Virus record (IMG/VR): IMGVR_UViG_3300020159_004070
Span: 1,465 to 65,464 of that record
DNA length: 64,000 bases
Source of the DNA: a virus
Taxonomy: Duplodnaviria; Caudoviricetes
Reading direction: 5' to 3' (one strand)
The position numbers and the translations under genes are program-made. This document shows, piece after piece, positions 1 through 64,000 of this stretch (position 1 is its first letter; each line of letters starts with the position of its first letter). Under the pieces are notes generated by a model, which ran no database searches, was not told the DNA's origin, and saw only the letters and a program-made list of their open reading frames with translations.

Positions 1-577
1 TGAAAATTCAGACAATAATTGTAGATGACTTCTATAAGAATCCTGATGAGGTAAGAGCTTTTGCGCTCGCTCAGGAATTTTCCCAACATGGTAATTATCC
101 AGGACAAAGGACCAGATCTTTTTTGGCAGAAAACGTTAAAAAGTCCATTCAGGACATTGTCTTACCTTATGCTGGAGAGGTAATTTGGTGGGGAGACGAC
201 TCTACCGGGTCATTCCAGTATACTACTGCGAGTGACAGGTCGTGGATTCATAGCGACGATACAACCGATTGGGCAGCGGTTTTATACCTAACACCAGATG
301 CGCCATTGAGTTCTGGCACGGGGTTGTTCAGACATAAAAGTACCGGCGTAAGAAGATGGAAAAGTTCAGAACATCCCGACGATGTTAATGCAAATTCACC
401 TGCACATTTGCACAGTCAAGACATGACAAAATGGGAGATGATTGATAGGATTGGTAATATTTATAATCGTATGATTCTTTACAGGGGAGATTTATTTCAT
501 GTCTCTCTTGATTATTTTGGAGCCGGAAGGAAGATGGACGCTTATTTCAAGTTTTCTTTTTCAACACCGAAAAATAA
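1..577 (+). CDS. 2OG-Fe(II) oxygenase-like protein (DUF6445-like); start codon cut by the window edge; apparent 1-nt frameshift near 525-531
   Basis: Frame open from base 3 (KIQTIIVDDFYKNPDEVR..YPGQRT). Contains WIHSD (HxD), WAAVLYLTP, GTGLF and YNRMILYRGDLFH. The expected C-terminus EDGRLFQVFFFNTEK* lies in the -1 frame (530-577) and ends in a TAATG overlap with the next gene. Confidence 0.7.
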
Positions 578-1872
578 TGCTCGTAGTTAAAAGACCAACA
601 GCTTTGGTTTTTGGGTGGACTAAACCGCCGGGGAAGTATGAATATATTTCCGATCTTTTTTCCAAATCCGAAAGTTTGATGGGATGGGTAGATCTCATTT
701 CTCTGGGCGATCAGGAGTTTTCTTCAGAGTTCCTTTTCGATTTAAAACAGGATTATAAAGCAGATCTAATCGTAGTTGTAGGCTCGAATCTTGTATCAAG
801 ATTGGCTAGAAGCAGTTTTTTTGATAGAATTTATCTTTTTTTAGAATCTCAGCCGTCAGATGTAGAATTGGCCAATCTGGTTTTGCGAAAAGTTGTTGAG
901 AATCATTGTAACCCATATAAGCCTTTTTTTAGCGTTTTCACACCTGCGTATAAAACTGGTAAAAGGATTTTTCGGACTTACGATAGCTTAAAGGAGCAAA
1001 CTTTCACCGACTGGGAATGGGTCGTCATAGACGATTCTCCTTCCGATCATACAGAGCTTTGGCAAAATTTGATTAGCATAAGTGAAAAAGATTTCAGAGT
1101 AAAGCCAGTTCGCATAAATCCAAATAGCGGCGGATCAGTAGGAAAGGTTAAAAAGAGAGCCTGTTCTCTTTCCAGTGGTAAATGGTTGGTTGAGTTGGAT
1201 CACGACGATGAATTGATGAGGTCTTGTTTATCCGACGTGTATGATGCCTCCAAGGCTTTCCCTGATGCTGGATTTATTTATAGCGACTGCTCGGAAATAG
1301 AGTCTGACGGCACTTTCCGTAAATATGATGATCGGGTTGATTGGGATTTTTATGGTGTACATGATAATTATTATAATTTCGGTTATTCTGGTCACACCTG
1401 GGTCCAGATCGACGGAAAAAAATATTTACAGCACCACTCTCCTTCAATTAATCCAGTTACAATAAGATTTAATGTTTCGATGCCTAACCACGTTAGATGC
1501 TGGAATAAAAAGGTATATGATAGAATAGGGGGTCATAGTGAAACCTTGCCCCTTGCGGACGATTTTGAGCTCGTTATAAGGACTTTTTTAGAGACTCGTA
1601 TGGTTCATATCAGGAGGATGCTTTATCTGCAGCATAACAATAAAAGAAGCACTGTAGACATGAATTCTTTTGAGATCAACAGGTTGTCTAGAATAATCAA
1701 AGACGTATATAATGAAAGAATACATCAGAGAATTACCGATCTTGGTTATTTCGATTGGGAATGGGATAACTTTACAAATTCTTCTATCCACCAGGAAGCC
1801 TGGGTTCAGAGCGACTTAAGTTGCATAAGATTTGGTGAGGAGGAGCAGGTTCTAAATTACACTTACAATTAA
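577..1872 (+). CDS. Glycosyltransferase family 2
   Basis: FSVFTPAYK, WEWVVIDDS, VELDHDD (DxD) and ADDFEL motifs. Start placed at ATG 577 (TAATG coupling) rather than 499. Confidence 0.85.
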   Translation: MLVVKRPTALVFGWTKPPGKYEYISDLFSKSESLMGWVDLISLGDQEFSSEFLFDLKQDYKADLIVVVGSNLVSRLARSSFFDRIYLFLESQPSDVELANLVLRKVVENHCNPYKPFFSVFTPAYKTGKRIFRTYDSLKEQTFTDWEWVVIDDSPSDHTELWQNLISISEKDFRVKPVRINPNSGGSVGKVKKRACSLSSGKWLVELDHDDELMRSCLSDVYDASKAFPDAGFIYSDCSEIESDGTFRKYDDRVDWDFYGVHDNYYNFGYSGHTWVQIDGKKYLQHHSPSINPVTIRFNVSMPNHVRCWNKKVYDRIGGHSETLPLADDFELVIRTFLETRMVHIRRMLYLQHNNKRSTVDMNSFEINRLSRIIKDVYNERIHQRITDLGYFDWEWDNFTNSSIHQEAWVQSDLSCIRFGEEEQVLNYTYN

Positions 1873-1876
1873 CTAA

Positions 1877-3049
1877 ATGAATAATAAGAACGTAAAAATT
1901 TGTATGAATTCAATGTTTGCCAACGAGGCACACGTTGTAGAAAGGATGCTCGAATCCTGTTATAAATATATTGATTATTGGGTTGTCCAAATCAATGGAT
2001 CTACGGATGGAACCAAGGATATTGTGCAAAGGTTTTTTGACGAGAAAGGGATTCCAGGGTTTCTCTATGAGACTGAATGGAAGGGTTTTGGTCATAATAG
2101 GGATCACACACTTCAGGCCTGTCTGAATGCTGCTCATGGTTGTGATTGGATATTGAGGATGGATGCAGACGAGCAACTAGTTGTTGATGATGACTTTGAC
2201 TGGACGTTGCTGAACGATCTCTCGATACAAAGCTTCAATATTACAGCACAAGATCCGGGGGGAATCTACTTTAGAACATGGATGTGGAATGCAAAGTTAC
2301 CCTGGTATTTTCAGCCCGATGTCAAACATGAGGTGATTTCTCTCAAAGGTGCTGGTGTACATGACAACGAGTTCCAGATGGTAAATCTCCCAAGAACATT
2401 TAGGCACGTTATCACCAACGACGGAATGACGTGGTCGACAAATTTCAAATTTCTAAGAGATGCTCTCGAGCTAGAAGCTGATCAGGTTTGTTCTGGTAAA
2501 ATCAGAGAAAATAATTACCATCTTTTTTACATCGGAAAAAGCTATGCCGACACATATGCAGACCCAAATTTTCCATTTGGAAAATCACACAGCGACGAAT
2601 ACGCTAGAAGAACCATTTATTACCTGGAACATTATGTCCAGAGGGGATATCCCAACTATCTAGAGCATACCCAACCCCCAAGATGGGATGAAATGGCCTA
2701 TTTTTCTATAGTTCTTATAGGTAACGCACATAGATTCATGGGAAATATAGGCTTAGCCATAGAAAGGCTAGAAGAATCTGAATGGTACTGCCCGTTTAGA
2801 AACGAACATTTGGTATTCCTTGCTGAAATTTACGAGCAATTAGGTGAATATGAAAAGATGTTCGCTACTACAACGAGACTAGTAGAGCCGTCTAGAAAAA
2901 ATCCATTTCCAGACTGGTATTTTTTGATTTACACGAACGCATATCACGATACCGGTGAATATGTCTGGACCCTTCATGATAGGGCGAAAGGATATGTAGG
3001 CTTAAATGAGGTCAGCAAAACCTACGAATCTTTTCCTGGAATGGTTTGA
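1877..3049 (+). CDS. Glycosyltransferase (GT2-like) with C-terminal TPR-like helices
   Basis: ICMNSMFANEAHVVERMLES, GSTDGT, WKGFGHNR, WILRMDADE and KHE motifs, followed by helical repeats (FYIGKSY, PFRNEHLVFLAEIY). Confidence 0.8.
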   Translation: MNNKNVKICMNSMFANEAHVVERMLESCYKYIDYWVVQINGSTDGTKDIVQRFFDEKGIPGFLYETEWKGFGHNRDHTLQACLNAAHGCDWILRMDADEQLVVDDDFDWTLLNDLSIQSFNITAQDPGGIYFRTWMWNAKLPWYFQPDVKHEVISLKGAGVHDNEFQMVNLPRTFRHVITNDGMTWSTNFKFLRDALELEADQVCSGKIRENNYHLFYIGKSYADTYADPNFPFGKSHSDEYARRTIYYLEHYVQRGYPNYLEHTQPPRWDEMAYFSIVLIGNAHRFMGNIGLAIERLEESEWYCPFRNEHLVFLAEIYEQLGEYEKMFATTTRLVEPSRKNPFPDWYFLIYTNAYHDTGEYVWTLHDRAKGYVGLNEVSKTYESFPGMV

Positions 3050-3091
3050 TGAAATAAAAATGGAATTTTGCAATAAAATAAGGAAAAGATT

Positions 3092-3367
3092 ATGTCAAAC
3101 ACAACAAGATTAACTGACGAAGAATTAAAAAACGTATCTGAACTACGTAATGAAATATTCCAAAATGTGGAAATGCTTGGTAGGCTAAATATCCGTAAGC
3201 ATTTCCTACAAAAGGATTTAGGTGAGGTTGAAATGGAAATAATCGCACATTTGCAAAAATGTGAGGAGTTGGATTCAAAGGAAAGAGACCTAACTAATTC
3301 TATTGTTGAAAAATATGGGGAAGGAAATCTTGATTTTCAAACGGGCGAATATACACCTAAAGCTTAG
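3092..3367 (+). CDS. Small coiled-coil hypothetical phage protein
   Basis: 91 aa, helical, ends EKYGEGNLDFQTGEY. Confidence 0.6.
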   Translation: MSNTTRLTDEELKNVSELRNEIFQNVEMLGRLNIRKHFLQKDLGEVEMEIIAHLQKCEELDSKERDLTNSIVEKYGEGNLDFQTGEYTPKA

Positions 3368-3369
3368 AT

Positions 3370-4422
3370 ATGAAAGAGATCGAAGCGCTCAGAAAGACAA
3401 AATATGAGCTGATAAGAACTATAAATTCCATTCAGAAAACATTGGATGATAAATCCGGAGGGAAACCGAGGATTCTTTTTGTTGCGCCTCATCTTTCTAC
3501 TGGAGGTATGCCCCAGTATTTATACAAGAAAATTGAGTGCTTGTATGACCAAGCAGAGGTATTCTGCGTACAGTATAGTAATACTTCGGAGGCTTATGTA
3601 GTTCAGAGGAATAGAATTAAAAACAAAATTGGTGATGGATTCTTTTGCTTAGGTGAAGATAAATTTGAACTACTGGATGTAATTGAAAAGGTTTGTCCAG
3701 ATGTGATTCATTTCGATGATTTTGTTGAATTTTTTATGGACGATAAACTCATACGTAAGATCTATCAAGAGGATAGACCTTATTTTATACTTGAGACTTG
3801 TCACAGTTCTAACATCTCGCCTAACGAAAAAGTTTACTGTCCGGACAAGTTTGTTATGGTCAATCAATGGATGTGTAACAAGTTTTCTTCACTGGGTGTT
3901 CCTGTTGATATCTTAGAATACCCGATAGAAAATCTAAAAAGGCCGGAAAGAAATGAAGCATTGGGAGTTTTAGGACTGGATCCAAATGTCAAGCACGTAA
4001 TCAATGTAGGCTTGTTCACGCCTGGAAAAAACCAGGCTGAGTTAATCGATTATGCAAGGCAACTTACTGAATATCCTGTCCAGTTTCATTTCATAGGAAA
4101 TACAGCTCCTAATTTTCAGGATTATTGGGAGCCGCTGCTAGACAACCTGCCTAATAACTGTAAATTATGGGGAGAAAGGAACGACACTGATTTATTTTAT
4201 CAGTCTGCTGATCTATTTGTTTTTACATCCAATTGGGAGCTAAATCCCATAGTTATCAAAGAAACTTTATCTTGGGGGCTTCCGATTTTAATGAGAAGGC
4301 TAGAGCCCTACTTGGATTCTTATGATAACAATCCTTTAGTTACTTACCTTGCACCTGGAGGTATGTTCGATGATAAAAATAGGAACATCAATATGATAAA
4401 AGACTTACTTAAACTGGAATGA
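3370..4422 (+). CDS. Glycosyltransferase, GT4-like (GT-B fold)
   Basis: PHLSTGGMPQY, NVGLFTPGKNQ and ADLFVFTSNWELNPIVIKE (Ex7E) motifs. Confidence 0.85.
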   Translation: MKEIEALRKTKYELIRTINSIQKTLDDKSGGKPRILFVAPHLSTGGMPQYLYKKIECLYDQAEVFCVQYSNTSEAYVVQRNRIKNKIGDGFFCLGEDKFELLDVIEKVCPDVIHFDDFVEFFMDDKLIRKIYQEDRPYFILETCHSSNISPNEKVYCPDKFVMVNQWMCNKFSSLGVPVDILEYPIENLKRPERNEALGVLGLDPNVKHVINVGLFTPGKNQAELIDYARQLTEYPVQFHFIGNTAPNFQDYWEPLLDNLPNNCKLWGERNDTDLFYQSADLFVFTSNWELNPIVIKETLSWGLPILMRRLEPYLDSYDNNPLVTYLAPGGMFDDKNRNINMIKDLLKLE

Positions 4423-5597
4423 TAACAAAAGGTATAAACGTCTATAAAGGATTGACTAAATCAAAATTGGTAAGATTCAGGCATCCGATAAATTTTAAAT
4501 TTTCGTTCAATTACGGACCCAGAGTAGATTGTACAGGTCCATCATCCGCCGGATCAGTAAGGGTTGTATTTAAGGACAAGAATTCGGAGGGTGAGATTTA
4601 TTCTGGAGAAAGTAATCCAGGTCTTTTTACTACACTGTTCAGGAAATGGTATACCCCTTGGATAGTTGAGGCTTACCAGGATGACAACAAAATCTATGAA
4701 TTCGATTTCGAAAAAAGCTTATATGGAAGCAAGGTTTGTATCTCTATAGATTCTTCATCACTCGGAGACACGCTTGCCTGGGTCCCAGTGGCTGAAGCTT
4801 TTCGACAAAAATTCAAATGTGACTTGTATTTGACCTCTTTTTGGAGTGAGTTGCTTTGTCAATTTTACCCGGACATCAGGTTTCAAGTACCTGGTTACAG
4901 AGAGCCCGCAACTCATGCCACTTTCGGCCTTGGGTGGTACGAAGAAACTGATAGGAACACCCATTTGAGAGACCCAAGAACAATTTCCCTGCAACAGGTA
5001 GCGGGTGACATTTTAGGAATTTCTTTGGATGGTGACATGAATTACAAAAACATTCCTGCTACTATATCCAAATCTAAGCCCGTGATTGATGGAAAGTATG
5101 TTTGTTTTGCTATGGATTCAACAGCAAATGCCAAACATTGGCATTTACTTAACGGATGGCAAAGATTGGCAGATGAGCTTGCGAAAAAAGGTTACAAGGT
5201 TGCAGTAATACAAAAACAGCAAACAAATTTGCAGGGAGTTTTAGATAAGACTGGTGACCACGATATCCTTGAAAGAGCCATTGACGTCTATCATTCTTCC
5301 TTTGTTGTTGGAATAGGATCTGGGTTGAGCTGGCTCGGCTGGGCATTAGGAAAACCTGTTGTTATGATTAGCGGATTTTCTGATCCAAAATGTGAATTTG
5401 CAACTAAGAATTATAGGGTTATCAATAAGAATGTTTGTAACGGGTGCTTTAATGATCCCTCTCACAAATTTGATCGAGGCGATTGGGATTGGTGTCCTAG
5501 ACTTAAAGAAACGGAAAGAAGGTTTGAATGTACCAAGAGTATCTCCGTTGAAATGGTTCTTGAACACATAGAACTTCTAGAAAAAGAGCAACTATAA
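4419..5597 (+). CDS. Aah/TibC-like (autotransporter strand-loop-strand) protein O-heptosyltransferase, GT9-related
   Basis: SSSLGDTLAW, VGIGSGLSWLGWALGKPVVMISGFS and the four-Cys motif CNGC..WDWCP..RFECTKSIS typical of TibC/Aah. Confidence 0.8.
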   Translation: MITKGINVYKGLTKSKLVRFRHPINFKFSFNYGPRVDCTGPSSAGSVRVVFKDKNSEGEIYSGESNPGLFTTLFRKWYTPWIVEAYQDDNKIYEFDFEKSLYGSKVCISIDSSSLGDTLAWVPVAEAFRQKFKCDLYLTSFWSELLCQFYPDIRFQVPGYREPATHATFGLGWYEETDRNTHLRDPRTISLQQVAGDILGISLDGDMNYKNIPATISKSKPVIDGKYVCFAMDSTANAKHWHLLNGWQRLADELAKKGYKVAVIQKQQTNLQGVLDKTGDHDILERAIDVYHSSFVVGIGSGLSWLGWALGKPVVMISGFSDPKCEFATKNYRVINKNVCNGCFNDPSHKFDRGDWDWCPRLKETERRFECTKSISVEMVLEHIELLEKEQL

Positions 5598-5616
5598 AAC
5601 CTCATTTTTTGCTGCG

Positions 5617-5624
5617 GATATATA
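5617..5624 (+). promoter_or_regulatory. Late promoter GATATATA (neck/terminase operon)
   Basis: Octamer recurring upstream of structural genes; here it overlaps a T4-like TATAAATA. Confidence 0.7.
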
Positions 5625-5666
5625 AATACAATCAGGAGACTGTTTGTAAACAATATGACGTAGCTA

Positions 5667-8222
5667 ATGCAATTTTATCCAGAAAATAGATTTCCTAAAA
5701 AGGGTATTCCAGTTTATAATGGTAATGGGGAGCAAAGAGATCTTTCTGATCCAAGGTTCCGATACCAGGACGAACTAGAGAACACGACAAAAGTTTATCA
5801 ACAAAGCACAGATAACTTTTTCTCTACCCCAGATGCTGCCCTAGCTAGGGCAATCCAGCTTGGATGTAACGGATATCACACAGCGGAAGCATCTGATGGC
5901 ATTTATTATTATGTGCCTTGTGCGGATGCTGCTCAGTATGCATCAAGGATGCAGCAGTTTGATAGTGCTTTAAATTTTACATATATTGGTAATTATAGGG
6001 TTCTTACTTGGGATTCTCCTTTCCAATTTGTCCAATCTTTTGATGGGTGGTTAATTGAAACTGCTGGTGCTGTAGTTAACGGAGGAATTATATTGGATGG
6101 TGAAGCAAATTCCGAGGTTGTAAACGATATTGCGGTAGACTTCAGATATTCTGTTGATGGTGTATCATGGTCTCTTTGGGCAAACGTTGGTACAGCATTG
6201 ACAGGTTTTTCACAAGGATACACTTCCAATAACTCCTCGGATATATTTTCCATCCCCCTAAATCCAGCAAATCCTTTTTATCCTGAATTCAGATTTACCT
6301 CAGTAATACTAAACTCTGATGGAACGATTGCTTTTGAAAGTAATGAGCCAATCGATCCTTCGATTGTAATTCTAGATTTTGACCTTGAATTAACCTACGC
6401 AACAGGAGCCAGCGGTCCTAATAGTGTAATTGATAATCTTGTAATTAGAAAACCTGTTCCTTCGTGTTCTCCTGAAAAATCTAATCGTCCTGTTGTTTTT
6501 GATAATTGTAACTATACGTTCAATCCCTACGCTATTAACAAGGCTATCAATCTATACAAGGATTTAAGTTTGGTGGTCAACAAGGTTTTTGGATTTGAGA
6601 CTAACTACTATTCAGTCCAACCGCAAGCAAGAGCTAAAGATGTGATTCTTAAAGAATACACACTCTTCGATGTTGTCGATGAGAAGTGTGTGAAGGTTAT
6701 GGTTCCTTCTAATCAGTTTCCTGATAATAAACCAAATTATGATCCATTTGGAATTCAGTTTGAAGAACCTTTTGAAATTCACATAGATAAGACATATTTC
6801 GAAAGTATTTTCGGAAAGGGGTCTCAGCCAAGAAAAAGAGATATTATCTACTTTCCTCTTACTAACAGAATATATGAGATCAATTCCACATATTTGTTTA
6901 GGGATTTCATGTATTCCCCGGTCTATTATAAGATAGAGCTCAAAAAATACTCTCCTAAGTCAAACACTTATTTCAAAGATCCAGCATATAAGGAAGAACT
7001 AGATGGAATAGCGATCAACACCCAAGACTTATTTGGAGCAGAAACAATTGCTGAGGAGGAAAAAATTACTAAACCTCAACAATATCAAACTTCCACCCAA
7101 AGGAGAAGTGAGGATCCTATCAGGTCGTATGTTTACGAAAACCTTCCGATTATTGGATATGATCTGAATAACAACTGGACCATAGTTTTCAATAATTACT
7201 ATGATTTAGCAGATGCCTTTGTAACAGATTCAGAATTCATATTTGAACCTAATAAATATAGGAATGCGGTAAGATATAAGAATCTTCCTTATTTAGCTGA
7301 GGAGGGAGAACTGTCTTACACTTGTTGGTTTAGTCTGAAGAATTATGTTAACGAAAACTCTCTTGCTAAAAAACCTTTCTCTCCAGCTCCTATAACTAAA
7401 GTTTCTGAAACTGCTTCTGCTATTCTTTATAGCTCATACCCATATAAACATGGTTTACAGCCTTTCATGGATTTTGCAGAAAATCCAGAAGGCTATGTGG
7501 CTATTTCTGCAGATCTGAATCACTCGGGTGGATTTAAAGTTCTTTCTACTCCCGACGAATTCCAATTTACCGTTGCAAATCCAAACTTACCTTATGCAAC
7601 AAATATGTCGAATTGGAAAATGCAAAAGGCTCAAGCAAGAAATCTCATAGACGGGACTTATTATGACAGCAACGGAGATCTCAAAGGTTTGAGAATTGAT
7701 TTGGTCCATTCTGGAACTAACGATCCTGCGAATAACAATTATATTCAGCAGGGAAGTATTGAAATCCTCCTAAATGATTTGACATACGATTCTAGACTGC
7801 AATTTGTTCCGGAGCAAGGAGAATGGTACGGGGTGGTGGTAAACATTTCCAATAAGTACAGACAAATGGGTATTAACATTTGGAAAATGTCATATGATCC
7901 AACAAACCCAAACGAGCAAACTACCAACTTAATAAAAGTACATGAGGATTACAGGACTTTAACAACAGCTTACACTTTTGACGCACCAAAAGAAATAGTT
8001 ACTGATTTTGATAATCCTTTATACGGTACAGATAACAATGCATACAAGATATACACATCCCCTTTATTGCTGTCTAACGTGAGATTATTTAAGAATATGA
8101 TAGATATTGATAAGCAATCTATAGTTCTCAACCAAAACACTGTTAGAGATGCACAGCTTGCCTATATTATTGATAACGCTAAACCAAAACTAGTCTTGCC
8201 TAAGTTCGCAAGAAATAGGTAA
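5667..8222 (+). CDS. Neck protein (T4 gp14-like core) with extra N- and C-terminal domains
   Basis: Central segment VFGFETNYY..DVILKEY..DPFGIQFEEPFEIHIDK.YFE..PRKRDIIYFPLTNRIYEI resembles gp14. Sits upstream of terminase and has a late promoter. Confidence 0.65.
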   Translation: MQFYPENRFPKKGIPVYNGNGEQRDLSDPRFRYQDELENTTKVYQQSTDNFFSTPDAALARAIQLGCNGYHTAEASDGIYYYVPCADAAQYASRMQQFDSALNFTYIGNYRVLTWDSPFQFVQSFDGWLIETAGAVVNGGIILDGEANSEVVNDIAVDFRYSVDGVSWSLWANVGTALTGFSQGYTSNNSSDIFSIPLNPANPFYPEFRFTSVILNSDGTIAFESNEPIDPSIVILDFDLELTYATGASGPNSVIDNLVIRKPVPSCSPEKSNRPVVFDNCNYTFNPYAINKAINLYKDLSLVVNKVFGFETNYYSVQPQARAKDVILKEYTLFDVVDEKCVKVMVPSNQFPDNKPNYDPFGIQFEEPFEIHIDKTYFESIFGKGSQPRKRDIIYFPLTNRIYEINSTYLFRDFMYSPVYYKIELKKYSPKSNTYFKDPAYKEELDGIAINTQDLFGAETIAEEEKITKPQQYQTSTQRRSEDPIRSYVYENLPIIGYDLNNNWTIVFNNYYDLADAFVTDSEFIFEPNKYRNAVRYKNLPYLAEEGELSYTCWFSLKNYVNENSLAKKPFSPAPITKVSETASAILYSSYPYKHGLQPFMDFAENPEGYVAISADLNHSGGFKVLSTPDEFQFTVANPNLPYATNMSNWKMQKAQARNLIDGTYYDSNGDLKGLRIDLVHSGTNDPANNNYIQQGSIEILLNDLTYDSRLQFVPEQGEWYGVVVNISNKYRQMGINIWKMSYDPTNPNEQTTNLIKVHEDYRTLTTAYTFDAPKEIVTDFDNPLYGTDNNAYKIYTSPLLLSNVRLFKNMIDIDKQSIVLNQNTVRDAQLAYIIDNAKPKLVLPKFARNR

Positions 8223-8236
8223 TAAAAACTACAAAA

Positions 8237-9013
8237 ATGCCTAGAAGAAAACCAAAACCTGAGAGGGTTGTCCAAGAAAAAATTAAGGAAAGTCTAGATT
8301 CAATATTGAACGACGAAGACCTAGACTTTGATGCTGTTAAGGCTGAGGAATTGCCGAGACTTAAAACAACAGATCTGATGGATTTTTCCACTGCTCAGCA
8401 AACTACCGGGTCTGATGCAAAAAGTCTTTTAGATTCAATTGTTAAATTCTACCTCGACGAGAACTTTATCGACAAGGTAGATTATGTAGAATACAAGAAG
8501 AAAATTGATTCTATGAATCTAGCTTCTATGATGTTGCAATTGAAAACAGCACAACACGCTATCACCAAGTTGCTCGAAGAGATAGATTTGGGAAATGCGA
8601 ACCCAAGAATGTTTGAGGTTCTTGCTCAACTCCAATCCCAGATAATGCAAATGCCCAAGGACTACCAGAACTACGTTGATAAAATGGAAGAGGGGTACAA
8701 GAAAATTCAACACCAGATCGAAAAAAAATCTGATGTTGGATCTTTCACTTTGGAACCCAGCAACGACACCGAGGATAGTTTTTCTGCAAATCCAAATGGT
8801 GTTGGTGGAAATGGAATCAAGGTAAGAGGTACCAAGGGTCTGATGGAAGGATTACGAGACATCCTAGGATCTGAAATAGAGGATGTTAGAGTTGTCGAAG
8901 AGAATGACAACGCAGTGGTTAATGCGAAGAGGAAGGCTGAAATAGATGCTTCAAGAAACGTTTCTTTGAGTGATGAAGACTTCCTAGAGGTTGATGATGA
9001 CCTATTCAACTAA
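8237..9013 (+). CDS. Terminase small subunit (gp16-like), putative
   Basis: Immediately upstream of the large terminase; NPRMFEVLAQL resembles the gp16 PRxxEV motif. Confidence 0.6.
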   Translation: MPRRKPKPERVVQEKIKESLDSILNDEDLDFDAVKAEELPRLKTTDLMDFSTAQQTTGSDAKSLLDSIVKFYLDENFIDKVDYVEYKKKIDSMNLASMMLQLKTAQHAITKLLEEIDLGNANPRMFEVLAQLQSQIMQMPKDYQNYVDKMEEGYKKIQHQIEKKSDVGSFTLEPSNDTEDSFSANPNGVGGNGIKVRGTKGLMEGLRDILGSEIEDVRVVEENDNAVVNAKRKAEIDASRNVSLSDEDFLEVDDDLFN

Positions 9014-9019
9014 TTTTAT

Positions 9020-10813
9020 ATGGCTGAAATAGAAGAAAAAGAATCTAATTATTGGAGTACTTCCAAAGTTGAACAATTGCTTTTCCGTGTAGAAGAAGAG
9101 GGATTGGACTATAAATCCGTTGATAATCCATTCCATGACGGCGATCCAGAATTAAAACGATCTAATTTACTGTGGGAATATACTAATGAAGAAATTCTGG
9201 AAATAGAAAGGTGTGCAAAAGACGTAGTATACTTTGCAAAATATTGTAGAGTCATGACCGACGACGGTCTGTTTTATGTCCGATTAAGAGATTATCAAGA
9301 GTCTGTTTTAAGAGAATATCAAGCTAATAGGTTCAACATATTCCTAGCTCCACGCCAGGTAGGTAAATCAATCACTTCAGCAATTGTTCTTGTTTGGTAT
9401 TTACTTTTCAATCATGATAAAAACGCAATGATCTTAGCAAACGTAGGATCTACTGCTGAAGAATTGATGGATAAGATTAAGGCGATCGTAAAAGGTCTGC
9501 CTTGGTTCTTAAAACCTGGTATGGTGGTTAATAATGTGATGTCTATGAAGTTTGATAATGGATGTAGAGCAATCGCAAAGACTACGACTAAAACATCAGC
9601 AATTGGTTTTACTATTCACTTTCTTTACATGGATGAGTTTGCACACATTCATCCCAACTTTATAGAATCTTTCTTTAGATCAACTTATCCTACGGTTTCT
9701 TCTTCCAAGGTATCAAGAATTATTATTACTTCCACACCAAATGGAATGAATAAATTCTATGAACTCTATCAAGCAGCTGTTACGGGAGAGAACACGTTTA
9801 ATCCTATTCGTGTTGATTGGTGGCAAGTCCCAGGAAGGGATGAGGTATGGAAAAAGAATGAAATCGCTAACTTGGGATCTGAAGAGTTATTCAACCAAGA
9901 ATATGGAAATCAGTTTCTAAGTTCTTCGACTCTTCTTCTTGGATCGAACGAGCTAAAGAAAATTAAGTCTAATGAGATTGAATATGATTGGCGCGAGATC
10001 GATGCATTAGACGATGTTGGGATTTTTTATGAAAACTTTAGATGGCATCCTAAATTCATTTTAGATGATGAAACGCTGAAGTCCAACAGATTTGTAATAT
10101 CAATAGATTTAGCCGGGGGTGGAAAAGGCGACTATACAGTTATGAATATTTTTAAAGTTGTCCCTTTACCAAAAAAGGTAATAGAGGACCTTGATGATTT
10201 TCAAGACGAATCTGACTTTTTTGGACTCTTACAGGTTGGTATTTATCGGGACAATGAAATAGAAATCGAAGATTTTAAGAAATTATTGGAGAACCTTTTG
10301 CTGAAGGTTTTCAAACCGGATAATGTTAGAGTACTTTTAGAAATCAATTTCAAGGGAGAGTTACTGATAGACAAGCTTTCTTTGAATGATGATATTCCAG
10401 TTGAAACGTTTGTTCATACAAAGCACACCGAATCAGCAAGGACAAGAAAACCTGGTATTAAATACAACGAAAAAAATAAGCTCAAATACTGTGAGATGCT
10501 AAGGTCTTACGTGAGACTAAATCGAATACTTCTAAACGAAAAGTCCTGGACCATACCTGAGCTTTTTTCTTTTGGTCTTAATTCTAGAGGAACCTATTCA
10601 AGCCAAACCGGGCATGATGATGTTGCAATGTCGGTTGTTAATTTGTCTGGTCTATTCGAATCTTCTGATTTCTACGATCTCGTTGGTGAGCTGTATGATG
10701 AACTGGGAGAATCCTACCGTGATTTAATTGACTCCAAACTTAGTGATGGCTCAAGTGGAGACGAAGGCACAAAAGAGGGTGGTTTTTACAGCTCTTTTAG
10801 CCAACTCCTCTAA
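9020..10813 (+). CDS. gp17: Terminase large subunit (T4 gp17-like)
   Basis: LRDYQ, Walker A APRQVGKS, Walker B LYMDEFAH, ITSTPNG, FNQEY, nuclease IDLAGG..GDY and HDDVAM. Confidence 0.95.
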   Translation: MAEIEEKESNYWSTSKVEQLLFRVEEEGLDYKSVDNPFHDGDPELKRSNLLWEYTNEEILEIERCAKDVVYFAKYCRVMTDDGLFYVRLRDYQESVLREYQANRFNIFLAPRQVGKSITSAIVLVWYLLFNHDKNAMILANVGSTAEELMDKIKAIVKGLPWFLKPGMVVNNVMSMKFDNGCRAIAKTTTKTSAIGFTIHFLYMDEFAHIHPNFIESFFRSTYPTVSSSKVSRIIITSTPNGMNKFYELYQAAVTGENTFNPIRVDWWQVPGRDEVWKKNEIANLGSEELFNQEYGNQFLSSSTLLLGSNELKKIKSNEIEYDWREIDALDDVGIFYENFRWHPKFILDDETLKSNRFVISIDLAGGGKGDYTVMNIFKVVPLPKKVIEDLDDFQDESDFFGLLQVGIYRDNEIEIEDFKKLLENLLLKVFKPDNVRVLLEINFKGELLIDKLSLNDDIPVETFVHTKHTESARTRKPGIKYNEKNKLKYCEMLRSYVRLNRILLNEKSWTIPELFSFGLNSRGTYSSQTGHDDVAMSVVNLSGLFESSDFYDLVGELYDELGESYRDLIDSKLSDGSSGDEGTKEGGFYSSFSQLL

Positions 10814-10829
10814 AAAAATAATCAATTCT

Positions 10830-10887
10830 GATATATAGATTTAAAACCAGGTTGCACCTAAAATGCTTCCTTAAGGTATGATATATA
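10830..10887 (+). promoter_or_regulatory. Two tandem late promoters GATATATA (10830, 10880) before the sheath gene
   Basis: Two exact copies in a ~100-nt intergenic region. Confidence 0.7.
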
Positions 10888-10914
10888 CTAGGCAAAAATA
10901 TCACTTGAATAATA

Positions 10915-13900
10915 ATGGCAAAGAAAATCAAACTTGATTTATCCCAATTCAAAGCCTCCGGTGTTTATACATTAGAGTTTGATGCGTCGGAAAACGTAAT
11001 CCTGACATCTCAGACTATCAGACTGGTAGTAGGATTCTCAAATAAAGGACCTTTTAACGCTCCCGTTTACCTACCAGACGTAACAACTGCTATAGCAATT
11101 TTTGGAGACATTGATAAAACTTTGGAAGCGAAGGGATCCTTCTTTCAAAGATCAATCTTCACTTGTTTAGGACAAGGTCCAGTTTTCGGACTTAATCTTA
11201 TGGCGTTGAACGATGATATAGATAGTCCAACCGCGGACGTTGTTAATTACTTTGGCTACTCTGTTGACACTGAGCAATCAAACGGTGTTTTAACCTCTAG
11301 ACTGTATTCATCTTTTTACAACAAAGAAAGATTCTGGTTTGCTGATCCTGACTATTTCTTAGCTACACTTTCTACGGTAGATACTGGAAGACTCTTTAAC
11401 CTTGTTAATTTGGGAAAACAAGCGATGAGCGTTATTGTCAGAAAATCTACGGATGCTGTTCAGCCTCTTCAAGGTTACGATGTTTTTGCTATTGATTGGT
11501 ATGGTGCTGATAACGTACCTCCATTTATGCATCCTTACGATTACATCTCAGATTACTTTATCGATGTAATTTCGGTTTCAGGAAACTGGACTGATTACGA
11601 AACTCTTTCTCTAGATCCTAAATGGAGTGCTTATTTCACGAGAAATGGATTTATTAAAAGCCAAATCAATAATTTCCTATCACAACCGGATGTAAACATT
11701 GTCACTCAAACTACTGGATGTATCATTCCTGATTTTGTTGACTTGAATGGTAACAACCAGTACATCCAAACACTAATAAACAACAATACTCCTTCAACCG
11801 GGTTATTCTGCGCAGTAGACGAGGACGCTATGGATAGCATTTGTACCAATCCATACAAAATCGATCTAGTTGGGCATCACTTAATTGACGAGCTCACTGC
11901 AGATAGGGATATAGTTGATGCAAGATTGAACTTCTTGAGTTATGATCAGAATTTAACAGCTGATTACCTTTACTCACAGAACAGCACAGAAATCGACGAC
12001 AATGGAGTAGGTGCTCAAACAATAAAGACAGGAACATTATTTAGTTTGAGCTCTGCAACTGGAGCGACAGCTGGAGTTCTAGATACCGCCTTCGATGCTT
12101 ATTCAGCATCTCTTACTTATGGTGGATTACATTATATCAAGACAAACTCTGGCGTCACCGGTGCTTCTTTAACATCAGACCAAAAGCTAACACTTGCTTC
12201 TTTTGCAACACCGTCTACTACTGCATCTCCTTATGTCATAGGAAAAGTAGCGGGTCTTACTGGTTTAACTGGAAGTGTTATTAACCAGTTCGCTTCGAAC
12301 GACATTGTAAAACTTAAAATTTCAGGAGCTATTCAATCTGCCGGAGAAGTGATTCTGACTTGGACACACCCATTGGATACTCCGTCATATGCTGCTCAAG
12401 GCGTTACTGTCGTGCCTTATTCTAATTTAGTTGGAGCTACAGCTGGTTACATTGGAACAGGTTATTATCAAATAGCTGCTTCTGATTATTTAGATATCAC
12501 GGACGTTGATCCAGCAACTGGAGCAACTGCGGGTACACCTGATAACGTTCTCACTGGACAGATAAGTACACAATTCTATCAAGATGTATTATTTGAAGAA
12601 TTAGCTAACGGAGATCAGATTTGGTTAAACCAAACCGGAAGTTCTGTAAACTATGTAAGCTATGATCAAACAGTAGACAGGGATCAGTTCAACGTTACCT
12701 ATGCAAGAACTTTCTCTGGAGTTGAAAGGCTAAGCCCTGGACAATTAACAGACTATCCTGCATTTGGTTCAGTTTACGCTTCAGATAACATTGGTTTAAC
12801 TGTATCTGCTGGAAAAACAGATATTGTTTCTTCAGTTGGTTCTATCAACCAATTCATTGACGTTATTACACAAATTGATCCTACGAACTTCACTATTTCT
12901 TCCACCCCAAGTTCACCAATATCGGTGGGAGACCTAATCGTATCTACAGATTTAGATATTTGCGAAACTGTAGGGCAAAATAGACAAAACAGATTAACAA
13001 GAGTAACTGCCGTTGCACAGACAGCTACACAAAATGTTGTAAGGGTAACTACTGCTAGACCTATTTTATTCTACGCCGGAAGTCCTATCCAAGTACAAAA
13101 ATTCCAATCTATTCCTCAGTTCACTCGTTCATTCGACTTCACTTACCTACAAGGGTTCACTATGAGAGATTCTCACAGACCTAATGGTACTGACGTAAGA
13201 GTTTCTGAGATACTAGATGTAATGTATAACACAAATATTGCAGCCACATTAGCAGCTAAGGATGTTATTTCATTCCGATACATTGTCGATACATTCAGTG
13301 GACAAATCCTACCTAACTCAAAATACCAATTGAGTAAGTTGGCTATGATGAGACAAAAGGCTTTGGCTTTAATCAATGCTCCTTCGATGGCACAGTTTAG
13401 AGCATCCACTGATCCTAGATTTACAGATGCACCTACACAGGTTAATCCTTATCCTTCTTTGAAGGCTCAGTACATTTCAGAAGGAGGTAACCTATCACTG
13501 AACCCAACTTACACATTCAGTCTTCCAACAGAAGACCAAGGATCTAAGTTCGCAGCTTATTATACACCTTTTATAACTATCAGGGAAAATAATAAGAATG
13601 TAAACGTTCCACCAGCAGCATATGTTTCCAATAACTTTGTAAGAAAATTTGCAAACGGAGAACCTTACAGTATTATCGCCGGGCAGAAGAGAGGGGTAAT
13701 TTCCGGACAAAACGTAGTTGGTGTTGAATACGACTTCACTGATCAGGACAGAGGATGGTTAGAACCTGTAGGATTAAACCCGATCATCAAAAGAAGAAAT
13801 TTGGGTGTCGTTATCTTTGGTAACCAAACAGCTTACCAAACGGTTAACTCCGCCTTCAACCTTGTACACGTTAGAGATCTATTGATCAGCGTAGAAAACG

Positions 13901-14193
13901 ACGTTGAAGAAATCATGGCTAACTACCTATTCGACTTTAACGAGGATTCAATCAGGCTTGAAATTAAAACTTTGGTTGATAACTATCTTGATGGTGTAAG
14001 AGCAGGTGGAGGTATCTATGCTTACCAAGTAATCATGGATTCATCTAACAACCCTCCTTCAATTATCGATCAGAATATCGGAATCATCGATGTAATAATC
14101 GAACCAGCAAGAGGTATCCAAAAATTCATCAACAGAATTACAGTTACTAGAACTGGAGGTATCGCAGCTGGTGGATTTATACAGTTTGTATAA
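10915..14193 (+). CDS. gp18: Contractile tail sheath protein (gp18-like)
   Basis: N-terminal SGVYTLEFD and VGFSNKGPFNAP; C-terminal VPPAAYV, GLNPII, VIFGNQT, VHVRDLL, FDFNE and IEPARGIQKF. Confidence 0.93.
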   Translation: MAKKIKLDLSQFKASGVYTLEFDASENVILTSQTIRLVVGFSNKGPFNAPVYLPDVTTAIAIFGDIDKTLEAKGSFFQRSIFTCLGQGPVFGLNLMALNDDIDSPTADVVNYFGYSVDTEQSNGVLTSRLYSSFYNKERFWFADPDYFLATLSTVDTGRLFNLVNLGKQAMSVIVRKSTDAVQPLQGYDVFAIDWYGADNVPPFMHPYDYISDYFIDVISVSGNWTDYETLSLDPKWSAYFTRNGFIKSQINNFLSQPDVNIVTQTTGCIIPDFVDLNGNNQYIQTLINNNTPSTGLFCAVDEDAMDSICTNPYKIDLVGHHLIDELTADRDIVDARLNFLSYDQNLTADYLYSQNSTEIDDNGVGAQTIKTGTLFSLSSATGATAGVLDTAFDAYSASLTYGGLHYIKTNSGVTGASLTSDQKLTLASFATPSTTASPYVIGKVAGLTGLTGSVINQFASNDIVKLKISGAIQSAGEVILTWTHPLDTPSYAAQGVTVVPYSNLVGATAGYIGTGYYQIAASDYLDITDVDPATGATAGTPDNVLTGQISTQFYQDVLFEELANGDQIWLNQTGSSVNYVSYDQTVDRDQFNVTYARTFSGVERLSPGQLTDYPAFGSVYASDNIGLTVSAGKTDIVSSVGSINQFIDVITQIDPTNFTISSTPSSPISVGDLIVSTDLDICETVGQNRQNRLTRVTAVAQTATQNVVRVTTARPILFYAGSPIQVQKFQSIPQFTRSFDFTYLQGFTMRDSHRPNGTDVRVSEILDVMYNTNIAATLAAKDVISFRYIVDTFSGQILPNSKYQLSKLAMMRQKALALINAPSMAQFRASTDPRFTDAPTQVNPYPSLKAQYISEGGNLSLNPTYTFSLPTEDQGSKFAAYYTPFITIRENNKNVNVPPAAYVSNNFVRKFANGEPYSIIAGQKRGVISGQNVVGVEYDFTDQDRGWLEPVGLNPIIKRRNLGVVIFGNQTAYQTVNSAFNLVHVRDLLISVENDVEEIMANYLFDFNEDSIRLEIKTLVDNYLDGVRAGGGIYAYQVIMDSSNNPPSIIDQNIGIIDVIIEPARGIQKFINRITVTRTGGIAAGGFIQFV

Positions 14194-14243
14194 TTGAATG
14201 AAAATCTACTTTGAAGATAAATAAAAAAAAGATCTTGGAATAA

Positions 14244-14798
14244 ATGGCTGGTTTACCACACTATCAAAATTCTCTAAGTGCAGTAAATAGGTTTGAACCC
14301 GTTTACCTCAACCAATTTGAGGTGAATGTTATCCCTCCTGGACCTGTTGCTGGAGGACCAATTCTGCTTGAGCATGTAATTTCTGTTGGTGGACTTGATG
14401 TAGATAAGAATCCTAGTTTTGTTGCTCAGAAATACAAATTCGCTAAGAGAAACTATGCTGGGGGTAAACCCGATACTACTACATTAGATTTGGCACTCAA
14501 GTTCAGTGTGAACTTGGATGATGCCAATTCGATGTATGTTTTTAAAACTTTGCGTCAGTGGACGGATTTAATTTACAATCCTCTTACAGGTGCTCAGGGA
14601 ATAAAAGCAGATTATGTTGGAACAATTATAATCTCGGTATTCAATAAGAACGGAGACGTATTCAGAAGAATTACCCTTAGAGATTGCTTCCCACTCAAAG
14701 CTATTGATCCGATGGAACTTGAATACACCAACGGTACCACCTTATATGAAATTAACATGACATGGGCGGTAGATTATTGGGAAGATTTATTCTTATAA
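14244..14798 (+). CDS. gp19: Tail tube protein 1 (gp19-like)
   Basis: Follows the sheath; EPVYLNQFEV, LRQWTDLIYNPLTG, DCFP and WAVDYW. Confidence 0.85.
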   Translation: MAGLPHYQNSLSAVNRFEPVYLNQFEVNVIPPGPVAGGPILLEHVISVGGLDVDKNPSFVAQKYKFAKRNYAGGKPDTTTLDLALKFSVNLDDANSMYVFKTLRQWTDLIYNPLTGAQGIKADYVGTIIISVFNKNGDVFRRITLRDCFPLKAIDPMELEYTNGTTLYEINMTWAVDYWEDLFL

Positions 14799-14813
14799 AA
14801 TAAAAGGAAATAA

Positions 14814-15392
14814 ATGGCAGGTTTACCTCATTTCAATAATTCAAAAGCAGCAAGAAACAACTACGAACCGGTTTTCTTAAACCAGTTTGAGGTTCTTATT
14901 ACTCCACCGCCAGCAGTAACTTTGGCTAACACAACTTTCAACGGGGAGAATATTCTGACTCAACAAGTTAAGAACATTTCAGCATTGCAGGTCGATATTC
15001 AACCATCAGACGCTGTTACACAATATTACAAGTTTGCTGAAAGGAGATATGCAGGGGGAGAACCTTCTACATCGGACGTTCAGTTCACAATGAGTTTTGA
15101 GGTTAACCTTAATGAGGCCAATTCGATGGCTATCTACAAGATTCTTAGACAATGGTCGGACTTAATTTACAATCCACTAACAGGTGCTATGGGATTAAAA
15201 AGAGATTATGTTGGTTCGATGGTGGTTTCTGTATTTAATAAGCAAGGTGATGTTTTCAGAAGAATCACCTTGAACAATTGTTTCTTGGTAGAAGCTATAA
15301 ATGCTATGGACTTGTCCTATGACTCAGGAGACGCTCTTTATACAATAGATACGACCTGGAAGTCAGATTACTGGAGAGATCTATTCTTATAA
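14814..15392 (+). CDS. gp19: Tail tube protein 2 (gp19-like paralogue)
   Basis: Clear paralogue of 14244-14798 (MAGLPH.., EPV.LNQFEV, LRQW.DLIYNPLTG, DVFRRITL). Confidence 0.85.
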   Translation: MAGLPHFNNSKAARNNYEPVFLNQFEVLITPPPAVTLANTTFNGENILTQQVKNISALQVDIQPSDAVTQYYKFAERRYAGGEPSTSDVQFTMSFEVNLNEANSMAIYKILRQWSDLIYNPLTGAMGLKRDYVGSMVVSVFNKQGDVFRRITLNNCFLVEAINAMDLSYDSGDALYTIDTTWKSDYWRDLFL

Positions 15393-15466
15393 TCGGAACT
15401 TTAACTTTTTACTTTTCTATAATTTCTTGGTTTTACCTATTGTTGGTATATAAAGAAAAATGAACC

Positions 15467-16522
15467 ATGCCAGAAAATTATAATCTATCTCCTGAAGAGA
15501 TATTAAGGGAAAAAGAAATTCAAGGTGGCATCAGATATGACGATCCGAGTGATCTGAGTTTAGAGCCTGAGGTTTTAACGAACGTTTATTCTGATCAACC
15601 ACAGCAAACCCCACAAATTCAAGAAGAGGAAAAACCAAAGGAAACTATTCCTGCTCAGCCAGAATTTAAAGAACAAGCTCCTATGGATCTAGGTTGGAAA
15701 AACCTTCCCCTTGGAATGCTTCCTTCTAAAGGTCTGTTTTACCCAGAAAACTCTAGGATCGCAATCAGAGCAGCTGAGGTAAAGGAGATTAGACAATACT
15801 CAATGATCGATGAAGATGATATGCTTGACATCGACTCCAAACTAAATTACGTTCTAGATTCCTGTTGTACAATTAAATTTGGAGATACAGGATCGGTGGT
15901 TTCCTATAAGGATCTTAAGCAAGAAGATAGATTCTTCGTTATTATGGCTATTCGGGATTTGACATTTGTCAAAGGGGAAAATCGAATTATTCTTGATGGT
16001 ACCCGTTCCTGCTCAACTAAAGGCTGCAATGGTATGGAAGCGATAGAGCTTCGAACCGGTGTACTGAGCAACTATGATTTGGATGAGAATTTAATGAAAT
16101 ATTATTCATTCAAGGAAAGAAAATTTGTGTTCCCGATCAGACGAATAGGTAAGACTGTTAAAATGACAGTCCCATCTATTGGGGTTACCAGGGCAATTTC
16201 TGATTTTGTCAAGAATGCGGTAAGAAGAGGCGAAGAGGTAGACCAGAGTTTTATCAAAATTGCTCCTTTTTACTTTGAAGACTGGAGAGGTTTAGACGAA
16301 TTCAAGATAAGAGAGGCAATGATTAGTTCTTCTGAACAATGGACCAAGGAGGAATTCTCAGTTTATTTTGAGCTAGCTGACAAGATTAAAGTAGGTACAA
16401 AACTTAAAGCACGCTTGAAGTGTGATTCATGCGGTGAAGGGGAGGTCACCGCTCCAATTACCTTTCCCTCCGGGTTCAGATCTCTTTTCGTTATTTCAGA
16501 TATCTTTAGAGAATTATTTTGA
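15467..16522 (+). CDS. Baseplate hub / tail assembly protein (gp26-like)
   Basis: LPSKGLFYP, IRAAEVKEI, DRFFVIMAIR and two Cys pairs (CSTKGC, CDSC); lies between the tubes and a tape-measure-like gene. Confidence 0.65.
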   Translation: MPENYNLSPEEILREKEIQGGIRYDDPSDLSLEPEVLTNVYSDQPQQTPQIQEEEKPKETIPAQPEFKEQAPMDLGWKNLPLGMLPSKGLFYPENSRIAIRAAEVKEIRQYSMIDEDDMLDIDSKLNYVLDSCCTIKFGDTGSVVSYKDLKQEDRFFVIMAIRDLTFVKGENRIILDGTRSCSTKGCNGMEAIELRTGVLSNYDLDENLMKYYSFKERKFVFPIRRIGKTVKMTVPSIGVTRAISDFVKNAVRRGEEVDQSFIKIAPFYFEDWRGLDEFKIREAMISSSEQWTKEEFSVYFELADKIKVGTKLKARLKCDSCGEGEVTAPITFPSGFRSLFVISDIFRELF

Positions 16523-16694
16523 TATCAAGTTTAGACTTTGGAAAGAACACCAGGTAAATCCAGAGTGGCTTGAATCTATCCCATTTTACGAGTATCAAAT
16601 CTGGCTGGATAAGCTTAACGACGCAGTCGAGAAGGAGAATAAGAAGAGAATTGCTGAAAGTGGACAAGTTGAGGTCTTTAGCTTCAGTAAGTGA
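16422..16694 (+). CDS. gp51-like baseplate hub assembly protein; start uncertain, possibly reached by +1 frameshift
   Basis: SLENYF..LWKEH....LESIPFYEYQIWL..L...EKEN resembles T4-like gp51. No in-frame ATG. Confidence 0.55.
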   Translation: MIHAVKGRSPLQLPFPPGSDLFSLFQISLENYFDIKFRLWKEHQVNPEWLESIPFYEYQIWLDKLNDAVEKENKKRIAESGQVEVFSFSK

Positions 16695-16740
16695 TCTCTG
16701 CGGTAGAGGATATATAATTTGAAAATCACCCTTCTGAATA

Positions 16741-18153
16741 ATGGCTAATGATACCGGCAAACTTCTAAAAGAAATCTCGAGTCTTTCTAGTAACATGGAT
16801 ATACTTTTCCAAGAACTGAAGGAGCAGAGTAAAACAAATTTGGAAGCATCTAAAGGGCTGAAGGATCTTGCTACAAGTTTAAAGGATTCAAATAAGGGTG
16901 GAGGAAACGTGGAGCAAACATTCAAAAGCTTCACAGAGTCATTCAGTAAAACATTTTCGGATCAGAATAATAAGCTCATCTCATCTCTAACCGAGAAGAT
17001 GACCCAATCCTTCACTGGATCTGTGTCGGATTTTTTATCGAATGTCCCAAACCAAATTGCTCAAGTTAAATCTGGTAACTCTCCGGATTTCAAAAATTTG
17101 TTGGGTGGTGATACAATAAAAGGCTTGGTTGGAAAAGCATCACAGAAAATACCAGGACTTGCAGACGGGGGAACAGTAGAAAAAAACGGATTAGCAGTAG
17201 TTGGCGAAAAAGGGCCGGAGCTCGTTGAATTAAAAGCGGGATCTACTGTTAAAACCAGTGCCGAAGATGCTTTAATGGATTCTTTGCTGACAAGCAAAAG
17301 CGGTGTGGGAGTAACAGATTCAGATTATGATGTGGAAACTTTCATGAAACTCAGAAAAGCGGTCAAAGAACTCAGCCCGACCGAACCCGATAGTTTTGTA
17401 AGCGCATTCATAAAATATGCTCAAACCGAATTAGATCCATCTGAATTACCCGAATTTTTATCCGATCCAGATTATCTGAAAGACGAGTTAAGTTATTTTA
17501 ATGATAGTGATGCAAGAGAAAGATATGAGTATAAAGACTACGGTACCCCGATCAATACACAAGAAATAAAGAAAGTACAACCACCACCAGCAGTCACTGT
17601 TGAGGCAAGCACTCCTAAACTTGAAGAAGTTGTAACTTCATCCCCAGCACCCACGCCAGAAAAACCTGCAGAACAAGTGAAGGCTGCACCAACTTTAAAG
17701 GATCTCACATCCAGTAACCTTTCTGCAGCTTCTGCTCTTGAATCTTATAAACAACAACTTTTGAGTAAACTACCGGAGGACAAAAGGAAAGAATTGGAAG
17801 CCTCTGTCGAAGCAAAAAAAGCATCATTGGTCAAGGAACAGAATACTTTGAAAGAGAAAGCTCCTGAACAAAAACCGTCAACGCCTGCACCCACACCTGC
17901 ACCCACACCTACCCCAGCAAAAGTTGAGGAACCATCCAAAACACCAAGTTCTGATCTCAAGTCCCAAATTGCTTCGCAATTTAATGATGTGAAGACACAG
18001 ATGTCTCAAGCAACTGGAATGGGTGGAGCAGGAATACCTACTAAAGATCTCAATGAGATTAAGGCTTTGCTAGCTTCAATCTATGGTGCTTTAAAAGCCC
18101 CTCTAACAGTTTCCTCTGATTTTCCATTCCGTCCCAACTCGAACAATTTTTGA
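16741..18153 (+). CDS. Tape-measure-like / baseplate hub protein
   Basis: GLADGGTV....AVVGEKGPELV motif common in tape-measure proteins; coiled-coil and Pro/Thr linker; position after gp26/gp51. Confidence 0.5.
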   Translation: MANDTGKLLKEISSLSSNMDILFQELKEQSKTNLEASKGLKDLATSLKDSNKGGGNVEQTFKSFTESFSKTFSDQNNKLISSLTEKMTQSFTGSVSDFLSNVPNQIAQVKSGNSPDFKNLLGGDTIKGLVGKASQKIPGLADGGTVEKNGLAVVGEKGPELVELKAGSTVKTSAEDALMDSLLTSKSGVGVTDSDYDVETFMKLRKAVKELSPTEPDSFVSAFIKYAQTELDPSELPEFLSDPDYLKDELSYFNDSDARERYEYKDYGTPINTQEIKKVQPPPAVTVEASTPKLEEVVTSSPAPTPEKPAEQVKAAPTLKDLTSSNLSAASALESYKQQLLSKLPEDKRKELEASVEAKKASLVKEQNTLKEKAPEQKPSTPAPTPAPTPTPAKVEEPSKTPSSDLKSQIASQFNDVKTQMSQATGMGGAGIPTKDLNEIKALLASIYGALKAPLTVSSDFPFRPNSNNF

Positions 18154-18194
18154 AATTGTTCATAATTTATTTTTTTCTGAACGCTAGGAAATAG

Positions 18195-18202
18195 TATATT
18201 TG
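18195..18202 (+). promoter_or_regulatory. Bacteroidota-type housekeeping promoter -7 element TATATTTG (dCMP deaminase / ECF sigma operon)
   Basis: Matches TAnnTTTG; analogous elements at 32503 and 38957. Confidence 0.55.
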
Positions 18203-18228
18203 TTTCCGTAGTTTACAAATAATACCCT

Positions 18229-18795
18229 ATGACACTAAATTTACCATCTTTGCTGAACTCTGAAGCTTTTTTTGAAAGCGGTAGTGTTCTTAACAATTTT
18301 TGGATAGCTAAACCAAAAATCAACTCAGTTGCTCTTTGTGAAAATTCTTTTGATGAAATAGACGAAACCTTTTACATTCCTAAGGATAGGAAAATGGATC
18401 TTGTCTATCTTCGGATGGCTGAAGTTTGGGGGACAAACTCGCATTGCAATAGAATGAAGGTAGGGAGTTTAATAGTTAAGGATAAATCAATTATCTCTGA
18501 TGGCTATAACGGCTCCCCTACTGGATTCTCAAATGACTGCGAGGATGAAGAGAATACAACACTCTCGTATGTACTTCACGCAGAAGCGAACGCGATTACT
18601 AAATTGGCGAAAAGCACCCAAAGTTCGGACGGATCAACTTTATATGTTACGGTTTCTCCTTGCTTCGAATGCTCTAAATTAATCATACAGAGCGGGATTA
18701 AAAGATTGGTCTTTAGAGACTTATACCGAAAGGTAGAATCTTTAGAATTCTTATTCAAGGCTGGAATAGAAATCGTAAGAATTGGGAATAATTAG
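18229..18795 (+). CDS. dCMP deaminase
   Basis: SHCNRMKVG, GYNG, HAEANAI and SPCFEC zinc motifs. Confidence 0.92.
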   Translation: MTLNLPSLLNSEAFFESGSVLNNFWIAKPKINSVALCENSFDEIDETFYIPKDRKMDLVYLRMAEVWGTNSHCNRMKVGSLIVKDKSIISDGYNGSPTGFSNDCEDEENTTLSYVLHAEANAITKLAKSTQSSDGSTLYVTVSPCFECSKLIIQSGIKRLVFRDLYRKVESLEFLFKAGIEIVRIGNN

Positions 18796-18822
18796 AAATT
18801 AAAAGGGAATTTAGGGAATCAA

Positions 18823-19443
18823 ATGGCAAAGGAAAAAAACATTCAAGTTCTGGCAGAGAACTTCATCAAAACAAGGAACGAAAGGGAATTCAATCCTCTA
18901 TATGAAAGAGTAAGACCTGGAGTTTTAAATCATTGTTACACAATACTTAAAGATTTCGAATTAGCAGAAGATGCTTTTTCGAATGCAATGTCTAAGGTTT
19001 ATCTGAAGATAGATCAATATGATAGCGATCGTGGAAATTTCTCCACCTGGTGTTATAATATTGCAAGAAACGAATCTTTGCTATTACTTAAAAGCAGGAA
19101 GAGATACGTCACCCAAAGCGCTGAAGAAATGGAATTCACTTCAGCAAAGTCTGAAGAAAAGAACCCATCATATGATATTGAGGGAGATCCACTTTGGGAA
19201 TTTCTTTGTGGTGGATCAGATATAGACGATGTTTATGAGCAGGTCATAGACGAGATCAAAGATCTACCTGAGCTCTATCGTGAAATTATGATAGATAGAG
19301 AGATTAATGGAATGAAATACAAAGACATAGCCGACAAATACGGAATTAAGAAACGTTCTATAGCAACCCGAATCAGGAGGGCCAGAACTAAAATTCGTAA
19401 GAAAATGGAGGATGCTCTTGGAAAATCAAAATTTGATAACTAA
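18823..19443 (+). CDS. RNA polymerase sigma-70 family, ECF-type sigma factor
   Basis: Region 2 (AEDAF..FSTWCYNIARN) and region 4 (LPELYREI..GMKYKDIA..IATRIRRAR). Confidence 0.9.
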   Translation: MAKEKNIQVLAENFIKTRNEREFNPLYERVRPGVLNHCYTILKDFELAEDAFSNAMSKVYLKIDQYDSDRGNFSTWCYNIARNESLLLLKSRKRYVTQSAEEMEFTSAKSEEKNPSYDIEGDPLWEFLCGGSDIDDVYEQVIDEIKDLPELYREIMIDREINGMKYKDIADKYGIKKRSIATRIRRARTKIRKKMEDALGKSKFDN

Positions 19444-19904
19444 TGCTAGCTAGATTTATTGCAATCTTTGGTCTTCTCGATGTTTTAAGAGAGATCAAAA
19501 TTTACCTCGACTATCGAGCAATTATAAGAAAAGAAAAACTCAATTCTCCTATCTGGATGAAGATGAGGCTGAGGTATGATTGGATAGGTAGGCTTTACAC
19601 AGTTGTTAATCTTCCACCGGAAGTGACAATGTCTCGTGATTTTCCTGCAGATGCAAGACCGGCTTTTGTGTTTGAAGAGATTAAAGGTGTTAATGACTAT
19701 TTAACTACTTTGAATCTACAGGAGATTATCACACCGACACTGAAGCCCATCGAGGAAACTAACGGTGATTCATTTTTAGTAATTTACTATTTCTTCTTCC
19801 GACATATATCCTGGTTTTGGATTTTTAGGTTTCTTGCGGAGATTACTGGAATAATTTTGCTAGTAAGTAATTGGGATTGGATACTAAACTATTTCGGATT
19901 TTGA
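19443..19904 (+). CDS. Hypothetical membrane protein
   Basis: Hydrophobic aromatic C-terminus; TAATG coupling to the sigma gene. Confidence 0.6.
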   Translation: MLARFIAIFGLLDVLREIKIYLDYRAIIRKEKLNSPIWMKMRLRYDWIGRLYTVVNLPPEVTMSRDFPADARPAFVFEEIKGVNDYLTTLNLQEIITPTLKPIEETNGDSFLVIYYFFFRHISWFWIFRFLAEITGIILLVSNWDWILNYFGF

Positions 19905-20701
19905 CAGATTTAATTAAAGTAAAAAGGGAGTACCAAGCAAAGCTTGACATATTTAAGGATCCAAGTTTCATTTTCAACGAGTCTGAGCATTCTTATCATT
20001 TCGAAGGCGTCAGGTATGATTCGGTTACAACATTTCTAAAAAAGTTCAAAGTACCATTTGATCGTGATTTCTGGGCGGGGAAAAAAGCTCAAGAGTATGG
20101 CGTTGATGTTTCGGAGGTAAAAAAAGACTGGCAATCGAAAGCTGACGTGGCAAACGATCTTGGAACCAGGGTTCATAAATGGATTGAAGATTTTTGGGCT
20201 GGACTAAATCCTCCCTTACCCGAGGAGGAAGATCTTAAGGAGAGAGTGGAAAAATTTTTAGCATTGCACGAGGAGAGATTTAAAGATCTAGTTCCTCTAC
20301 AGCCTGAATTAAAAGTTTTTTCTAAAAAGTGGAGAATAGCAGGAACTGTCGATCAGCCATTTCTTATGTGGGACAAGAAGCAAAATAAGCTTCTTTTTTT
20401 AATTGGTGATTGGAAAACAAACAAGGAATTTAAAGACGATAAGCATCCCAAGGGAAAGTATAAGAAACTATTACATCCTTTTGCTGACCTTTACGAAAAT
20501 TCTCATAACGAGTACTCGATTCAAATTAGTCTTTATCGTTTAATTATAGAGGAGGAGACTGGTCTAAAAACTGATGGCGGTTTCCTTTGCCATATTGGAC
20601 CCCAGGAAAAACCGAAGATCTATCCTGTAAAAGACCTAAGGGAAAGACTTAAAATTTATTTGCAACACAATAGAGAGGAATTTGATATTTTCAACGTATA
20701 A
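19901..20701 (+). CDS. PD-(D/E)XK exonuclease (RecB/Cas4-like family)
   Basis: SVTT, GTRVH, IAGTVD, IGDWKT and YSIQISLY motifs. TTG start at 19901 overlaps the upstream TGA. Confidence 0.8.
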   Translation: MTDLIKVKREYQAKLDIFKDPSFIFNESEHSYHFEGVRYDSVTTFLKKFKVPFDRDFWAGKKAQEYGVDVSEVKKDWQSKADVANDLGTRVHKWIEDFWAGLNPPLPEEEDLKERVEKFLALHEERFKDLVPLQPELKVFSKKWRIAGTVDQPFLMWDKKQNKLLFLIGDWKTNKEFKDDKHPKGKYKKLLHPFADLYENSHNEYSIQISLYRLIIEEETGLKTDGGFLCHIGPQEKPKIYPVKDLRERLKIYLQHNREEFDIFNV

Positions 20702-20749
20702 TCGTGAAACTTATTCCCATTTTAAACTAAAAAAATAAAAGACAAAATA

Positions 20750-21265
20750 ATGGCTAACAAAAAGATTACGGAAAAAACAGTAGAAATAAACGCAGAAGGA
20801 CTTGTTGATGCTTTAGGCGAAGACGTGCTTTCTAAATTGAATTTGGAAAGAATCAAGGCTGCTGAAGAAAACCTTGTTTCTGCTAAACAAAAACTTTCTA
20901 CCAAGGTTTATGCTGTCCAGTTTGAAAACGACAGCCTGATCGATCGATATGTGGATTTCATGAACGAGAAAGCTTCTTGGAGAGAAAAAGAAGCTCTTGG
21001 TGTTATCGAAATCTGTAAAGTATTGGATGAACTCAAAAAAGACGGAATCAAGAATAGCATCCTTTACATGCAAGCACTACCTTTAGAAGCAAGTCATTAC
21101 TTTATTTCTAAACAATCTGGAAATGGTTTGAAGGAGGCTAAAGATTTTATCAGTCTGCTTAAACCTTTCGAGCAGGCACTTGAATCAGCAAAGCAAGATG
21201 CAAGGGAGATTCAGGAGCTTGAAAAAGAACTTGCAGCAGCACAGCAGGGAATTGAATTAGCCTAA
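20750..21265 (+). CDS. Hypothetical coiled-coil protein
   Basis: 171 aa ORF with its own GAAAC-N16-CTAAAA promoter and a downstream terminator. Confidence 0.65.
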   Translation: MANKKITEKTVEINAEGLVDALGEDVLSKLNLERIKAAEENLVSAKQKLSTKVYAVQFENDSLIDRYVDFMNEKASWREKEALGVIEICKVLDELKKDGIKNSILYMQALPLEASHYFISKQSGNGLKEAKDFISLLKPFEQALESAKQDAREIQELEKELAAAQQGIELA

Positions 21266-21285
21266 ACTACTACAACCTGAATATG

Positions 21286-21309
21286 AAAAGCGCCTTTCGG
21301 CGCTTTTTT
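21286..21309 (+). terminator. Intrinsic terminator
   Basis: AAAAGCGCC-TTTC-GGCGCTTTTTT hairpin plus U-tract. Confidence 0.85.
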
Positions 21310-21360
21310 CGTGTAAAGGGATTTCAAATGGATATATAGAAAAACTAAAAATTTTATCTT

Positions 21361-21642
21361 ATGCTACAAAAAATAAAAGACAATTTCCAATACATCGTTC
21401 TTGGATTCCTAGTTATCGTATTTCTTAGACAATGCGGCGTTAACAGCGATATTGACAGAATTGAAAAACACAACAAACAAATCTCTGCTAAAATTGATTC
21501 AGTGAATATCGTATCTAAAGTGGAGATGAAGAAAGAGATGAGACAGGTTATGTTTGAATTCCTTATTTATGAGGATGATTTTGACAAGAAGAAAACTTCC
21601 CTTTCTGAAATTAAAAGTAGAATGGACCAAGGTGAAAAATAG
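21361..21642 (+). CDS. Small membrane-anchored coiled-coil protein (possible lysis/spanin-like)
   Basis: N-terminal hydrophobic helix ending ..FLRQCG, then coiled coil; late promoter at 21331. Confidence 0.5.
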   Translation: MLQKIKDNFQYIVLGFLVIVFLRQCGVNSDIDRIEKHNKQISAKIDSVNIVSKVEMKKEMRQVMFEFLIYEDDFDKKKTSLSEIKSRMDQGEK

Positions 21643-22375
21643 TAACAAACTCGTTAGTAGGTTTATAATTGGGACTTTTGTCACTCTTTACCTGATGGTG
21701 TCTGTTATTTCCACCATCCACGTAATTGATTTCTTCAAGCTATCTAATCCTACCTGGTTGGCAGTATCTCTAGCAATTGCATTTGAGGTTGGTGCTGCTG
21801 CTTCGTTGGCTTCCTTAATTGCTTTACAGAAGATGAACAAATCTTTAGTGTGGATGCTATTTTTCCTTCTCACAGCAATGCAAGCAATGGGTAACACATA
21901 CTATGCTTATGTCAACTTGGAGGATTTCGCTGCTTGGTCCGAACTATTCGGGCTAATTGAGGAGGAGGTAATTTTCCAAAAGAGAGTTTTGTCAATAGTG
22001 TCTGGTGCTATCCTGCCGATTGTAGCACTTGGATTTATAAAGTCACTTGTGGATTACATCAAACCCGAAGAAACACAGGAAACCTCGGTTATAGAATCAC
22101 CAGAGGAGATAGTCGAAGAACCTGAACAGGAAAAACTAGAAGACATCAGTGAGCCTCTAGTCTTTAACGAAGATTTACAAATGCTTCATGAAACTGTTCT
22201 TGATGCCGGAGAGGATGAGGAAAACAGTGATGAAGTTGAGGAAGTACCCGCCACGAATGTTGGAAATGAGAACGCATATCATGTTTCCGAAGTTGAAAAT
22301 GTAAATTCAAACAGGAGGGTAACCCAAAAAGTACAAATGCCAACGAATACCGATATCAATCCAACCAAACTTTAA
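21632..22375 (+). CDS. Multi-pass membrane protein with acidic tail (possible holin-like)
   Basis: About four hydrophobic helices then an E/D-rich tail; GTG start at 21632. Confidence 0.55.
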   Translation: MKNSNKLVSRFIIGTFVTLYLMVSVISTIHVIDFFKLSNPTWLAVSLAIAFEVGAAASLASLIALQKMNKSLVWMLFFLLTAMQAMGNTYYAYVNLEDFAAWSELFGLIEEEVIFQKRVLSIVSGAILPIVALGFIKSLVDYIKPEETQETSVIESPEEIVEEPEQEKLEDISEPLVFNEDLQMLHETVLDAGEDEENSDEVEEVPATNVGNENAYHVSEVENVNSNRRVTQKVQMPTNTDINPTKL

Positions 22376-23046
22376 TGAGCAGTAACATAGGAGATTCTTA
22401 CGAAATTTATGGTGGTGGATCCAGTCAGGGTGCTACCTCTGGGGTGGTATTTGGTTTGGGTGATAGTAATCCAGCTCTAAGAGCAGGCCAGACAGGTCCT
22501 TTTGAAACCCAATATACATTGATTGCCAATGATGAAGGTTCAATGAGGAGAGTAAACCTGACCTTCTCGAACTACAATGATCCCCACCAGGTAAGACTTT
22601 TTCAGAGTTCTCTTAACGTGGCCTATCATGCAAGCATCGATGAAACTTTAGATCTTTCTGAGTTTTTCCATCCTCTTCAATCATTTTCTGGTTACCAGAA
22701 ACAAACCTTTGTTATAGCTCCAGACACATCAATCAATTTGGACCCAGGAGAATTTGACACAACCTTGGGAGAAGTTAGTTTGCTACTAGCAAAGGCTGAA
22801 TATTATGCTGACGCTACTGACGATCAAAGGCTCCTTTATTGGCATTATAATTCTGGAAGGAGATACATCATGTCAGAAATGATGATGTTAACAGGTCAGG
22901 TAAAGCCAGACGCTTCCTGGAAAGGATGGCAAACTTTGCCTAATATAGATGAACAGGTAGGCTACACAGGCGCAGCAACGGGTGGATTTGTGTTTTCTAA
23001 TTCAACTGAGTATTCTGTAAAACTAACAATATTAACAGCAAGCTAA
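22375..23046 (+). CDS. Hypothetical late (probably structural) protein, paralogue A
   Basis: Beta-rich; shares W.Y..Y.M.E.M.LTG..GW..GGF.F.N..VKL.IL pattern with the next gene. Confidence 0.6.
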   Translation: MSSNIGDSYEIYGGGSSQGATSGVVFGLGDSNPALRAGQTGPFETQYTLIANDEGSMRRVNLTFSNYNDPHQVRLFQSSLNVAYHASIDETLDLSEFFHPLQSFSGYQKQTFVIAPDTSINLDPGEFDTTLGEVSLLLAKAEYYADATDDQRLLYWHYNSGRRYIMSEMMMLTGQVKPDASWKGWQTLPNIDEQVGYTGAATGGFVFSNSTEYSVKLTILTAS

Positions 23047-23591
23047 TGGCTACAAGACCTATAATTTGTCCACCAGTTCCAGTACCGGGATTTATTTTTA
23101 AGAAGGATAAGTTTGTCCTTGAGGAAGATTATAACATCACAAATTTTCTAGATTTCAAAGATTTAGCCAGCAATGTTCAGTCTTATTCTAGATTAAAAAT
23201 AACGCTCAGAGCGGGCAGAAGTGTTAAGGTTAGCCAAACTGATATAGGTGACGTGAATGGTTTTGTGAGATGGGTTGCTGTTAAAGTAAAATACCCGGAA
23301 CCTAAAAATCCAATTCTTTACGGATCTCAGGTTCCTATTATTCCTGGTGTTCCTACACCATCAAATGGTACCCCGCAGGTTCAGAAGTACATTACCTGGA
23401 CATATAGGTCTGAAACATACAACATAGGAGAGTTAATGATCCTCACGGGGAGTAAACTCGGTACAACTGATTCAGAGATGACTGGATGGAATTTAAGTGA
23501 GGACTATTTACCTTATCGGGACGGTGGCTTTATTTTTACAAATCCACACCTTGATTTTGACGTCAAGCTAGAGATATTAATAGCGAGATGA
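23046..23591 (+). CDS. Hypothetical late (probably structural) protein, paralogue B
   Basis: Paralogue of 22375-23046; TAATG coupling. Confidence 0.6.
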   Translation: MATRPIICPPVPVPGFIFKKDKFVLEEDYNITNFLDFKDLASNVQSYSRLKITLRAGRSVKVSQTDIGDVNGFVRWVAVKVKYPEPKNPILYGSQVPIIPGVPTPSNGTPQVQKYITWTYRSETYNIGELMILTGSKLGTTDSEMTGWNLSEDYLPYRDGGFIFTNPHLDFDVKLEILIAR

Positions 23592-23685
23592 TATCAACAA
23601 ATTTCTTTTGTTTGTCTGAATATATAAATGGAAAAGTTTCAATATCACGATTGTGATATATAGAAAGCAAAAAAACATAAGTAGA

Positions 23686-26481
23686 ATGGATTTACTCAAT
23701 CAATTAAAAACACTAAGGGACAACACCACTAATCCCGAAGTCAAATCGGTTTGCGAATCTCACATAAGAAAAATTCAAAACGGTGAAGTTTTGAACGAGT
23801 CTGCTGTGATGGAATCTGTCGGACAAACAGTGAAAGAAACAGAAGGAACTACAATCAACCCTCTTGAAATGATCAGAAAGCAAGAGTTAGAGGCATCAAA
23901 GAATGCAGCACAAAAGCTGATGGAGTCTTGGTCTGGAGTTGGAAGTAAGTCTTCTAAAACATCTGGTTCTTACGTAGACGGTAAGACTGAAGAAAAAGAT
24001 CTTAGGATCGAACCTATCTCTGAAAGTTTAAAAGAGCTTATAGAGAAGGATCCTTCAGCAAAAGCTTTCATGAATTCACAAGGGGTCAATAATCTTGGTG
24101 TTTTTGAATCCATCCTTTCTTTGAAGGGCACTGGAATTTATGAACACCCAAACGTGAAAATCCTTTGTGAAAAATACGTACATCTACTTAAAAACAATAA
24201 TCTCCCAGAATATTTGGTAGCTGAGTCCTTTGTGACTGAGTTTCAGAATTTTTCATGGGATTCTAAAGTTAAAAATCTGATTGAGTCTATTGGCAATAAA
24301 ATATCTGGACTAAAACCAGAAATTGAAGTATCGAAAGCACTTTATTCTATTGAGAAAAGTGCAGGCTCAGATTTTTATTCCCCAGTAACTGAATCTTTGA
24401 ATAAGTGGTTAGTTTCAGAGAACAAGTCGGTTGCTATGCTATCTAAAGATCTTGCAAGATGGTCTTTCAATCCAACTGTAAAGAATTTGGTTAACACACT
24501 TTCCCTAATGGAGTCAACAGAATCCAAATTGGCTATTCCAGTACACAACGGTAACTCTTCTGTAAGAAGGGTATTTTCACCAGTACATGTTGCAGGTGGT
24601 AAAACCGTTTTCTCTATTGGAAACAACATCTTCGAAGGTGATTCTGAAGGAATCAGGAAAATTTCCAAAGCTCAATATGATGTTTTACCTGTAGATTTCA
24701 AATCTTTGTTAGAAGCTTTCTACTCACCGATGGTTAAAGTAAACGAGAACGGACTTTCATTCTTCGTTGGAAATCACACTTATAAATTGGTAGAAGAAAA
24801 TGATTCTGTAAGTATTTACACAAACGGAACTAAGCTTCAATTCTCGGATCTTAATCAGCTTGCAAAGCAAGTTGGCCTTGAAATCTCTGGATCTTTTGGA
24901 GTTAATGAATCAAAAGCAGTTTCTGACCTAATTAACGTTTACACAAATTTCGACAAAATTGTCGAGTTGGATTTTGCTAAAAGATTAGAGTCTAAGGTTT
25001 ACGAGGGTGCCTCGGTAAACATCATCAAATGGAATAACCAATTATACCTTAACAGAATCAACAATGCAATGAATGAGAATTCGCTTTACAAAGTGAATGG
25101 AACTCAGGCATCGAGCATGGTGAAGGAATTCTTGAAATATGATATTTCAGAAGGTCTTACAGAATTTTTGGAAGGTGAGACTAAAATCAAATCCATCATG
25201 ATCAATGATAGGAAACAAATTTTAGAAAACATCTCGGTAATCGAAAATGAGATTAACAAACTCGATACCTTGATGACAACCAACCCTCTCTACAATAACT
25301 CCAAAGAAATGCAAAGGGCTAAAATGATGCTCGAGCAGGAACTAAGTTCGCTAAGAAAGAAATGGTCAGCGGTGAACGAGGAGATTGAGAAAATAGACTC
25401 TTCGTCCGAAGAAATTCAAAATGTAAACGAGGACGAAAAATTCCAAGTTGGTGACTATGTTAAAGTTAAAGAATCAGGAAACACCGGAAAGATTATTTCT
25501 GTTGATTCTACCTCAGGTTCCTACACAGTTCTTATGGACAACGGACGTACTGGGGATTTTAGAATGGATGAGATCGTTGATATCGAGGAAGCTCTTAATA
25601 ACGCTGGAGAAGAAAACCAAGAGGATGATCAATCCCAAGAGGAAGTGAAAGAAAATGAAATGGCAATCGCTCCTTCTAAGGAAACTAAAGATTCTGTCGA
25701 TAAAACACCAGCGGCTACTCTCAAAGCAAATACATCTGCTGCTCCAACTGGCAAAGACCAAGATACTCCAGGAAAAAAGGATATCGAGAAAGAAGAGCAT
25801 GCTAATTTAGAAGAAGCACCTGAAGGAAGCCAGAAAGAGACTAACTATGAAATTAAAATCAAGGATTCTCTAGTTGACAAAGTTGGTTACAACGTGAACG
25901 AAGAGAATGATGAAGAGGTTGGTGATGCTGAAATTTCTGAAGGTGATATTGAAAAGAACTCACAGGAATTAGCAGAGGCTCCTGGAGGAAGAAGTAAAGC
26001 TAATTACGATTTAAAGGTTGCTCAAGGAGAAGAAAAAAATCCAGAAATCATGAAAACTGATGCTGCTTTGGCTTCTGCTCCCGGAGACGGACAAGGAATG
26101 AAAAAGCACAACGAGGTTGGAACAGAGATGGGATACAATCTTGATGAGGCATCAGAAATTGAAAAAACCAATCAGCAACTTGCAGTAGCACCAGGCGGAA
26201 CTAAAGAAATAGATTACGCGGTAAAGGTTACACAGGGTGATGAGAACAAGCCAGATGTTATGAATATAGATCCTGCTTTGGCAATTGCACCAGATGCTGG
26301 AGCTAAAGCTGATACTGATATCGAGGTAAATCACGAAATGGGATATAACCTTGACGAGGCTATTGAATTCTTGAAAAACAATAAAGATTCAAAAGAAGTT
26401 CAAGATTTTTTGAAGACTCTTTCTGGAGCAATCTCTAATGAGACTGCAATTGACGAAAGTGAAGAGTCAAAAAAAAACTAA
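23686..26481 (+). CDS. Large prohead-core-like protein with KOW/SH3-like domain and acidic repeats
   Basis: Start moved to ATG 23686 because a late promoter overlaps 23653. FQVGDYVKVKESGNTGKII is KOW-like; many [LIV]xE sites; repeated LAxAPG..MGYNLDEA units. Confidence 0.6.
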   Translation: MDLLNQLKTLRDNTTNPEVKSVCESHIRKIQNGEVLNESAVMESVGQTVKETEGTTINPLEMIRKQELEASKNAAQKLMESWSGVGSKSSKTSGSYVDGKTEEKDLRIEPISESLKELIEKDPSAKAFMNSQGVNNLGVFESILSLKGTGIYEHPNVKILCEKYVHLLKNNNLPEYLVAESFVTEFQNFSWDSKVKNLIESIGNKISGLKPEIEVSKALYSIEKSAGSDFYSPVTESLNKWLVSENKSVAMLSKDLARWSFNPTVKNLVNTLSLMESTESKLAIPVHNGNSSVRRVFSPVHVAGGKTVFSIGNNIFEGDSEGIRKISKAQYDVLPVDFKSLLEAFYSPMVKVNENGLSFFVGNHTYKLVEENDSVSIYTNGTKLQFSDLNQLAKQVGLEISGSFGVNESKAVSDLINVYTNFDKIVELDFAKRLESKVYEGASVNIIKWNNQLYLNRINNAMNENSLYKVNGTQASSMVKEFLKYDISEGLTEFLEGETKIKSIMINDRKQILENISVIENEINKLDTLMTTNPLYNNSKEMQRAKMMLEQELSSLRKKWSAVNEEIEKIDSSSEEIQNVNEDEKFQVGDYVKVKESGNTGKIISVDSTSGSYTVLMDNGRTGDFRMDEIVDIEEALNNAGEENQEDDQSQEEVKENEMAIAPSKETKDSVDKTPAATLKANTSAAPTGKDQDTPGKKDIEKEEHANLEEAPEGSQKETNYEIKIKDSLVDKVGYNVNEENDEEVGDAEISEGDIEKNSQELAEAPGGRSKANYDLKVAQGEEKNPEIMKTDAALASAPGDGQGMKKHNEVGTEMGYNLDEASEIEKTNQQLAVAPGGTKEIDYAVKVTQGDENKPDVMNIDPALAIAPDAGAKADTDIEVNHEMGYNLDEAIEFLKNNKDSKEVQDFLKTLSGAISNETAIDESEESKKN
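25945..26362 (+). repeat. Two imperfect copies of a ~70-aa coding repeat
   Basis: IEK...LAxAPGG...Y.xKV.QG.E..P.xM..D.ALAxAP.......V..EMGYNLDEA appears twice, with a weaker copy upstream. Confidence 0.7.
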
Positions 26482-26661
26482 AGAAAATACTTAGTCGAGT
26501 TTGGGCTTTTGCTCCGACAGCAAAAGAACAATCTGAATCACCAGATCCAGACGTCGACGAAATCAAAGGTAAAATGAGTGTCGCACCGGACGGAAAAGAA
26601 TCCTCCGATGAGACACTCATTTCTTCTGAAGACGGACCAGAAGAAGATAAGTCATAGCCCC

Positions 26662-26689
26662 GAAACTAACCTCGAGGTTTAATCTAAAA
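26662..26689 (+). promoter_or_regulatory. ECF-type (middle) promoter GAAAC-N17-CTAAAA upstream of gp55
   Basis: One of eight spaced copies of G(G/A)AAC-N16/17-nTA(T/A)AA. Confidence 0.65.
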
Positions 26690-26708
26690 TTAATATAAAA
26701 GGAAAAAG

Positions 26709-27068
26709 ATGGCAAAAGCTTATGTAAAAAATGCGGACCTGATGGCTGCCATTCTTGCGTCTAAAGAAAAGGGGCAGTTAACCAACGAAACTATCGAGAT
26801 GTTTGGATTAATGGTTCAGGGGATATCTAAGAAAATGGCGTATAGGGATCCAGAAGATAAAGCAGATTGTATGGCTTTTGCTATGGAAGACTTGGTTAAG
26901 TATTGGAACAGATTTGATCCTACTAAATCAAACAATCCTTTTGCTTATTATACGCAGATTGCTAAGAATGGTTTTGCTAAAGGATGGAAAAAAATTCATC
27001 CACCAAAATCTCCTAAAACTATCCCGTTCTCACACATCACCGGCGAGGACAATTCATATAATGTTTAG
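26709..27068 (+). CDS. gp55: Late-transcription sigma factor (T4 gp55-like)
   Basis: YVKNADL and FDPTKSNNPFAYYTQIAKNGF hallmark motifs. Confidence 0.85.
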   Translation: MAKAYVKNADLMAAILASKEKGQLTNETIEMFGLMVQGISKKMAYRDPEDKADCMAFAMEDLVKYWNRFDPTKSNNPFAYYTQIAKNGFAKGWKKIHPPKSPKTIPFSHITGEDNSYNV

Positions 27069-27073
27069 TTTTC

Positions 27074-27559
27074 ATGCCAGATATAAAGAAAATAAAACCC
27101 AATGGGGATTATAAATCTGGCCTGTATGTACCAAGAAATCCTGAAAAATATATTGGGGACGTTCACAATATAATATGCAGATCCTCCTGGGAGTTTAGAT
27201 TCTGCAAGTATTGCGATAATAACGAGAAAATCCTGAAATGGAGTTCGGAGCCAATTAAAATTCCTTACTATAATCCTTTAGATAAAAAAGACCACCAGTA
27301 TAATGTGGACTTTTACATGCAAGTCTTAAAAGACGATGACACTACACAGGATTGGATAGTAGAGGTAAAACCCCAATCACATTTTAAAAAACCATTGCTA
27401 GAGGGGAATGCAACTTTAGCTAAGCTCAAGTCATACAACCACAAAATGCAAGTGTGGATTACCAATCAGGCAAAATTTAAAGCAGCTCAAAGATGGGCAG
27501 ATGCTAGAGGTTACAGATTCGGTGTTGTAGATGAAAATTTCCTGTTCAAGAGTAAGTGA
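27074..27559 (+). CDS. gp4: Head completion nuclease (T4 gp4-like, TnsA-N fold)
   Basis: PRNPEKYIGD, RSSWE, WSSE.I.IPY, VDFY, EVKP and NQAKF..A. Confidence 0.88.
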   Translation: MPDIKKIKPNGDYKSGLYVPRNPEKYIGDVHNIICRSSWEFRFCKYCDNNEKILKWSSEPIKIPYYNPLDKKDHQYNVDFYMQVLKDDDTTQDWIVEVKPQSHFKKPLLEGNATLAKLKSYNHKMQVWITNQAKFKAAQRWADARGYRFGVVDENFLFKSK

Positions 27560-28155
27560 AGCTTATAGAAGATCAAATAAAAGAACTAAGGAACTCTTTC
27601 CAGTCACCTTCTGCTATTTCTGCAGATACTAATTCCCTTTTTCAAAAAAAATACGGAGCGGAATCTAAATCGCAAAAGATTTCCTTCGATGGTACTTTTG
27701 TTCCTGGAGTAATTTATATCATGGATTATACCACAAAAACAAAGACTTCCAATAGACATCCTTTTATAAACAGAAATCCAATTTTTCTTTTTATCCGTCA
27801 AGAAAAAAGAGAAGTTGGAGAAATTCTATTATCTCTGGATCTAAATATAATTCCACCTGACTTAAGAGGAAGGATTATATTGACAATATCAGATCAGTTT
27901 TTCAACATATTCAAAGAAAACGAAAAATCGAATTCATTGCAACCCATCCCAAATCTGTATAATTCTTTAGATACTATCCTTAAGGGCACAGGATGGAGAA
28001 ATGCATTGACTGGATTTAAGAAGTCCTATGCAGGAAATGTGAAGGTACTGGATTACCAAGACTGGGTCAGACTACCCTATTTCACTGGAGATAAGATAGA
28101 GGGACAACTTATTTCTGGGATATATAATGATTATAGATCGAAATTAAATCTTTGA
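27556..28155 (+). CDS. DNA end protector (gp2-like), putative
   Basis: PGVIYIMDY..P.FLF..LDLNIIPP..R pattern; adjacent to gp4. Confidence 0.55.
   Translation: MKLIEDQIKELRNSFQSPSAISADTNSLFQKKYGAESKSQKISFDGTFVPGVIYIMDYTTKTKTSNRHPFINRNPIFLFIRQEKREVGEILLSLDLNIIPPDLRGRIILTISDQFFNIFKENEKSNSLQPIPNLYNSLDTILKGTGWRNALTGFKKSYAGNVKVLDYQDWVRLPYFTGDKIEGQLISGIYNDYRSKLNL
28119..28126 (+). promoter_or_regulatory. Late promoter GATATATA for the portal pair
   Basis: Exact octamer ending 65 nt before the portal 1 ATG. Confidence 0.6.
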
Positions 28156-28191
28156 TCTGTTGTACAAAAACAACATTGAAGTGTAAATCTA

Positions 28192-29835
28192 ATGGCTGGA
28201 TTCAACGAAAACCAAAGCGGTAACCCCGTCTTTCAAAGAATTAGAGACTCAGTAAAGTCTTTAAGTAACTTTGGAATGCGATATGGTGACATGGTCATCA
28301 AAAACTCTCAAGCTATTGGTGCGATTGAGGCTGAATTCATGAAGAAGCAAACCATCGATGATGAGAATTTGCTTTATTCTTTAGGTAGACAAGATACTAC
28401 AACTAGACAATTCATAGGATATTTCGATAAGGATTATCCGGGCAAGAGGGACTACCTCAGGAAGTTTGCACTGAACCCTGAAATAGAGTATATTCTTGAC
28501 ACAGTTTGTGACGAATCAATTACGTATGATTCATACAACTTCTTTGCTTATCCAGCTTTTTTAAATCTTACCGATGTCAAAGACAAGGTAAAGGATCGAA
28601 TAAACGAAAATTACAAAAAGCTTTATGAAATGTTTGGCTTTACTGATGACGTCAGCGGCTGGCAATATTTCAAGCAGCTTTTGGTAGATGGATTCATAGC
28701 ATTTGAGATCGTTTATGATGATAAAGGAAAAAACATCATTGGTTTCAAAGAACTAGATGCTACCACTTTGATGCCCTCGGTGGAAAAACAACCGGATGGT
28801 ACTTATCTAAGTGTTTGGTGGCAATATCCTAAAGATATAAATAAGAAAAGGATGCTTTATGACTCCCAAGTCATCTACATTTCTTATGCAAAAGGTAACA
28901 CTGTCTCCAGGGTCAGTTATACAGAACGCCTGATCAGACCTTACAACATCCTAAGAATCATTGAATACACCAGGGTTATTTGGTCAGTAATGAATGCTTC
29001 TTTTAGAATGAAGATGACTGTTCCGATTGGATCTAGATCACCACAAAAGGCAATGCAAACCTTAGGTGAGCTTATGAGCATCTATAAGGAAGATATTAGA
29101 TTCAATGATGAAAGTGGGGAACTTACAGTTGATGGAAGGCCAAAGATCCAATTTTACAAGAACTACCTTATGCCTTCTGGTGTCAACGGTACGCCAACTA
29201 TAGAGCCATTGAATACTGCTGGTCCTAACCTTAATGATCCTGCACCACTTGCATATTTCTTCGATAAGCTCGTACAAGAATCTAAAATTCCTTTTTCTAG
29301 ATTTCAAGGTCCTGATGGTGGTTCAATTGGTAATTATTCGAACGGTGCTGAAGGATTGGACAAGGAAGAAATAAGATTTGCTAAGTTTATAAACAGGTTA
29401 AGGTCAATATTCCAGGATATTTTGGTTAAACCTCTTTGGATCCAAACAGTAAAAGATTTTCCTGAATTAGAAAAGGACTACTTATTTAAGAGCCAACTGG
29501 GCCTAAATTTCGTTTCGGATAACCCATTCAGGATGAATCAGGAGATTGAAACGATGACTGCTAAGAAAACCCAAATCGAATCAATGTACGCTCTGACTGA
29601 TGATACCGGAGCACCATATTTCTCTTTAGCTTATCTTATTGAAAATTACCTTGGAATGACTCAGGATGACATAAAGGCTAATAAAGAAGCCAGGAAGAAA
29701 AGAAGTGAAGAGGAGAAGAAGAAAGCTAAAGAAGCTGCCGCTGCAGCTCCAGCCGCCGAAGCTCCAGCTGAGGAGGCACCAGCTGAAGCTCCAGCTGAGG
29801 AAGCACCTGCTGAAACCCCTCCACCAACAGAATAA
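28192..29835 (+). CDS. gp20: Portal protein 1 (gp20-like)
   Basis: LRKFALNPEIEYILD, FKQLLVDG.IAFE, SY.ERLIRPYN.LRIIE, IETL-like region and EEIRFAKFINRLRSIF. Confidence 0.9.
   Translation: MAGFNENQSGNPVFQRIRDSVKSLSNFGMRYGDMVIKNSQAIGAIEAEFMKKQTIDDENLLYSLGRQDTTTRQFIGYFDKDYPGKRDYLRKFALNPEIEYILDTVCDESITYDSYNFFAYPAFLNLTDVKDKVKDRINENYKKLYEMFGFTDDVSGWQYFKQLLVDGFIAFEIVYDDKGKNIIGFKELDATTLMPSVEKQPDGTYLSVWWQYPKDINKKRMLYDSQVIYISYAKGNTVSRVSYTERLIRPYNILRIIEYTRVIWSVMNASFRMKMTVPIGSRSPQKAMQTLGELMSIYKEDIRFNDESGELTVDGRPKIQFYKNYLMPSGVNGTPTIEPLNTAGPNLNDPAPLAYFFDKLVQESKIPFSRFQGPDGGSIGNYSNGAEGLDKEEIRFAKFINRLRSIFQDILVKPLWIQTVKDFPELEKDYLFKSQLGLNFVSDNPFRMNQEIETMTAKKTQIESMYALTDDTGAPYFSLAYLIENYLGMTQDDIKANKEARKKRSEEEKKKAKEAAAAAPAAEAPAEEAPAEAPAEEAPAETPPPTE
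29731..29820 (+). repeat. AEAPAEE low-complexity coding repeat at the C-terminus of portal 1
   Basis: GAAGCTCCAGCTGAGGA(G/A)GCACC repeats. Confidence 0.75.
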
Positions 29836-29843
29836 GATAAGAA

Positions 29844-31460
29844 ATGGCAGGATTTTTAGATTACGTTCAGGAAAGATCTTTTATGGGTAACCTGTATAAG
29901 AACCTTTCTCGTATAGGAAGGTTTGGTATGGAGTACCAAGATATGGTTATCAGAAACTCTCAAGCTATCGGTGCAACGGAGTCAAATTTCATTGGAGAAC
30001 ATGGAACCGGATTCACTGAAAATGACGCATTTTACTGGACACTAGGTTATCAGGATACTAAGGTTAGAAAATACATTGCCTATTTCGATAAAGATTATGT
30101 CGGGAAAAGAGACTTCCTTCGAAAGTTTTCACTCAACGGAGAGATAGATTTTATTTTAGATACTCTTTCTGATGACGCAATAAATTACGATGACAAAAAT
30201 TTCTTCGGTTATCCCGCGCTTTCAAATATTGATCTCAAACCAGAAGTTGTAGAAAAGCTTGATGAGACTTTCCGAAAATTGTACATGCTGTTTGGATTCC
30301 AGCAAAGTGTTCTTGCCTGGCAATACTTCAGGCAGTTTTTAATTGATGGTTTCCTTGCTTTTGAAATTGTTTATGCAACCGACGGAAAACAGATCGTGGG
30401 TTTCAAAGAATTAGATCCGACATCCCTCCAACCTGCAACGGAACCTCAGCCTAATGGTGAGTTTGAACAAATTTGGATTCAGTACCCACAGGATAACAAA
30501 ATGACGAGGAGGTTAAAAAGTGAGCAGGTGATCTATATTTCTTACGCTAAGGGAAATACTATCTCTAGAGTAAGCTACGTTGAAAGGTTGATAAGATCAT
30601 ACAATATCCTGAGAATCATGGAAAACACCCGTGTAATCTGGAATGTGATGAATGCCTCCTATCGTCTAAAGTTTGTAATACCTGTTGGATCTCAGTCCCA
30701 ACAAAAAGCAATGCAAACCCTGGGGCAGCTGATGTCGATATACAAGGAAGAAATTGAATTAAATGATACATCTGGGGAATTAACAGTAAATGGTAGACCC
30801 AAGGTTCAGTTTTACAAAAATTATCTTTTCCCAGAAAAAGACGGCCAATCTCCACAAATTGAAACTTTGGATCCTAATGGACCAGATTTCAATGTCATGG
30901 AAAATGTCGTTTATTTTTACAATAAATTAAAGCTGGACTCTAAGATCCCTTATGCAAGATTTGCATTCAGAGGTGGAACTCCGGCAAACTACCAAATCAG
31001 TATTGATCAGTTAGAAAGAGACGAGATAAGATTTGAAAAATTTCTGACCCGTCTTCGTTCTATTTTCCAAGAGATTATGGTAAAACCCTTGTACATTCAA
31101 ATGTGTTTGGATTTTCCTGAACTATCGAAAGACAATGCTTTTAAGTCCAACTTAGGTTTAGATTTTGTCAGAGAGAACCTATTTGAAGAAATGATCCAGT
31201 TACAGAACTACACAAAGAGAACCGAGTTTATTAATTCTCTAGGGGAAATGAAACAAAAGATAGGTGAGGAGGAAGAAGCCTATTTCGATAAAGACTTTCT
31301 CATTTCTAGGTACATGGGCTTAACTATGGACGAGATCAAGAAAAACAAGCTCTACAAGAAAAAAGAGGAGGAAGAAGCAGAGAAAAGAGCTAAGGAGAAA
31401 GAGAAAGAAGGTGGAGGCGAAGGTGAAGAAGGAGCTGCAACGCCTGAATTTACTCTTTAA
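29844..31460 (+). CDS. gp20: Portal protein 2 (gp20-like paralogue)
   Basis: Colinear paralogue of portal 1: IRNSQAIGA, YFDKDY.GKRD.LRKF, VIYISYAKGNT.SRVSY.ERLIR, GRPK.QFYKNYL, RDEIRFEKFL.RLRSIFQ. Confidence 0.9.
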   Translation: MAGFLDYVQERSFMGNLYKNLSRIGRFGMEYQDMVIRNSQAIGATESNFIGEHGTGFTENDAFYWTLGYQDTKVRKYIAYFDKDYVGKRDFLRKFSLNGEIDFILDTLSDDAINYDDKNFFGYPALSNIDLKPEVVEKLDETFRKLYMLFGFQQSVLAWQYFRQFLIDGFLAFEIVYATDGKQIVGFKELDPTSLQPATEPQPNGEFEQIWIQYPQDNKMTRRLKSEQVIYISYAKGNTISRVSYVERLIRSYNILRIMENTRVIWNVMNASYRLKFVIPVGSQSQQKAMQTLGQLMSIYKEEIELNDTSGELTVNGRPKVQFYKNYLFPEKDGQSPQIETLDPNGPDFNVMENVVYFYNKLKLDSKIPYARFAFRGGTPANYQISIDQLERDEIRFEKFLTRLRSIFQEIMVKPLYIQMCLDFPELSKDNAFKSNLGLDFVRENLFEEMIQLQNYTKRTEFINSLGEMKQKIGEEEEAYFDKDFLISRYMGLTMDEIKKNKLYKKKEEEEAEKRAKEKEKEGGGEGEEGAATPEFTL

Positions 31461-31470
31461 TTTTTAATGA

Positions 31471-32478
31471 ATGAAAATAAAAAATATCGTTTCTTCGAAG
31501 AAGATTTTAGTTATCGGGGACGTTATATTAGATCACTATATCCACGGTAGGGTATTCAGAGTTTCTCCAGAAGCTCCAGTTCCAGTAGTTTTAAAGAGTA
31601 ATTCCGTTTATTGTCTTGGCGGAGCTGCAAACGTTGCTCAAAATGTTACCTCTTTTGGTTCTGAGTGTTACTTGCTTGGAATAACAGGTTTAGATCAATC
31701 TGGTGAAATAGTGAAAGAACTGTGCAAACAGAAAGGGGTGATAACTATGTTGGTTGAAGACCCAGCCAGAGTAACTACTGAAAAGACCAGAATTGTTGGC
31801 AACAATCACCAAATAGCAAGGATTGATTCGGAAAGCACTGAACCAATCTCGGAACACATCCAAAATTTATTGTTGCAAGAATTTGAAAGAGTAATCTCTA
31901 TAATTGACGGAGTCATAATACAGGATTATGGGAAAGGATTGTTGACAGAAATCATACTGCAAGAAATAATTAGCAGATGTAAGAAATACGAAAAGGTCGT
32001 ATTGGTTGACCCTAAAGAAAAGGATTTTAATCGATATAGTGGAGCTGATTGGATAAAACCTAATCTTTCTGAATTGAAAAATGCTGCTGAAATACAGGCC
32101 CACAAATCTCTTTCAGTCGATGAAATAATTAAAGTGGGTGACCAAATCAGAAAGAATTTCAGCTTTGGTAATATTTTAGTTACTATGTCCGAAAATGGAA
32201 TGCTTGCTAAAGGTGAAAATTTTTCAGAAACAGTCGACGGTTATAAGATTGATGTAACAGATGTCTCTGGAGCGGGAGATACAGTTAGTGCTGTTTTCAT
32301 GCTTATGCACCTTTCTGGGGTTTGCATAAAGGACACATTGGATATTTCTAATCTCGCTGGATCTATGGTTTGTAGGATTTCTGGCGCAGTTCCAATAAAC
32401 ACAAATGACTTATTCGTGGAAGCATTGAACTTGGGAATGTGTTTAGAGAATTCTTTTTTCGAGAATTTACTGGTTTAA
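31471..32478 (+). CDS. rfaE1: D-glycero-D-manno-heptose-7-phosphate kinase (HldE/RfaE kinase domain, PfkB family)
   Basis: ILVIGDVILDHY, RVSPEAPVPV, GGAANVAQN, KTRIV, QDYGKG, VDPK, KPNLSE and DVSGAGDTV. Confidence 0.92.
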   Translation: MKIKNIVSSKKILVIGDVILDHYIHGRVFRVSPEAPVPVVLKSNSVYCLGGAANVAQNVTSFGSECYLLGITGLDQSGEIVKELCKQKGVITMLVEDPARVTTEKTRIVGNNHQIARIDSESTEPISEHIQNLLLQEFERVISIIDGVIIQDYGKGLLTEIILQEIISRCKKYEKVVLVDPKEKDFNRYSGADWIKPNLSELKNAAEIQAHKSLSVDEIIKVGDQIRKNFSFGNILVTMSENGMLAKGENFSETVDGYKIDVTDVSGAGDTVSAVFMLMHLSGVCIKDTLDISNLAGSMVCRISGAVPINTNDLFVEALNLGMCLENSFFENLLV

Positions 32479-32502
32479 TTTTTTCTTTCCGCTACTAATT
32501 TT

Positions 32503-32510
32503 TACATTTG
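32503..32510 (+). promoter_or_regulatory. Bacteroidota-type -7 element TACATTTG (DNA ligase)
   Basis: TAnnTTTG ending 17 nt before the ATG. Confidence 0.55.
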
Positions 32511-32527
32511 AAGTATAAAACGATTTT

Positions 32528-33868
32528 ATGCTAAGAGAGATAGAAATTTTTTACCAGATTGAAGGACTCACCGGAAACGGATCGCAGAAAGAAAAGCAGA
32601 GACTAATTTCTGAAAATTTGTCGGATCGAATGATTTATGCTTTGGATATATGTTTCAATCCTTTTGTGACTACCAAATTACATAAGTTAGAGCTTGATTT
32701 TTCTTTGCCTACAAGATCTTATTCAGGTAATGAGGGATTGTTCTGGAAAAACTTTGTTGATGTCGTAGAGGAGCTTAAATCAGCTCCAGCGGCTAATGAT
32801 AACCTAAGGTCCAGAGCAGAATGGCTTCTCTATTTCAATTTTTCTGAAGATGTATCGTTAGATCAAAATCTAAGAAAGACCCTAATGAAAATTCTCACAA
32901 AGAGAATGAATATTGGGATAGGAGCAAAGCTTATTAATAAGGCGGTCGGTAAGGAATTGATTCCTGACCCTTCTTTAATGCTTGCTACTGATGATCAGAA
33001 GGAGATTGAAAAATGGGAAAAGATCTATTGCGAAGAAAAGTATGACGGCGTCCGAGTGATTGCCGTAAAAAACGCGGATGGCGGATTTTCATTTTTCACT
33101 AGAGCTTTCAATGAACTAGATTCTTCAAAGTTACAAAATATCAGTTCTGAACTCCAGAAGATAACAAACGGAATGTCCGGCATTTTCATAGATGGGGAAT
33201 TGACGGATCTTAATAGAAAATCAGTTTCAGGAAAAGTAACACAAATATTAAAAGGGACTGCCCCCGATGACATTGATAAAAACTTTCTTTTCAATGTATT
33301 TGACATTGATCTATATGAGGTCTTGAGAAAGGGAAAGGGCAAAACCTTGTATAGCGAAAGGAGAACAACCCTAGAGCTTTTACTTTCCCAACTTGGTGAA
33401 AATTCCTCTGTCAAACTAGGAACCATGTGGGAGGTTGATTCGATGGAAGAAATTCTTGGAATTTATAAACGGATCGTATCTGAAGGTGGTGAAGGGGTTA
33501 TTTGCAAGAATGACCACTTTTACGAATGTAAGAGAAGTAAAAGTTGGGTTAAGCTCAAAGAGGTTAATGACTGTGATCTAGAAATAACAGGATGGTATCC
33601 CGGTGAGGGAAAAAGGGAAGGATTTATAGGTGGACTAATTTGTACTGATCTTTCTAAAACTTTAAATGTAAAAATTGGAGCCGGTTTTACGGACCACGAT
33701 CTACGGGAACTCAGCACAGATCCCGATTCATTGGTTGGTAAGATCGTTGCAGTCCAATACAATGTACCTATCACGGATAAGCACGATAATAGGAGTCTTT
33801 TTTTACCCAGGTTTATCGAAGTTCGTAGCGATAAGAATGTGGCTGATGACCTGTCTAATTTGTTCTAA
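32528..33868 (+). CDS. ATP-dependent DNA ligase
   Basis: EEKYDGVR (motif I), FIDGEL, FNVFD, EGVICK, WVKLK and LFLPRF..R.DK. Confidence 0.95.
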   Translation: MLREIEIFYQIEGLTGNGSQKEKQRLISENLSDRMIYALDICFNPFVTTKLHKLELDFSLPTRSYSGNEGLFWKNFVDVVEELKSAPAANDNLRSRAEWLLYFNFSEDVSLDQNLRKTLMKILTKRMNIGIGAKLINKAVGKELIPDPSLMLATDDQKEIEKWEKIYCEEKYDGVRVIAVKNADGGFSFFTRAFNELDSSKLQNISSELQKITNGMSGIFIDGELTDLNRKSVSGKVTQILKGTAPDDIDKNFLFNVFDIDLYEVLRKGKGKTLYSERRTTLELLLSQLGENSSVKLGTMWEVDSMEEILGIYKRIVSEGGEGVICKNDHFYECKRSKSWVKLKEVNDCDLEITGWYPGEGKREGFIGGLICTDLSKTLNVKIGAGFTDHDLRELSTDPDSLVGKIVAVQYNVPITDKHDNRSLFLPRFIEVRSDKNVADDLSNLF

Positions 33869-33873
33869 ATGTG

Positions 33874-33901
33874 GAAACTATAAGCTCTTGATTCCGTAAA
33901 A
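33874..33901 (+). promoter_or_regulatory. ECF-type (middle) promoter GAAAC-N17-GTAAAA upstream of the clamp loader operon
   Basis: Same bipartite motif. Confidence 0.65.
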
Positions 33902-33916
33902 GAATAAAGAGTTTTT

Positions 33917-34864
33917 ATGATAGAGCAGTTACTGACGGAGAAGTTACGCCCAAAAGAAATCAGACATATGATTCTCCCGGATCGAATTCGGGTTCTTTTT
34001 GAAGACAAAGGTTTAAATCACAATGTTCTTTTGGCTGGGTCCCCTGGTTGTGGAAAAACAACCTTGGCTAAGATCCTTTCTAAGGACTTACCACACCTTT
34101 TCATAAACGTTTCTGACGAGAGTTCAGTAGAAACTATCAGAACGAAAATAAATGACTTCTGTTCAACCATTAGTATAATGGATGGTAAGTCATCTAAGAA
34201 AGTTGTTGTACTGGACGAGTTTGATGGTGCTTCAGATCAGTTTTACAAAGCACTTAGAGGTACCATAGAAAAATTTGCAAACAACACACGCTTTGTAGCG
34301 ACATGTAACTGGATCAATAAGGTTCCAGAAGCAATCCAAAGCAGATTTGAGGTTATCAATTTCGACCCAGTCAATCAAGCAGAAGAAGACAAGATTCGTA
34401 AAGAATGGAGAGACCGGGTAAGACTTATTCTGGGTAAACTTAATATCCAAATCGATGATGATTCTCTTTCTGAGTTTGAGAAGGAATATTTCCCAGATTT
34501 AAGATCTTCTCTCAATCGTATCCAGACCTGGGTAATTGAAGGTGTTAAGCAAATTGATATTTCAAGGGTAAGGGATTCTTCGTGGTCATATGAGGATCTT
34601 TACAAAATGATATTTGAATCTAAGGATCCCATAGCAAACTATCAGGTCATTGTCGGTCAATATTCTAGCAAGATAGATGATGTTATGACAGCCCTTGGTG
34701 AGGAGTTTATTAACTGGATAATTAAGAATAAGTCAAGTTATGCAAAGATAATTCCTGGCGTTATTGTAGAAGTAGCACACCACCAATCCCAAAGACAACT
34801 AGTAATTGACCCAGTGGTAAGCTTACTTTCTTTAATTTTCAAGATACAAAAATTGGTTGAATGA
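33917..34864 (+). CDS. gp44: Clamp loader AAA+ subunit (gp44/RFC-like)
   Basis: EKLRP, GSPGCGKTT, LDEFD, ALRG.IE, SRF and FPDLR. Confidence 0.9.
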   Translation: MIEQLLTEKLRPKEIRHMILPDRIRVLFEDKGLNHNVLLAGSPGCGKTTLAKILSKDLPHLFINVSDESSVETIRTKINDFCSTISIMDGKSSKKVVVLDEFDGASDQFYKALRGTIEKFANNTRFVATCNWINKVPEAIQSRFEVINFDPVNQAEEDKIRKEWRDRVRLILGKLNIQIDDDSLSEFEKEYFPDLRSSLNRIQTWVIEGVKQIDISRVRDSSWSYEDLYKMIFESKDPIANYQVIVGQYSSKIDDVMTALGEEFINWIIKNKSSYAKIIPGVIVEVAHHQSQRQLVIDPVVSLLSLIFKIQKLVE

Positions 34865-35388
34865 TAAGAAGGATTGTAATTGTAGGTAAAGGCGGTTCTG
34901 GAAAAGATTATCTTAGAAAAAATCTAGAAATATTGGGTTACAAATATTGTACCTCGCACACAACAAGATCAGCTAGAGAAGGAGAAGTTAATGGGGTTGA
35001 CTATTTCTTCATTTCAGATTCTGAAGCAGAAAGTTTGATCTTAAACGATTCTTTCTATGAATGTGTAACCTTCAATAATTGGATTTACGGAACTTCCAAG
35101 TCCGAATTTTATTCAAGTCAGCTTTTTATAATGACCCCATCAGGTCTAAGTAAATTGCTACCCGAAGATAGATCAGAATCATTTGTTGTCTATTTGGATA
35201 TTGAGGAGCCTATTAGAAGAAATCGGTTGATGCAAAGAAACGATGCTGATAATGTAGAGAGAAGATTGGCTGCAGACCACAACGATTTTGAAGGGTTTAA
35301 TGATTACGATCTGAGAATAACAGATCCTACGTTTGACACTTTTTTAGAGATTATTGAAGAATCAAAAATTGGAATAGAAAATGATTAA
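34861..35388 (+). CDS. gmk: Guanylate kinase
   Basis: GKGGSGKD, SHTTRSAREGEVNGVDYFF and YGT. Confidence 0.88.
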   Translation: MIRRIVIVGKGGSGKDYLRKNLEILGYKYCTSHTTRSAREGEVNGVDYFFISDSEAESLILNDSFYECVTFNNWIYGTSKSEFYSSQLFIMTPSGLSKLLPEDRSESFVVYLDIEEPIRRNRLMQRNDADNVERRLAADHNDFEGFNDYDLRITDPTFDTFLEIIEESKIGIEND

Positions 35389-36514
35389 TGTTTTAATTGA
35401 CGGAAACTATATCTTCCATAAAACTTTTGGAGTTTTTGGTGGATATGGTAACAAAAATCCGGAAGATATTTTAGGTAGTGAGAACGAGCAATCTATGTTC
35501 ATCAAAAAAATATCAACAGATCTTTGCGCTTCTCTCAGGTCTATCCCGACCGGAGGAAAACTTATTTTTGCTTCTGATAGCAGAAGTTGGAGGAAAGATG
35601 TAGAAATTGAGGGCGGTGGTTATAAATCTAACAGGGTAAAAGACGAAGAGGTTGACTGGACTGTATTTTTTCATCTTTTAGAAGCTTTCGGAAACCACCT
35701 GGAAAAGATGGGATTTATCTTTTCAAAGGTAACGGGTGCTGAGGGAGATGATTTACTTTATTTCTGGGCAGACTATTTTAATACTAAGAAACAAAACTGC
35801 ATAATCATATCGGGTGACAAGGACATGCACCAACTTGCCCGCTGGAAAGATGATAACTGGACTGTAGTCTGGAACGCTAATTCAAAGAACAACTCTTTAT
35901 TCGTCCCTATTGATTGGGAGAGAAATTGGCTCAATAAATCCGAGGAGTCTTCAATTTTTGATATGAGTTCCGTAATGGATCCGGATAAAGAAAAGATGAA
36001 GGAATTTCGAAGCAAAATTGAGGTCACTGAGATAACCCCTAGAGATTTTATTTTTACTAAAATGCTCGTTGGTGACAAGGGAGATGCTGTTCCTGGTATT
36101 TGGGAAAGTGTTGTTAATGGTAAAACAAACCGTATGACACCTAAAAAGGCGGAGACAATGTTAGAGTCTCTTGCTGAAAGTAAATGGAAAGAGACTGAAT
36201 TTTCTATTCTCATTGATGACAACGATTTTCTAGATTGGGTCTCTGGTTACTCACTGAGGTTGATGAAAGAAATAGACAACACCGAAAATCGTTTAAAGGC
36301 ATCTGAAAATCTTAAGAGAAACTACAAACTTATGTGGCTGGACAAGACTGTCATTCCGTTTGAAGTTACCAAAAGAGTTATCGAAGAAATAAGAAGAGGA
36401 ATATCACTAGAAAAGAAACCAATCACTCTGGACAGAGTAAAGATATTAGAGGGAACCTCATGGGTTTCGAAAAGCTCGGAACCTTCAAGTTTTGACCCAT
36501 TTAAGCATTTTTAA
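35381..36514 (+). CDS. 5'-3' exonuclease / RNase H (T4 rnh-like)
   Basis: LIDGNY, SWRK, YKSNR, EGDD, SGDKD and GDKGDAVPG. Confidence 0.88.
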   Translation: MINVLIDGNYIFHKTFGVFGGYGNKNPEDILGSENEQSMFIKKISTDLCASLRSIPTGGKLIFASDSRSWRKDVEIEGGGYKSNRVKDEEVDWTVFFHLLEAFGNHLEKMGFIFSKVTGAEGDDLLYFWADYFNTKKQNCIIISGDKDMHQLARWKDDNWTVVWNANSKNNSLFVPIDWERNWLNKSEESSIFDMSSVMDPDKEKMKEFRSKIEVTEITPRDFIFTKMLVGDKGDAVPGIWESVVNGKTNRMTPKKAETMLESLAESKWKETEFSILIDDNDFLDWVSGYSLRLMKEIDNTENRLKASENLKRNYKLMWLDKTVIPFEVTKRVIEEIRRGISLEKKPITLDRVKILEGTSWVSKSSEPSSFDPFKHF

Positions 36515-36517
36515 TTC

Positions 36518-36943
36518 ATGGAGCTATTCGACATCGTAAAAACCATTTTCAAGGCAGACAAAGAATGGGATAAGGTTTCTAGAAATGATAAGGTAAGAAA
36601 TTTTTTCATGCTCAACCGGATCATGTCAATTCAGTTTCCTAGTCAGGCAAATCAATTTAACCACACGAAAATAATGCCCAGACCAGTAGCAGATTGGTGG
36701 CATTCAACCCTTTCTAGACACTATAATAAAATGCCCAATTGGATTTTTACTAAAACCAAAAAGGGTGTAAGCAAGAAAGAGACAACAGATCTGAAGGAAG
36801 CTGACCCTGAGGTCGAAAAATTTATAAGGGAAAGGTTTAACGTTTCCAAAAGGGAATTATCTGATTTAAAAAATTTCTATCCTTCTAAATACCACCAGTG
36901 GGTAGAATCAATAGGTGAGCAGATAAATGTGTCCAATAAGTAG
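36518..36943 (+). CDS. Clamp loader small subunit (gp62-like), putative
   Basis: MELFDIV..FMLNRIMS..W..K pattern and size; same operon as gp44. Confidence 0.45.
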   Translation: MELFDIVKTIFKADKEWDKVSRNDKVRNFFMLNRIMSIQFPSQANQFNHTKIMPRPVADWWHSTLSRHYNKMPNWIFTKTKKGVSKKETTDLKEADPEVEKFIRERFNVSKRELSDLKNFYPSKYHQWVESIGEQINVSNK

Positions 36944-36979
36944 TCCTGATATATAAAAAGTCATTTTATTCCCACAACC

Positions 36980-37522
36980 ATGAGAAAAGATTTTCAAAAA
37001 CTAATTGAAAAAGTAATACAGAGCCTAGATTGGGATACAATCTATGAGGTTAATAAAGTTTTTAAATTTGGTGTGGGAGGAGGAAGCGAAGTAATCCCCG
37101 GTTTAAAAAGAAAGCCATATTCTGATTCTTTAACCAAGAATGATGTTAAAAACGAACTCAAGTTTTTGCTTAGATTCGTTATCAGTAATGACATATCTAA
37201 ATTTGTTTATGGACAATGGATGATTTTCTGGTTCAACCAAGACTGGGACCTAATTTGGGAAGATGAAGAAGGTGAAGCAATTGAAGAGGGAGAAGAGGAG
37301 GAATACAAAGTTGATTCCAGATTGGAAGTATTTTATGCACCTCAAAGAATTTCGTTAACCATTGACGCGAGTCCTGAAGATCCTAAGGATCCTAATTTTG
37401 CGGATTCGGTGATTTTGAATTCTATGCTACAAAAAGCTCTGCAAAGTGAAAATTATGAATTGGCAGGAAAACTACAAGAATTGCTTGATCTCAAAAAGTC
37501 GGCAGACAAAGTAGATAAATAG
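36980..37522 (+). CDS. Hypothetical protein with C-terminal UVR-like helical motif
   Basis: LQKALQSENYELAGKLQELL; late promoter at 36948. Confidence 0.55.
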   Translation: MRKDFQKLIEKVIQSLDWDTIYEVNKVFKFGVGGGSEVIPGLKRKPYSDSLTKNDVKNELKFLLRFVISNDISKFVYGQWMIFWFNQDWDLIWEDEEGEAIEEGEEEEYKVDSRLEVFYAPQRISLTIDASPEDPKDPNFADSVILNSMLQKALQSENYELAGKLQELLDLKKSADKVDK

Positions 37523-37539
37523 ACAAATAATTCACAACT

Positions 37540-38016
37540 TTGAAGTACATAAAAACCATAAACGAATTTTTTGATGTTGGTGTCTTTGGAGATACCTACG
37601 GCTATGGTGGCGCTAATGGTGTATTCAAAGTACAATATAAGCCATATAAGGATCTTTCCGTAACTGTGGGACCTGATCCTAATATCAAAAGAAACGTAAA
37701 AGGATCTGAATTCCAGGTTGGTGATATTGTTATTGGAACTCCAATAAATTCTAAAGAAAAGGTTGCTGGAATGGTAGTTAGATCGGAAAGAACACCGGAC
37801 AATAAGTCATACAGATATCACGTGCAGGTTCATTCCAAAAAGAAGCAAAAAGAGGAAGTTTTAGAACTTATCCCAGGTTCGGTTGAATTTGTAGATAACG
37901 GAGACAAGGGGCACAAAGAAATAGTTTCTAGATTCCGACTAGATTTACCATCAGACGTTTACAATTCACCAACAGTATACAACAACCAAAGATTGGGTCT
38001 AGAGGTTGTAAATTAG
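37540..38016 (+). CDS. Putative head-internal protein with KOW/SH3-like domain
   Basis: N-terminus MKYIKTINEF (capsid-targeting-like) and FQVGDIVIG. Confidence 0.55.
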   Translation: MKYIKTINEFFDVGVFGDTYGYGGANGVFKVQYKPYKDLSVTVGPDPNIKRNVKGSEFQVGDIVIGTPINSKEKVAGMVVRSERTPDNKSYRYHVQVHSKKKQKEEVLELIPGSVEFVDNGDKGHKEIVSRFRLDLPSDVYNSPTVYNNQRLGLEVVN

Positions 38017-38047
38017 AAACTTTATTGCTTTTCTTTTCTAAAATATC

Positions 38048-38932
38048 TTGATGATATTAAGTAGAAAATTAAACCGTTTGGGATCTGTCAGTAAGGATTT
38101 ATTCTCGAAATCCGCTCTTCAGGCATCTTCCTTTTTGGATCTCGTTTCTTCGAAGATTTACGAAAACCAAAATTCAGGTCTTAATATTTCTTGTTTTGAA
38201 ATTCCCCAAAATTTTATCGTTCCAAACTTTGACCTCGTAGAAGATGAATCTGAGGATGCAAGAAAAATTTGGGAAATCTATAGGTTACTGAAAACCAACA
38301 ACCACAGAGTTGTATTTTTTTTACCATCTCAATTTTTTCTAGGAAGCCAATTGGAGGATGCAGTGGCATCAAGTAAACTCATAGTTAATGATTTAGCTTG
38401 TTTTCTAGATCAGATTGGAGTTTCTGGTCCTTCTATTGTTTTACGAATAGGAAGTGCATATGGTGCTAGAAAAGTAACTATGCAAAGATTTTGTGATAAT
38501 GCAGAATCCTTGGGCAACAAAGTGCTATCGAAGATAGCTGTTTGTAATGACGAAAAACCTTCGTTGTTTTCAGTTACAGATTTATTGAGCGGGGTTTACT
38601 ATACAAGCAAAATTCCTATTGTCTTTAGGTTATTGCCACATCAATTCAATAACGGAGGTCTTTCGATCAGGGAGGCTTTATTTCTTTCGGTCTCTACTTG
38701 GCCTGTTGGTCAAACTCCTTTATTCATTCACTCAGAGTCCTCTGAGGTGGATCAAAACGGGATAGCTTTATCACCTTCACCTTCAAATTATTTAAAACAC
38801 CGGATACCAACTTTTGGATTGGATATAGACATTGTTATTGATTCCCCGATTGAATCAAGGGCGTGTCTTAAATATCTTTCTGAATTGATCTCTTTGAAAC
38901 CAATGGTTATCAATAAAATAGAGAAGAAATAA
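38048..38932 (+). CDS. UV-damage endonuclease (UvdE/UvsE)-like protein, degenerate active site
   Basis: LPSQFFLGS, IVLRIGSAYG, CNDEKPSLFSV.DL, IPIVF and STWP align with the UvsE pattern, but the metal ligands are substituted. Confidence 0.65.
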   Translation: MMILSRKLNRLGSVSKDLFSKSALQASSFLDLVSSKIYENQNSGLNISCFEIPQNFIVPNFDLVEDESEDARKIWEIYRLLKTNNHRVVFFLPSQFFLGSQLEDAVASSKLIVNDLACFLDQIGVSGPSIVLRIGSAYGARKVTMQRFCDNAESLGNKVLSKIAVCNDEKPSLFSVTDLLSGVYYTSKIPIVFRLLPHQFNNGGLSIREALFLSVSTWPVGQTPLFIHSESSEVDQNGIALSPSPSNYLKHRIPTFGLDIDIVIDSPIESRACLKYLSELISLKPMVINKIEKK

Positions 38933-38956
38933 TTTTTTTACTTCGTCTTATTTACT

Positions 38957-38964
38957 TAGTTTTG
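38957..38964 (+). promoter_or_regulatory. Bacteroidota-type -7 element TAGTTTTG (Nei / exonuclease)
   Basis: TAnnTTTG ending 14 nt before the ATG. Confidence 0.55.
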
Positions 38965-38978
38965 AAAAAAATCACAAA

Positions 38979-39800
38979 ATGCCAGAATTAGCTGAATTAA
39001 AGCTTACAGCAGATTACGTCAACAGCGTTTCAGAAGGCAAAGTTTTCTACTCTATAGAGAAGAATCCGGAACATAAATGGAAAGACCTAAGTAAGGACGT
39101 AGAATTCCCCTTTGAAATTAGGGCCAAATCCAGAGGAAAGGAGCTCATGCTTGAGATCTCAACTGCGGAGGCTTTCTGCCATGAAAAGAATGTTGAAGTC
39201 AAACATTTGATGATGACAATGGGAATGGGAGGCAGATTCGAATGGGTTCCGGATGGATCTGAAAAAGTTAAGCACACCCATTTACAATTTGATTGTGTAG
39301 ACGGTGGACATTTGGCTTTTGTCGACATCAGAAGATTTGGTAAATGGAATTGGGGATATTGGAATTCAAAAAGAGGTCCGGATCCAACCACAGACTACTT
39401 CAGATTTTGTAATAACATAAATCAGAATCTATCACAGAGAGCTTTTGATAAACCAATCTGCGAAGTTCTAATGGACCAGAGATTTTTTAATGGTATTGGA
39501 AATTATTTAAGGGCTGAGATTTTGTATAGAATCCCACAAACCAGTCCTTTCACCACAGCTCGAGATTTCATAGAAAAACACAGGTGGGAGCTTTTTTCTC
39601 TTTGCCGTGATATTCCAATACTTGTTTATGATATTGGAGGTGGAACAATCAAGGATTGGAAAAATCCTTTTGGTGAAGTCTCTAGCGTAAGGAGCTTCAT
39701 GAAATGCTATGGAAATAAGGAAATGAAAACCGTGTTGGACCGAGGTGGTAGAAACTTTTGGTACGACCCTAAATGGAAAATTGAATCATATGATAAGTAA
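38979..39800 (+). CDS. nei: Fpg/Nei family DNA glycosylase, NEIL1-like (zincless finger)
   Basis: MPE start, RGKEL, FVDIRRFGKW, DQRFFNGIGNYLRAEILYR (H2TH) and C-terminal CYG..DRGGRNFW without a Cys4 finger. Confidence 0.92.
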   Translation: MPELAELKLTADYVNSVSEGKVFYSIEKNPEHKWKDLSKDVEFPFEIRAKSRGKELMLEISTAEAFCHEKNVEVKHLMMTMGMGGRFEWVPDGSEKVKHTHLQFDCVDGGHLAFVDIRRFGKWNWGYWNSKRGPDPTTDYFRFCNNINQNLSQRAFDKPICEVLMDQRFFNGIGNYLRAEILYRIPQTSPFTTARDFIEKHRWELFSLCRDIPILVYDIGGGTIKDWKNPFGEVSSVRSFMKCYGNKEMKTVLDRGGRNFWYDPKWKIESYDK

Positions 39801-40497
39801 AAGAATTTTAGAAAATTGTTTGTTTCTTGATGTTGAGACCGCAACAGGATCTCAAGATTTTGAACATCTTACGGAGGAAAATCCAAGGCTTGCTGCCCTT
39901 TGGTCAAGAAGAGCTAAATATTACAGAACAGCATACGAGGAAATGAGGGATCTGGATGATTCCAAGATCTACAAAGAGAAAGCAACATTGGAGCCAGAAT
40001 TTTCTAGAGTTGTTTGCGTATCTTTCGGTGTTTTGCAAGATACCGGGGATGTGAGGATGACTTCTTTTTATGGGAAAGACGAAAAAGATATTCTTGCTAA
40101 AACTGCAAAAGTTTTAACAAATGCAGCTATCAAGTCAATGAAGTTAGCAGGACATAACATAAAAGGTTTTGATGTTCCTTGTTTGGGTAAAAGAATGATA
40201 TACACTTCCCCGGATATGGATCTGCCTCCAAATTTGGTTATCTGGGATAAGAAACCCTGGGAGATTCCGTTTATCGACACGTCGGAGGTATTTGCCTTCG
40301 GAAGTTGGAGTCAGCAAAAATATCTTTCGCTTGATCTCTTATCCTGTTCGCTCGGTATTGAGTCACCCAAAGAAGATATGGATGGTTCCAAAGTAAGCGG
40401 TCACTTTTGGGCTGGGGAAGATCTTGAACTAGTAAAAGAATATTGCGAGCGTGACGTAAAAACGGTAATCGATCTACTACTGAAAGTAGCAAAATAA
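39790..40497 (+). CDS. 3'-5' exonuclease (DEDD, PolB-exo-like)
   Basis: LDVET, GHNIKGFDVP, KPWE, SLDLL and YCERDV. Confidence 0.85.
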   Translation: MISKRILENCLFLDVETATGSQDFEHLTEENPRLAALWSRRAKYYRTAYEEMRDLDDSKIYKEKATLEPEFSRVVCVSFGVLQDTGDVRMTSFYGKDEKDILAKTAKVLTNAAIKSMKLAGHNIKGFDVPCLGKRMIYTSPDMDLPPNLVIWDKKPWEIPFIDTSEVFAFGSWSQQKYLSLDLLSCSLGIESPKEDMDGSKVSGHFWAGEDLELVKEYCERDVKTVIDLLLKVAK

Positions 40498-40515
40498 TTT
40501 TTTACAAAATGTCTT

Positions 40516-40556
40516 AGGGATTATTTGGATATATAATTTCCAAATAATCCTTTTTT
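40516..40556 (+). terminator. Intrinsic terminator containing a late promoter
   Basis: Perfect 12-bp stem GGATTATTTGGA (40518-40529) / TCCAAATAATCC (40539-40550) followed by T6; GATATATA at 40528-40535. Confidence 0.75.
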
Positions 40557-41348
40557 GTGAGCGGAGTAATTAGTTTTGATAAGTTTTCTTTAAACGAGGA
40601 TAAGATCGGATCATTTTATAATGATGAGCTGAATCCGAAGTTTTGGGACAAGTACAAAACCAAAAATGGCGATGTCAAATGGAAGTTCGATTCTTTAGTT
40701 AGAAAGAAGCTTTTAAAGATATCCGAAGATTTCTATTCCAAGTTCGAAGACCTTTTAGGTGATCTCCCTATAGAGGACATCCAGCTTACTGGATCTTTAG
40801 CAAACTACAACTACACAGATCATTCTGATTTAGATGTGCACGTGCTGGTGGATTTCAAAAAGATTGATTCGCCTAAAGAAGTTCTGAAAGCTGCTATTGA
40901 TGGTGTCAGATTCATCTGGAACATGAGACACGATGTTATTCTTCGTGGCCATGACGTTGAGCTTTACCTACAAGACATACACGAGCCTCACACATCTACT
41001 GGATTATATTCCTTAAAAGAAGACAAGTGGATTAAAAATCCAGAATTCGATCCTCCGAAGGTTGATGAGCAGGATGTGAATAAAAAGTACGAAGCTTTTG
41101 TTTCTGAAATTAACTCACTAGAATCGAAGCTGGTTTCTTCTTCATCACTTCCTAAGGATGCTAAGGATTTGTATAAGCGCCTTCAAAGGTTGAAGGAGAA
41201 GATTCAAAAAATGCGCAAGGAATCTCTCAGTAAGGATGGAGAATTTTCTGTGGGTAATCTTGCCTTTAAATTGCTTAGAAATAACGGATATATAGGTAAA
41301 ATAATCGATCTGTTAACCCAGGCTTATGCCAGGATTTACTCCGAATAA
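40557..41348 (+). CDS. Pol-beta superfamily nucleotidyltransferase with capsid-targeting-like N-terminus
   Basis: LTGSLANYNY...SDLDVH (GS..DxD) and VELY; N-terminus (M)SGVISFDKFSLNE. Confidence 0.75.
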   Translation: MSGVISFDKFSLNEDKIGSFYNDELNPKFWDKYKTKNGDVKWKFDSLVRKKLLKISEDFYSKFEDLLGDLPIEDIQLTGSLANYNYTDHSDLDVHVLVDFKKIDSPKEVLKAAIDGVRFIWNMRHDVILRGHDVELYLQDIHEPHTSTGLYSLKEDKWIKNPEFDPPKVDEQDVNKKYEAFVSEINSLESKLVSSSSLPKDAKDLYKRLQRLKEKIQKMRKESLSKDGEFSVGNLAFKLLRNNGYIGKIIDLLTQAYARIYSE

Positions 41349-41359
41349 AAAATTAAGAA

Positions 41360-44083
41360 ATGATTTTACTTTTTAAAAAGGGACTGGAATACAAAGGGAG
41401 CATAAAGGGAATGCCTTCTGACAAAGATTCAAACATTTTCCCACTTATGTCCCTTCCCTTAGATTTGGGAGGAGAGCCAACAGATTTGAACGATTTTCAA
41501 TGGTGGGCTTACACAGGCAAATGGAAGGAATGGCTTAAAAAAAATCCTAGAGAATGGCAAGCAGAGTCTGAGGACTATCGTTTTGAGAAGACCGAAAGAC
41601 TTATCGAGGATATTGCCAATACCACTAACCCAGCGATAGATTATTTTGAACATCAAATAACAAACATTTGGGAAGGAAAGCAGGTAGCTTCTTTTTCTGA
41701 ATACGCAGCTCTTTTAGAAAATGAAAACTCCGGATCCTCAGCAGTAACAAAGAAATTCATAAAACTTGGATTTGCTATCGATAAGCTTTTGCAAGAAGGA
41801 AAATTATATACCGATTTAAAAATAGACAATCTCAAAACCGGAGAACCATATGCTATTGTCGTTGATCCTTTTACAGAAGGTGGAAAACCACTACCTGAGG
41901 GAAGACAAGCTCTCAGGCTTAAAAAACTTGGCAGTAGTGCTGGTGTAATTATTGCTTCGGTAGACTACAGCATTCCCATTGGATCGATAAAAGACCCAGA
42001 CAATTATTTAAAAAAGGTAGGAGAGTATGCAAAGGACGTTCTTATTGGAGGTGCACAATTAGCGGTACTTTGGGGTGTTGCTAAAATCGGTGGTGGTATG
42101 TTTATGTCCTGGAGACTTTACAAAGGAGCCAGAAACATTTACCAGAATTTTGGTAACGCTCAGAAAATATACAATACGGTTAAAACTCCAGGAATGATAA
42201 AAACATCTTGGGAAGCATTAAAAGGATTTGCAACCAAAGCATTCACCGGTAGAGGTGGAGCTTCTGCAATAGCTAATGCTGCTAGGGTGACATTACCTTC
42301 TGGAGCTTTTGTCGAGGGTGGATTAGCTTATAGTTCTAGAGGAATCTTGTTAAGAGGAGCAGCAGCACAAAGCACAAAATTAGCTGCTGAGCGACTCGTT
42401 GCTCAAGCTGGTGGTAGAGCAGCCGCTGCAGTGGCAGGTAGAGCAGCAGCAGGAGCAGGAGCAGCGGCTGCGGGATCTTCAGTTGTTGCAGCAGAAGCTT
42501 CTAATCCTGTTGGATGGGTAATCGCCGCGGTATCTGTAATTGGATCAGGTGTTAACCAAATTTGGAATTGGTATAGCGACAAACAAGCTCCTAAATACGA
42601 TGAGGTTGATGATTTCGCTTATGGTACTTTCAGCCCTGGAAATATTCCTACTGGAAAATCTATTACTATTTGTTGGACAAGTGATGGAGGTGGTGGAGCC
42701 TGGGGATTTGTGATAGACTTATTATCATTTAGCAAGGATGACACCAGAACCACTATGGAACTGGTTAAGATTGGGGAATTTGGAGAAAGATCTCTTTTCA
42801 TAATTCTTCAGATAAACTCTAAGCAATTTAAAAAACTATTGAAGGACAACGATCTAGTTCTTCTTTCATTTGCAAATTCCGACAAGTTTGAACGAGGTTA
42901 CCTTGACAACGACGATCTTGAGTTTGAAACTATAGTTATCCCAGACATTACCCAATTAACTATTGGAACTTCGCTTGTTGGTTGGTCAAAGTGGGAAGAC
43001 ATGAAACAAGCTTACGACGAAAGTCCATCAAGCCCAATTTATGTGCCTTCTGAAGCTAAGAGCAGATATGAATTCCACTATAAAGATAAAAAAGGTAAAG
43101 AAATAAATGTTACCGGTTCTCTTTTGAGTGAAAGCGAGATTCAAAACACCTACATGGATCAGCTTTTACCTATCCCTCCAGGTAAAGTAGAGGAGTCATC
43201 TACTGGACACGAAGGAAATGCTTTGAAAGAATCAAGAGTACTCTCATTCCTTGACTACCAATCTTCAATTAATGAGGAGGATGAAAAAAGAGCACCTGGT
43301 TTAGAATTCGGAAGGGAATACAAACCTAATACAGAAGCAGATCCAGAAGCAGACACAGAAAACAAAACTGGTGAAGAAGGAAAAGAGAAAAAGGAAAGCT
43401 ACGAAGATGAACTCGAGGGGGTTATATCTTCTTCCCCAATTGAACTACAGGGAACTGGATATGATCAGATTCCAATCATAGCTTACCGAGTTAGTTCTAT
43501 AGGGTTTGTGGATCCTAATGAGACAGGGCGTCCTGATAAATTCGAATTTTTCCTTGTTGGAGAACAAAGTATAGATCCCCAAGTAGATCAGCCAGTTTTG
43601 GTTGAAACCGTCTCTGAGGATCCATTAGCCGATCCAAGATACGGTTTAGCCACTTACATTCCTCCAAAAGAAGAGACAGAAGAAACCCCTGAAGAAGAAG
43701 GCCAAGGTGATGAAGAACAGATAAACTTTGATGACGTTGACACTGAAGGTAAAAAAGTTGAAACTACGAGAGGTGACGTACAGATTAAAAGTAGATCTGG
43801 ATCTCTCACTATCAAAGATAAAGAGGTAGAAGGTGGAATAAACATATTCGATGAATTTTCCACAGAGCAATTGAAAAGAGAATTAAACATCAATGATTGG
43901 GATTCAATTACTGGTGTGAAAGTTAGATACGATCGTGAAGATGAACCGATAAGCGTGGTTCTTACAAATCGATTTGCACCAACGGGTAAGAGAAGAAGAA
44001 TAGTTAAAAGAGGAGAGGAAGGTTTTGAGTCAGCTCTTTCTTTTGCAAAATCCGTTGAAGATGGTATATCCTACAAAGACTAA
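41360..44083 (+). CDS. Large late protein with hydrophobic Ala/Gly-rich membrane-insertion-like segment (candidate ejection protein)
   Basis: AAAAVAGRAAAGAGAAAAG..SNPVGWVIAAVSVIG segment, internal SFSEY..LLE and SFLDY..INE motifs, acidic C-terminus; late promoter at 41287. Confidence 0.5.
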   Translation: MILLFKKGLEYKGSIKGMPSDKDSNIFPLMSLPLDLGGEPTDLNDFQWWAYTGKWKEWLKKNPREWQAESEDYRFEKTERLIEDIANTTNPAIDYFEHQITNIWEGKQVASFSEYAALLENENSGSSAVTKKFIKLGFAIDKLLQEGKLYTDLKIDNLKTGEPYAIVVDPFTEGGKPLPEGRQALRLKKLGSSAGVIIASVDYSIPIGSIKDPDNYLKKVGEYAKDVLIGGAQLAVLWGVAKIGGGMFMSWRLYKGARNIYQNFGNAQKIYNTVKTPGMIKTSWEALKGFATKAFTGRGGASAIANAARVTLPSGAFVEGGLAYSSRGILLRGAAAQSTKLAAERLVAQAGGRAAAAVAGRAAAGAGAAAAGSSVVAAEASNPVGWVIAAVSVIGSGVNQIWNWYSDKQAPKYDEVDDFAYGTFSPGNIPTGKSITICWTSDGGGGAWGFVIDLLSFSKDDTRTTMELVKIGEFGERSLFIILQINSKQFKKLLKDNDLVLLSFANSDKFERGYLDNDDLEFETIVIPDITQLTIGTSLVGWSKWEDMKQAYDESPSSPIYVPSEAKSRYEFHYKDKKGKEINVTGSLLSESEIQNTYMDQLLPIPPGKVEESSTGHEGNALKESRVLSFLDYQSSINEEDEKRAPGLEFGREYKPNTEADPEADTENKTGEEGKEKKESYEDELEGVISSSPIELQGTGYDQIPIIAYRVSSIGFVDPNETGRPDKFEFFLVGEQSIDPQVDQPVLVETVSEDPLADPRYGLATYIPPKEETEETPEEEGQGDEEQINFDDVDTEGKKVETTRGDVQIKSRSGSLTIKDKEVEGGINIFDEFSTEQLKRELNINDWDSITGVKVRYDREDEPISVVLTNRFAPTGKRRRIVKRGEEGFESALSFAKSVEDGISYKD

Positions 44084-44112
44084 AAAAACGGTAATTTTCT
44101 GAAAACCGATTG

Positions 44113-44120
44113 GATATATA
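44113..44120 (+). promoter_or_regulatory. Late promoter GATATATA for protease/capsid
   Basis: Exact octamer ending 26 nt before the ATG. Confidence 0.7.
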
Positions 44121-44146
44121 AAGTTAAATAATAGTAAAGTCAAGAA

Positions 44147-46159
44147 ATGGACGAACTTTCTTTATTAAATGAAAACCTTCTTTTCATTCTAGAAAAGCAA
44201 AACACTAAGCTAGAGGTTTCTAAAACAGATGAGAACTCTGATGGAGCCTACATACTTAAAGGTATTGCAGCACAGTTTGGAAAAGAAAATAACAACAGCA
44301 GGATCTATGAAGAGGGCGAGTATCTTCCGCATCTAGATTACTTGAAAGACAAAATCAAACAAAACAGGCTAGTTGGTGAATTAGACCACCCTGAAAAGTT
44401 TGACGTTTCTTTGAAAAACATTTCTCACGTGATTCAGGATCTTATTTACGATAAGGAAGGAAGAGTTATTAATATCGAAGTCCGTTTGCTTGATACCCCT
44501 GCTGGACAAATTGCTAAATCTCTTGTAGATGCTGGAATTCCTCTTTCTATTTCTTCAAGAGCAGCCGGAAACGTTGGACCTGACAAAAAGGTGCAGATCA
44601 AGAAAATTTTCACTTACGATCTAGTAGCTGACCCTGGATTTCAGGACGCTCAATTAGAAAGAGTATACGAAAGCGCCGGATTTAACTCGTTTGAAATCGA
44701 AGAAAGGTCAAAAAAATCGATTCTTAATAGTTTAGAATGTGTAAATGAATCTCTAGGAATAGAAAATGAATCTGGAGTGAAGATATATAAAGTTGAAAAT
44801 AACGAAGAATTCGAAAAAATATTCAATCAAGAAAAAAATAAATCCAACGTTATGGAGGCCAACAAAGAATATGTAACTGCAGACGAGCTCAACAAATACT
44901 CGATCTTTTTGAAGAAAAAGATGGATGAGCTTGAAACGCAGATTTCAGAAATGAAAAACACTCAGCCAGTGGCTGAATCTAACAATTCCGAGATTAATAC
45001 CGCTCTGGAAGAAAGAGTTGCTAAACTTGAGAAATATTCAGAATATTTAGCAGAGAATTTAGAAAGTGCAATTAAGTATGGCGAGTACCTTGCAGAAAAT
45101 CTAGATTCAAGCATCACTTATTCAAAGTATCTCGCTGAAAACCTAGATAAGACGATTTCTTATTCCAAGTACTTGGCCGAAAACGTAGACAAGGGAATCT
45201 CTTATTCTGAGTATGTTGCGGAAAACGTTGATAAAGCAATTGATTATTCTAAGTATTTAGCTGAAAAACTTGACGACGGAATTCAATACACTGAATATGT
45301 AGCTGAAAACCTAGATAAGAATATCGCTTACTCTGAGTATTTAGCAGAAAACGTAGACAAAGGAATAGCTTACTCTGAGTATTTGGCTGAAAACCTTGAC
45401 AAAGGTATCGCTTATTCGGAATACATCGCAGAAAACCTTGACAAAGGAATTGCTTACTCTGAATACATCGGAGAAAAACTTGAGCAAGGATTAAACTACT
45501 CTGAGTACATCGCAGAAAACTTGAACAAAGGAATTGCTTACTCAGATTATCTAGCTGAAAAGCTAAATGGAAATATCAATCAAACTGAGTCTATCTCAGA
45601 AAGCATCAAAGGAACTTCTCATGCATCTCTTAATGAAAATGCAAGAAGCAATGCAGAATTTGTTGCTAACACCGAATTGGTCGAGTCTGGTTTCGCTGGA
45701 GATTACACAAATCTTAGCAGCAAAATCGATTCTCTAATTGAATCAGTCAAAACACAGAAGACTGAAACAAATATAAACGAGGCTAGAGCGAAAGTTCAGC
45801 CGACTGCTCAAACTCAAAAAGCAGATCAGGTAATTAATGAAGCACAAGAAGTTTCAGAGGCAAAATCATCAGGATTTAAATTCATCGATGAAATGCCAGA
45901 AAATTATGCTCCGATTTGGGAATCTCTAAATGAAGGACAAAAGCAATCTATTATTGCTCAGTCACATTTTTACAATTTAGAGACAGCTTATCAGATCAAG
46001 AATTTCTGGTCAACTCGTCAACTTGGTGCCAAGCCAGTTGGACTTCAAAAACTTCAAGAAAGCCAAGAAACAACAGAAACCCCTGCAAGCAAAGCTACTC
46101 AAGCATATTCTTCGGATTACTTGAATTGGGTTGCTAAATCGCTTGAAGGAAAATTCTAA
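44147..46159 (+). CDS. gp21: Prohead protease (gp21-like) fused to scaffold (gp22-like)
   Basis: ENNNSRIY, GELDHP, ISHVI, LLDTPAG, ISSRAAG and YDLVADPGF, followed by coiled-coil YxxYLAE repeats; directly upstream of the capsid gene. Confidence 0.9.
   Translation: MDELSLLNENLLFILEKQNTKLEVSKTDENSDGAYILKGIAAQFGKENNNSRIYEEGEYLPHLDYLKDKIKQNRLVGELDHPEKFDVSLKNISHVIQDLIYDKEGRVINIEVRLLDTPAGQIAKSLVDAGIPLSISSRAAGNVGPDKKVQIKKIFTYDLVADPGFQDAQLERVYESAGFNSFEIEERSKKSILNSLECVNESLGIENESGVKIYKVENNEEFEKIFNQEKNKSNVMEANKEYVTADELNKYSIFLKKKMDELETQISEMKNTQPVAESNNSEINTALEERVAKLEKYSEYLAENLESAIKYGEYLAENLDSSITYSKYLAENLDKTISYSKYLAENVDKGISYSEYVAENVDKAIDYSKYLAEKLDDGIQYTEYVAENLDKNIAYSEYLAENVDKGIAYSEYLAENLDKGIAYSEYIAENLDKGIAYSEYIGEKLEQGLNYSEYIAENLNKGIAYSDYLAEKLNGNINQTESISESIKGTSHASLNENARSNAEFVANTELVESGFAGDYTNLSSKIDSLIESVKTQKTETNINEARAKVQPTAQTQKADQVINEAQEVSEAKSSGFKFIDEMPENYAPIWESLNEGQKQSIIAQSHFYNLETAYQIKNFWSTRQLGAKPVGLQKLQESQETTETPASKATQAYSSDYLNWVAKSLEGKF
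44782..44789 (+). promoter_or_regulatory. Intragenic late promoter for a nested scaffold
   Basis: Exact GATATATA just after the protease domain, followed by an A-rich leader and an in-frame ATG at 44852. Confidence 0.55.
45035..45570 (+). repeat. 13 tandem 42-nt (14-aa) coding repeats, consensus YSEYLAENLDKGIA
   Basis: Counted directly in the translation; third-position variation shows selection at the protein level. Confidence 0.9.
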
Positions 46160-46192
46160 AAACAAAAAACCCTAAAAAAAATTAGTAAAAAC

Positions 46193-47914
46193 ATGAAACT
46201 AATCAACGAAGCGGAAATCTTCGATACCTGGGGCCCGATCGTAGAGCAGAAGGCTGGAATCGTAGATACCGAGAAAAAACAGTGGTTGAGCAAGTATTGC
46301 CACTACCACTCCTTAAATGAATCTGCTGGAGCTTACCAGTCTCTTGCAGTAGTAAACGGTATGGGTGCCGTACAACCACCCGCTTATCCTGGTGGATACA
46401 ACTCCTTAGGTAACGCAGTAGGTACGCAAGCTAACGCTGCTTTCTACAACGCTGCTAACCAAGGATCTGGCGACAAGTTCCCATCACTTCTTCCTCTTGC
46501 AATTCAGGTTGCTGCGAAGACAGTTGGTTTCGATATCGTTCCAGTTATCCCAATGTCAGGTCCTACTGGCGTACTTTCTTACCTAGATTACGTATACTCT
46601 GGTGGTAAAATTGCTCCATCAAACGTTGGATCTACTGCAGCTGATGCTTTGGCTGTTGCTCCATCTATGATCAAGTTTAACCTTACCTCTCCTGCATCTG
46701 GTTACCCTGCAAACTTCGTAGTAGGTACTACTTACTACATCCAGAACGCAACTTCTGCTTCTGCAGAAATTACAACTGAGTTTGTTGGTCTTTCAAGAAT
46801 TGATGGCTTCCCAATCTTCAGAATTATGGGTATCACCGCTGGTGAAACTGTAGCTGATGTACTTGACGGTGGTGCTACTAAAATTGGTACTTCTTCAGGA
46901 GGTACTCAGGCTGGTACTACAACTGCAAGAGCAGAATTGGTAAAAGCTCTTGAGGATCACATCCAAGGATTCTCTGGTGCTGGTTTCAACAACGACCAAG
47001 ACTGGCAAGGACCTTTCGTAGACGGTACTAAGACTTACAACCCAATGTTAAGAGGTGTAGGTGAAAGCACTTACTACAACTCAATGGGTCTTTCGACTTT
47101 CACTAAGTTCGTAGAAGCTGACACTTTCCAAGTTGCTGCTTCTGTAACTACAGAGCAAATCCAAGACCTTAACAAGCAGTTCGGTATCGACGTAATCTCT
47201 ATGATCGAGAACGCACTTGTAAACGAGGTTTCACAAGCAATCAACAAGCACATCCTATCTAGAGCATTTGCTCTTGGTTGGTCTAACCACTATGAGTTCT
47301 TTACTACAGAAGGACAAAACTTGAACTTGAACCTCGTTATCGGTGGTACTGCAGGTTCATACACAATCCCTTCATACGTAGGTAAGTCTGATACTGGTCT
47401 TACTCTTGCTGGTACTGCTGGTCCTGCTTCAGGAACTTACGAGAACTTGTCAACTCTTCAGAGAAGACTATTCTCTAGAATCCTTGCTGGTGCTAACGTA
47501 GTTGCTAACAGAGGTAGAAGAGGTCCTGCTAACTTCATCGTTACTAACGCTAACGTTGCAAGTGCACTTCAGGACATCTCTCAGTTCACTTTCGCACCTT
47601 TCTCTAACACGTTGACTCAAAACAACGGTACACTTTACCCTGTAGGTTCGCTTGCTGGTATGACTGTATACGTTGATCAAAACATGACGTTCAGCGATAA
47701 CAGAGTACTTATCGGAAGAAAAGGTGGTGACGACGAACCAGGACTTAAGTTCATGCCTTACATGATGGCTGAGTCTATCCAAACAATCTCAGAAGGTACA
47801 ATGTCTCCTAAGATTGCGGTTAAATCTCGTTACGCTCTAGTAGAAGCTGGTTTCCACCCAGAAACTCTTTACTTCTGCTTCCACGTAAACGTTCCTGCTG
47901 GCGGTTTATCCTAA
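46193..47914 (+). CDS. gp23: Major capsid protein (gp23-like)
   Basis: LNE cleavage site, VPVIPMSGPTG, TEQIQDL, NEVSQAINK, RGRRGPANFIV, G.LAGMTVYVD, FMPY and PKIAVKSRYAL; strongly biased codons. Confidence 0.95.
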   Translation: MKLINEAEIFDTWGPIVEQKAGIVDTEKKQWLSKYCHYHSLNESAGAYQSLAVVNGMGAVQPPAYPGGYNSLGNAVGTQANAAFYNAANQGSGDKFPSLLPLAIQVAAKTVGFDIVPVIPMSGPTGVLSYLDYVYSGGKIAPSNVGSTAADALAVAPSMIKFNLTSPASGYPANFVVGTTYYIQNATSASAEITTEFVGLSRIDGFPIFRIMGITAGETVADVLDGGATKIGTSSGGTQAGTTTARAELVKALEDHIQGFSGAGFNNDQDWQGPFVDGTKTYNPMLRGVGESTYYNSMGLSTFTKFVEADTFQVAASVTTEQIQDLNKQFGIDVISMIENALVNEVSQAINKHILSRAFALGWSNHYEFFTTEGQNLNLNLVIGGTAGSYTIPSYVGKSDTGLTLAGTAGPASGTYENLSTLQRRLFSRILAGANVVANRGRRGPANFIVTNANVASALQDISQFTFAPFSNTLTQNNGTLYPVGSLAGMTVYVDQNMTFSDNRVLIGRKGGDDEPGLKFMPYMMAESIQTISEGTMSPKIAVKSRYALVEAGFHPETLYFCFHVNVPAGGLS

Positions 47915-47934
47915 CCAGTAGTTTAAACACTATT

Positions 47935-47968
47935 AAAACCCCGGGTGAAAGCCTGGGGTTTTTCTTTT
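47935..47968 (+). terminator. Intrinsic terminator after the capsid gene
   Basis: AAAACCCCGGGT-GAAA-GCCTGGGGTTTTT hairpin with GNRA loop and U-tract. Confidence 0.88.
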
Positions 47969-48011
47969 GTTGGGGGATATATACATAAAGTAAATATTCG
48001 AAAAGTTGACT

Positions 48012-49166
48012 ATGAAAAGAATAAACGATTTCAATAAATTTTTATTGGAGAGGGATCTAAACTCGCCAGAGGATAAGCTAGTTGCTGAAGAAATCTCACA
48101 TTGGGTAGAGCAGCCTCTTTTTGAAGCTTCTTTCATGGACACCATCAAGAATACACTAGGAAAAGCACTGGGTCCATTCTCTAAGATATCATCGATAGAT
48201 AAAATTAGAGAGGGAAACCTTGCAATCGAAAAAGAATTGGTTAGTAAAAAGTACGAGCTTAGAGATAAACTCGATTCCCTTGAATTGAAGCTTGACGAGG
48301 TAAGAAAAAGGGCAAACAAAGCTGCTGTAATCTCTGTCGAAAACGAGATTGACAAAGTAAAAGAAGAATATCGAACCTTTGTCAAAAATCGTAAAGCAGT
48401 GATGGAAAGGGGCATGGAACTTTTGAAAAAAGCAATCTCAGGGAAAGAAAGATTGAAGGAATATTACAAAGCGGGTAAAGCTGAAGATGATGTTGAGCTT
48501 TCTGAGATGGAATATGAATTGGCCAAGAAAAAGTCAGGGGATGCTGGAGAAATAGAGAATCTTAGAAAATCTCTCGAGGCAGCCAAGAAAGAAGCTGATG
48601 AGATAGTGAAAAGATTTTCAAAAGAAAATACTCAGCAACAACAGCAACAACAGCAAACCAATCCGAATCCAAAAAAGAGATTAAATCTCAGCCGGAGAGA
48701 ATTGGTTGATCTTTCAGTTATTAACAAAATAATCAACGGTAAGAACGGTTCAGAAATAGAACAACTTAGAAAACTAACCGGAGAATTTGGACATGAACAT
48801 AAACTCGAGCTCATAGATATGTTGGTAGATCTTGCTCAAAAAGTTGATGTAGCTCGAAAAAAGGGTCTTAAGCCTAACAAAATGATAGACAAAGCAGAAG
48901 AAAAAGCGATTAAAATGGCAAATGATGTTGATTCAGCTGAGAATCTGCGAAAAGTATATAAAACACTTGGAAATTTAGGATCTGACATCGAAGCTAAGTT
49001 AAGTTCTTCTTCCGAACTATCATCAATCCTGGCTAAGATTAATAAAGCTTTGATGGATGGACAGGATGCTAATTCAGGAACAACAAGCCAAGTAATAGCG
49101 ACCTTCGGAAGTAATCCAACTTTAACCGGAGATAATTTAAGAGACCTTGTAAAAAAAGTTAAATAA
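48012..49166 (+). CDS. Putative head-internal coiled-coil protein, paralogue A
   Basis: MKRINDFNKFLLE N-terminus; late promoter at 47976; short poly-Q tract. Confidence 0.6.
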   Translation: MKRINDFNKFLLERDLNSPEDKLVAEEISHWVEQPLFEASFMDTIKNTLGKALGPFSKISSIDKIREGNLAIEKELVSKKYELRDKLDSLELKLDEVRKRANKAAVISVENEIDKVKEEYRTFVKNRKAVMERGMELLKKAISGKERLKEYYKAGKAEDDVELSEMEYELAKKKSGDAGEIENLRKSLEAAKKEADEIVKRFSKENTQQQQQQQQTNPNPKKRLNLSRRELVDLSVINKIINGKNGSEIEQLRKLTGEFGHEHKLELIDMLVDLAQKVDVARKKGLKPNKMIDKAEEKAIKMANDVDSAENLRKVYKTLGNLGSDIEAKLSSSSELSSILAKINKALMDGQDANSGTTSQVIATFGSNPTLTGDNLRDLVKKVK

Positions 49167-49168
49167 GC

Positions 49169-50065
49169 ATGCTTTATAAATTCAGACAATGGGAACAGAA
49201 TGTTCTTAACGAAGCAAACAGTTTAACTAACATCTTCGATTGGTTAACATCAAATTTTGGTGGATCTATTGCAAAAATAGACTCTCTGTTAAGTCAAATT
49301 AATTCCATCGAAACTCAATATTCAAAGGATTGGAATGAAATTCAAACCGACATCGATGCTTTGGAAGTTCAAAAAGCACAAACAAAAAGTGACCCAGCGG
49401 AAAGTAAAAAGCTCGAGAGAATGATCGATAGAAATCAGAAACTTTTGACTGCGCTTTCAAGAAAAAGAAAAGCTGACATAGAAAAGATCGATTCTAAAGT
49501 AGAAAAAGTTACGGACGGTAAGATAAAGCTTATTTCTTACTGGAACCTGAAGAAAGCGGAGCTCGAAGCTGATTTAGCGGAAAAGCTTTATAAGATGTCT
49601 AAACAACTGACCGACGAATCTGTCGCGGATGAGCTTTATGATAAATACAAAAGAGCTGCTCTCGAAGCAAAAAAGAAAGACGAAAAATTCAGGGAGAAAT
49701 TCGGGAAGCTTGATCTTGCAGCATCTTCAACTGTTTCAAAGAAAGAAGCTGACGAAGAAACAAGTTTAAGCTCTGCCAACTTTTCAATGGATCCTATTTT
49801 TGCAATGAACGCACCTCAATTTACAAAATTCGTTCAGGGTCTTGAAAAAAGTCAAATATCTTCTCTGATAAAGTCTTTGCAAAAAGAAAGGAATGAAAGA
49901 TACGCTACGCTTGATACTGAAAGAGACAGACTTGAAGATCAAGCAGAGAAAAGAGGATTTTCCAAAGATGATGTCAAAAAAGACATGAAGGAATTAAGGG
50001 AAACCCTTATGGAGCAAATTAGAGATTTGAGAACTAAAATAACTATTGCTAGAAGATATGCTTAA
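49169..50065 (+). CDS. Putative head-internal coiled-coil protein, paralogue B
   Basis: MLYKFRQWEQNVLNEA N-terminus; GK.KL..YW..KKAE....L.E..Y segment shared with the previous gene. Confidence 0.6.
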   Translation: MLYKFRQWEQNVLNEANSLTNIFDWLTSNFGGSIAKIDSLLSQINSIETQYSKDWNEIQTDIDALEVQKAQTKSDPAESKKLERMIDRNQKLLTALSRKRKADIEKIDSKVEKVTDGKIKLISYWNLKKAELEADLAEKLYKMSKQLTDESVADELYDKYKRAALEAKKKDEKFREKFGKLDLAASSTVSKKEADEETSLSSANFSMDPIFAMNAPQFTKFVQGLEKSQISSLIKSLQKERNERYATLDTERDRLEDQAEKRGFSKDDVKKDMKELRETLMEQIRDLRTKITIARRYA

Positions 50066-50327
50066 TTACATCACAAAAATCAATGAATTCAGAATAAACG
50101 AAGACGTTAACGCTGATTTAGTAAAGGCGAAAGCCGATGTAAACGCAAAACAAGCAGAGATTGCGGAAGAAATAGCAAAGCAGAAGAATTTGCAAGATAT
50201 GAAGCAAAAAGCTGCGAGCATCAGAAATCAGGCAAGATTGACTTCCCAAATGCCTGCTTTGCTGAACGCATTAGCAAATGCAATGGATGCTAAAACAGAA
50301 TCCGGAGACACAACAAACATCTATTAA
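50058..50327 (+). CDS. Small putative head-internal protein
   Basis: MLNYITKINEFRINE N-terminus. Confidence 0.55.
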   Translation: MLNYITKINEFRINEDVNADLVKAKADVNAKQAEIAEEIAKQKNLQDMKQKAASIRNQARLTSQMPALLNALANAMDAKTESGDTTNIY

Positions 50328-50328
50328 A

Positions 50329-52716
50329 ATGAGCAGAAATTACTTCAATACAAATCCTATCGCTAGACAATTGTTTTCTGATGCTTTCCATCTGAATGAA
50401 AACGAGATTGTAGATTCAAATATTAAACAAGCAATTGGAATTCTATTCAGTTGCATGAAATACATTTGCTTTGACATTGCTACGGACAAAAATAGGAGCG
50501 TCGAATCGATTAATAAAAAGATTACAAGCTTATCCTCATCCCCATCGTTGAAAGCTCTTGTAGCAGCTTTAAAAGACGTTTGTTCTGATGTTGAGGTTCA
50601 TCCGGAGTATGCAAAAGCTAAGCAGGATTATTTAGCCGCTATAAACAAAACTTCCGATGCAATCAAGAGATTATCAGAGATCGATACTTCTCTAGAAGCA
50701 AAAGCAATCAAGTACTTCAAGGAGTTTGGAACATCCCTGGTTTCGGTGGCAAAAGAAGTAGCTGCTGAACAAAAGCAAAACCTAAACGAATCTTTAAGGA
50801 TCGGATTTTCTGGTAGAGTTGATAATTTGAAGAAAGAACTAACTAATTTAATTCTTGATTCTAAAGATAAGGATGCTAAAAGAGGATACGGAAGGGATTG
50901 GTTTAGATTGTTTCAATCTATGCTACAAAAGTTGTCTGCAATTGATCCTGATAAATCAATACACACCGATAATGATAGAAAAAACCTGATCGAGCTAGAA
51001 AAGAAAACAGATACTTTGAGTCAGGAATATGAACAATATAAAGTCAAGGCTATGGAAATGGCTATGTCTTCTATCATCAAGGATCCTGATTTGTCAAGCA
51101 AATTTGGAGACTTTGTCGAAATGATGACAACCGCTCTTGATAACGTGAGTAAAGTTAATACAGATCATGGAATCATCAAAGTAAAAATCAGGGAAGAATT
51201 AGAGGATAAAGAAAACAAGATGAATGATCGGGTTTTCCCTCTTAAGCAAGGAGACAAAGATACCGACGGTAAACTTAAAGGATCCGGTCTAATTACAGCA
51301 ATCCAGGAAGCTTTGATTAACTCATTTGCTCCTATCAAGAATCTTATGGATTCCCGGGGTGGTGCTAATGGAAAGTATGAGTCTGCTACAACTGTAGCAG
51401 TTAAAGCAATACAATCTGCTTTAGGGAATAAAGACGTAAATGGAAATTTAGACAAGCCTTTACTAGATTCACTTTTGAAACTAGATCAGGTTCCGGCTGA
51501 AAATAAAGAAAAAATCAAAGTTGCCCTATCAAAGCTAAGAGAGACATACAGCACAGTCTCTGAAAATTCCAACGCTGTAAACGCTGCTAAATTCTTTGGG
51601 ATAAACGAAGGAATGACTTATATCGATCCAGAAGATATAGATGCTAAGATCAAAGTTTATTCGGAGGAACTAGGAGAAGATAATTCTAATATGACAGCTG
51701 GTACATCCGATGCAGCTGTTGCAGATGCACTTGCAAAAATTCTCAGAACCAAAAATTACAACAAAAATGCTGAAGCTGAGGATTTCGTGAGGGAAGACGG
51801 AACTTTGAAGGGTGCTTATCCAGCAGACTTTTTGGAAGCCTGGAAGAAGGCAGCATCAGGTGATCGAGAAGCAGCTTTCTTTTTCATAGAGGATGAGGAT
51901 GGTACAGGTGGACTTTATCCAACCAAAAGAGTTTCTTGTAACATTAACAAGCCTTGTAACTGGAAAAGATATTCTTCAATCAGCGGGCACGATCAAGAGG
52001 ATATTAACAACTTTGGTAAATGGTACACTACATACTACAAAAACTTTGGTGGTATGAATTCAGATATTAAGAAAAGCGTGATTATGGGTGTTTTTGACGA
52101 CAACTGTGAAAACGCAGAAACCGCTAAATTGAAAGAAATTTGTTCATTGTATGAGGATATCAAAGACGTTTTGATTGCACATGACAAAGAGGTTTATTCC
52201 GGATACATCAGACCTTCATCATTCAAGAGATTGGAGAAAATTGGGGAAGGTTTAGGATTGGATGATATTTCATCACTCAAACCAAATGAGCTTAGAACTT
52301 TGTACAATATGATTGTGCTTCTTTGCCCTTCTATTACATATGATAGTTCGGAGGATTCTTGGGTTCCAGCTTTAGAGCTGTTTTGTAAAAAGTTGGGAGT
52401 AGATCAGGAAGAATTAGTATCTGAAATCAAAAGAAGCTCTTATTTGGGTAAACCGGGAGAATTTGCTTCTGAGAAAGTAATAGTTATAGACAAGCCTGAA
52501 GAAAACACTGGAAATGAGATTATCAAATCCATTGTTATTGGGGATTCGGAGGAATCAGAAAAAGTAGCTAAAATGAAGTCAACATTGAGTCGGATTAGAC
52601 CAATCGTTAAAGCTTTAAGTAAACACACAAAAAGAATGAGTGTTGAAAAAAGCGATGACATCACTTCGGATATTTCCGATTCTATAGTCGTTGTTTCCTT
52701 TTCCAAAAAAGATTAG
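50329..52716 (+). CDS. Large putative virion protein with peptidoglycan-binding-like domain
   Basis: LKQGD..G.LI.AIQEAL...NGKY...T..AVKAIQ...VNG pattern (PG_binding_1-like); several LNE/INE sites. Confidence 0.55.
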   Translation: MSRNYFNTNPIARQLFSDAFHLNENEIVDSNIKQAIGILFSCMKYICFDIATDKNRSVESINKKITSLSSSPSLKALVAALKDVCSDVEVHPEYAKAKQDYLAAINKTSDAIKRLSEIDTSLEAKAIKYFKEFGTSLVSVAKEVAAEQKQNLNESLRIGFSGRVDNLKKELTNLILDSKDKDAKRGYGRDWFRLFQSMLQKLSAIDPDKSIHTDNDRKNLIELEKKTDTLSQEYEQYKVKAMEMAMSSIIKDPDLSSKFGDFVEMMTTALDNVSKVNTDHGIIKVKIREELEDKENKMNDRVFPLKQGDKDTDGKLKGSGLITAIQEALINSFAPIKNLMDSRGGANGKYESATTVAVKAIQSALGNKDVNGNLDKPLLDSLLKLDQVPAENKEKIKVALSKLRETYSTVSENSNAVNAAKFFGINEGMTYIDPEDIDAKIKVYSEELGEDNSNMTAGTSDAAVADALAKILRTKNYNKNAEAEDFVREDGTLKGAYPADFLEAWKKAASGDREAAFFFIEDEDGTGGLYPTKRVSCNINKPCNWKRYSSISGHDQEDINNFGKWYTTYYKNFGGMNSDIKKSVIMGVFDDNCENAETAKLKEICSLYEDIKDVLIAHDKEVYSGYIRPSSFKRLEKIGEGLGLDDISSLKPNELRTLYNMIVLLCPSITYDSSEDSWVPALELFCKKLGVDQEELVSEIKRSSYLGKPGEFASEKVIVIDKPEENTGNEIIKSIVIGDSEESEKVAKMKSTLSRIRPIVKALSKHTKRMSVEKSDDITSDISDSIVVVSFSKKD

Positions 52717-52743
52717 AAACTTACCAATTCGGTAGTCCTATAA
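52716..52743 (+). promoter_or_regulatory. ECF-type (middle) promoter GAAAC-N17-CTATAA upstream of the GT/kinase/asnB operon
   Basis: Same bipartite motif. Confidence 0.65.
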
Positions 52744-52760
52744 AATCCAAAGAATGGATT

Positions 52761-53660
52761 GTGGGTCTTAAGAATAGCAAAATTTACTTCTTAACGTTTT
52801 GCACAGAGGGAGAACCTTTTGATCTTGGAAAGAACTTAAGCTCAAATGCCAGGAAGATAAAATTGCTTCTGACCCCCTTTTTTGATGATGTTATAATTTA
52901 CACACCAAGGACACTGAAAGAGTGTGAAGGATCGGAAAATTTTTGTAATTTCCATGAGGGAGGATTTAGTCTTAATCCAGGATTAAACACTATCGGATGC
53001 GGTGATTTTAAATCGTTCATTATTGATAAAACGCTCTCAGAAATAGACGAGGGTGATCTCTTGATGTATCATGATTGCAATTTTTTGAAATATCCGCAGT
53101 ACTGGCAAACAGATTGGGAAAAAATCAAAGAAACGTGCGAGTTGTTATTAGGGTCAAACAAATCCGATTTTTTTGCACCTTTTGAATCATTGATGGATGG
53201 ATTCCCGAATATTGTCAGGACGCACGGAAAAAGGTTTACTACAGATAGGATAATCCTTGATCCAATCGAGTCAGAATTGGTGTCTTGGTGTTATGAAATT
53301 GCATCGAGCAGAATCATTATAAAGAACACTCAAGATTCCAGAGATTTCTTCTCTGAGTACTTAGCATTGTGCAAAAGAAAAGACCTCTTAAAATTATACC
53401 CAGACCCAAATCCATACCCAGAATTTACACACAGTTGTCCAGAACAACATGTATTGAATTGTTTGATTTATAAATGGATATTGGATGGGAAATTAGATCC
53501 ATCTTTTCCCCGATATATGTTTTATAATAGAAAATTCAGAATAGATGATAATTTGATGCTTTATGAAAATTATACACTAACGAAATATATGGCTTCGAAG
53601 TTCATAAAAGGTATGGTTGAAAAAATCAACTGTCTAGGTCAAAACAATAAAGAAAATTAA
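52761..53660 (+). CDS. Glycosyltransferase-like protein, paralogue A
   Basis: FKSFII.K.L..I.EGD.L.YHDCN and H...EQHVLNCL resemble GT-A (GT34/GT77-like) motifs. Confidence 0.5.
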   Translation: MGLKNSKIYFLTFCTEGEPFDLGKNLSSNARKIKLLLTPFFDDVIIYTPRTLKECEGSENFCNFHEGGFSLNPGLNTIGCGDFKSFIIDKTLSEIDEGDLLMYHDCNFLKYPQYWQTDWEKIKETCELLLGSNKSDFFAPFESLMDGFPNIVRTHGKRFTTDRIILDPIESELVSWCYEIASSRIIIKNTQDSRDFFSEYLALCKRKDLLKLYPDPNPYPEFTHSCPEQHVLNCLIYKWILDGKLDPSFPRYMFYNRKFRIDDNLMLYENYTLTKYMASKFIKGMVEKINCLGQNNKEN

Positions 53661-53664
53661 GGTC

Positions 53665-54594
53665 TTGGAAAAAGTTAAAATCTACTTTGTTACCTTTTGT
53701 AGTCAGGGAGAACCATTTGACGGAGGTAAAAATCTGAGACAAAACTCAAGCAACATTAAAACCGTTCTTTCTGCCTTTTTTGATGATGTGTTTGTGTTTA
53801 CCCCGCAGTCGCTCAAACTTTGTGATGGAGCTGATGATTTTTGTAACCCACAGGGGGAAGATTTCCCACTGAACCCCGGAATGAGCTCAATAGGATGTGG
53901 GGACTTCAAGGCGTTTATCGTAGACAAGATTCTTTCAGAAATAGAAGAGGGGTCAATTCTTTTTTATAATGATTGCAATTTTTCGAAATACCCTCAATAT
54001 TGGCAAACTGATTGGGAAAATCTGCAACAAGTGTTTGAATTCCTGCTGGACGAAAATTTTTCGGATTTTTATTTCCCTTTTGAATCACCTCTAGAGGATA
54101 AGCTAAATCTCGTCAGATATCACGGAAAGAGATATACTACTGATTACATAATTCGTAATCATGAAGAGAGTGAGATAATTTCACGTTGTTATGAAATAGC
54201 ATCCAGTAGAATGATAATTAGAAACACTGCAAGGTCTAGAGAATTCTTTTCTGAATTCAAGAATCTTTGTAGAAAAAGTGATCTGCTATCTAAATATCCA
54301 AATCCAAATCCATATCCAGAATACACACACAGCACAATAGATCAACACGTCTTGAACTGTTTGGTGTATAAACACATATTGGACGGAAAACTTCATTCGG
54401 GATTTCCTAAATTTATGCTGAAGAACAGAGTTTTAAGGATTGACGAGAATTTAACTATCCTTAAAAATGAAGAATTGTCGAAATATATGGACACGAAATC
54501 CATAAAGAGTATGATTGAAAATATTCAAAACAAGAGAAATGATAACGATTTTCGAGGGTATCAGGAATTCAGGGAAGACTTTTTTATCACATAA
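53665..54594 (+). CDS. Glycosyltransferase-like protein, paralogue B
   Basis: Highly similar to the previous ORF (KYPQYWQTDWE, CYEIASSR, PNPYPE.THS..QHVLNCL). Confidence 0.5.
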   Translation: MEKVKIYFVTFCSQGEPFDGGKNLRQNSSNIKTVLSAFFDDVFVFTPQSLKLCDGADDFCNPQGEDFPLNPGMSSIGCGDFKAFIVDKILSEIEEGSILFYNDCNFSKYPQYWQTDWENLQQVFEFLLDENFSDFYFPFESPLEDKLNLVRYHGKRYTTDYIIRNHEESEIISRCYEIASSRMIIRNTARSREFFSEFKNLCRKSDLLSKYPNPNPYPEYTHSTIDQHVLNCLVYKHILDGKLHSGFPKFMLKNRVLRIDENLTILKNEELSKYMDTKSIKSMIENIQNKRNDNDFRGYQEFREDFFIT

Positions 54595-55078
54595 GTTTTC
54601 TCACAGCAAAAAATTACCAATCTATAAATTCGATTTTGTTGGTTGGTTTACTAGACTTGAACTTGGTGACTCTGATGAGTCAACACATCTTTTTGCTTTG
54701 GGGAAAGAATTGATGCTTTTGCAACTTAACTCGCAGGGATTTTTACCTTCATTTGTCCTTGATCGTGGTATACTTACTGTTTTGACATGGGGAGTATTAT
54801 CGGGAAGAATCACTCTAGAAAAAGCATCTGAACAATTGGAGAAGATAGCAAAGAGCGGAATACTTACAAATTGTGAAATTATTGTTGTGAGTGGACAAAA
54901 CCCATCCAAAGATTCCCGGAATAAAGACGTATGGGATTTCAGAGATGGCGATAAAGGAGAGTTGGAAATATTAGAATACTTTATAAATAGAATTTCTTCC
55001 GAAGAATATGGTATAAAAGTCACTATGGTAGAGAATACCTTTGACGAAAGAACCTTGACTATACTTGAAAATATTTAA
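54539..55078 (+). CDS. P-loop nucleoside monophosphate kinase-like protein (thymidylate kinase-like)
   Basis: ITIFEGIRNSGKT and VLDRG motifs. Confidence 0.65.
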   Translation: MITIFEGIRNSGKTFLSHKFSHSKKLPIYKFDFVGWFTRLELGDSDESTHLFALGKELMLLQLNSQGFLPSFVLDRGILTVLTWGVLSGRITLEKASEQLEKIAKSGILTNCEIIVVSGQNPSKDSRNKDVWDFRDGDKGELEILEYFINRISSEEYGIKVTMVENTFDERTLTILENI

Positions 55079-55080
55079 AA

Positions 55081-56478
55081 ATGTGTGGAATAATTATTAC
55101 AAAGAATTCTGACTTAACCACGTTAGATTTAATTAAACATAGAGGAATTGAGAAATCCTTAATCAGTAGGGATGGTGTTGTTCTCTGTCATCATAGGTTG
55201 CCAATACAAACTGTAGATGGCGATGATTGGAATCAGCCTATAGAAATATCGGATGGAATATTTCTAATGTTTAACGGTGAGATTTTCAATTATGACCAGG
55301 AAAAGTTTGGATCTGATGTAGAATATTTAACAAATACTTTTAGTAGGTACAAAGGAGGAAGTTTTGAAATGTTTTGTGGACTATTTGTTCCCGTCATTCA
55401 AACTTGGGATGGATTCTGGGCTATCGTTTTGTACGATTCTAACTCGGGTGAATTAATTTCATTTACAGACCCACTTGGAAAGAAATGTCTTTATTACAAC
55501 AGTATGGGAGAGGTTTGCTCGGAAATCAAAGGCCTGGTTTCTACAAATTCCCCAATCGACGAAACGTATATAAGCACAGTAAGGAAGTTTGGATACAACA
55601 CAGACGAAAGAACTCCATATTCTGACATCAAAAGGATTCTGCCCAACAACATTTATTTTTTCAACATTGAAAGCATAGAGGTAGTCCAGGTTTATAAAAC
55701 ATATTACAAAGGTTTTGACCACCCTATTTCTGAGCTGGTTGGAAAAAGCTATGATGACCACTTGGAGTGGCTTTGGCAGAAGATGTTCGAGTCTGTAAAA
55801 AATAGATTGGTTTCTAAAGACTATCCAATTTCACTTCTAATCTCCGGTGGGTTGGATTCCTCAATCATTGCATCTATTCTCAACGAACTTGAAGCTGATG
55901 TCAGGTGGTTTAGTATAGAAAATGGGGAAAATGAGTATGTTGAAATTTTATACAAATTCTTAGGTAAGGAAGTTTCATTCTTGGACTACCAGATGGATGA
56001 TTCCAAAATTTCTGAAATCTATAAAAAATGGAATGAAACCCCGGTTGATCTAGGTTCTGTAGTTCCACAATTTCATTTGTTCGAAGCAGTTAAGAACTTT
56101 GGTGGATATCGAATAGTTTTATCCGGCGATGGGGCTGATGAACTTTTTGGTGGTTATAAAAGAATTCACGAATACGATTCACAAAAATCTGACATATTTG
56201 ATGAGCTGTCCTTTTATCATTTGCCAAGATTGGACAAAATGTCCATGGCTCACACTTTAGAACTAAGAAGCCCATTTCTCCATTTGGATATTGTAAGATT
56301 TGCTCTACATCTCCCCCTTGAATGGAGAATGGATAAAAAAATTCTGAAAGACACGTTCTCACCTTTACTCCCTGACGAAATAGTGAATCGAAAAAAAGCA
56401 CCATTGAAGAACCCAGAAATAAAGGAGGATAAGATAGCTTACCGATATAAAGCTGTTGACCTGTTTTTGAGAGATTAA
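55081..56478 (+). CDS. asnB: Asparagine synthase-like glutamine amidotransferase
   Basis: MCGI, HRG, HHRL, FNGEIFN, DPLGKKCLYY, SGGLDSS, SGDGADELFGGY, RLDKMSM and ELRSPFL. Confidence 0.9.
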   Translation: MCGIIITKNSDLTTLDLIKHRGIEKSLISRDGVVLCHHRLPIQTVDGDDWNQPIEISDGIFLMFNGEIFNYDQEKFGSDVEYLTNTFSRYKGGSFEMFCGLFVPVIQTWDGFWAIVLYDSNSGELISFTDPLGKKCLYYNSMGEVCSEIKGLVSTNSPIDETYISTVRKFGYNTDERTPYSDIKRILPNNIYFFNIESIEVVQVYKTYYKGFDHPISELVGKSYDDHLEWLWQKMFESVKNRLVSKDYPISLLISGGLDSSIIASILNELEADVRWFSIENGENEYVEILYKFLGKEVSFLDYQMDDSKISEIYKKWNETPVDLGSVVPQFHLFEAVKNFGGYRIVLSGDGADELFGGYKRIHEYDSQKSDIFDELSFYHLPRLDKMSMAHTLELRSPFLHLDIVRFALHLPLEWRMDKKILKDTFSPLLPDEIVNRKKAPLKNPEIKEDKIAYRYKAVDLFLRD

Positions 56479-56560
56479 AAAAATTACCTCCGTATTATAA
56501 TCTACCAAACTTCGTAGAAAAAAGAAAAGGTCCGGGATATATAAAGAAAAATCTCTCATA

Positions 56561-57256
56561 ATGGGAAATAGTATTAAAACCTTTTCTGAATTCAAACAAG
56601 AAAACAATGTCAAAGTTAACGAGGAAAATTCAGGTATTCTAGATTACGTAGGAAACCTCTTTTCTTCTGCCGGTACTGGTATTTCTGATGTAATCAAAGG
56701 CAAAGCAGCTTCTTACTTAATGGAATTCTTTGGAATTGGAGAACAATCAATTTTTAGTAAGTTAATTCAAAACTTTGTTGAACAAATTCCGGTTATGGAT
56801 TTGTTTGGAATAATTTTCCAAGGGAAGGGAGATGCTGCATATATGGCTCCCAAAGCTGCCGATGCAACAATTGAATTTTTAACAGAAAAGGGATTGGATG
56901 GAATTGCAAAAGATCTTAAAATAGAACCAGATGGATGGATCTATCGAACTATTGCAGAAATGTTAAGCAACCAAGCAAGAAGGCAAGATTTCAGACAAAT
57001 GCTTGTAGATTTCTACACGAGTGCATTCAACGGCTTTGATCCTGTAGATACCGATGATTTTGCTAAATCCCTTTCCCCAGAGGAGCAAAGAAAATTTCAG
57101 AATGAATTAAAAGGACTAAATCAAAGAGCAGAAACTGATATTGATGTTGAAACCGGAGGTGGTTCAAAAAACATTATTAGTGATTTCTTATCTGGCTTAA
57201 TGGGTGGAGGTCAATCAACAAACTCATTCGGTCTTAGCACTGGAGAAACTAGATAA
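56561..57256 (+). CDS. Putative head-internal protein
   Basis: MGNSIKTFSEFKQE..VNEE N-terminus; late promoter at 56536. Confidence 0.6.
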   Translation: MGNSIKTFSEFKQENNVKVNEENSGILDYVGNLFSSAGTGISDVIKGKAASYLMEFFGIGEQSIFSKLIQNFVEQIPVMDLFGIIFQGKGDAAYMAPKAADATIEFLTEKGLDGIAKDLKIEPDGWIYRTIAEMLSNQARRQDFRQMLVDFYTSAFNGFDPVDTDDFAKSLSPEEQRKFQNELKGLNQRAETDIDVETGGGSKNIISDFLSGLMGGGQSTNSFGLSTGETR

Positions 57257-57274
57257 CCAATAAAAAATTAAAAA

Positions 57275-57655
57275 ATGAATATAAACGACGTTTCGAAAAG
57301 AGAAGTACTCGACTTCGACCAATTCAGAAAGAAGGTGCATGACTATGGTTATAAACCTTTGGCAGCTGAAAATCAAGAGGGAAGCGAGGGTAAATCCGGG
57401 CTACACAGAATCAAAAGAGAACCTGCTTATGATTGGGTTGGATATGCTGATGCCGTATTTAGTCCAGAGAAAGCTGGTATAGAAGTTCCTGGCTATAACG
57501 CAAAAGGTAATAGAGAATACGTAAATGGAGTGGGCGTAGAGGACGTTTATAATCCAGGTATGATTTCAACTATGGATACTTCTGAATCTGATTCAAGCAC
57601 CTCTGGTAATTCACCCCTTAATGAATTTAAAATTAGTAGGCTTAAAGACTTCTAG
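57275..57655 (+). CDS. Hypothetical late protein
   Basis: VLDFDQF near the N-terminus and LNEFKISRLKDF at the C-terminus. Confidence 0.55.
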   Translation: MNINDVSKREVLDFDQFRKKVHDYGYKPLAAENQEGSEGKSGLHRIKREPAYDWVGYADAVFSPEKAGIEVPGYNAKGNREYVNGVGVEDVYNPGMISTMDTSESDSSTSGNSPLNEFKISRLKDF

Positions 57656-57681
57656 TCACTAGATAATATTCAAACAACAAT

Positions 57682-57709
57682 GGCAAGTTTTTCGGAACTT
57701 GCCTTTTTT
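57682..57709 (+). terminator. Intrinsic terminator (UUCG loop) overlapping an ECF-type -35 element
   Basis: GGCAAGTTT-TTCG-GAACTTGCC-TTTTTT. Confidence 0.85.
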
Positions 57710-57739
57710 ATTTCATATAAAATCTATTAAACTCTAAAA

Positions 57740-58621
57740 ATGAATAAAGAATTAACAATTGGTCAGACTCCACTTATTCCATTACGAATCGATGGATTCA
57801 CAATTTGGGGAAAAGCAGAATTCATGAATCCGTCGGGTTCTGTTAAAGATAGGCCAATCTATAACATTTTAAAATCTGGTCTTGCTGAAGGAACACTAAG
57901 CAAAGGAGACACAGTGGTAGAAGCCACCAGTGGAAATGCTGGGATTTCTTTTGCTATGTTTTGTTCTCAAATGGGACTGAAATGCGTTATCGTCATGCCT
58001 TCCAATATGAGTGAGGAAAGAAAGAAGATGCTAAAATTTTATGGAGCTGACCTAATTGAAGTCGGACCCGGAGATTTCGACGGAGCAATACAATTAAGAA
58101 ACGAACTTGCAGAAAAGAACGGATGGTTTAACGGAAATCAGTTTAACAATCCAAGGAACGTGGAGGCACATTACAACGGGACTGGTGTTGAATTGATGTA
58201 CCAATGTAAGCATTTCGATATTTTTCCTTCAGCATTTGTTTTAGGAACCGGAACCGGTGGAACGTTAATGGGTGCTGGAAGATTGCTGAGCGAGCAATTT
58301 CCAGATATTGAAATTGTAGCAATCGAGCCTTCAGAATCTCCCGTAATGAGCGGGGGTCAGCCTGGATTGCACGGAATTCAAGGAATCGGTGACGGGTCAA
58401 AATTTATGGTAGAACTTTCTTTTCTCGATCATATCATAACAGTCTCTACAATAGAAGCTACCGAAATGTCCCTAAGATTGGCAAAGGAGTATGGAATATT
58501 TGTTGGGATAAGCGCTGGTGCTAACGTTCTAGCATCCCTTAGGTATTGTCAAAAATTCGGAAAGAATGACGTCATAACAATCCTCTGTGATCGGGGGGAG
58601 AGGTATTTAAGTTGCATGTAA
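57740..58621 (+). CDS. cysK: Cysteine synthase (PLP-dependent CysK/CysM family)
   Basis: IGQTPL, KAEFMNPSGSVKDR, EATSGNAG, GTGTGGT, HGIQGIG, GISAGAN and DRGERYLS. Confidence 0.92.
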   Translation: MNKELTIGQTPLIPLRIDGFTIWGKAEFMNPSGSVKDRPIYNILKSGLAEGTLSKGDTVVEATSGNAGISFAMFCSQMGLKCVIVMPSNMSEERKKMLKFYGADLIEVGPGDFDGAIQLRNELAEKNGWFNGNQFNNPRNVEAHYNGTGVELMYQCKHFDIFPSAFVLGTGTGGTLMGAGRLLSEQFPDIEIVAIEPSESPVMSGGQPGLHGIQGIGDGSKFMVELSFLDHIITVSTIEATEMSLRLAKEYGIFVGISAGANVLASLRYCQKFGKNDVITILCDRGERYLSCM

Positions 58622-58682
58622 ACGAAATTTTTTACGCTACCTTTAGTTTAAATATGAACACTATCCAATCGCAACCCGAAAT

Positions 58683-59351
58683 ATGAAAGTAAATTTAGTT
58701 CACATTCTTACTGAGCCTGAAACAAGAAGGGAAAGAGAATCAATTGCATCCATCTCAGCTTTAGCCAGCGATGAAATAAACTATATACAGCAAGTGAACG
58801 AAAGGTATAAAGGTGAACTCTGGAAAGAAGTTCCGGCTCTATCGCAAAGTTCAAACACGAATCACGGACCTGGACATTACGGTGCTTTCCAATCTTTCAA
58901 AAGAGCAATCGAAGAAAACTTTACTACTGATATAGATGCCTTGGTTCTTTGTGAATGTGATTGTGTTTTAACCTGTTCACAAGAAGAATTTGTGAAAAAA
59001 TTACGGGGTGGTATTGAATTTGCAGAACAGAATGATATCTGTTATTTGTCTTTAGGATCAAGATATGTGAATGACGTCCTTCAATCTCCGGAAAAAGGAA
59101 CAGACCCAGAATTCCCAGATTTTTATTTTACAAATAAAATTATTCTTGCCCATTGTGTTGTACTTCCAAAAATGTACAGGGAAGTTCTCCTAATGAATCT
59201 GAAAACATATAGCTGGGACAGTCCTGATCTCTGGTTCAATGAATCTTTTTGGAGATCTGGATTCTCTAATTTTGGCATAATTAGGGAGAGACTTGCAAGA
59301 CAACACGAGGGCGTTAGTCTAATAGATAACGTCTGGAAAGAATCTCAATAA
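58683..59351 (+). CDS. Glycosyltransferase-like protein (GT25-like)
   Basis: RRE, GHYGAFQSF..AI, LVLCECD (cf. LILEDD) and AHCVV. Confidence 0.45.
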   Translation: MKVNLVHILTEPETRRERESIASISALASDEINYIQQVNERYKGELWKEVPALSQSSNTNHGPGHYGAFQSFKRAIEENFTTDIDALVLCECDCVLTCSQEEFVKKLRGGIEFAEQNDICYLSLGSRYVNDVLQSPEKGTDPEFPDFYFTNKIILAHCVVLPKMYREVLLMNLKTYSWDSPDLWFNESFWRSGFSNFGIIRERLARQHEGVSLIDNVWKESQ

Positions 59352-60074
59352 TTACTGGTCCTTCTCAGTTTTAGAAGAAATCTCCCTTACGAAAAGTTCC
59401 TTGGCTATTTTGAGTGTCACTGACTCTTGATCGAAGTCTTCAAATATTTCCATGATCGTAATTGGTGGATCGAATCCTGCGGGAACCCCGACCTGATCAA
59501 GTACTTCGTGTGCAACAAACTCGTATGAAAGTGAGAAGTATGGGTTTCTTAGTGAAACCTTTTTCATAAGTGCACCTTTTGACCCTTCTCTAGTTTCCCC
59601 AATTTTCCACCAATATGCAACTATCATATCGTTGGCCATATTCCTACACAACAGAATCCCATGGTTCTCTTCAGACGTCCTTCCTTTTAGTTGGAATGTC
59701 CTGATCCTACTTTCTATATTTTTCCAAAGATCCATGCCAAGATCAGCATATTTGTATAATATGCTCAATGAGCCATCAACAACCTTGGTTAGTTCCTGCT
59801 TGTCATTTTGATCTAAATCAGAGTGCTCTAACTTTTTTAAAATGTCTCTCAGGTTAGCCGAGGTGATTTCTTCGTTTAGATTAGCTCTATTTTCGATGTA
59901 AGTCTTAGCCAATGAAAGCTCCTTGATCATCGAAAATATTTTTTTGATTGGGAGGTAAATATCTTCTTTTTCTATATCCTTATTAACACTCGATAGGAAA
60001 TCTAAAAGTAAATATTGCTTGTGCTCTTGATCAATTGGATGCTCTATGAACCATGTGGGTTTTATGTTTTTCAT
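59352..60074 (-). CDS. Hypothetical protein (only credible minus-strand gene)
   Basis: 240 aa ORF filling an otherwise empty interval; AATATATA late-type motif upstream on the - strand (60104-60111). Confidence 0.75.
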   Translation of the reverse strand: MKNIKPTWFIEHPIDQEHKQYLLLDFLSSVNKDIEKEDIYLPIKKIFSMIKELSLAKTYIENRANLNEEITSANLRDILKKLEHSDLDQNDKQELTKVVDGSLSILYKYADLGMDLWKNIESRIRTFQLKGRTSEENHGILLCRNMANDMIVAYWWKIGETREGSKGALMKKVSLRNPYFSLSYEFVAHEVLDQVGVPAGFDPPITIMEIFEDFDQESVTLKIAKELFVREISSKTEKDQ

Positions 60075-60191
60075 GGTGTGATCTTATGTTAGAAAATATG
60101 TTCTATATATTGACTCTCCACTTAATTACTGGACTTTTAAAGAAAGGATTATTGTATTGGATATATAATACATAAAAAATGTATTTAAGGA

Positions 60192-60629
60192 ATGTCAAGA
60201 ATTCATGATTATGGATCGTTTAGTTCTTCAAAAAATAAGAGAACTAGTACAGAGCTCAGTTTCACATCTGAGATAAACTATCTTGACGTAGAGGTTGTCA
60301 ACAAGCCACCCGATATTATTGACGTGGATGATCTTCACATGGAGGTTGAATACCAAGCTTCGATCGAACGCAGTAAGGATGGAATACAAGATATAAATTT
60401 TGCAATCACAAATATTGAGCTTGAAATAAAGGTTGATGACTATCCAAATGATCGGAAAGAGTTTGAGTTTGACATGACCCCGGGTGAAAATATACCTTTT
60501 CAAAATGTCATCGTAAGAAAGGGAAGCAAACTTATTCCGGCCAGCCCAACTTTTGCTAGAATAAACATGATGAAGTCTATGAATACTATGGATTTCAGAG
60601 TAGAGATTATATTTGGTAAGGATGAATAA
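60192..60629 (+). CDS. Hypothetical late protein
   Basis: Late promoter at 60160; MSRIHDYGSF N-terminus. Confidence 0.6.
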   Translation: MSRIHDYGSFSSSKNKRTSTELSFTSEINYLDVEVVNKPPDIIDVDDLHMEVEYQASIERSKDGIQDINFAITNIELEIKVDDYPNDRKEFEFDMTPGENIPFQNVIVRKGSKLIPASPTFARINMMKSMNTMDFRVEIIFGKDE

Positions 60630-61527
60630 AAACGTCTTAACAGCATACGAGTTTTTCTCTTTAAATGAATCTAAATGTTCTTCTAAGAAAGACTTTGGAT
60701 TGATTGGTCCTCTCCCTAGTGGAGAATTAAAGATCATGTTGAAAGACGTAATGGAGGCATCTGAAAATCCTGAAACCGATTCCTACATCCTAACAGTTAA
60801 GGATACCAATGTAGAATTACCAAAAAATGCTTGTAATATAGATTCCAACCTGGCAACGGTGAAAACTGATACGAACTGGTTCAGAAACGACCAGAATTTC
60901 GAAAAGTTCCACGACCTGATCGAAAAATATATTTCATGCCAGCAAGAATCGGACAACAATAAATTGGTTAATGATGTGAATCTTATCACGGAGGAGATTG
61001 GGGTAATCCCCGACGTAAACGATTACGAGTGTGATTGTGACACAGAAATCTCGGGAAGACTTACAAACGGAATGGAGTTCGAATTATACAAGGATTCTGA
61101 AACCGATCCTATGAAAAAACTTTTTCTTTACAAGAATGATGATGAGATTCATCCGACTATTGAGATTAAGAGGAAGGGATCGAGTTATCAATGTAAATAT
61201 AGGACTCCGAAAGGGGTTTTTGAGTCCCAGCACGATGCTCTAAGCTCAATTAACAAAAAACCAGTTGACCGATATCTAGTTTCTGTTTGTTGTGACAAAG
61301 AAGATGAATCGTATCAAAAAGATCTCGTTGATTATTTATTAAAGCTTTTCAAATACCATTCATGGCAAAAGCCAGAATCTGGTTCGGAAGAAAAAATGGA
61401 AAGGTATTTAGAAGAGAGCAAAGAGATAAAGACTGTCATGGAGATGTTAAAAAACTCCATCCCCGAAAAACACATAGAGGAAATGTACAGTGACGCTAGA
61501 TCTAAATTTATTTCTTCCAACAAATAG
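60622..61527 (+). CDS. Putative head-internal protein
   Basis: MNKNVLTAYEFFSLNES N-terminus. Confidence 0.55.
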   Translation: MNKNVLTAYEFFSLNESKCSSKKDFGLIGPLPSGELKIMLKDVMEASENPETDSYILTVKDTNVELPKNACNIDSNLATVKTDTNWFRNDQNFEKFHDLIEKYISCQQESDNNKLVNDVNLITEEIGVIPDVNDYECDCDTEISGRLTNGMEFELYKDSETDPMKKLFLYKNDDEIHPTIEIKRKGSSYQCKYRTPKGVFESQHDALSSINKKPVDRYLVSVCCDKEDESYQKDLVDYLLKLFKYHSWQKPESGSEEKMERYLEESKEIKTVMEMLKNSIPEKHIEEMYSDARSKFISSNK

Positions 61528-61650
61528 TTTTCTTTACGGAACACTTTCCCATATTTCTTGTATAAAAAGAAAACTAACCTTGCTATTCGGTGAATTGTTT
61601 ACGTTACAGAAGGTATTTGATGCACCGCGTAATTTATTATGTGTAGACAT

Positions 61651-62295
61651 ATGGAATGGCTTAAAAGGATATTCTCTAAAAGAAAAAATATGGATCTGAA
61701 CGACAAGACTTTGCCAGAAATGAAGGAAGAGCTTTCTAAGAATGATTTCATCTGGACGAAGGGTGAAAAAATGGGCAACATGGAAAGTTACAAGGACGTG
61801 ACAAGCGATCCTGTAACCGGGATGACTTTCGTAGAATTTCAAAGTGGTGGCAGGATTAATCTTGAGCTTCTTAACGAATATATGGATTTTTTCCCAGCAT
61901 CTAAAGTTGATTTTAGTAAACTGGCTACGCCTGTCCAAGAGCATAAGCCAACACAGCAGCCAGCCAAAGTTTCGACAAGTGCAAAAGTGGTGACATCAGT
62001 TGACCTTGAAGAATCCCCGATATATACATTGCTTAAAAAACAGAAGGAAAATTGGGTAAACGTAAATATTACATTGAAGTTAAATCTTCCTTCCAAATCT
62101 CTTTATAGTGTTCTAATTACTTCTTTTGAGGGTGCGGAGGAGGAAGTCATTGATTACGTTACCGAGGGAATAGATATAGAGGATATTAGAAGTGCTTTGG
62201 GTGAATCTATTTCAGCTTACTACGAGCAACCAAAGAAAACGACAAGCCAAAGAATAGAAAGAAAAGAAAATAAGACCCCTGAAGATGGAGAATAA
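61651..62295 (+). CDS. Hypothetical protein
   Basis: Long ORF after the GGAAC-N17-GTATAA promoter; start uncertain (61639, 61651 or 61690). Confidence 0.6.
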   Translation: MEWLKRIFSKRKNMDLNDKTLPEMKEELSKNDFIWTKGEKMGNMESYKDVTSDPVTGMTFVEFQSGGRINLELLNEYMDFFPASKVDFSKLATPVQEHKPTQQPAKVSTSAKVVTSVDLEESPIYTLLKKQKENWVNVNITLKLNLPSKSLYSVLITSFEGAEEEVIDYVTEGIDIEDIRSALGESISAYYEQPKKTTSQRIERKENKTPEDGE

Positions 62296-62860
62296 AATTT
62301 TGTTTGAGTCACCAAATCTAAATGTAGTTGAAAGAGACGGCAGAGTAGGTGTGGTTCCAACTTTCATGAATGTTGTTGTAATGCCATTTGTTTCCGACAA
62401 TCAAGGATTACCATTGGCAATAGGAATCTTGAAAGAACCAAATCCATTCAGAGAAGGAGGGGTTTCCATTTCTTTGATTACAGGTACTTCTGAAGACGCA
62501 GACCCGGATTTACTTAGCACTGCCAAGAGAGAACTTGAGGAGGAGAGTGGATTTGTTGCGGAAGACAACTCAAGGTGGTATTATCTTGGATCTGTCACAT
62601 CTTCAAAATTTGTCGATCATGAGCAGCCATGCTTTGCAGTTGATGTTACTGGCTTGGAAAAGGGAGAAGCAAAAGGAGATGGAAGTGAGGACGAGAAACA
62701 AATGGAGTTCAAATTCATTCCAGCAAATGACGTGGTAAAAGCAAAAGACATTTTCATTCCTGGCTTATTTCTAAAATTATTTAAATATGTTCTTGGGATA
62801 GATATACAATCCAGTACTAACCAAGAGGAAACAAACGGATTTAATTTCACAATTCAATGA
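62285..62860 (+). CDS. NUDIX hydrolase
   Basis: Nudix box ITGTSED...TAKRELEEESGF. Confidence 0.8.
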   Translation: MENKILFESPNLNVVERDGRVGVVPTFMNVVVMPFVSDNQGLPLAIGILKEPNPFREGGVSISLITGTSEDADPDLLSTAKRELEEESGFVAEDNSRWYYLGSVTSSKFVDHEQPCFAVDVTGLEKGEAKGDGSEDEKQMEFKFIPANDVVKAKDIFIPGLFLKLFKYVLGIDIQSSTNQEETNGFNFTIQ

Positions 62861-63177
62861 GTTTAGCAAGAAGACAAAGAAGAGAGTTAGCCAAACAATT
62901 TGGCTTTTTAGGAAGAAATGAAACTCTCGACGCCATGAGGGAAAGATTACAAAGATCACAGAAGATGGGAAAACAAATGCATGTCCAACATCTTGAAAGG
63001 GTCCAAAATCATCTTATCCAATCTAGGAGAGAAAGAGAAATAGAAAGACAGGAGGAGTTGGCAAAAGGACTTACCTCTGAAAATGCTGATATGGAAACTA
63101 AGCTAACATTAGATTCTTCATCTTTTGATTTTCTAAAAAACACACAAGACTCGGAGCCTTCAGCTTCAGCAGAATAA
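62857..63177 (+). CDS. Hypothetical basic protein
   Basis: ATGA overlap with the Nudix gene; ARRQRRELAK N-terminus. Confidence 0.55.
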   Translation: MSLARRQRRELAKQFGFLGRNETLDAMRERLQRSQKMGKQMHVQHLERVQNHLIQSRREREIERQEELAKGLTSENADMETKLTLDSSSFDFLKNTQDSEPSASAE

Positions 63178-63182
63178 AGTAT

Positions 63183-63527
63183 TTGATGTTAATGCTTGAA
63201 GAAACCCCAACGGTTAGATTCATTTTGACCTCAAAGTCTCTAAAAGAGGCAAAGAGGAAATATTGTGATACAAAATCTTTCTACATAGTTGATATAGGAA
63301 AGATTATAAGAGACCTTGGGTATGATGTAAATTCTCTGACAATCGAGTCAGAATTTGTAATAAACTACGCAGTTCAAAAGAAAATCACACACGGAATATA
63401 TAGTACGAGATGTCAAGACATCTTAGTCGTGTACAAGAATATTTCTGAAAAATTTGCCGATAACTTAGAATATTTTCTAAGTGAGGAAATTGAAGAAGTA
63501 CTCAAGTTCACGATCGAGATTGACTGA
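63183..63527 (+). CDS. Hypothetical protein
   Basis: 114 aa ORF continuing the operon. Confidence 0.5.
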   Translation: MMLMLEETPTVRFILTSKSLKEAKRKYCDTKSFYIVDIGKIIRDLGYDVNSLTIESEFVINYAVQKKITHGIYSTRCQDILVVYKNISEKFADNLEYFLSEEIEEVLKFTIEID

Positions 63528-63544
63528 AAAATGTACTCTTATAA

Positions 63545-64000
63545 ATGTCCGGAACTTTTAACAACACAAACTCTGGTACTTCGAATGGATCCATTTCTGG
63601 AGGTTTATTCAACCGTCAGAACGGATATAATTATCAAGGTGCCAATATTGCTGCAATAAATCCAGCGGTTTCATCAGCAGAGTCCCAACTCAGGAGTTCG
63701 TCAGCAGAACTAGTGAGCAGAATGTCTAACTTAGGTTCTGCTAATGTTAAAAAGGGACCTACCGCAAGAACACTTTTTTACAACGCTGGTTTCTATAACA
63801 CCAAGGACGCTAAATACGGCCAGTTCTTACTTTATTCCTTTGGAAATAATGAAAACAACTTCATTCAGGAATATTATAGATCGGAAAATCGTGAATTCAA
63901 TTCTTCAATATCTCCGGTAGATGGTGGTTCTGTTAGTGGTGGTAGCAAAAATCCTTCGGCAGGGCAATTGGTTAGAATGACACAACGTCTGCTCACTGAG
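63545..64000 (+). CDS. Hypothetical protein, truncated by the window end
   Basis: ATG at 63545, open to the end (MSGTFNNTNSGTSNGSISGG...). Confidence 0.6.
   Translation, partial: MSGTFNNTNSGTSNGSISGGLFNRQNGYNYQGANIAAINPAVSSAESQLRSSSAELVSRMSNLGSANVKKGPTARTLFYNAGFYNTKDAKYGQFLLYSFGNNENNFIQEYYRSENREFNSSISPVDGGSVSGGSKNPSAGQLVRMTQRLLTE

Follow-up and report, generated by a model that had tools for sequence, protein, structure and literature searches.

The window analysed here, a stretch of 64,000 nucleotides from the IMG/VR virus record IMGVR_UViG_3300020159_004070, carries two complete genes for portal proteins of the T4 gp20 type, which lie in tandem and are referred to below as A and B:

28192..29835, + strand: upstream portal paralogue A, T4 gp20 type, 547 amino acids, complete open reading frame with an ATG start
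29836..29843, no strand: 8-nucleotide spacer from the stop of A to the start of B
29844..31460, + strand: downstream portal paralogue B, T4 gp20 type, 538 amino acids, complete open reading frame with an ATG start

Both proteins match the family model of T4 gp20 (PF07230, Portal_T4; PDB 3JA7, 6UZC, 9MKB, 9LU6/9LU7) from end to end and above the Pfam gathering cut-off of 22.9 bits, as expected of a T4-type portal (A, 209.3 bits, E 1.1e-61, model positions 7-432 of 433; B, 208.4 bits, E 2.1e-61, positions 9-429 of 433), and both match phrog_213, portal protein. Aligned with each other they share 263 of 500 residues (53%, E = 0, BLASTP). The first-pass annotation of this DNA had described two intact gp20-like reading frames 8 nucleotides apart, diverged but with a common core, and the coordinates, the level of identity and the near-complete coverage of the family model in each bear this out. 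No promoter-like or terminator-like site was found in the window's intergenic stretch between A and B. Taken together, these features suggest that both genes encode working portal subunits.

The other head and tail genes considered here are:

9020..10813: TerL
10915..14193: sheath
14244..14798, + strand: tail-tube paralogue 1, 184 amino acids (phrog_32623, E 1e-36; phrog_45 tail tube, E 1e-11)
14814..15392, + strand: tail-tube paralogue 2, 192 amino acids (phrog_32623, E 4e-33; phrog_45, E 8e-11)
27074..27559: gp4-like head-closure protein
44147..46159: protease
46193..47914: MCP

The window thus has a T4-like order of morphogenesis genes, with TerL-sheath-tube-portal-protease-MCP corresponding to T4 genes 17-18-19-20-21-23. 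Terminase, sheath, protease and capsid are each encoded once, unlike the portal and the tail tube. The two tube paralogues are 56% identical and the doubling occurs in the same clade as that of the portal, with two adjacent tube copies in nine of nine long relatives; the huge phage LR756500 has one. The parallel doubling of tube and portal points to a DNA conduit that is composed throughout of two subunit types in these phages. A third tandem pair (52761-53660 and 53665-54594, 59% identical) is present in just one of the five relatives searched and gave no family match, and it was set aside as part of the portal story.

The window comes from an uncultured freshwater virus, and its record is partial (65,464 bp, with a completeness rating of 23%). 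Since collinear relatives extend to 230 kb (85% complete) and the same portal pair occurs on contigs of up to 430 kb, the label of jumbo phage given earlier is appropriate.

Spread, origin and constraint of the pair

The pair was found in 212 related IMG/VR loci on 209 distinct contigs, a recurrence that excludes a chance origin. In a first set of 80 loci, 78 have both copies and the other two are cut off by the contig end behind A; a second set has both in 80 of 80, and a third adds 54 further loci with the pair. The window and nine of nine long relatives each have exactly two portal matches, which are adjacent, so that the single gene per genome typical of T4-type portals is seen in none of them. 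Neighbouring lineages have one portal in all 72 well-flanked loci (one-portal loci flanked on either side by no less than 1.8 kb), whereas the P0002 relatives L179 and L180 are cut by contig ends and are uninformative for copy count. Jumbo phages bearing the pair form a large, abundant and widespread clade in fresh and estuarine waters.

The nearest catalogued relatives are the portals of the huge phages LR756500-LR756504 and LR745206 and of the Lak phages, which are 34-45% identical and, unlike the window's pair, single-copy; LR756500 has one portal in 462 kb, and an apparent second site in LR756501 and LR756503 proved to be merely a 101-residue fragment far from the real portal. These phages we take to be the lineage of Al-Shayeb et al. 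2020. The huge bS21-encoding Bacteroidetes phages (PMC9723584) were considered as members of the same clade and rejected, as Ribosomal_S21 gave no match in the record of the window; the passages of that paper considered here do not speak of a second portal.

With the tails removed, a quick tree places the upstream copies of both subclades in one clade (99) and the downstream copies in another (98), separate duplications are rejected by an AU test (p = 0.02), and the portals of the 72 one-portal loci are equidistant from A and B (41-52%). These data show a single old duplication, after which both copies have been strictly kept. Of 9180 locus pairs, 81 had 0.05 < dS < 1 for A as well as for B, and these gave a median omega of 0.019 in A and 0.025 in B, with a maximum of 0.056, values of about 0.02 that are indicative of strong purifying selection on both. 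The first-pass annotation had proposed such a phylogeny and dN/dS comparison and had regarded relaxed selection on one copy as evidence against its reading; what emerges is one old duplication with two strongly constrained products. Retention and constraint of both paralogues throughout a clade, as a heteromeric ring would call for, are therefore found here (212 loci, omega about 0.02). The gap between A and B is also consistently small, ranging from -1 to 22 nucleotides with a median of 6 (205 loci).

Predicted folds and C-terminal endings

AlphaFold2 models of A and B have mean pLDDT values of 71.3 and 70.3, respectively, the clip and tunnel loop being their low-confidence parts. The top Foldseek matches, and thus the best structural matches of both models, are T4 gp20 chains (A, E 6e-18; B, E 8e-18; probability 1.00 for each), with TM values of 0.49-0.62 and an identity to gp20 in the structural alignments of only 16-20%. 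Both paralogues are accordingly predicted to have the clip-stem-wing-crown fold. Using the domain limits of gp20 (PMC4493910), A and B of the window are 83% identical in the stem helix, 68% in wing-C and 63% in the clip, and are least alike in the crown (30%) and the tunnel-loop region (24%). The ring-forming and outward-facing parts (stem, clip and wing) are the most alike. The N-terminus has drifted apart, and so have the crown, the C-tail and the tunnel-loop region, which are turned towards the DNA and the interior of the capsid. Every gp20 domain is retained in both paralogues and only nine positions are fixed differently between them, three of these in the clip. Among orthologues, too, conservation is lowest in the crown, the tunnel loop and the tail, so their divergence between A and B may simply reflect low constraint. 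A complex prediction for A (20-510) with B (20-515), using a 53-row alignment for each and no controls, scored 0.01 against a mark of 0.32 and is regarded as neutral.

The difference in charged tails that had been noticed at first reading is real:

29707..29832, + strand: tail of A, residues 506-547, an Ala/Pro/Glu repeat without a hydrophobic last residue
31356..31457, + strand: tail of B, residues 505-538, Lys/Glu/Gly-rich, with the end ...PEFTL

The C-terminal end of A is ...EAPAEEAPAEAPAEEAPAETPPPTE. The tail of B is of the ancestral type, acidic with a hydrophobic last residue, and in this it resembles T4 gp20, which ends ...EQEDF and so has F as its last residue. Among single-copy relatives the last residue is hydrophobic in 106 of 110 loci, and in 64 of 111 cluster representatives as against a background of 0.34. 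In 68 of the 71 paired loci of the window's subclade the hydrophobic ending is missing from the upstream copy, and the mean proline fraction of the last 35 residues is 0.16 in A versus 0.01 in B, with 40 of 40 distinct downstream copies ending in hydrophobic-x-aliphatic. The copy that bears the hydrophobic ending is the downstream one in one subclade and the upstream one in the other, and in a third the two are homogenised. Counted over 127 distinct pairs, the ending is present downstream only in 48, upstream only in 29, in both in 50 and in neither in none, although there are about three lineages behind this count and the absence of pairs without an ending is phylogenetically weak.

In 22 of the 127 pairs at least five of the last six residues are identical within the genome, compared to 2.6% across genomes, and conversion tracts are visible at the nucleotide level in L080 and L177, which points to 3'-end gene conversion between the copies in some genomes. 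These patterns suggest that the C-terminal ending serves a function that is shared by the two copies and partly redundant. What is new here is that the ancestral ending is kept by at least one copy in the doubled clade, with the copy concerned varying between subclades, and this provides a concrete handle for experiments.

A mixed portal ring and its alternatives

No machine part of tailed phages and herpesviruses is more conserved than the portal and, to our knowledge, every portal studied consists of twelve copies of one protein arranged in a ring. T4 has one portal gene and a homo-dodecamer, whereas the phages described here have two paralogues, 53% identical, that are kept together. The reading we favour is that A and B are subunits of one mixed portal ring at one vertex, most simply an alternating A6B6, and we consider its chances to be about even. 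Under such a scheme, A and B would be co-transcribed and made together from one late operon, both proteins would be present in the virion, and the two would co-assemble in the same dodecameric ring at a single portal vertex, for which alternating A6B6 might be the simplest stoichiometry. A mixed ring fits the conservation of the pair, the always tiny gap and the fact that the ancestral ending is never lost from both copies, which lends partial support to the hetero-oligomeric portal (6+6, for example) put forward in the first-pass annotation.

Hetero-oligomeric rings have arisen from duplicated homomeric ones in the proteasome (alpha/beta rings), CCT and the proteolipid ring of the V-ATPase. 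The pattern is the same, ring-subunit duplication followed by obligatory retention of both products, although for those rings co-assembly has been demonstrated and for A and B it is a prediction. There is also a precedent within T4 itself: passages in PMC9958956 describe engineered mixed portals of wild-type gp20 with GFP-gp20 or gp20-GFP (Baumann, Mullaney and Black 2006), in which a ring of two subunit kinds differing at a terminus works even when altered subunits occupy as many as about half of the gp20 positions. That ring is artificial and of random stoichiometry, whereas A and B occur in nature, diverged long ago along their full length and are genetically fixed. The prior for a mixed ring is nevertheless low, because no heteromeric portal of a tailed phage was found in the literature searched; likewise, in the main full texts of openly accessible journals we found no paper on two portal paralogues in one phage genome. 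A preprint on a poxvirus 'portal' heterododecamer was rejected as a parallel, as the proteins are unrelated.

More tentatively, and with the balance of probability somewhat against it, the portal may be an obligate alternating A6B6 joined to a two-subunit tail tube, such that the conduit from head to host consists of paired paralogues. If true, this would be a hard-wired drop from 12-fold to 6-fold symmetry, in which the ancestral C-terminal docking ending is needed on just half of the portal subunits, and no heteromeric portal would have been found in nature before it, either in a tailed phage or in a herpes-like virus. The clade would then show how a symmetric viral machine can turn heteromeric, and it offers a natural test of how far the functions of a portal (head nucleation, motor docking, DNA gating and neck attachment) need twelve identical subunits.

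All of the arguments from sequence fit equally well with two separate rings that have a common partner. In this alternative, which we think unlikely although a serious contender, A and B form two homo-dodecamers with divided roles, either as a capsid-embedded ring with a stacked channel extension or adaptor, at two vertices, or as alternative portals that give two virion types. Since both copies are full-length, strongly constrained and complete in their predicted fold, each could form a ring alone as gp20 does; the nine paralogue-specific fixed residues, with three in the clip, are consistent with this, and a doubled tube gene would fit two alternative conduits. However, the hydrophobic ending swaps copy between subclades and is homogenised in the third, and such switching makes fixed distinct roles for the two cores hard to accept. 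The invariably tiny gap, moreover, suggests equimolar synthesis, and tailed-phage heads nucleate on a single portal, as is established for the assembly of the T4 head (PMC9958956). The two specialised vertices proposed in the first-pass annotation are without specific support in this analysis.

Still less probable, in our view, is that one copy is the structural portal and the other a helper outside the virion, acting as an assembly chaperone, as a factor controlling how proheads initiate or expand, or as a decoy for host defences that sense portals. Defence systems sensing portal proteins do exist, and it is by inference that both copies are placed in the virion. In T4, C-terminal changes to gp20 alter the control of prohead expansion, according to a passage in PMC9958956. 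A helper or decoy would, however, be expected to shed some constraints, whereas the two copies are under equally strong, very stringent selection, all portal domains are kept at full length, including the clip, the stem and the channel-lining parts, and either copy can hold the ancestral tail ending.

Finally, an artefact, be it a chimeric assembly of two strains (which the first-pass annotation had allowed for) or a recent unstable duplication, can be dismissed with near certainty, given that the A/B junction is bridged by independent contigs in four of four runs from four studies with 0 to 8 differences, that the pair lies on so many distinct contigs (209), and that the copies, at just 53% identity, co-diverge in parallel clades.

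Three of the 212 loci have one interrupted copy, which counts against the mixed ring: copy A contains an in-frame TAG in L076 and L141, and copy B is split in L050. Recoding of the stop codon was considered for the two TAG cases and rejected, as the aligned residues (K/P/M/N/A and S) are not consistent, and these TAG codons are thus taken to be errors or rare nonsense variants.

Two portal genes in a T4-like neighbourhood

The IMG/VR viral record that holds the window is 65,464 bp long, rated 23% complete, and has a G+C content of about 37%. The gene order of the window is like that of T4 and includes the following features:

5667-8222, neck protein with a gp14-like domain
9020-10813, TerL
10915-14193, sheath
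14244-14798, +, first tail-tube-like gene (self-BLAST of window ORFs, tube match)
14814-15392, +, second tail-tube-like gene, 56% identical to 14244-14798
after the two tube genes, a tape-measure-like gene
26709-27068, +, gp55-like late sigma factor, two genes upstream of the portals
27074-27559, gp4-like head-closure protein, just before the portals
28192-29835, +, portal A, intact ORF of 547 aa
29844-31460, +, portal B, intact ORF of 538 aa
44147-46159, prohead protease, downstream of the portals
46193-47914, major head protein, downstream of the portals

The first-pass annotation described two intact ORFs, 8 nt apart, that resemble the T4 portal protein gp20 and carry different tails. Both points are confirmed, as A and B match PF07230 (Portal_T4) almost end to end (E 1.1e-61 and 2.1e-61, respectively) and also match phrog_213 (portal protein), with 53% identity to each other over 500 residues. 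A has an Ala/Pro/Glu repeat at its C-terminal end, whereas the tail of B is Lys/Glu/Gly-rich, with the last residues ...PEFTL. AlphaFold2 models built from 53-row alignments reached a mean pLDDT of 71.3 (A) and 70.3 (B), the clip loops and tunnel loop being poorly defined. The best Foldseek matches of both models in the PDB are T4 gp20 chains (9MKB, 6UZC, 9LU7, 3JA7; probability 1.00; E 6e-18 for A and 8e-18 for B), and a PDB sequence search with A returned gp20 entries only. The nearest catalogued phages, the huge phages LR756500-LR756504 and LR745206, show 35-45% portal identity, followed by Lak phages (34%) and the PAU and Tenacibaculum phages (below 31%).

Several other genes of the window may be mentioned. 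Besides the gp55-like factor there is a further sigma-factor-like gene (RNA polymerase; 18823-19443, +). Sugar-handling genes (499-5597 and 31471-32478, +) include three that are glycosyltransferase-like, a GT9 heptosyltransferase-like gene at 4419-5597 and, directly 3' of the portals within 31471-32478, a PfkB-family carbohydrate kinase. An asparagine synthase-like gene (55081-56478, +; glutamine amidotransferase and Asn_synthase domains) is kept in G001, a collinear relative of 230 kb. The 942-aa ORF at 23653-26481 (+) has no family match and a 53% identical counterpart in G001; its C-terminal half holds repeated units with 'LAxAPGG...' and '...MGYNLDEA', which makes it a tentative candidate for a scaffold-type or internal head protein. 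No Shine-Dalgarno-like sequence was found upstream of the A or B start. A 70-kb GTDB genome contig (L355), whose portal is 88% identical, has been binned with an uncultured MAG of the Saprospirales (Bacteroidota); combined with these portal starts, this hints weakly at a host among the Bacteroidota.

Distribution and history of the pair

An assembly chimera of two strains, as the first-pass annotation had considered, is ruled out, since Logan contigs bridge the A/B junction in all four runs, from four studies (lake, estuary, freshwater), with 0 to 8 differences. A single Logan contig of 4,792 nt spans both genes, and that the pair is an artefact is hardly conceivable.

Among the best 80 IMG/VR loci related to A, 78 have an A orthologue (70-92% identity) with a B orthologue (67-93%) immediately after it, and the remaining two reach a contig edge just after A. 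A second subclade, found via its representative P0001, carries the pair in 80/80 loci; identity to A is 56-59% for its first gene, and identity to B is 54-60% for its second. Outgroup scans with three representatives as queries gave 173 further loci: two portals are present in 54, where the first gene always shares 65% identity or more with A; 72 have one portal flanked on each side by 1.8 kb or more, in every case about equidistant from A and B (41-52%); and 47 have one copy with flanks too short to judge a second. The pair thus occurs in 212 loci. These lie on 209 distinct contigs of up to 430 kb, since three contigs are common to the best-80 set and the outgroup scans. When whole records were searched, all nine long relatives (115-230 kb) gave exactly two portal matches, adjacent to each other, and the complete genome of LR756500 (462 kb) gave one; a candidate second portal place in LR756501 proved to be a fragment of 101 aa.

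In a quick LG+G4 tree of 99 rows, support is 100 for a clade of A orthologues, for a clade of B orthologues and for the clade that unites the two. A second quick tree, with the last 45 residues removed and both subclades sampled, places the upstream copies together (99), the downstream copies together (98) and all four groups in one clade (97). Separate duplications, with both copies of the window's subclade held together, are rejected by the AU test (p = 0.02). Hence one old duplication predates the subclade split, and the copies have since diverged in parallel.

Like the portal gene, the tube gene has been doubled in this clade, with two adjacent copies in 9/9 long relatives and one in LR756500. 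Both pairs recur in G001, where no paralogue of TerL, sheath or protease was found and the sole hit of the capsid gene is to 82 residues within an ORF of 158 aa (42.7% identity). G001 also holds several further paralogue sets elsewhere. A third tandem pair of the window (52761-53660 and 53665-54594, +; 59% identical, no family match) finds a match in only one of five relatives searched, and on this sequence distribution is judged a variable accessory pair.

The C-terminal ending

T4 gp20 ends in ...DPDQEQEDF. A hydrophobic last residue is found in 106 of 110 single-copy loci, many of them close kin, and in 64 of 111 cluster representatives, the background hydrophobic frequency being 0.34. In 68 of 71 paired loci of the window's subclade, the ending is present as xFTL on the B copy and missing from the Pro/Ala/Glu tail of the A copy; the other three have it on both copies. 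The second subclade is reversed: by a strict rule, 60 of its 65 loci have EF[KT]L or a similar ending on the upstream copy. A third group, with contigs of up to 430 kb and 65-70% identity to A, usually has the same short motif on both copies, for example APEVTL, PPQVTL or ETATL, constant within a genome and differing between genomes. In two loci, L080 and L177, the last 30-40 bases are near-identical between copies, with about 50% identity just upstream.

Among 127 distinct pairs drawn from 183 paired loci, at least five of the last six residues are identical within the genome in 22, the cross-genome rate being 2.6%. The last residue is hydrophobic in the downstream copy only in 48 pairs, the upstream only in 29, both in 50 and neither in none, counts that rest on about three lineages. 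Our reading is that both copies started with the ancestral ending, and that their 3' ends recombine. In these roughly three lineages either copy would be able to do without the ending, though not both at once, which suggests that the copies share a role, redundant in part, at one and the same site, the portal end that lies in the capsid interior.

One mixed ring or two

The most economical account, which we put at about an even chance, is that A and B are subunits of one mixed portal ring. Equal constraint on the copies, conservation of the ring-forming parts, presumably coupled synthesis and the interchangeable, recombining ending all favour it, as does the T4 precedent: T4 portals remain functional when gp20 bearing GFP at either end occupies up to about half of the positions, according to the available text of PMC9958956. 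Relaxed selection on one copy, proposed earlier as a check, is not borne out: Nei-Gojobori dN/dS (136 loci with both copies complete) has a median of 0.019 for A (IQR 0.013-0.029) and 0.025 for B (IQR 0.015-0.038), with a maximum of 0.056 over both, from those 81 of 9180 locus pairs in which both genes have 0.05 < dS < 1, all others being dropped as too close or saturated. The stop of A and the start of B lie -1 to 22 nt apart (median 6; 205 loci), and no promoter-like or terminator-like site was found between them in the window; the runs found to hold the pair sequence include no RNA run.

Identity between A and B of the window by domain, with the T4 gp20 limits given in the available text of PMC4493910
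Stem helix alpha5, 83%
C-terminal wing, 68%
Clip, 63%
N-terminal wing, 57%
Stem alpha7, 44%
N-terminus, 36%
Crown, 30%
Tail, 26%
Tunnel-loop region, 24%

The regions of low A/B identity are also those least conserved among orthologues. The paralogues have fixed differences at just nine alignment positions and share 130 that are near-invariant.

The T4 portal, which is 12-fold, is joined to a gp13 12-mer and then a gp14 6-mer (PMC12929587, available text). An alternating A6B6 ring would be six-fold in itself, and any relevance of this here is speculative. No two portal paralogues in one phage and no heteromeric phage portal were found in searches of openly accessible full text, nor in the available text of a jumbo-phage survey (PMC7824862) and of the bS21 huge-phage paper (PMC9723584).

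Separate rings of A and B with divided roles are possible, though we consider them less likely than the mixed ring, and a non-virion role for one copy seems improbable.

One copy is interrupted in three of the 212 loci: copy A has an in-frame TAG at codon 201 in L076 and at codon 328 in L141, and in L050 the reading frame of copy B is split at about 8255-8282. Stop-codon recoding in L076 and L141 is unlikely, since the residues aligned to their TAGs are inconsistent.
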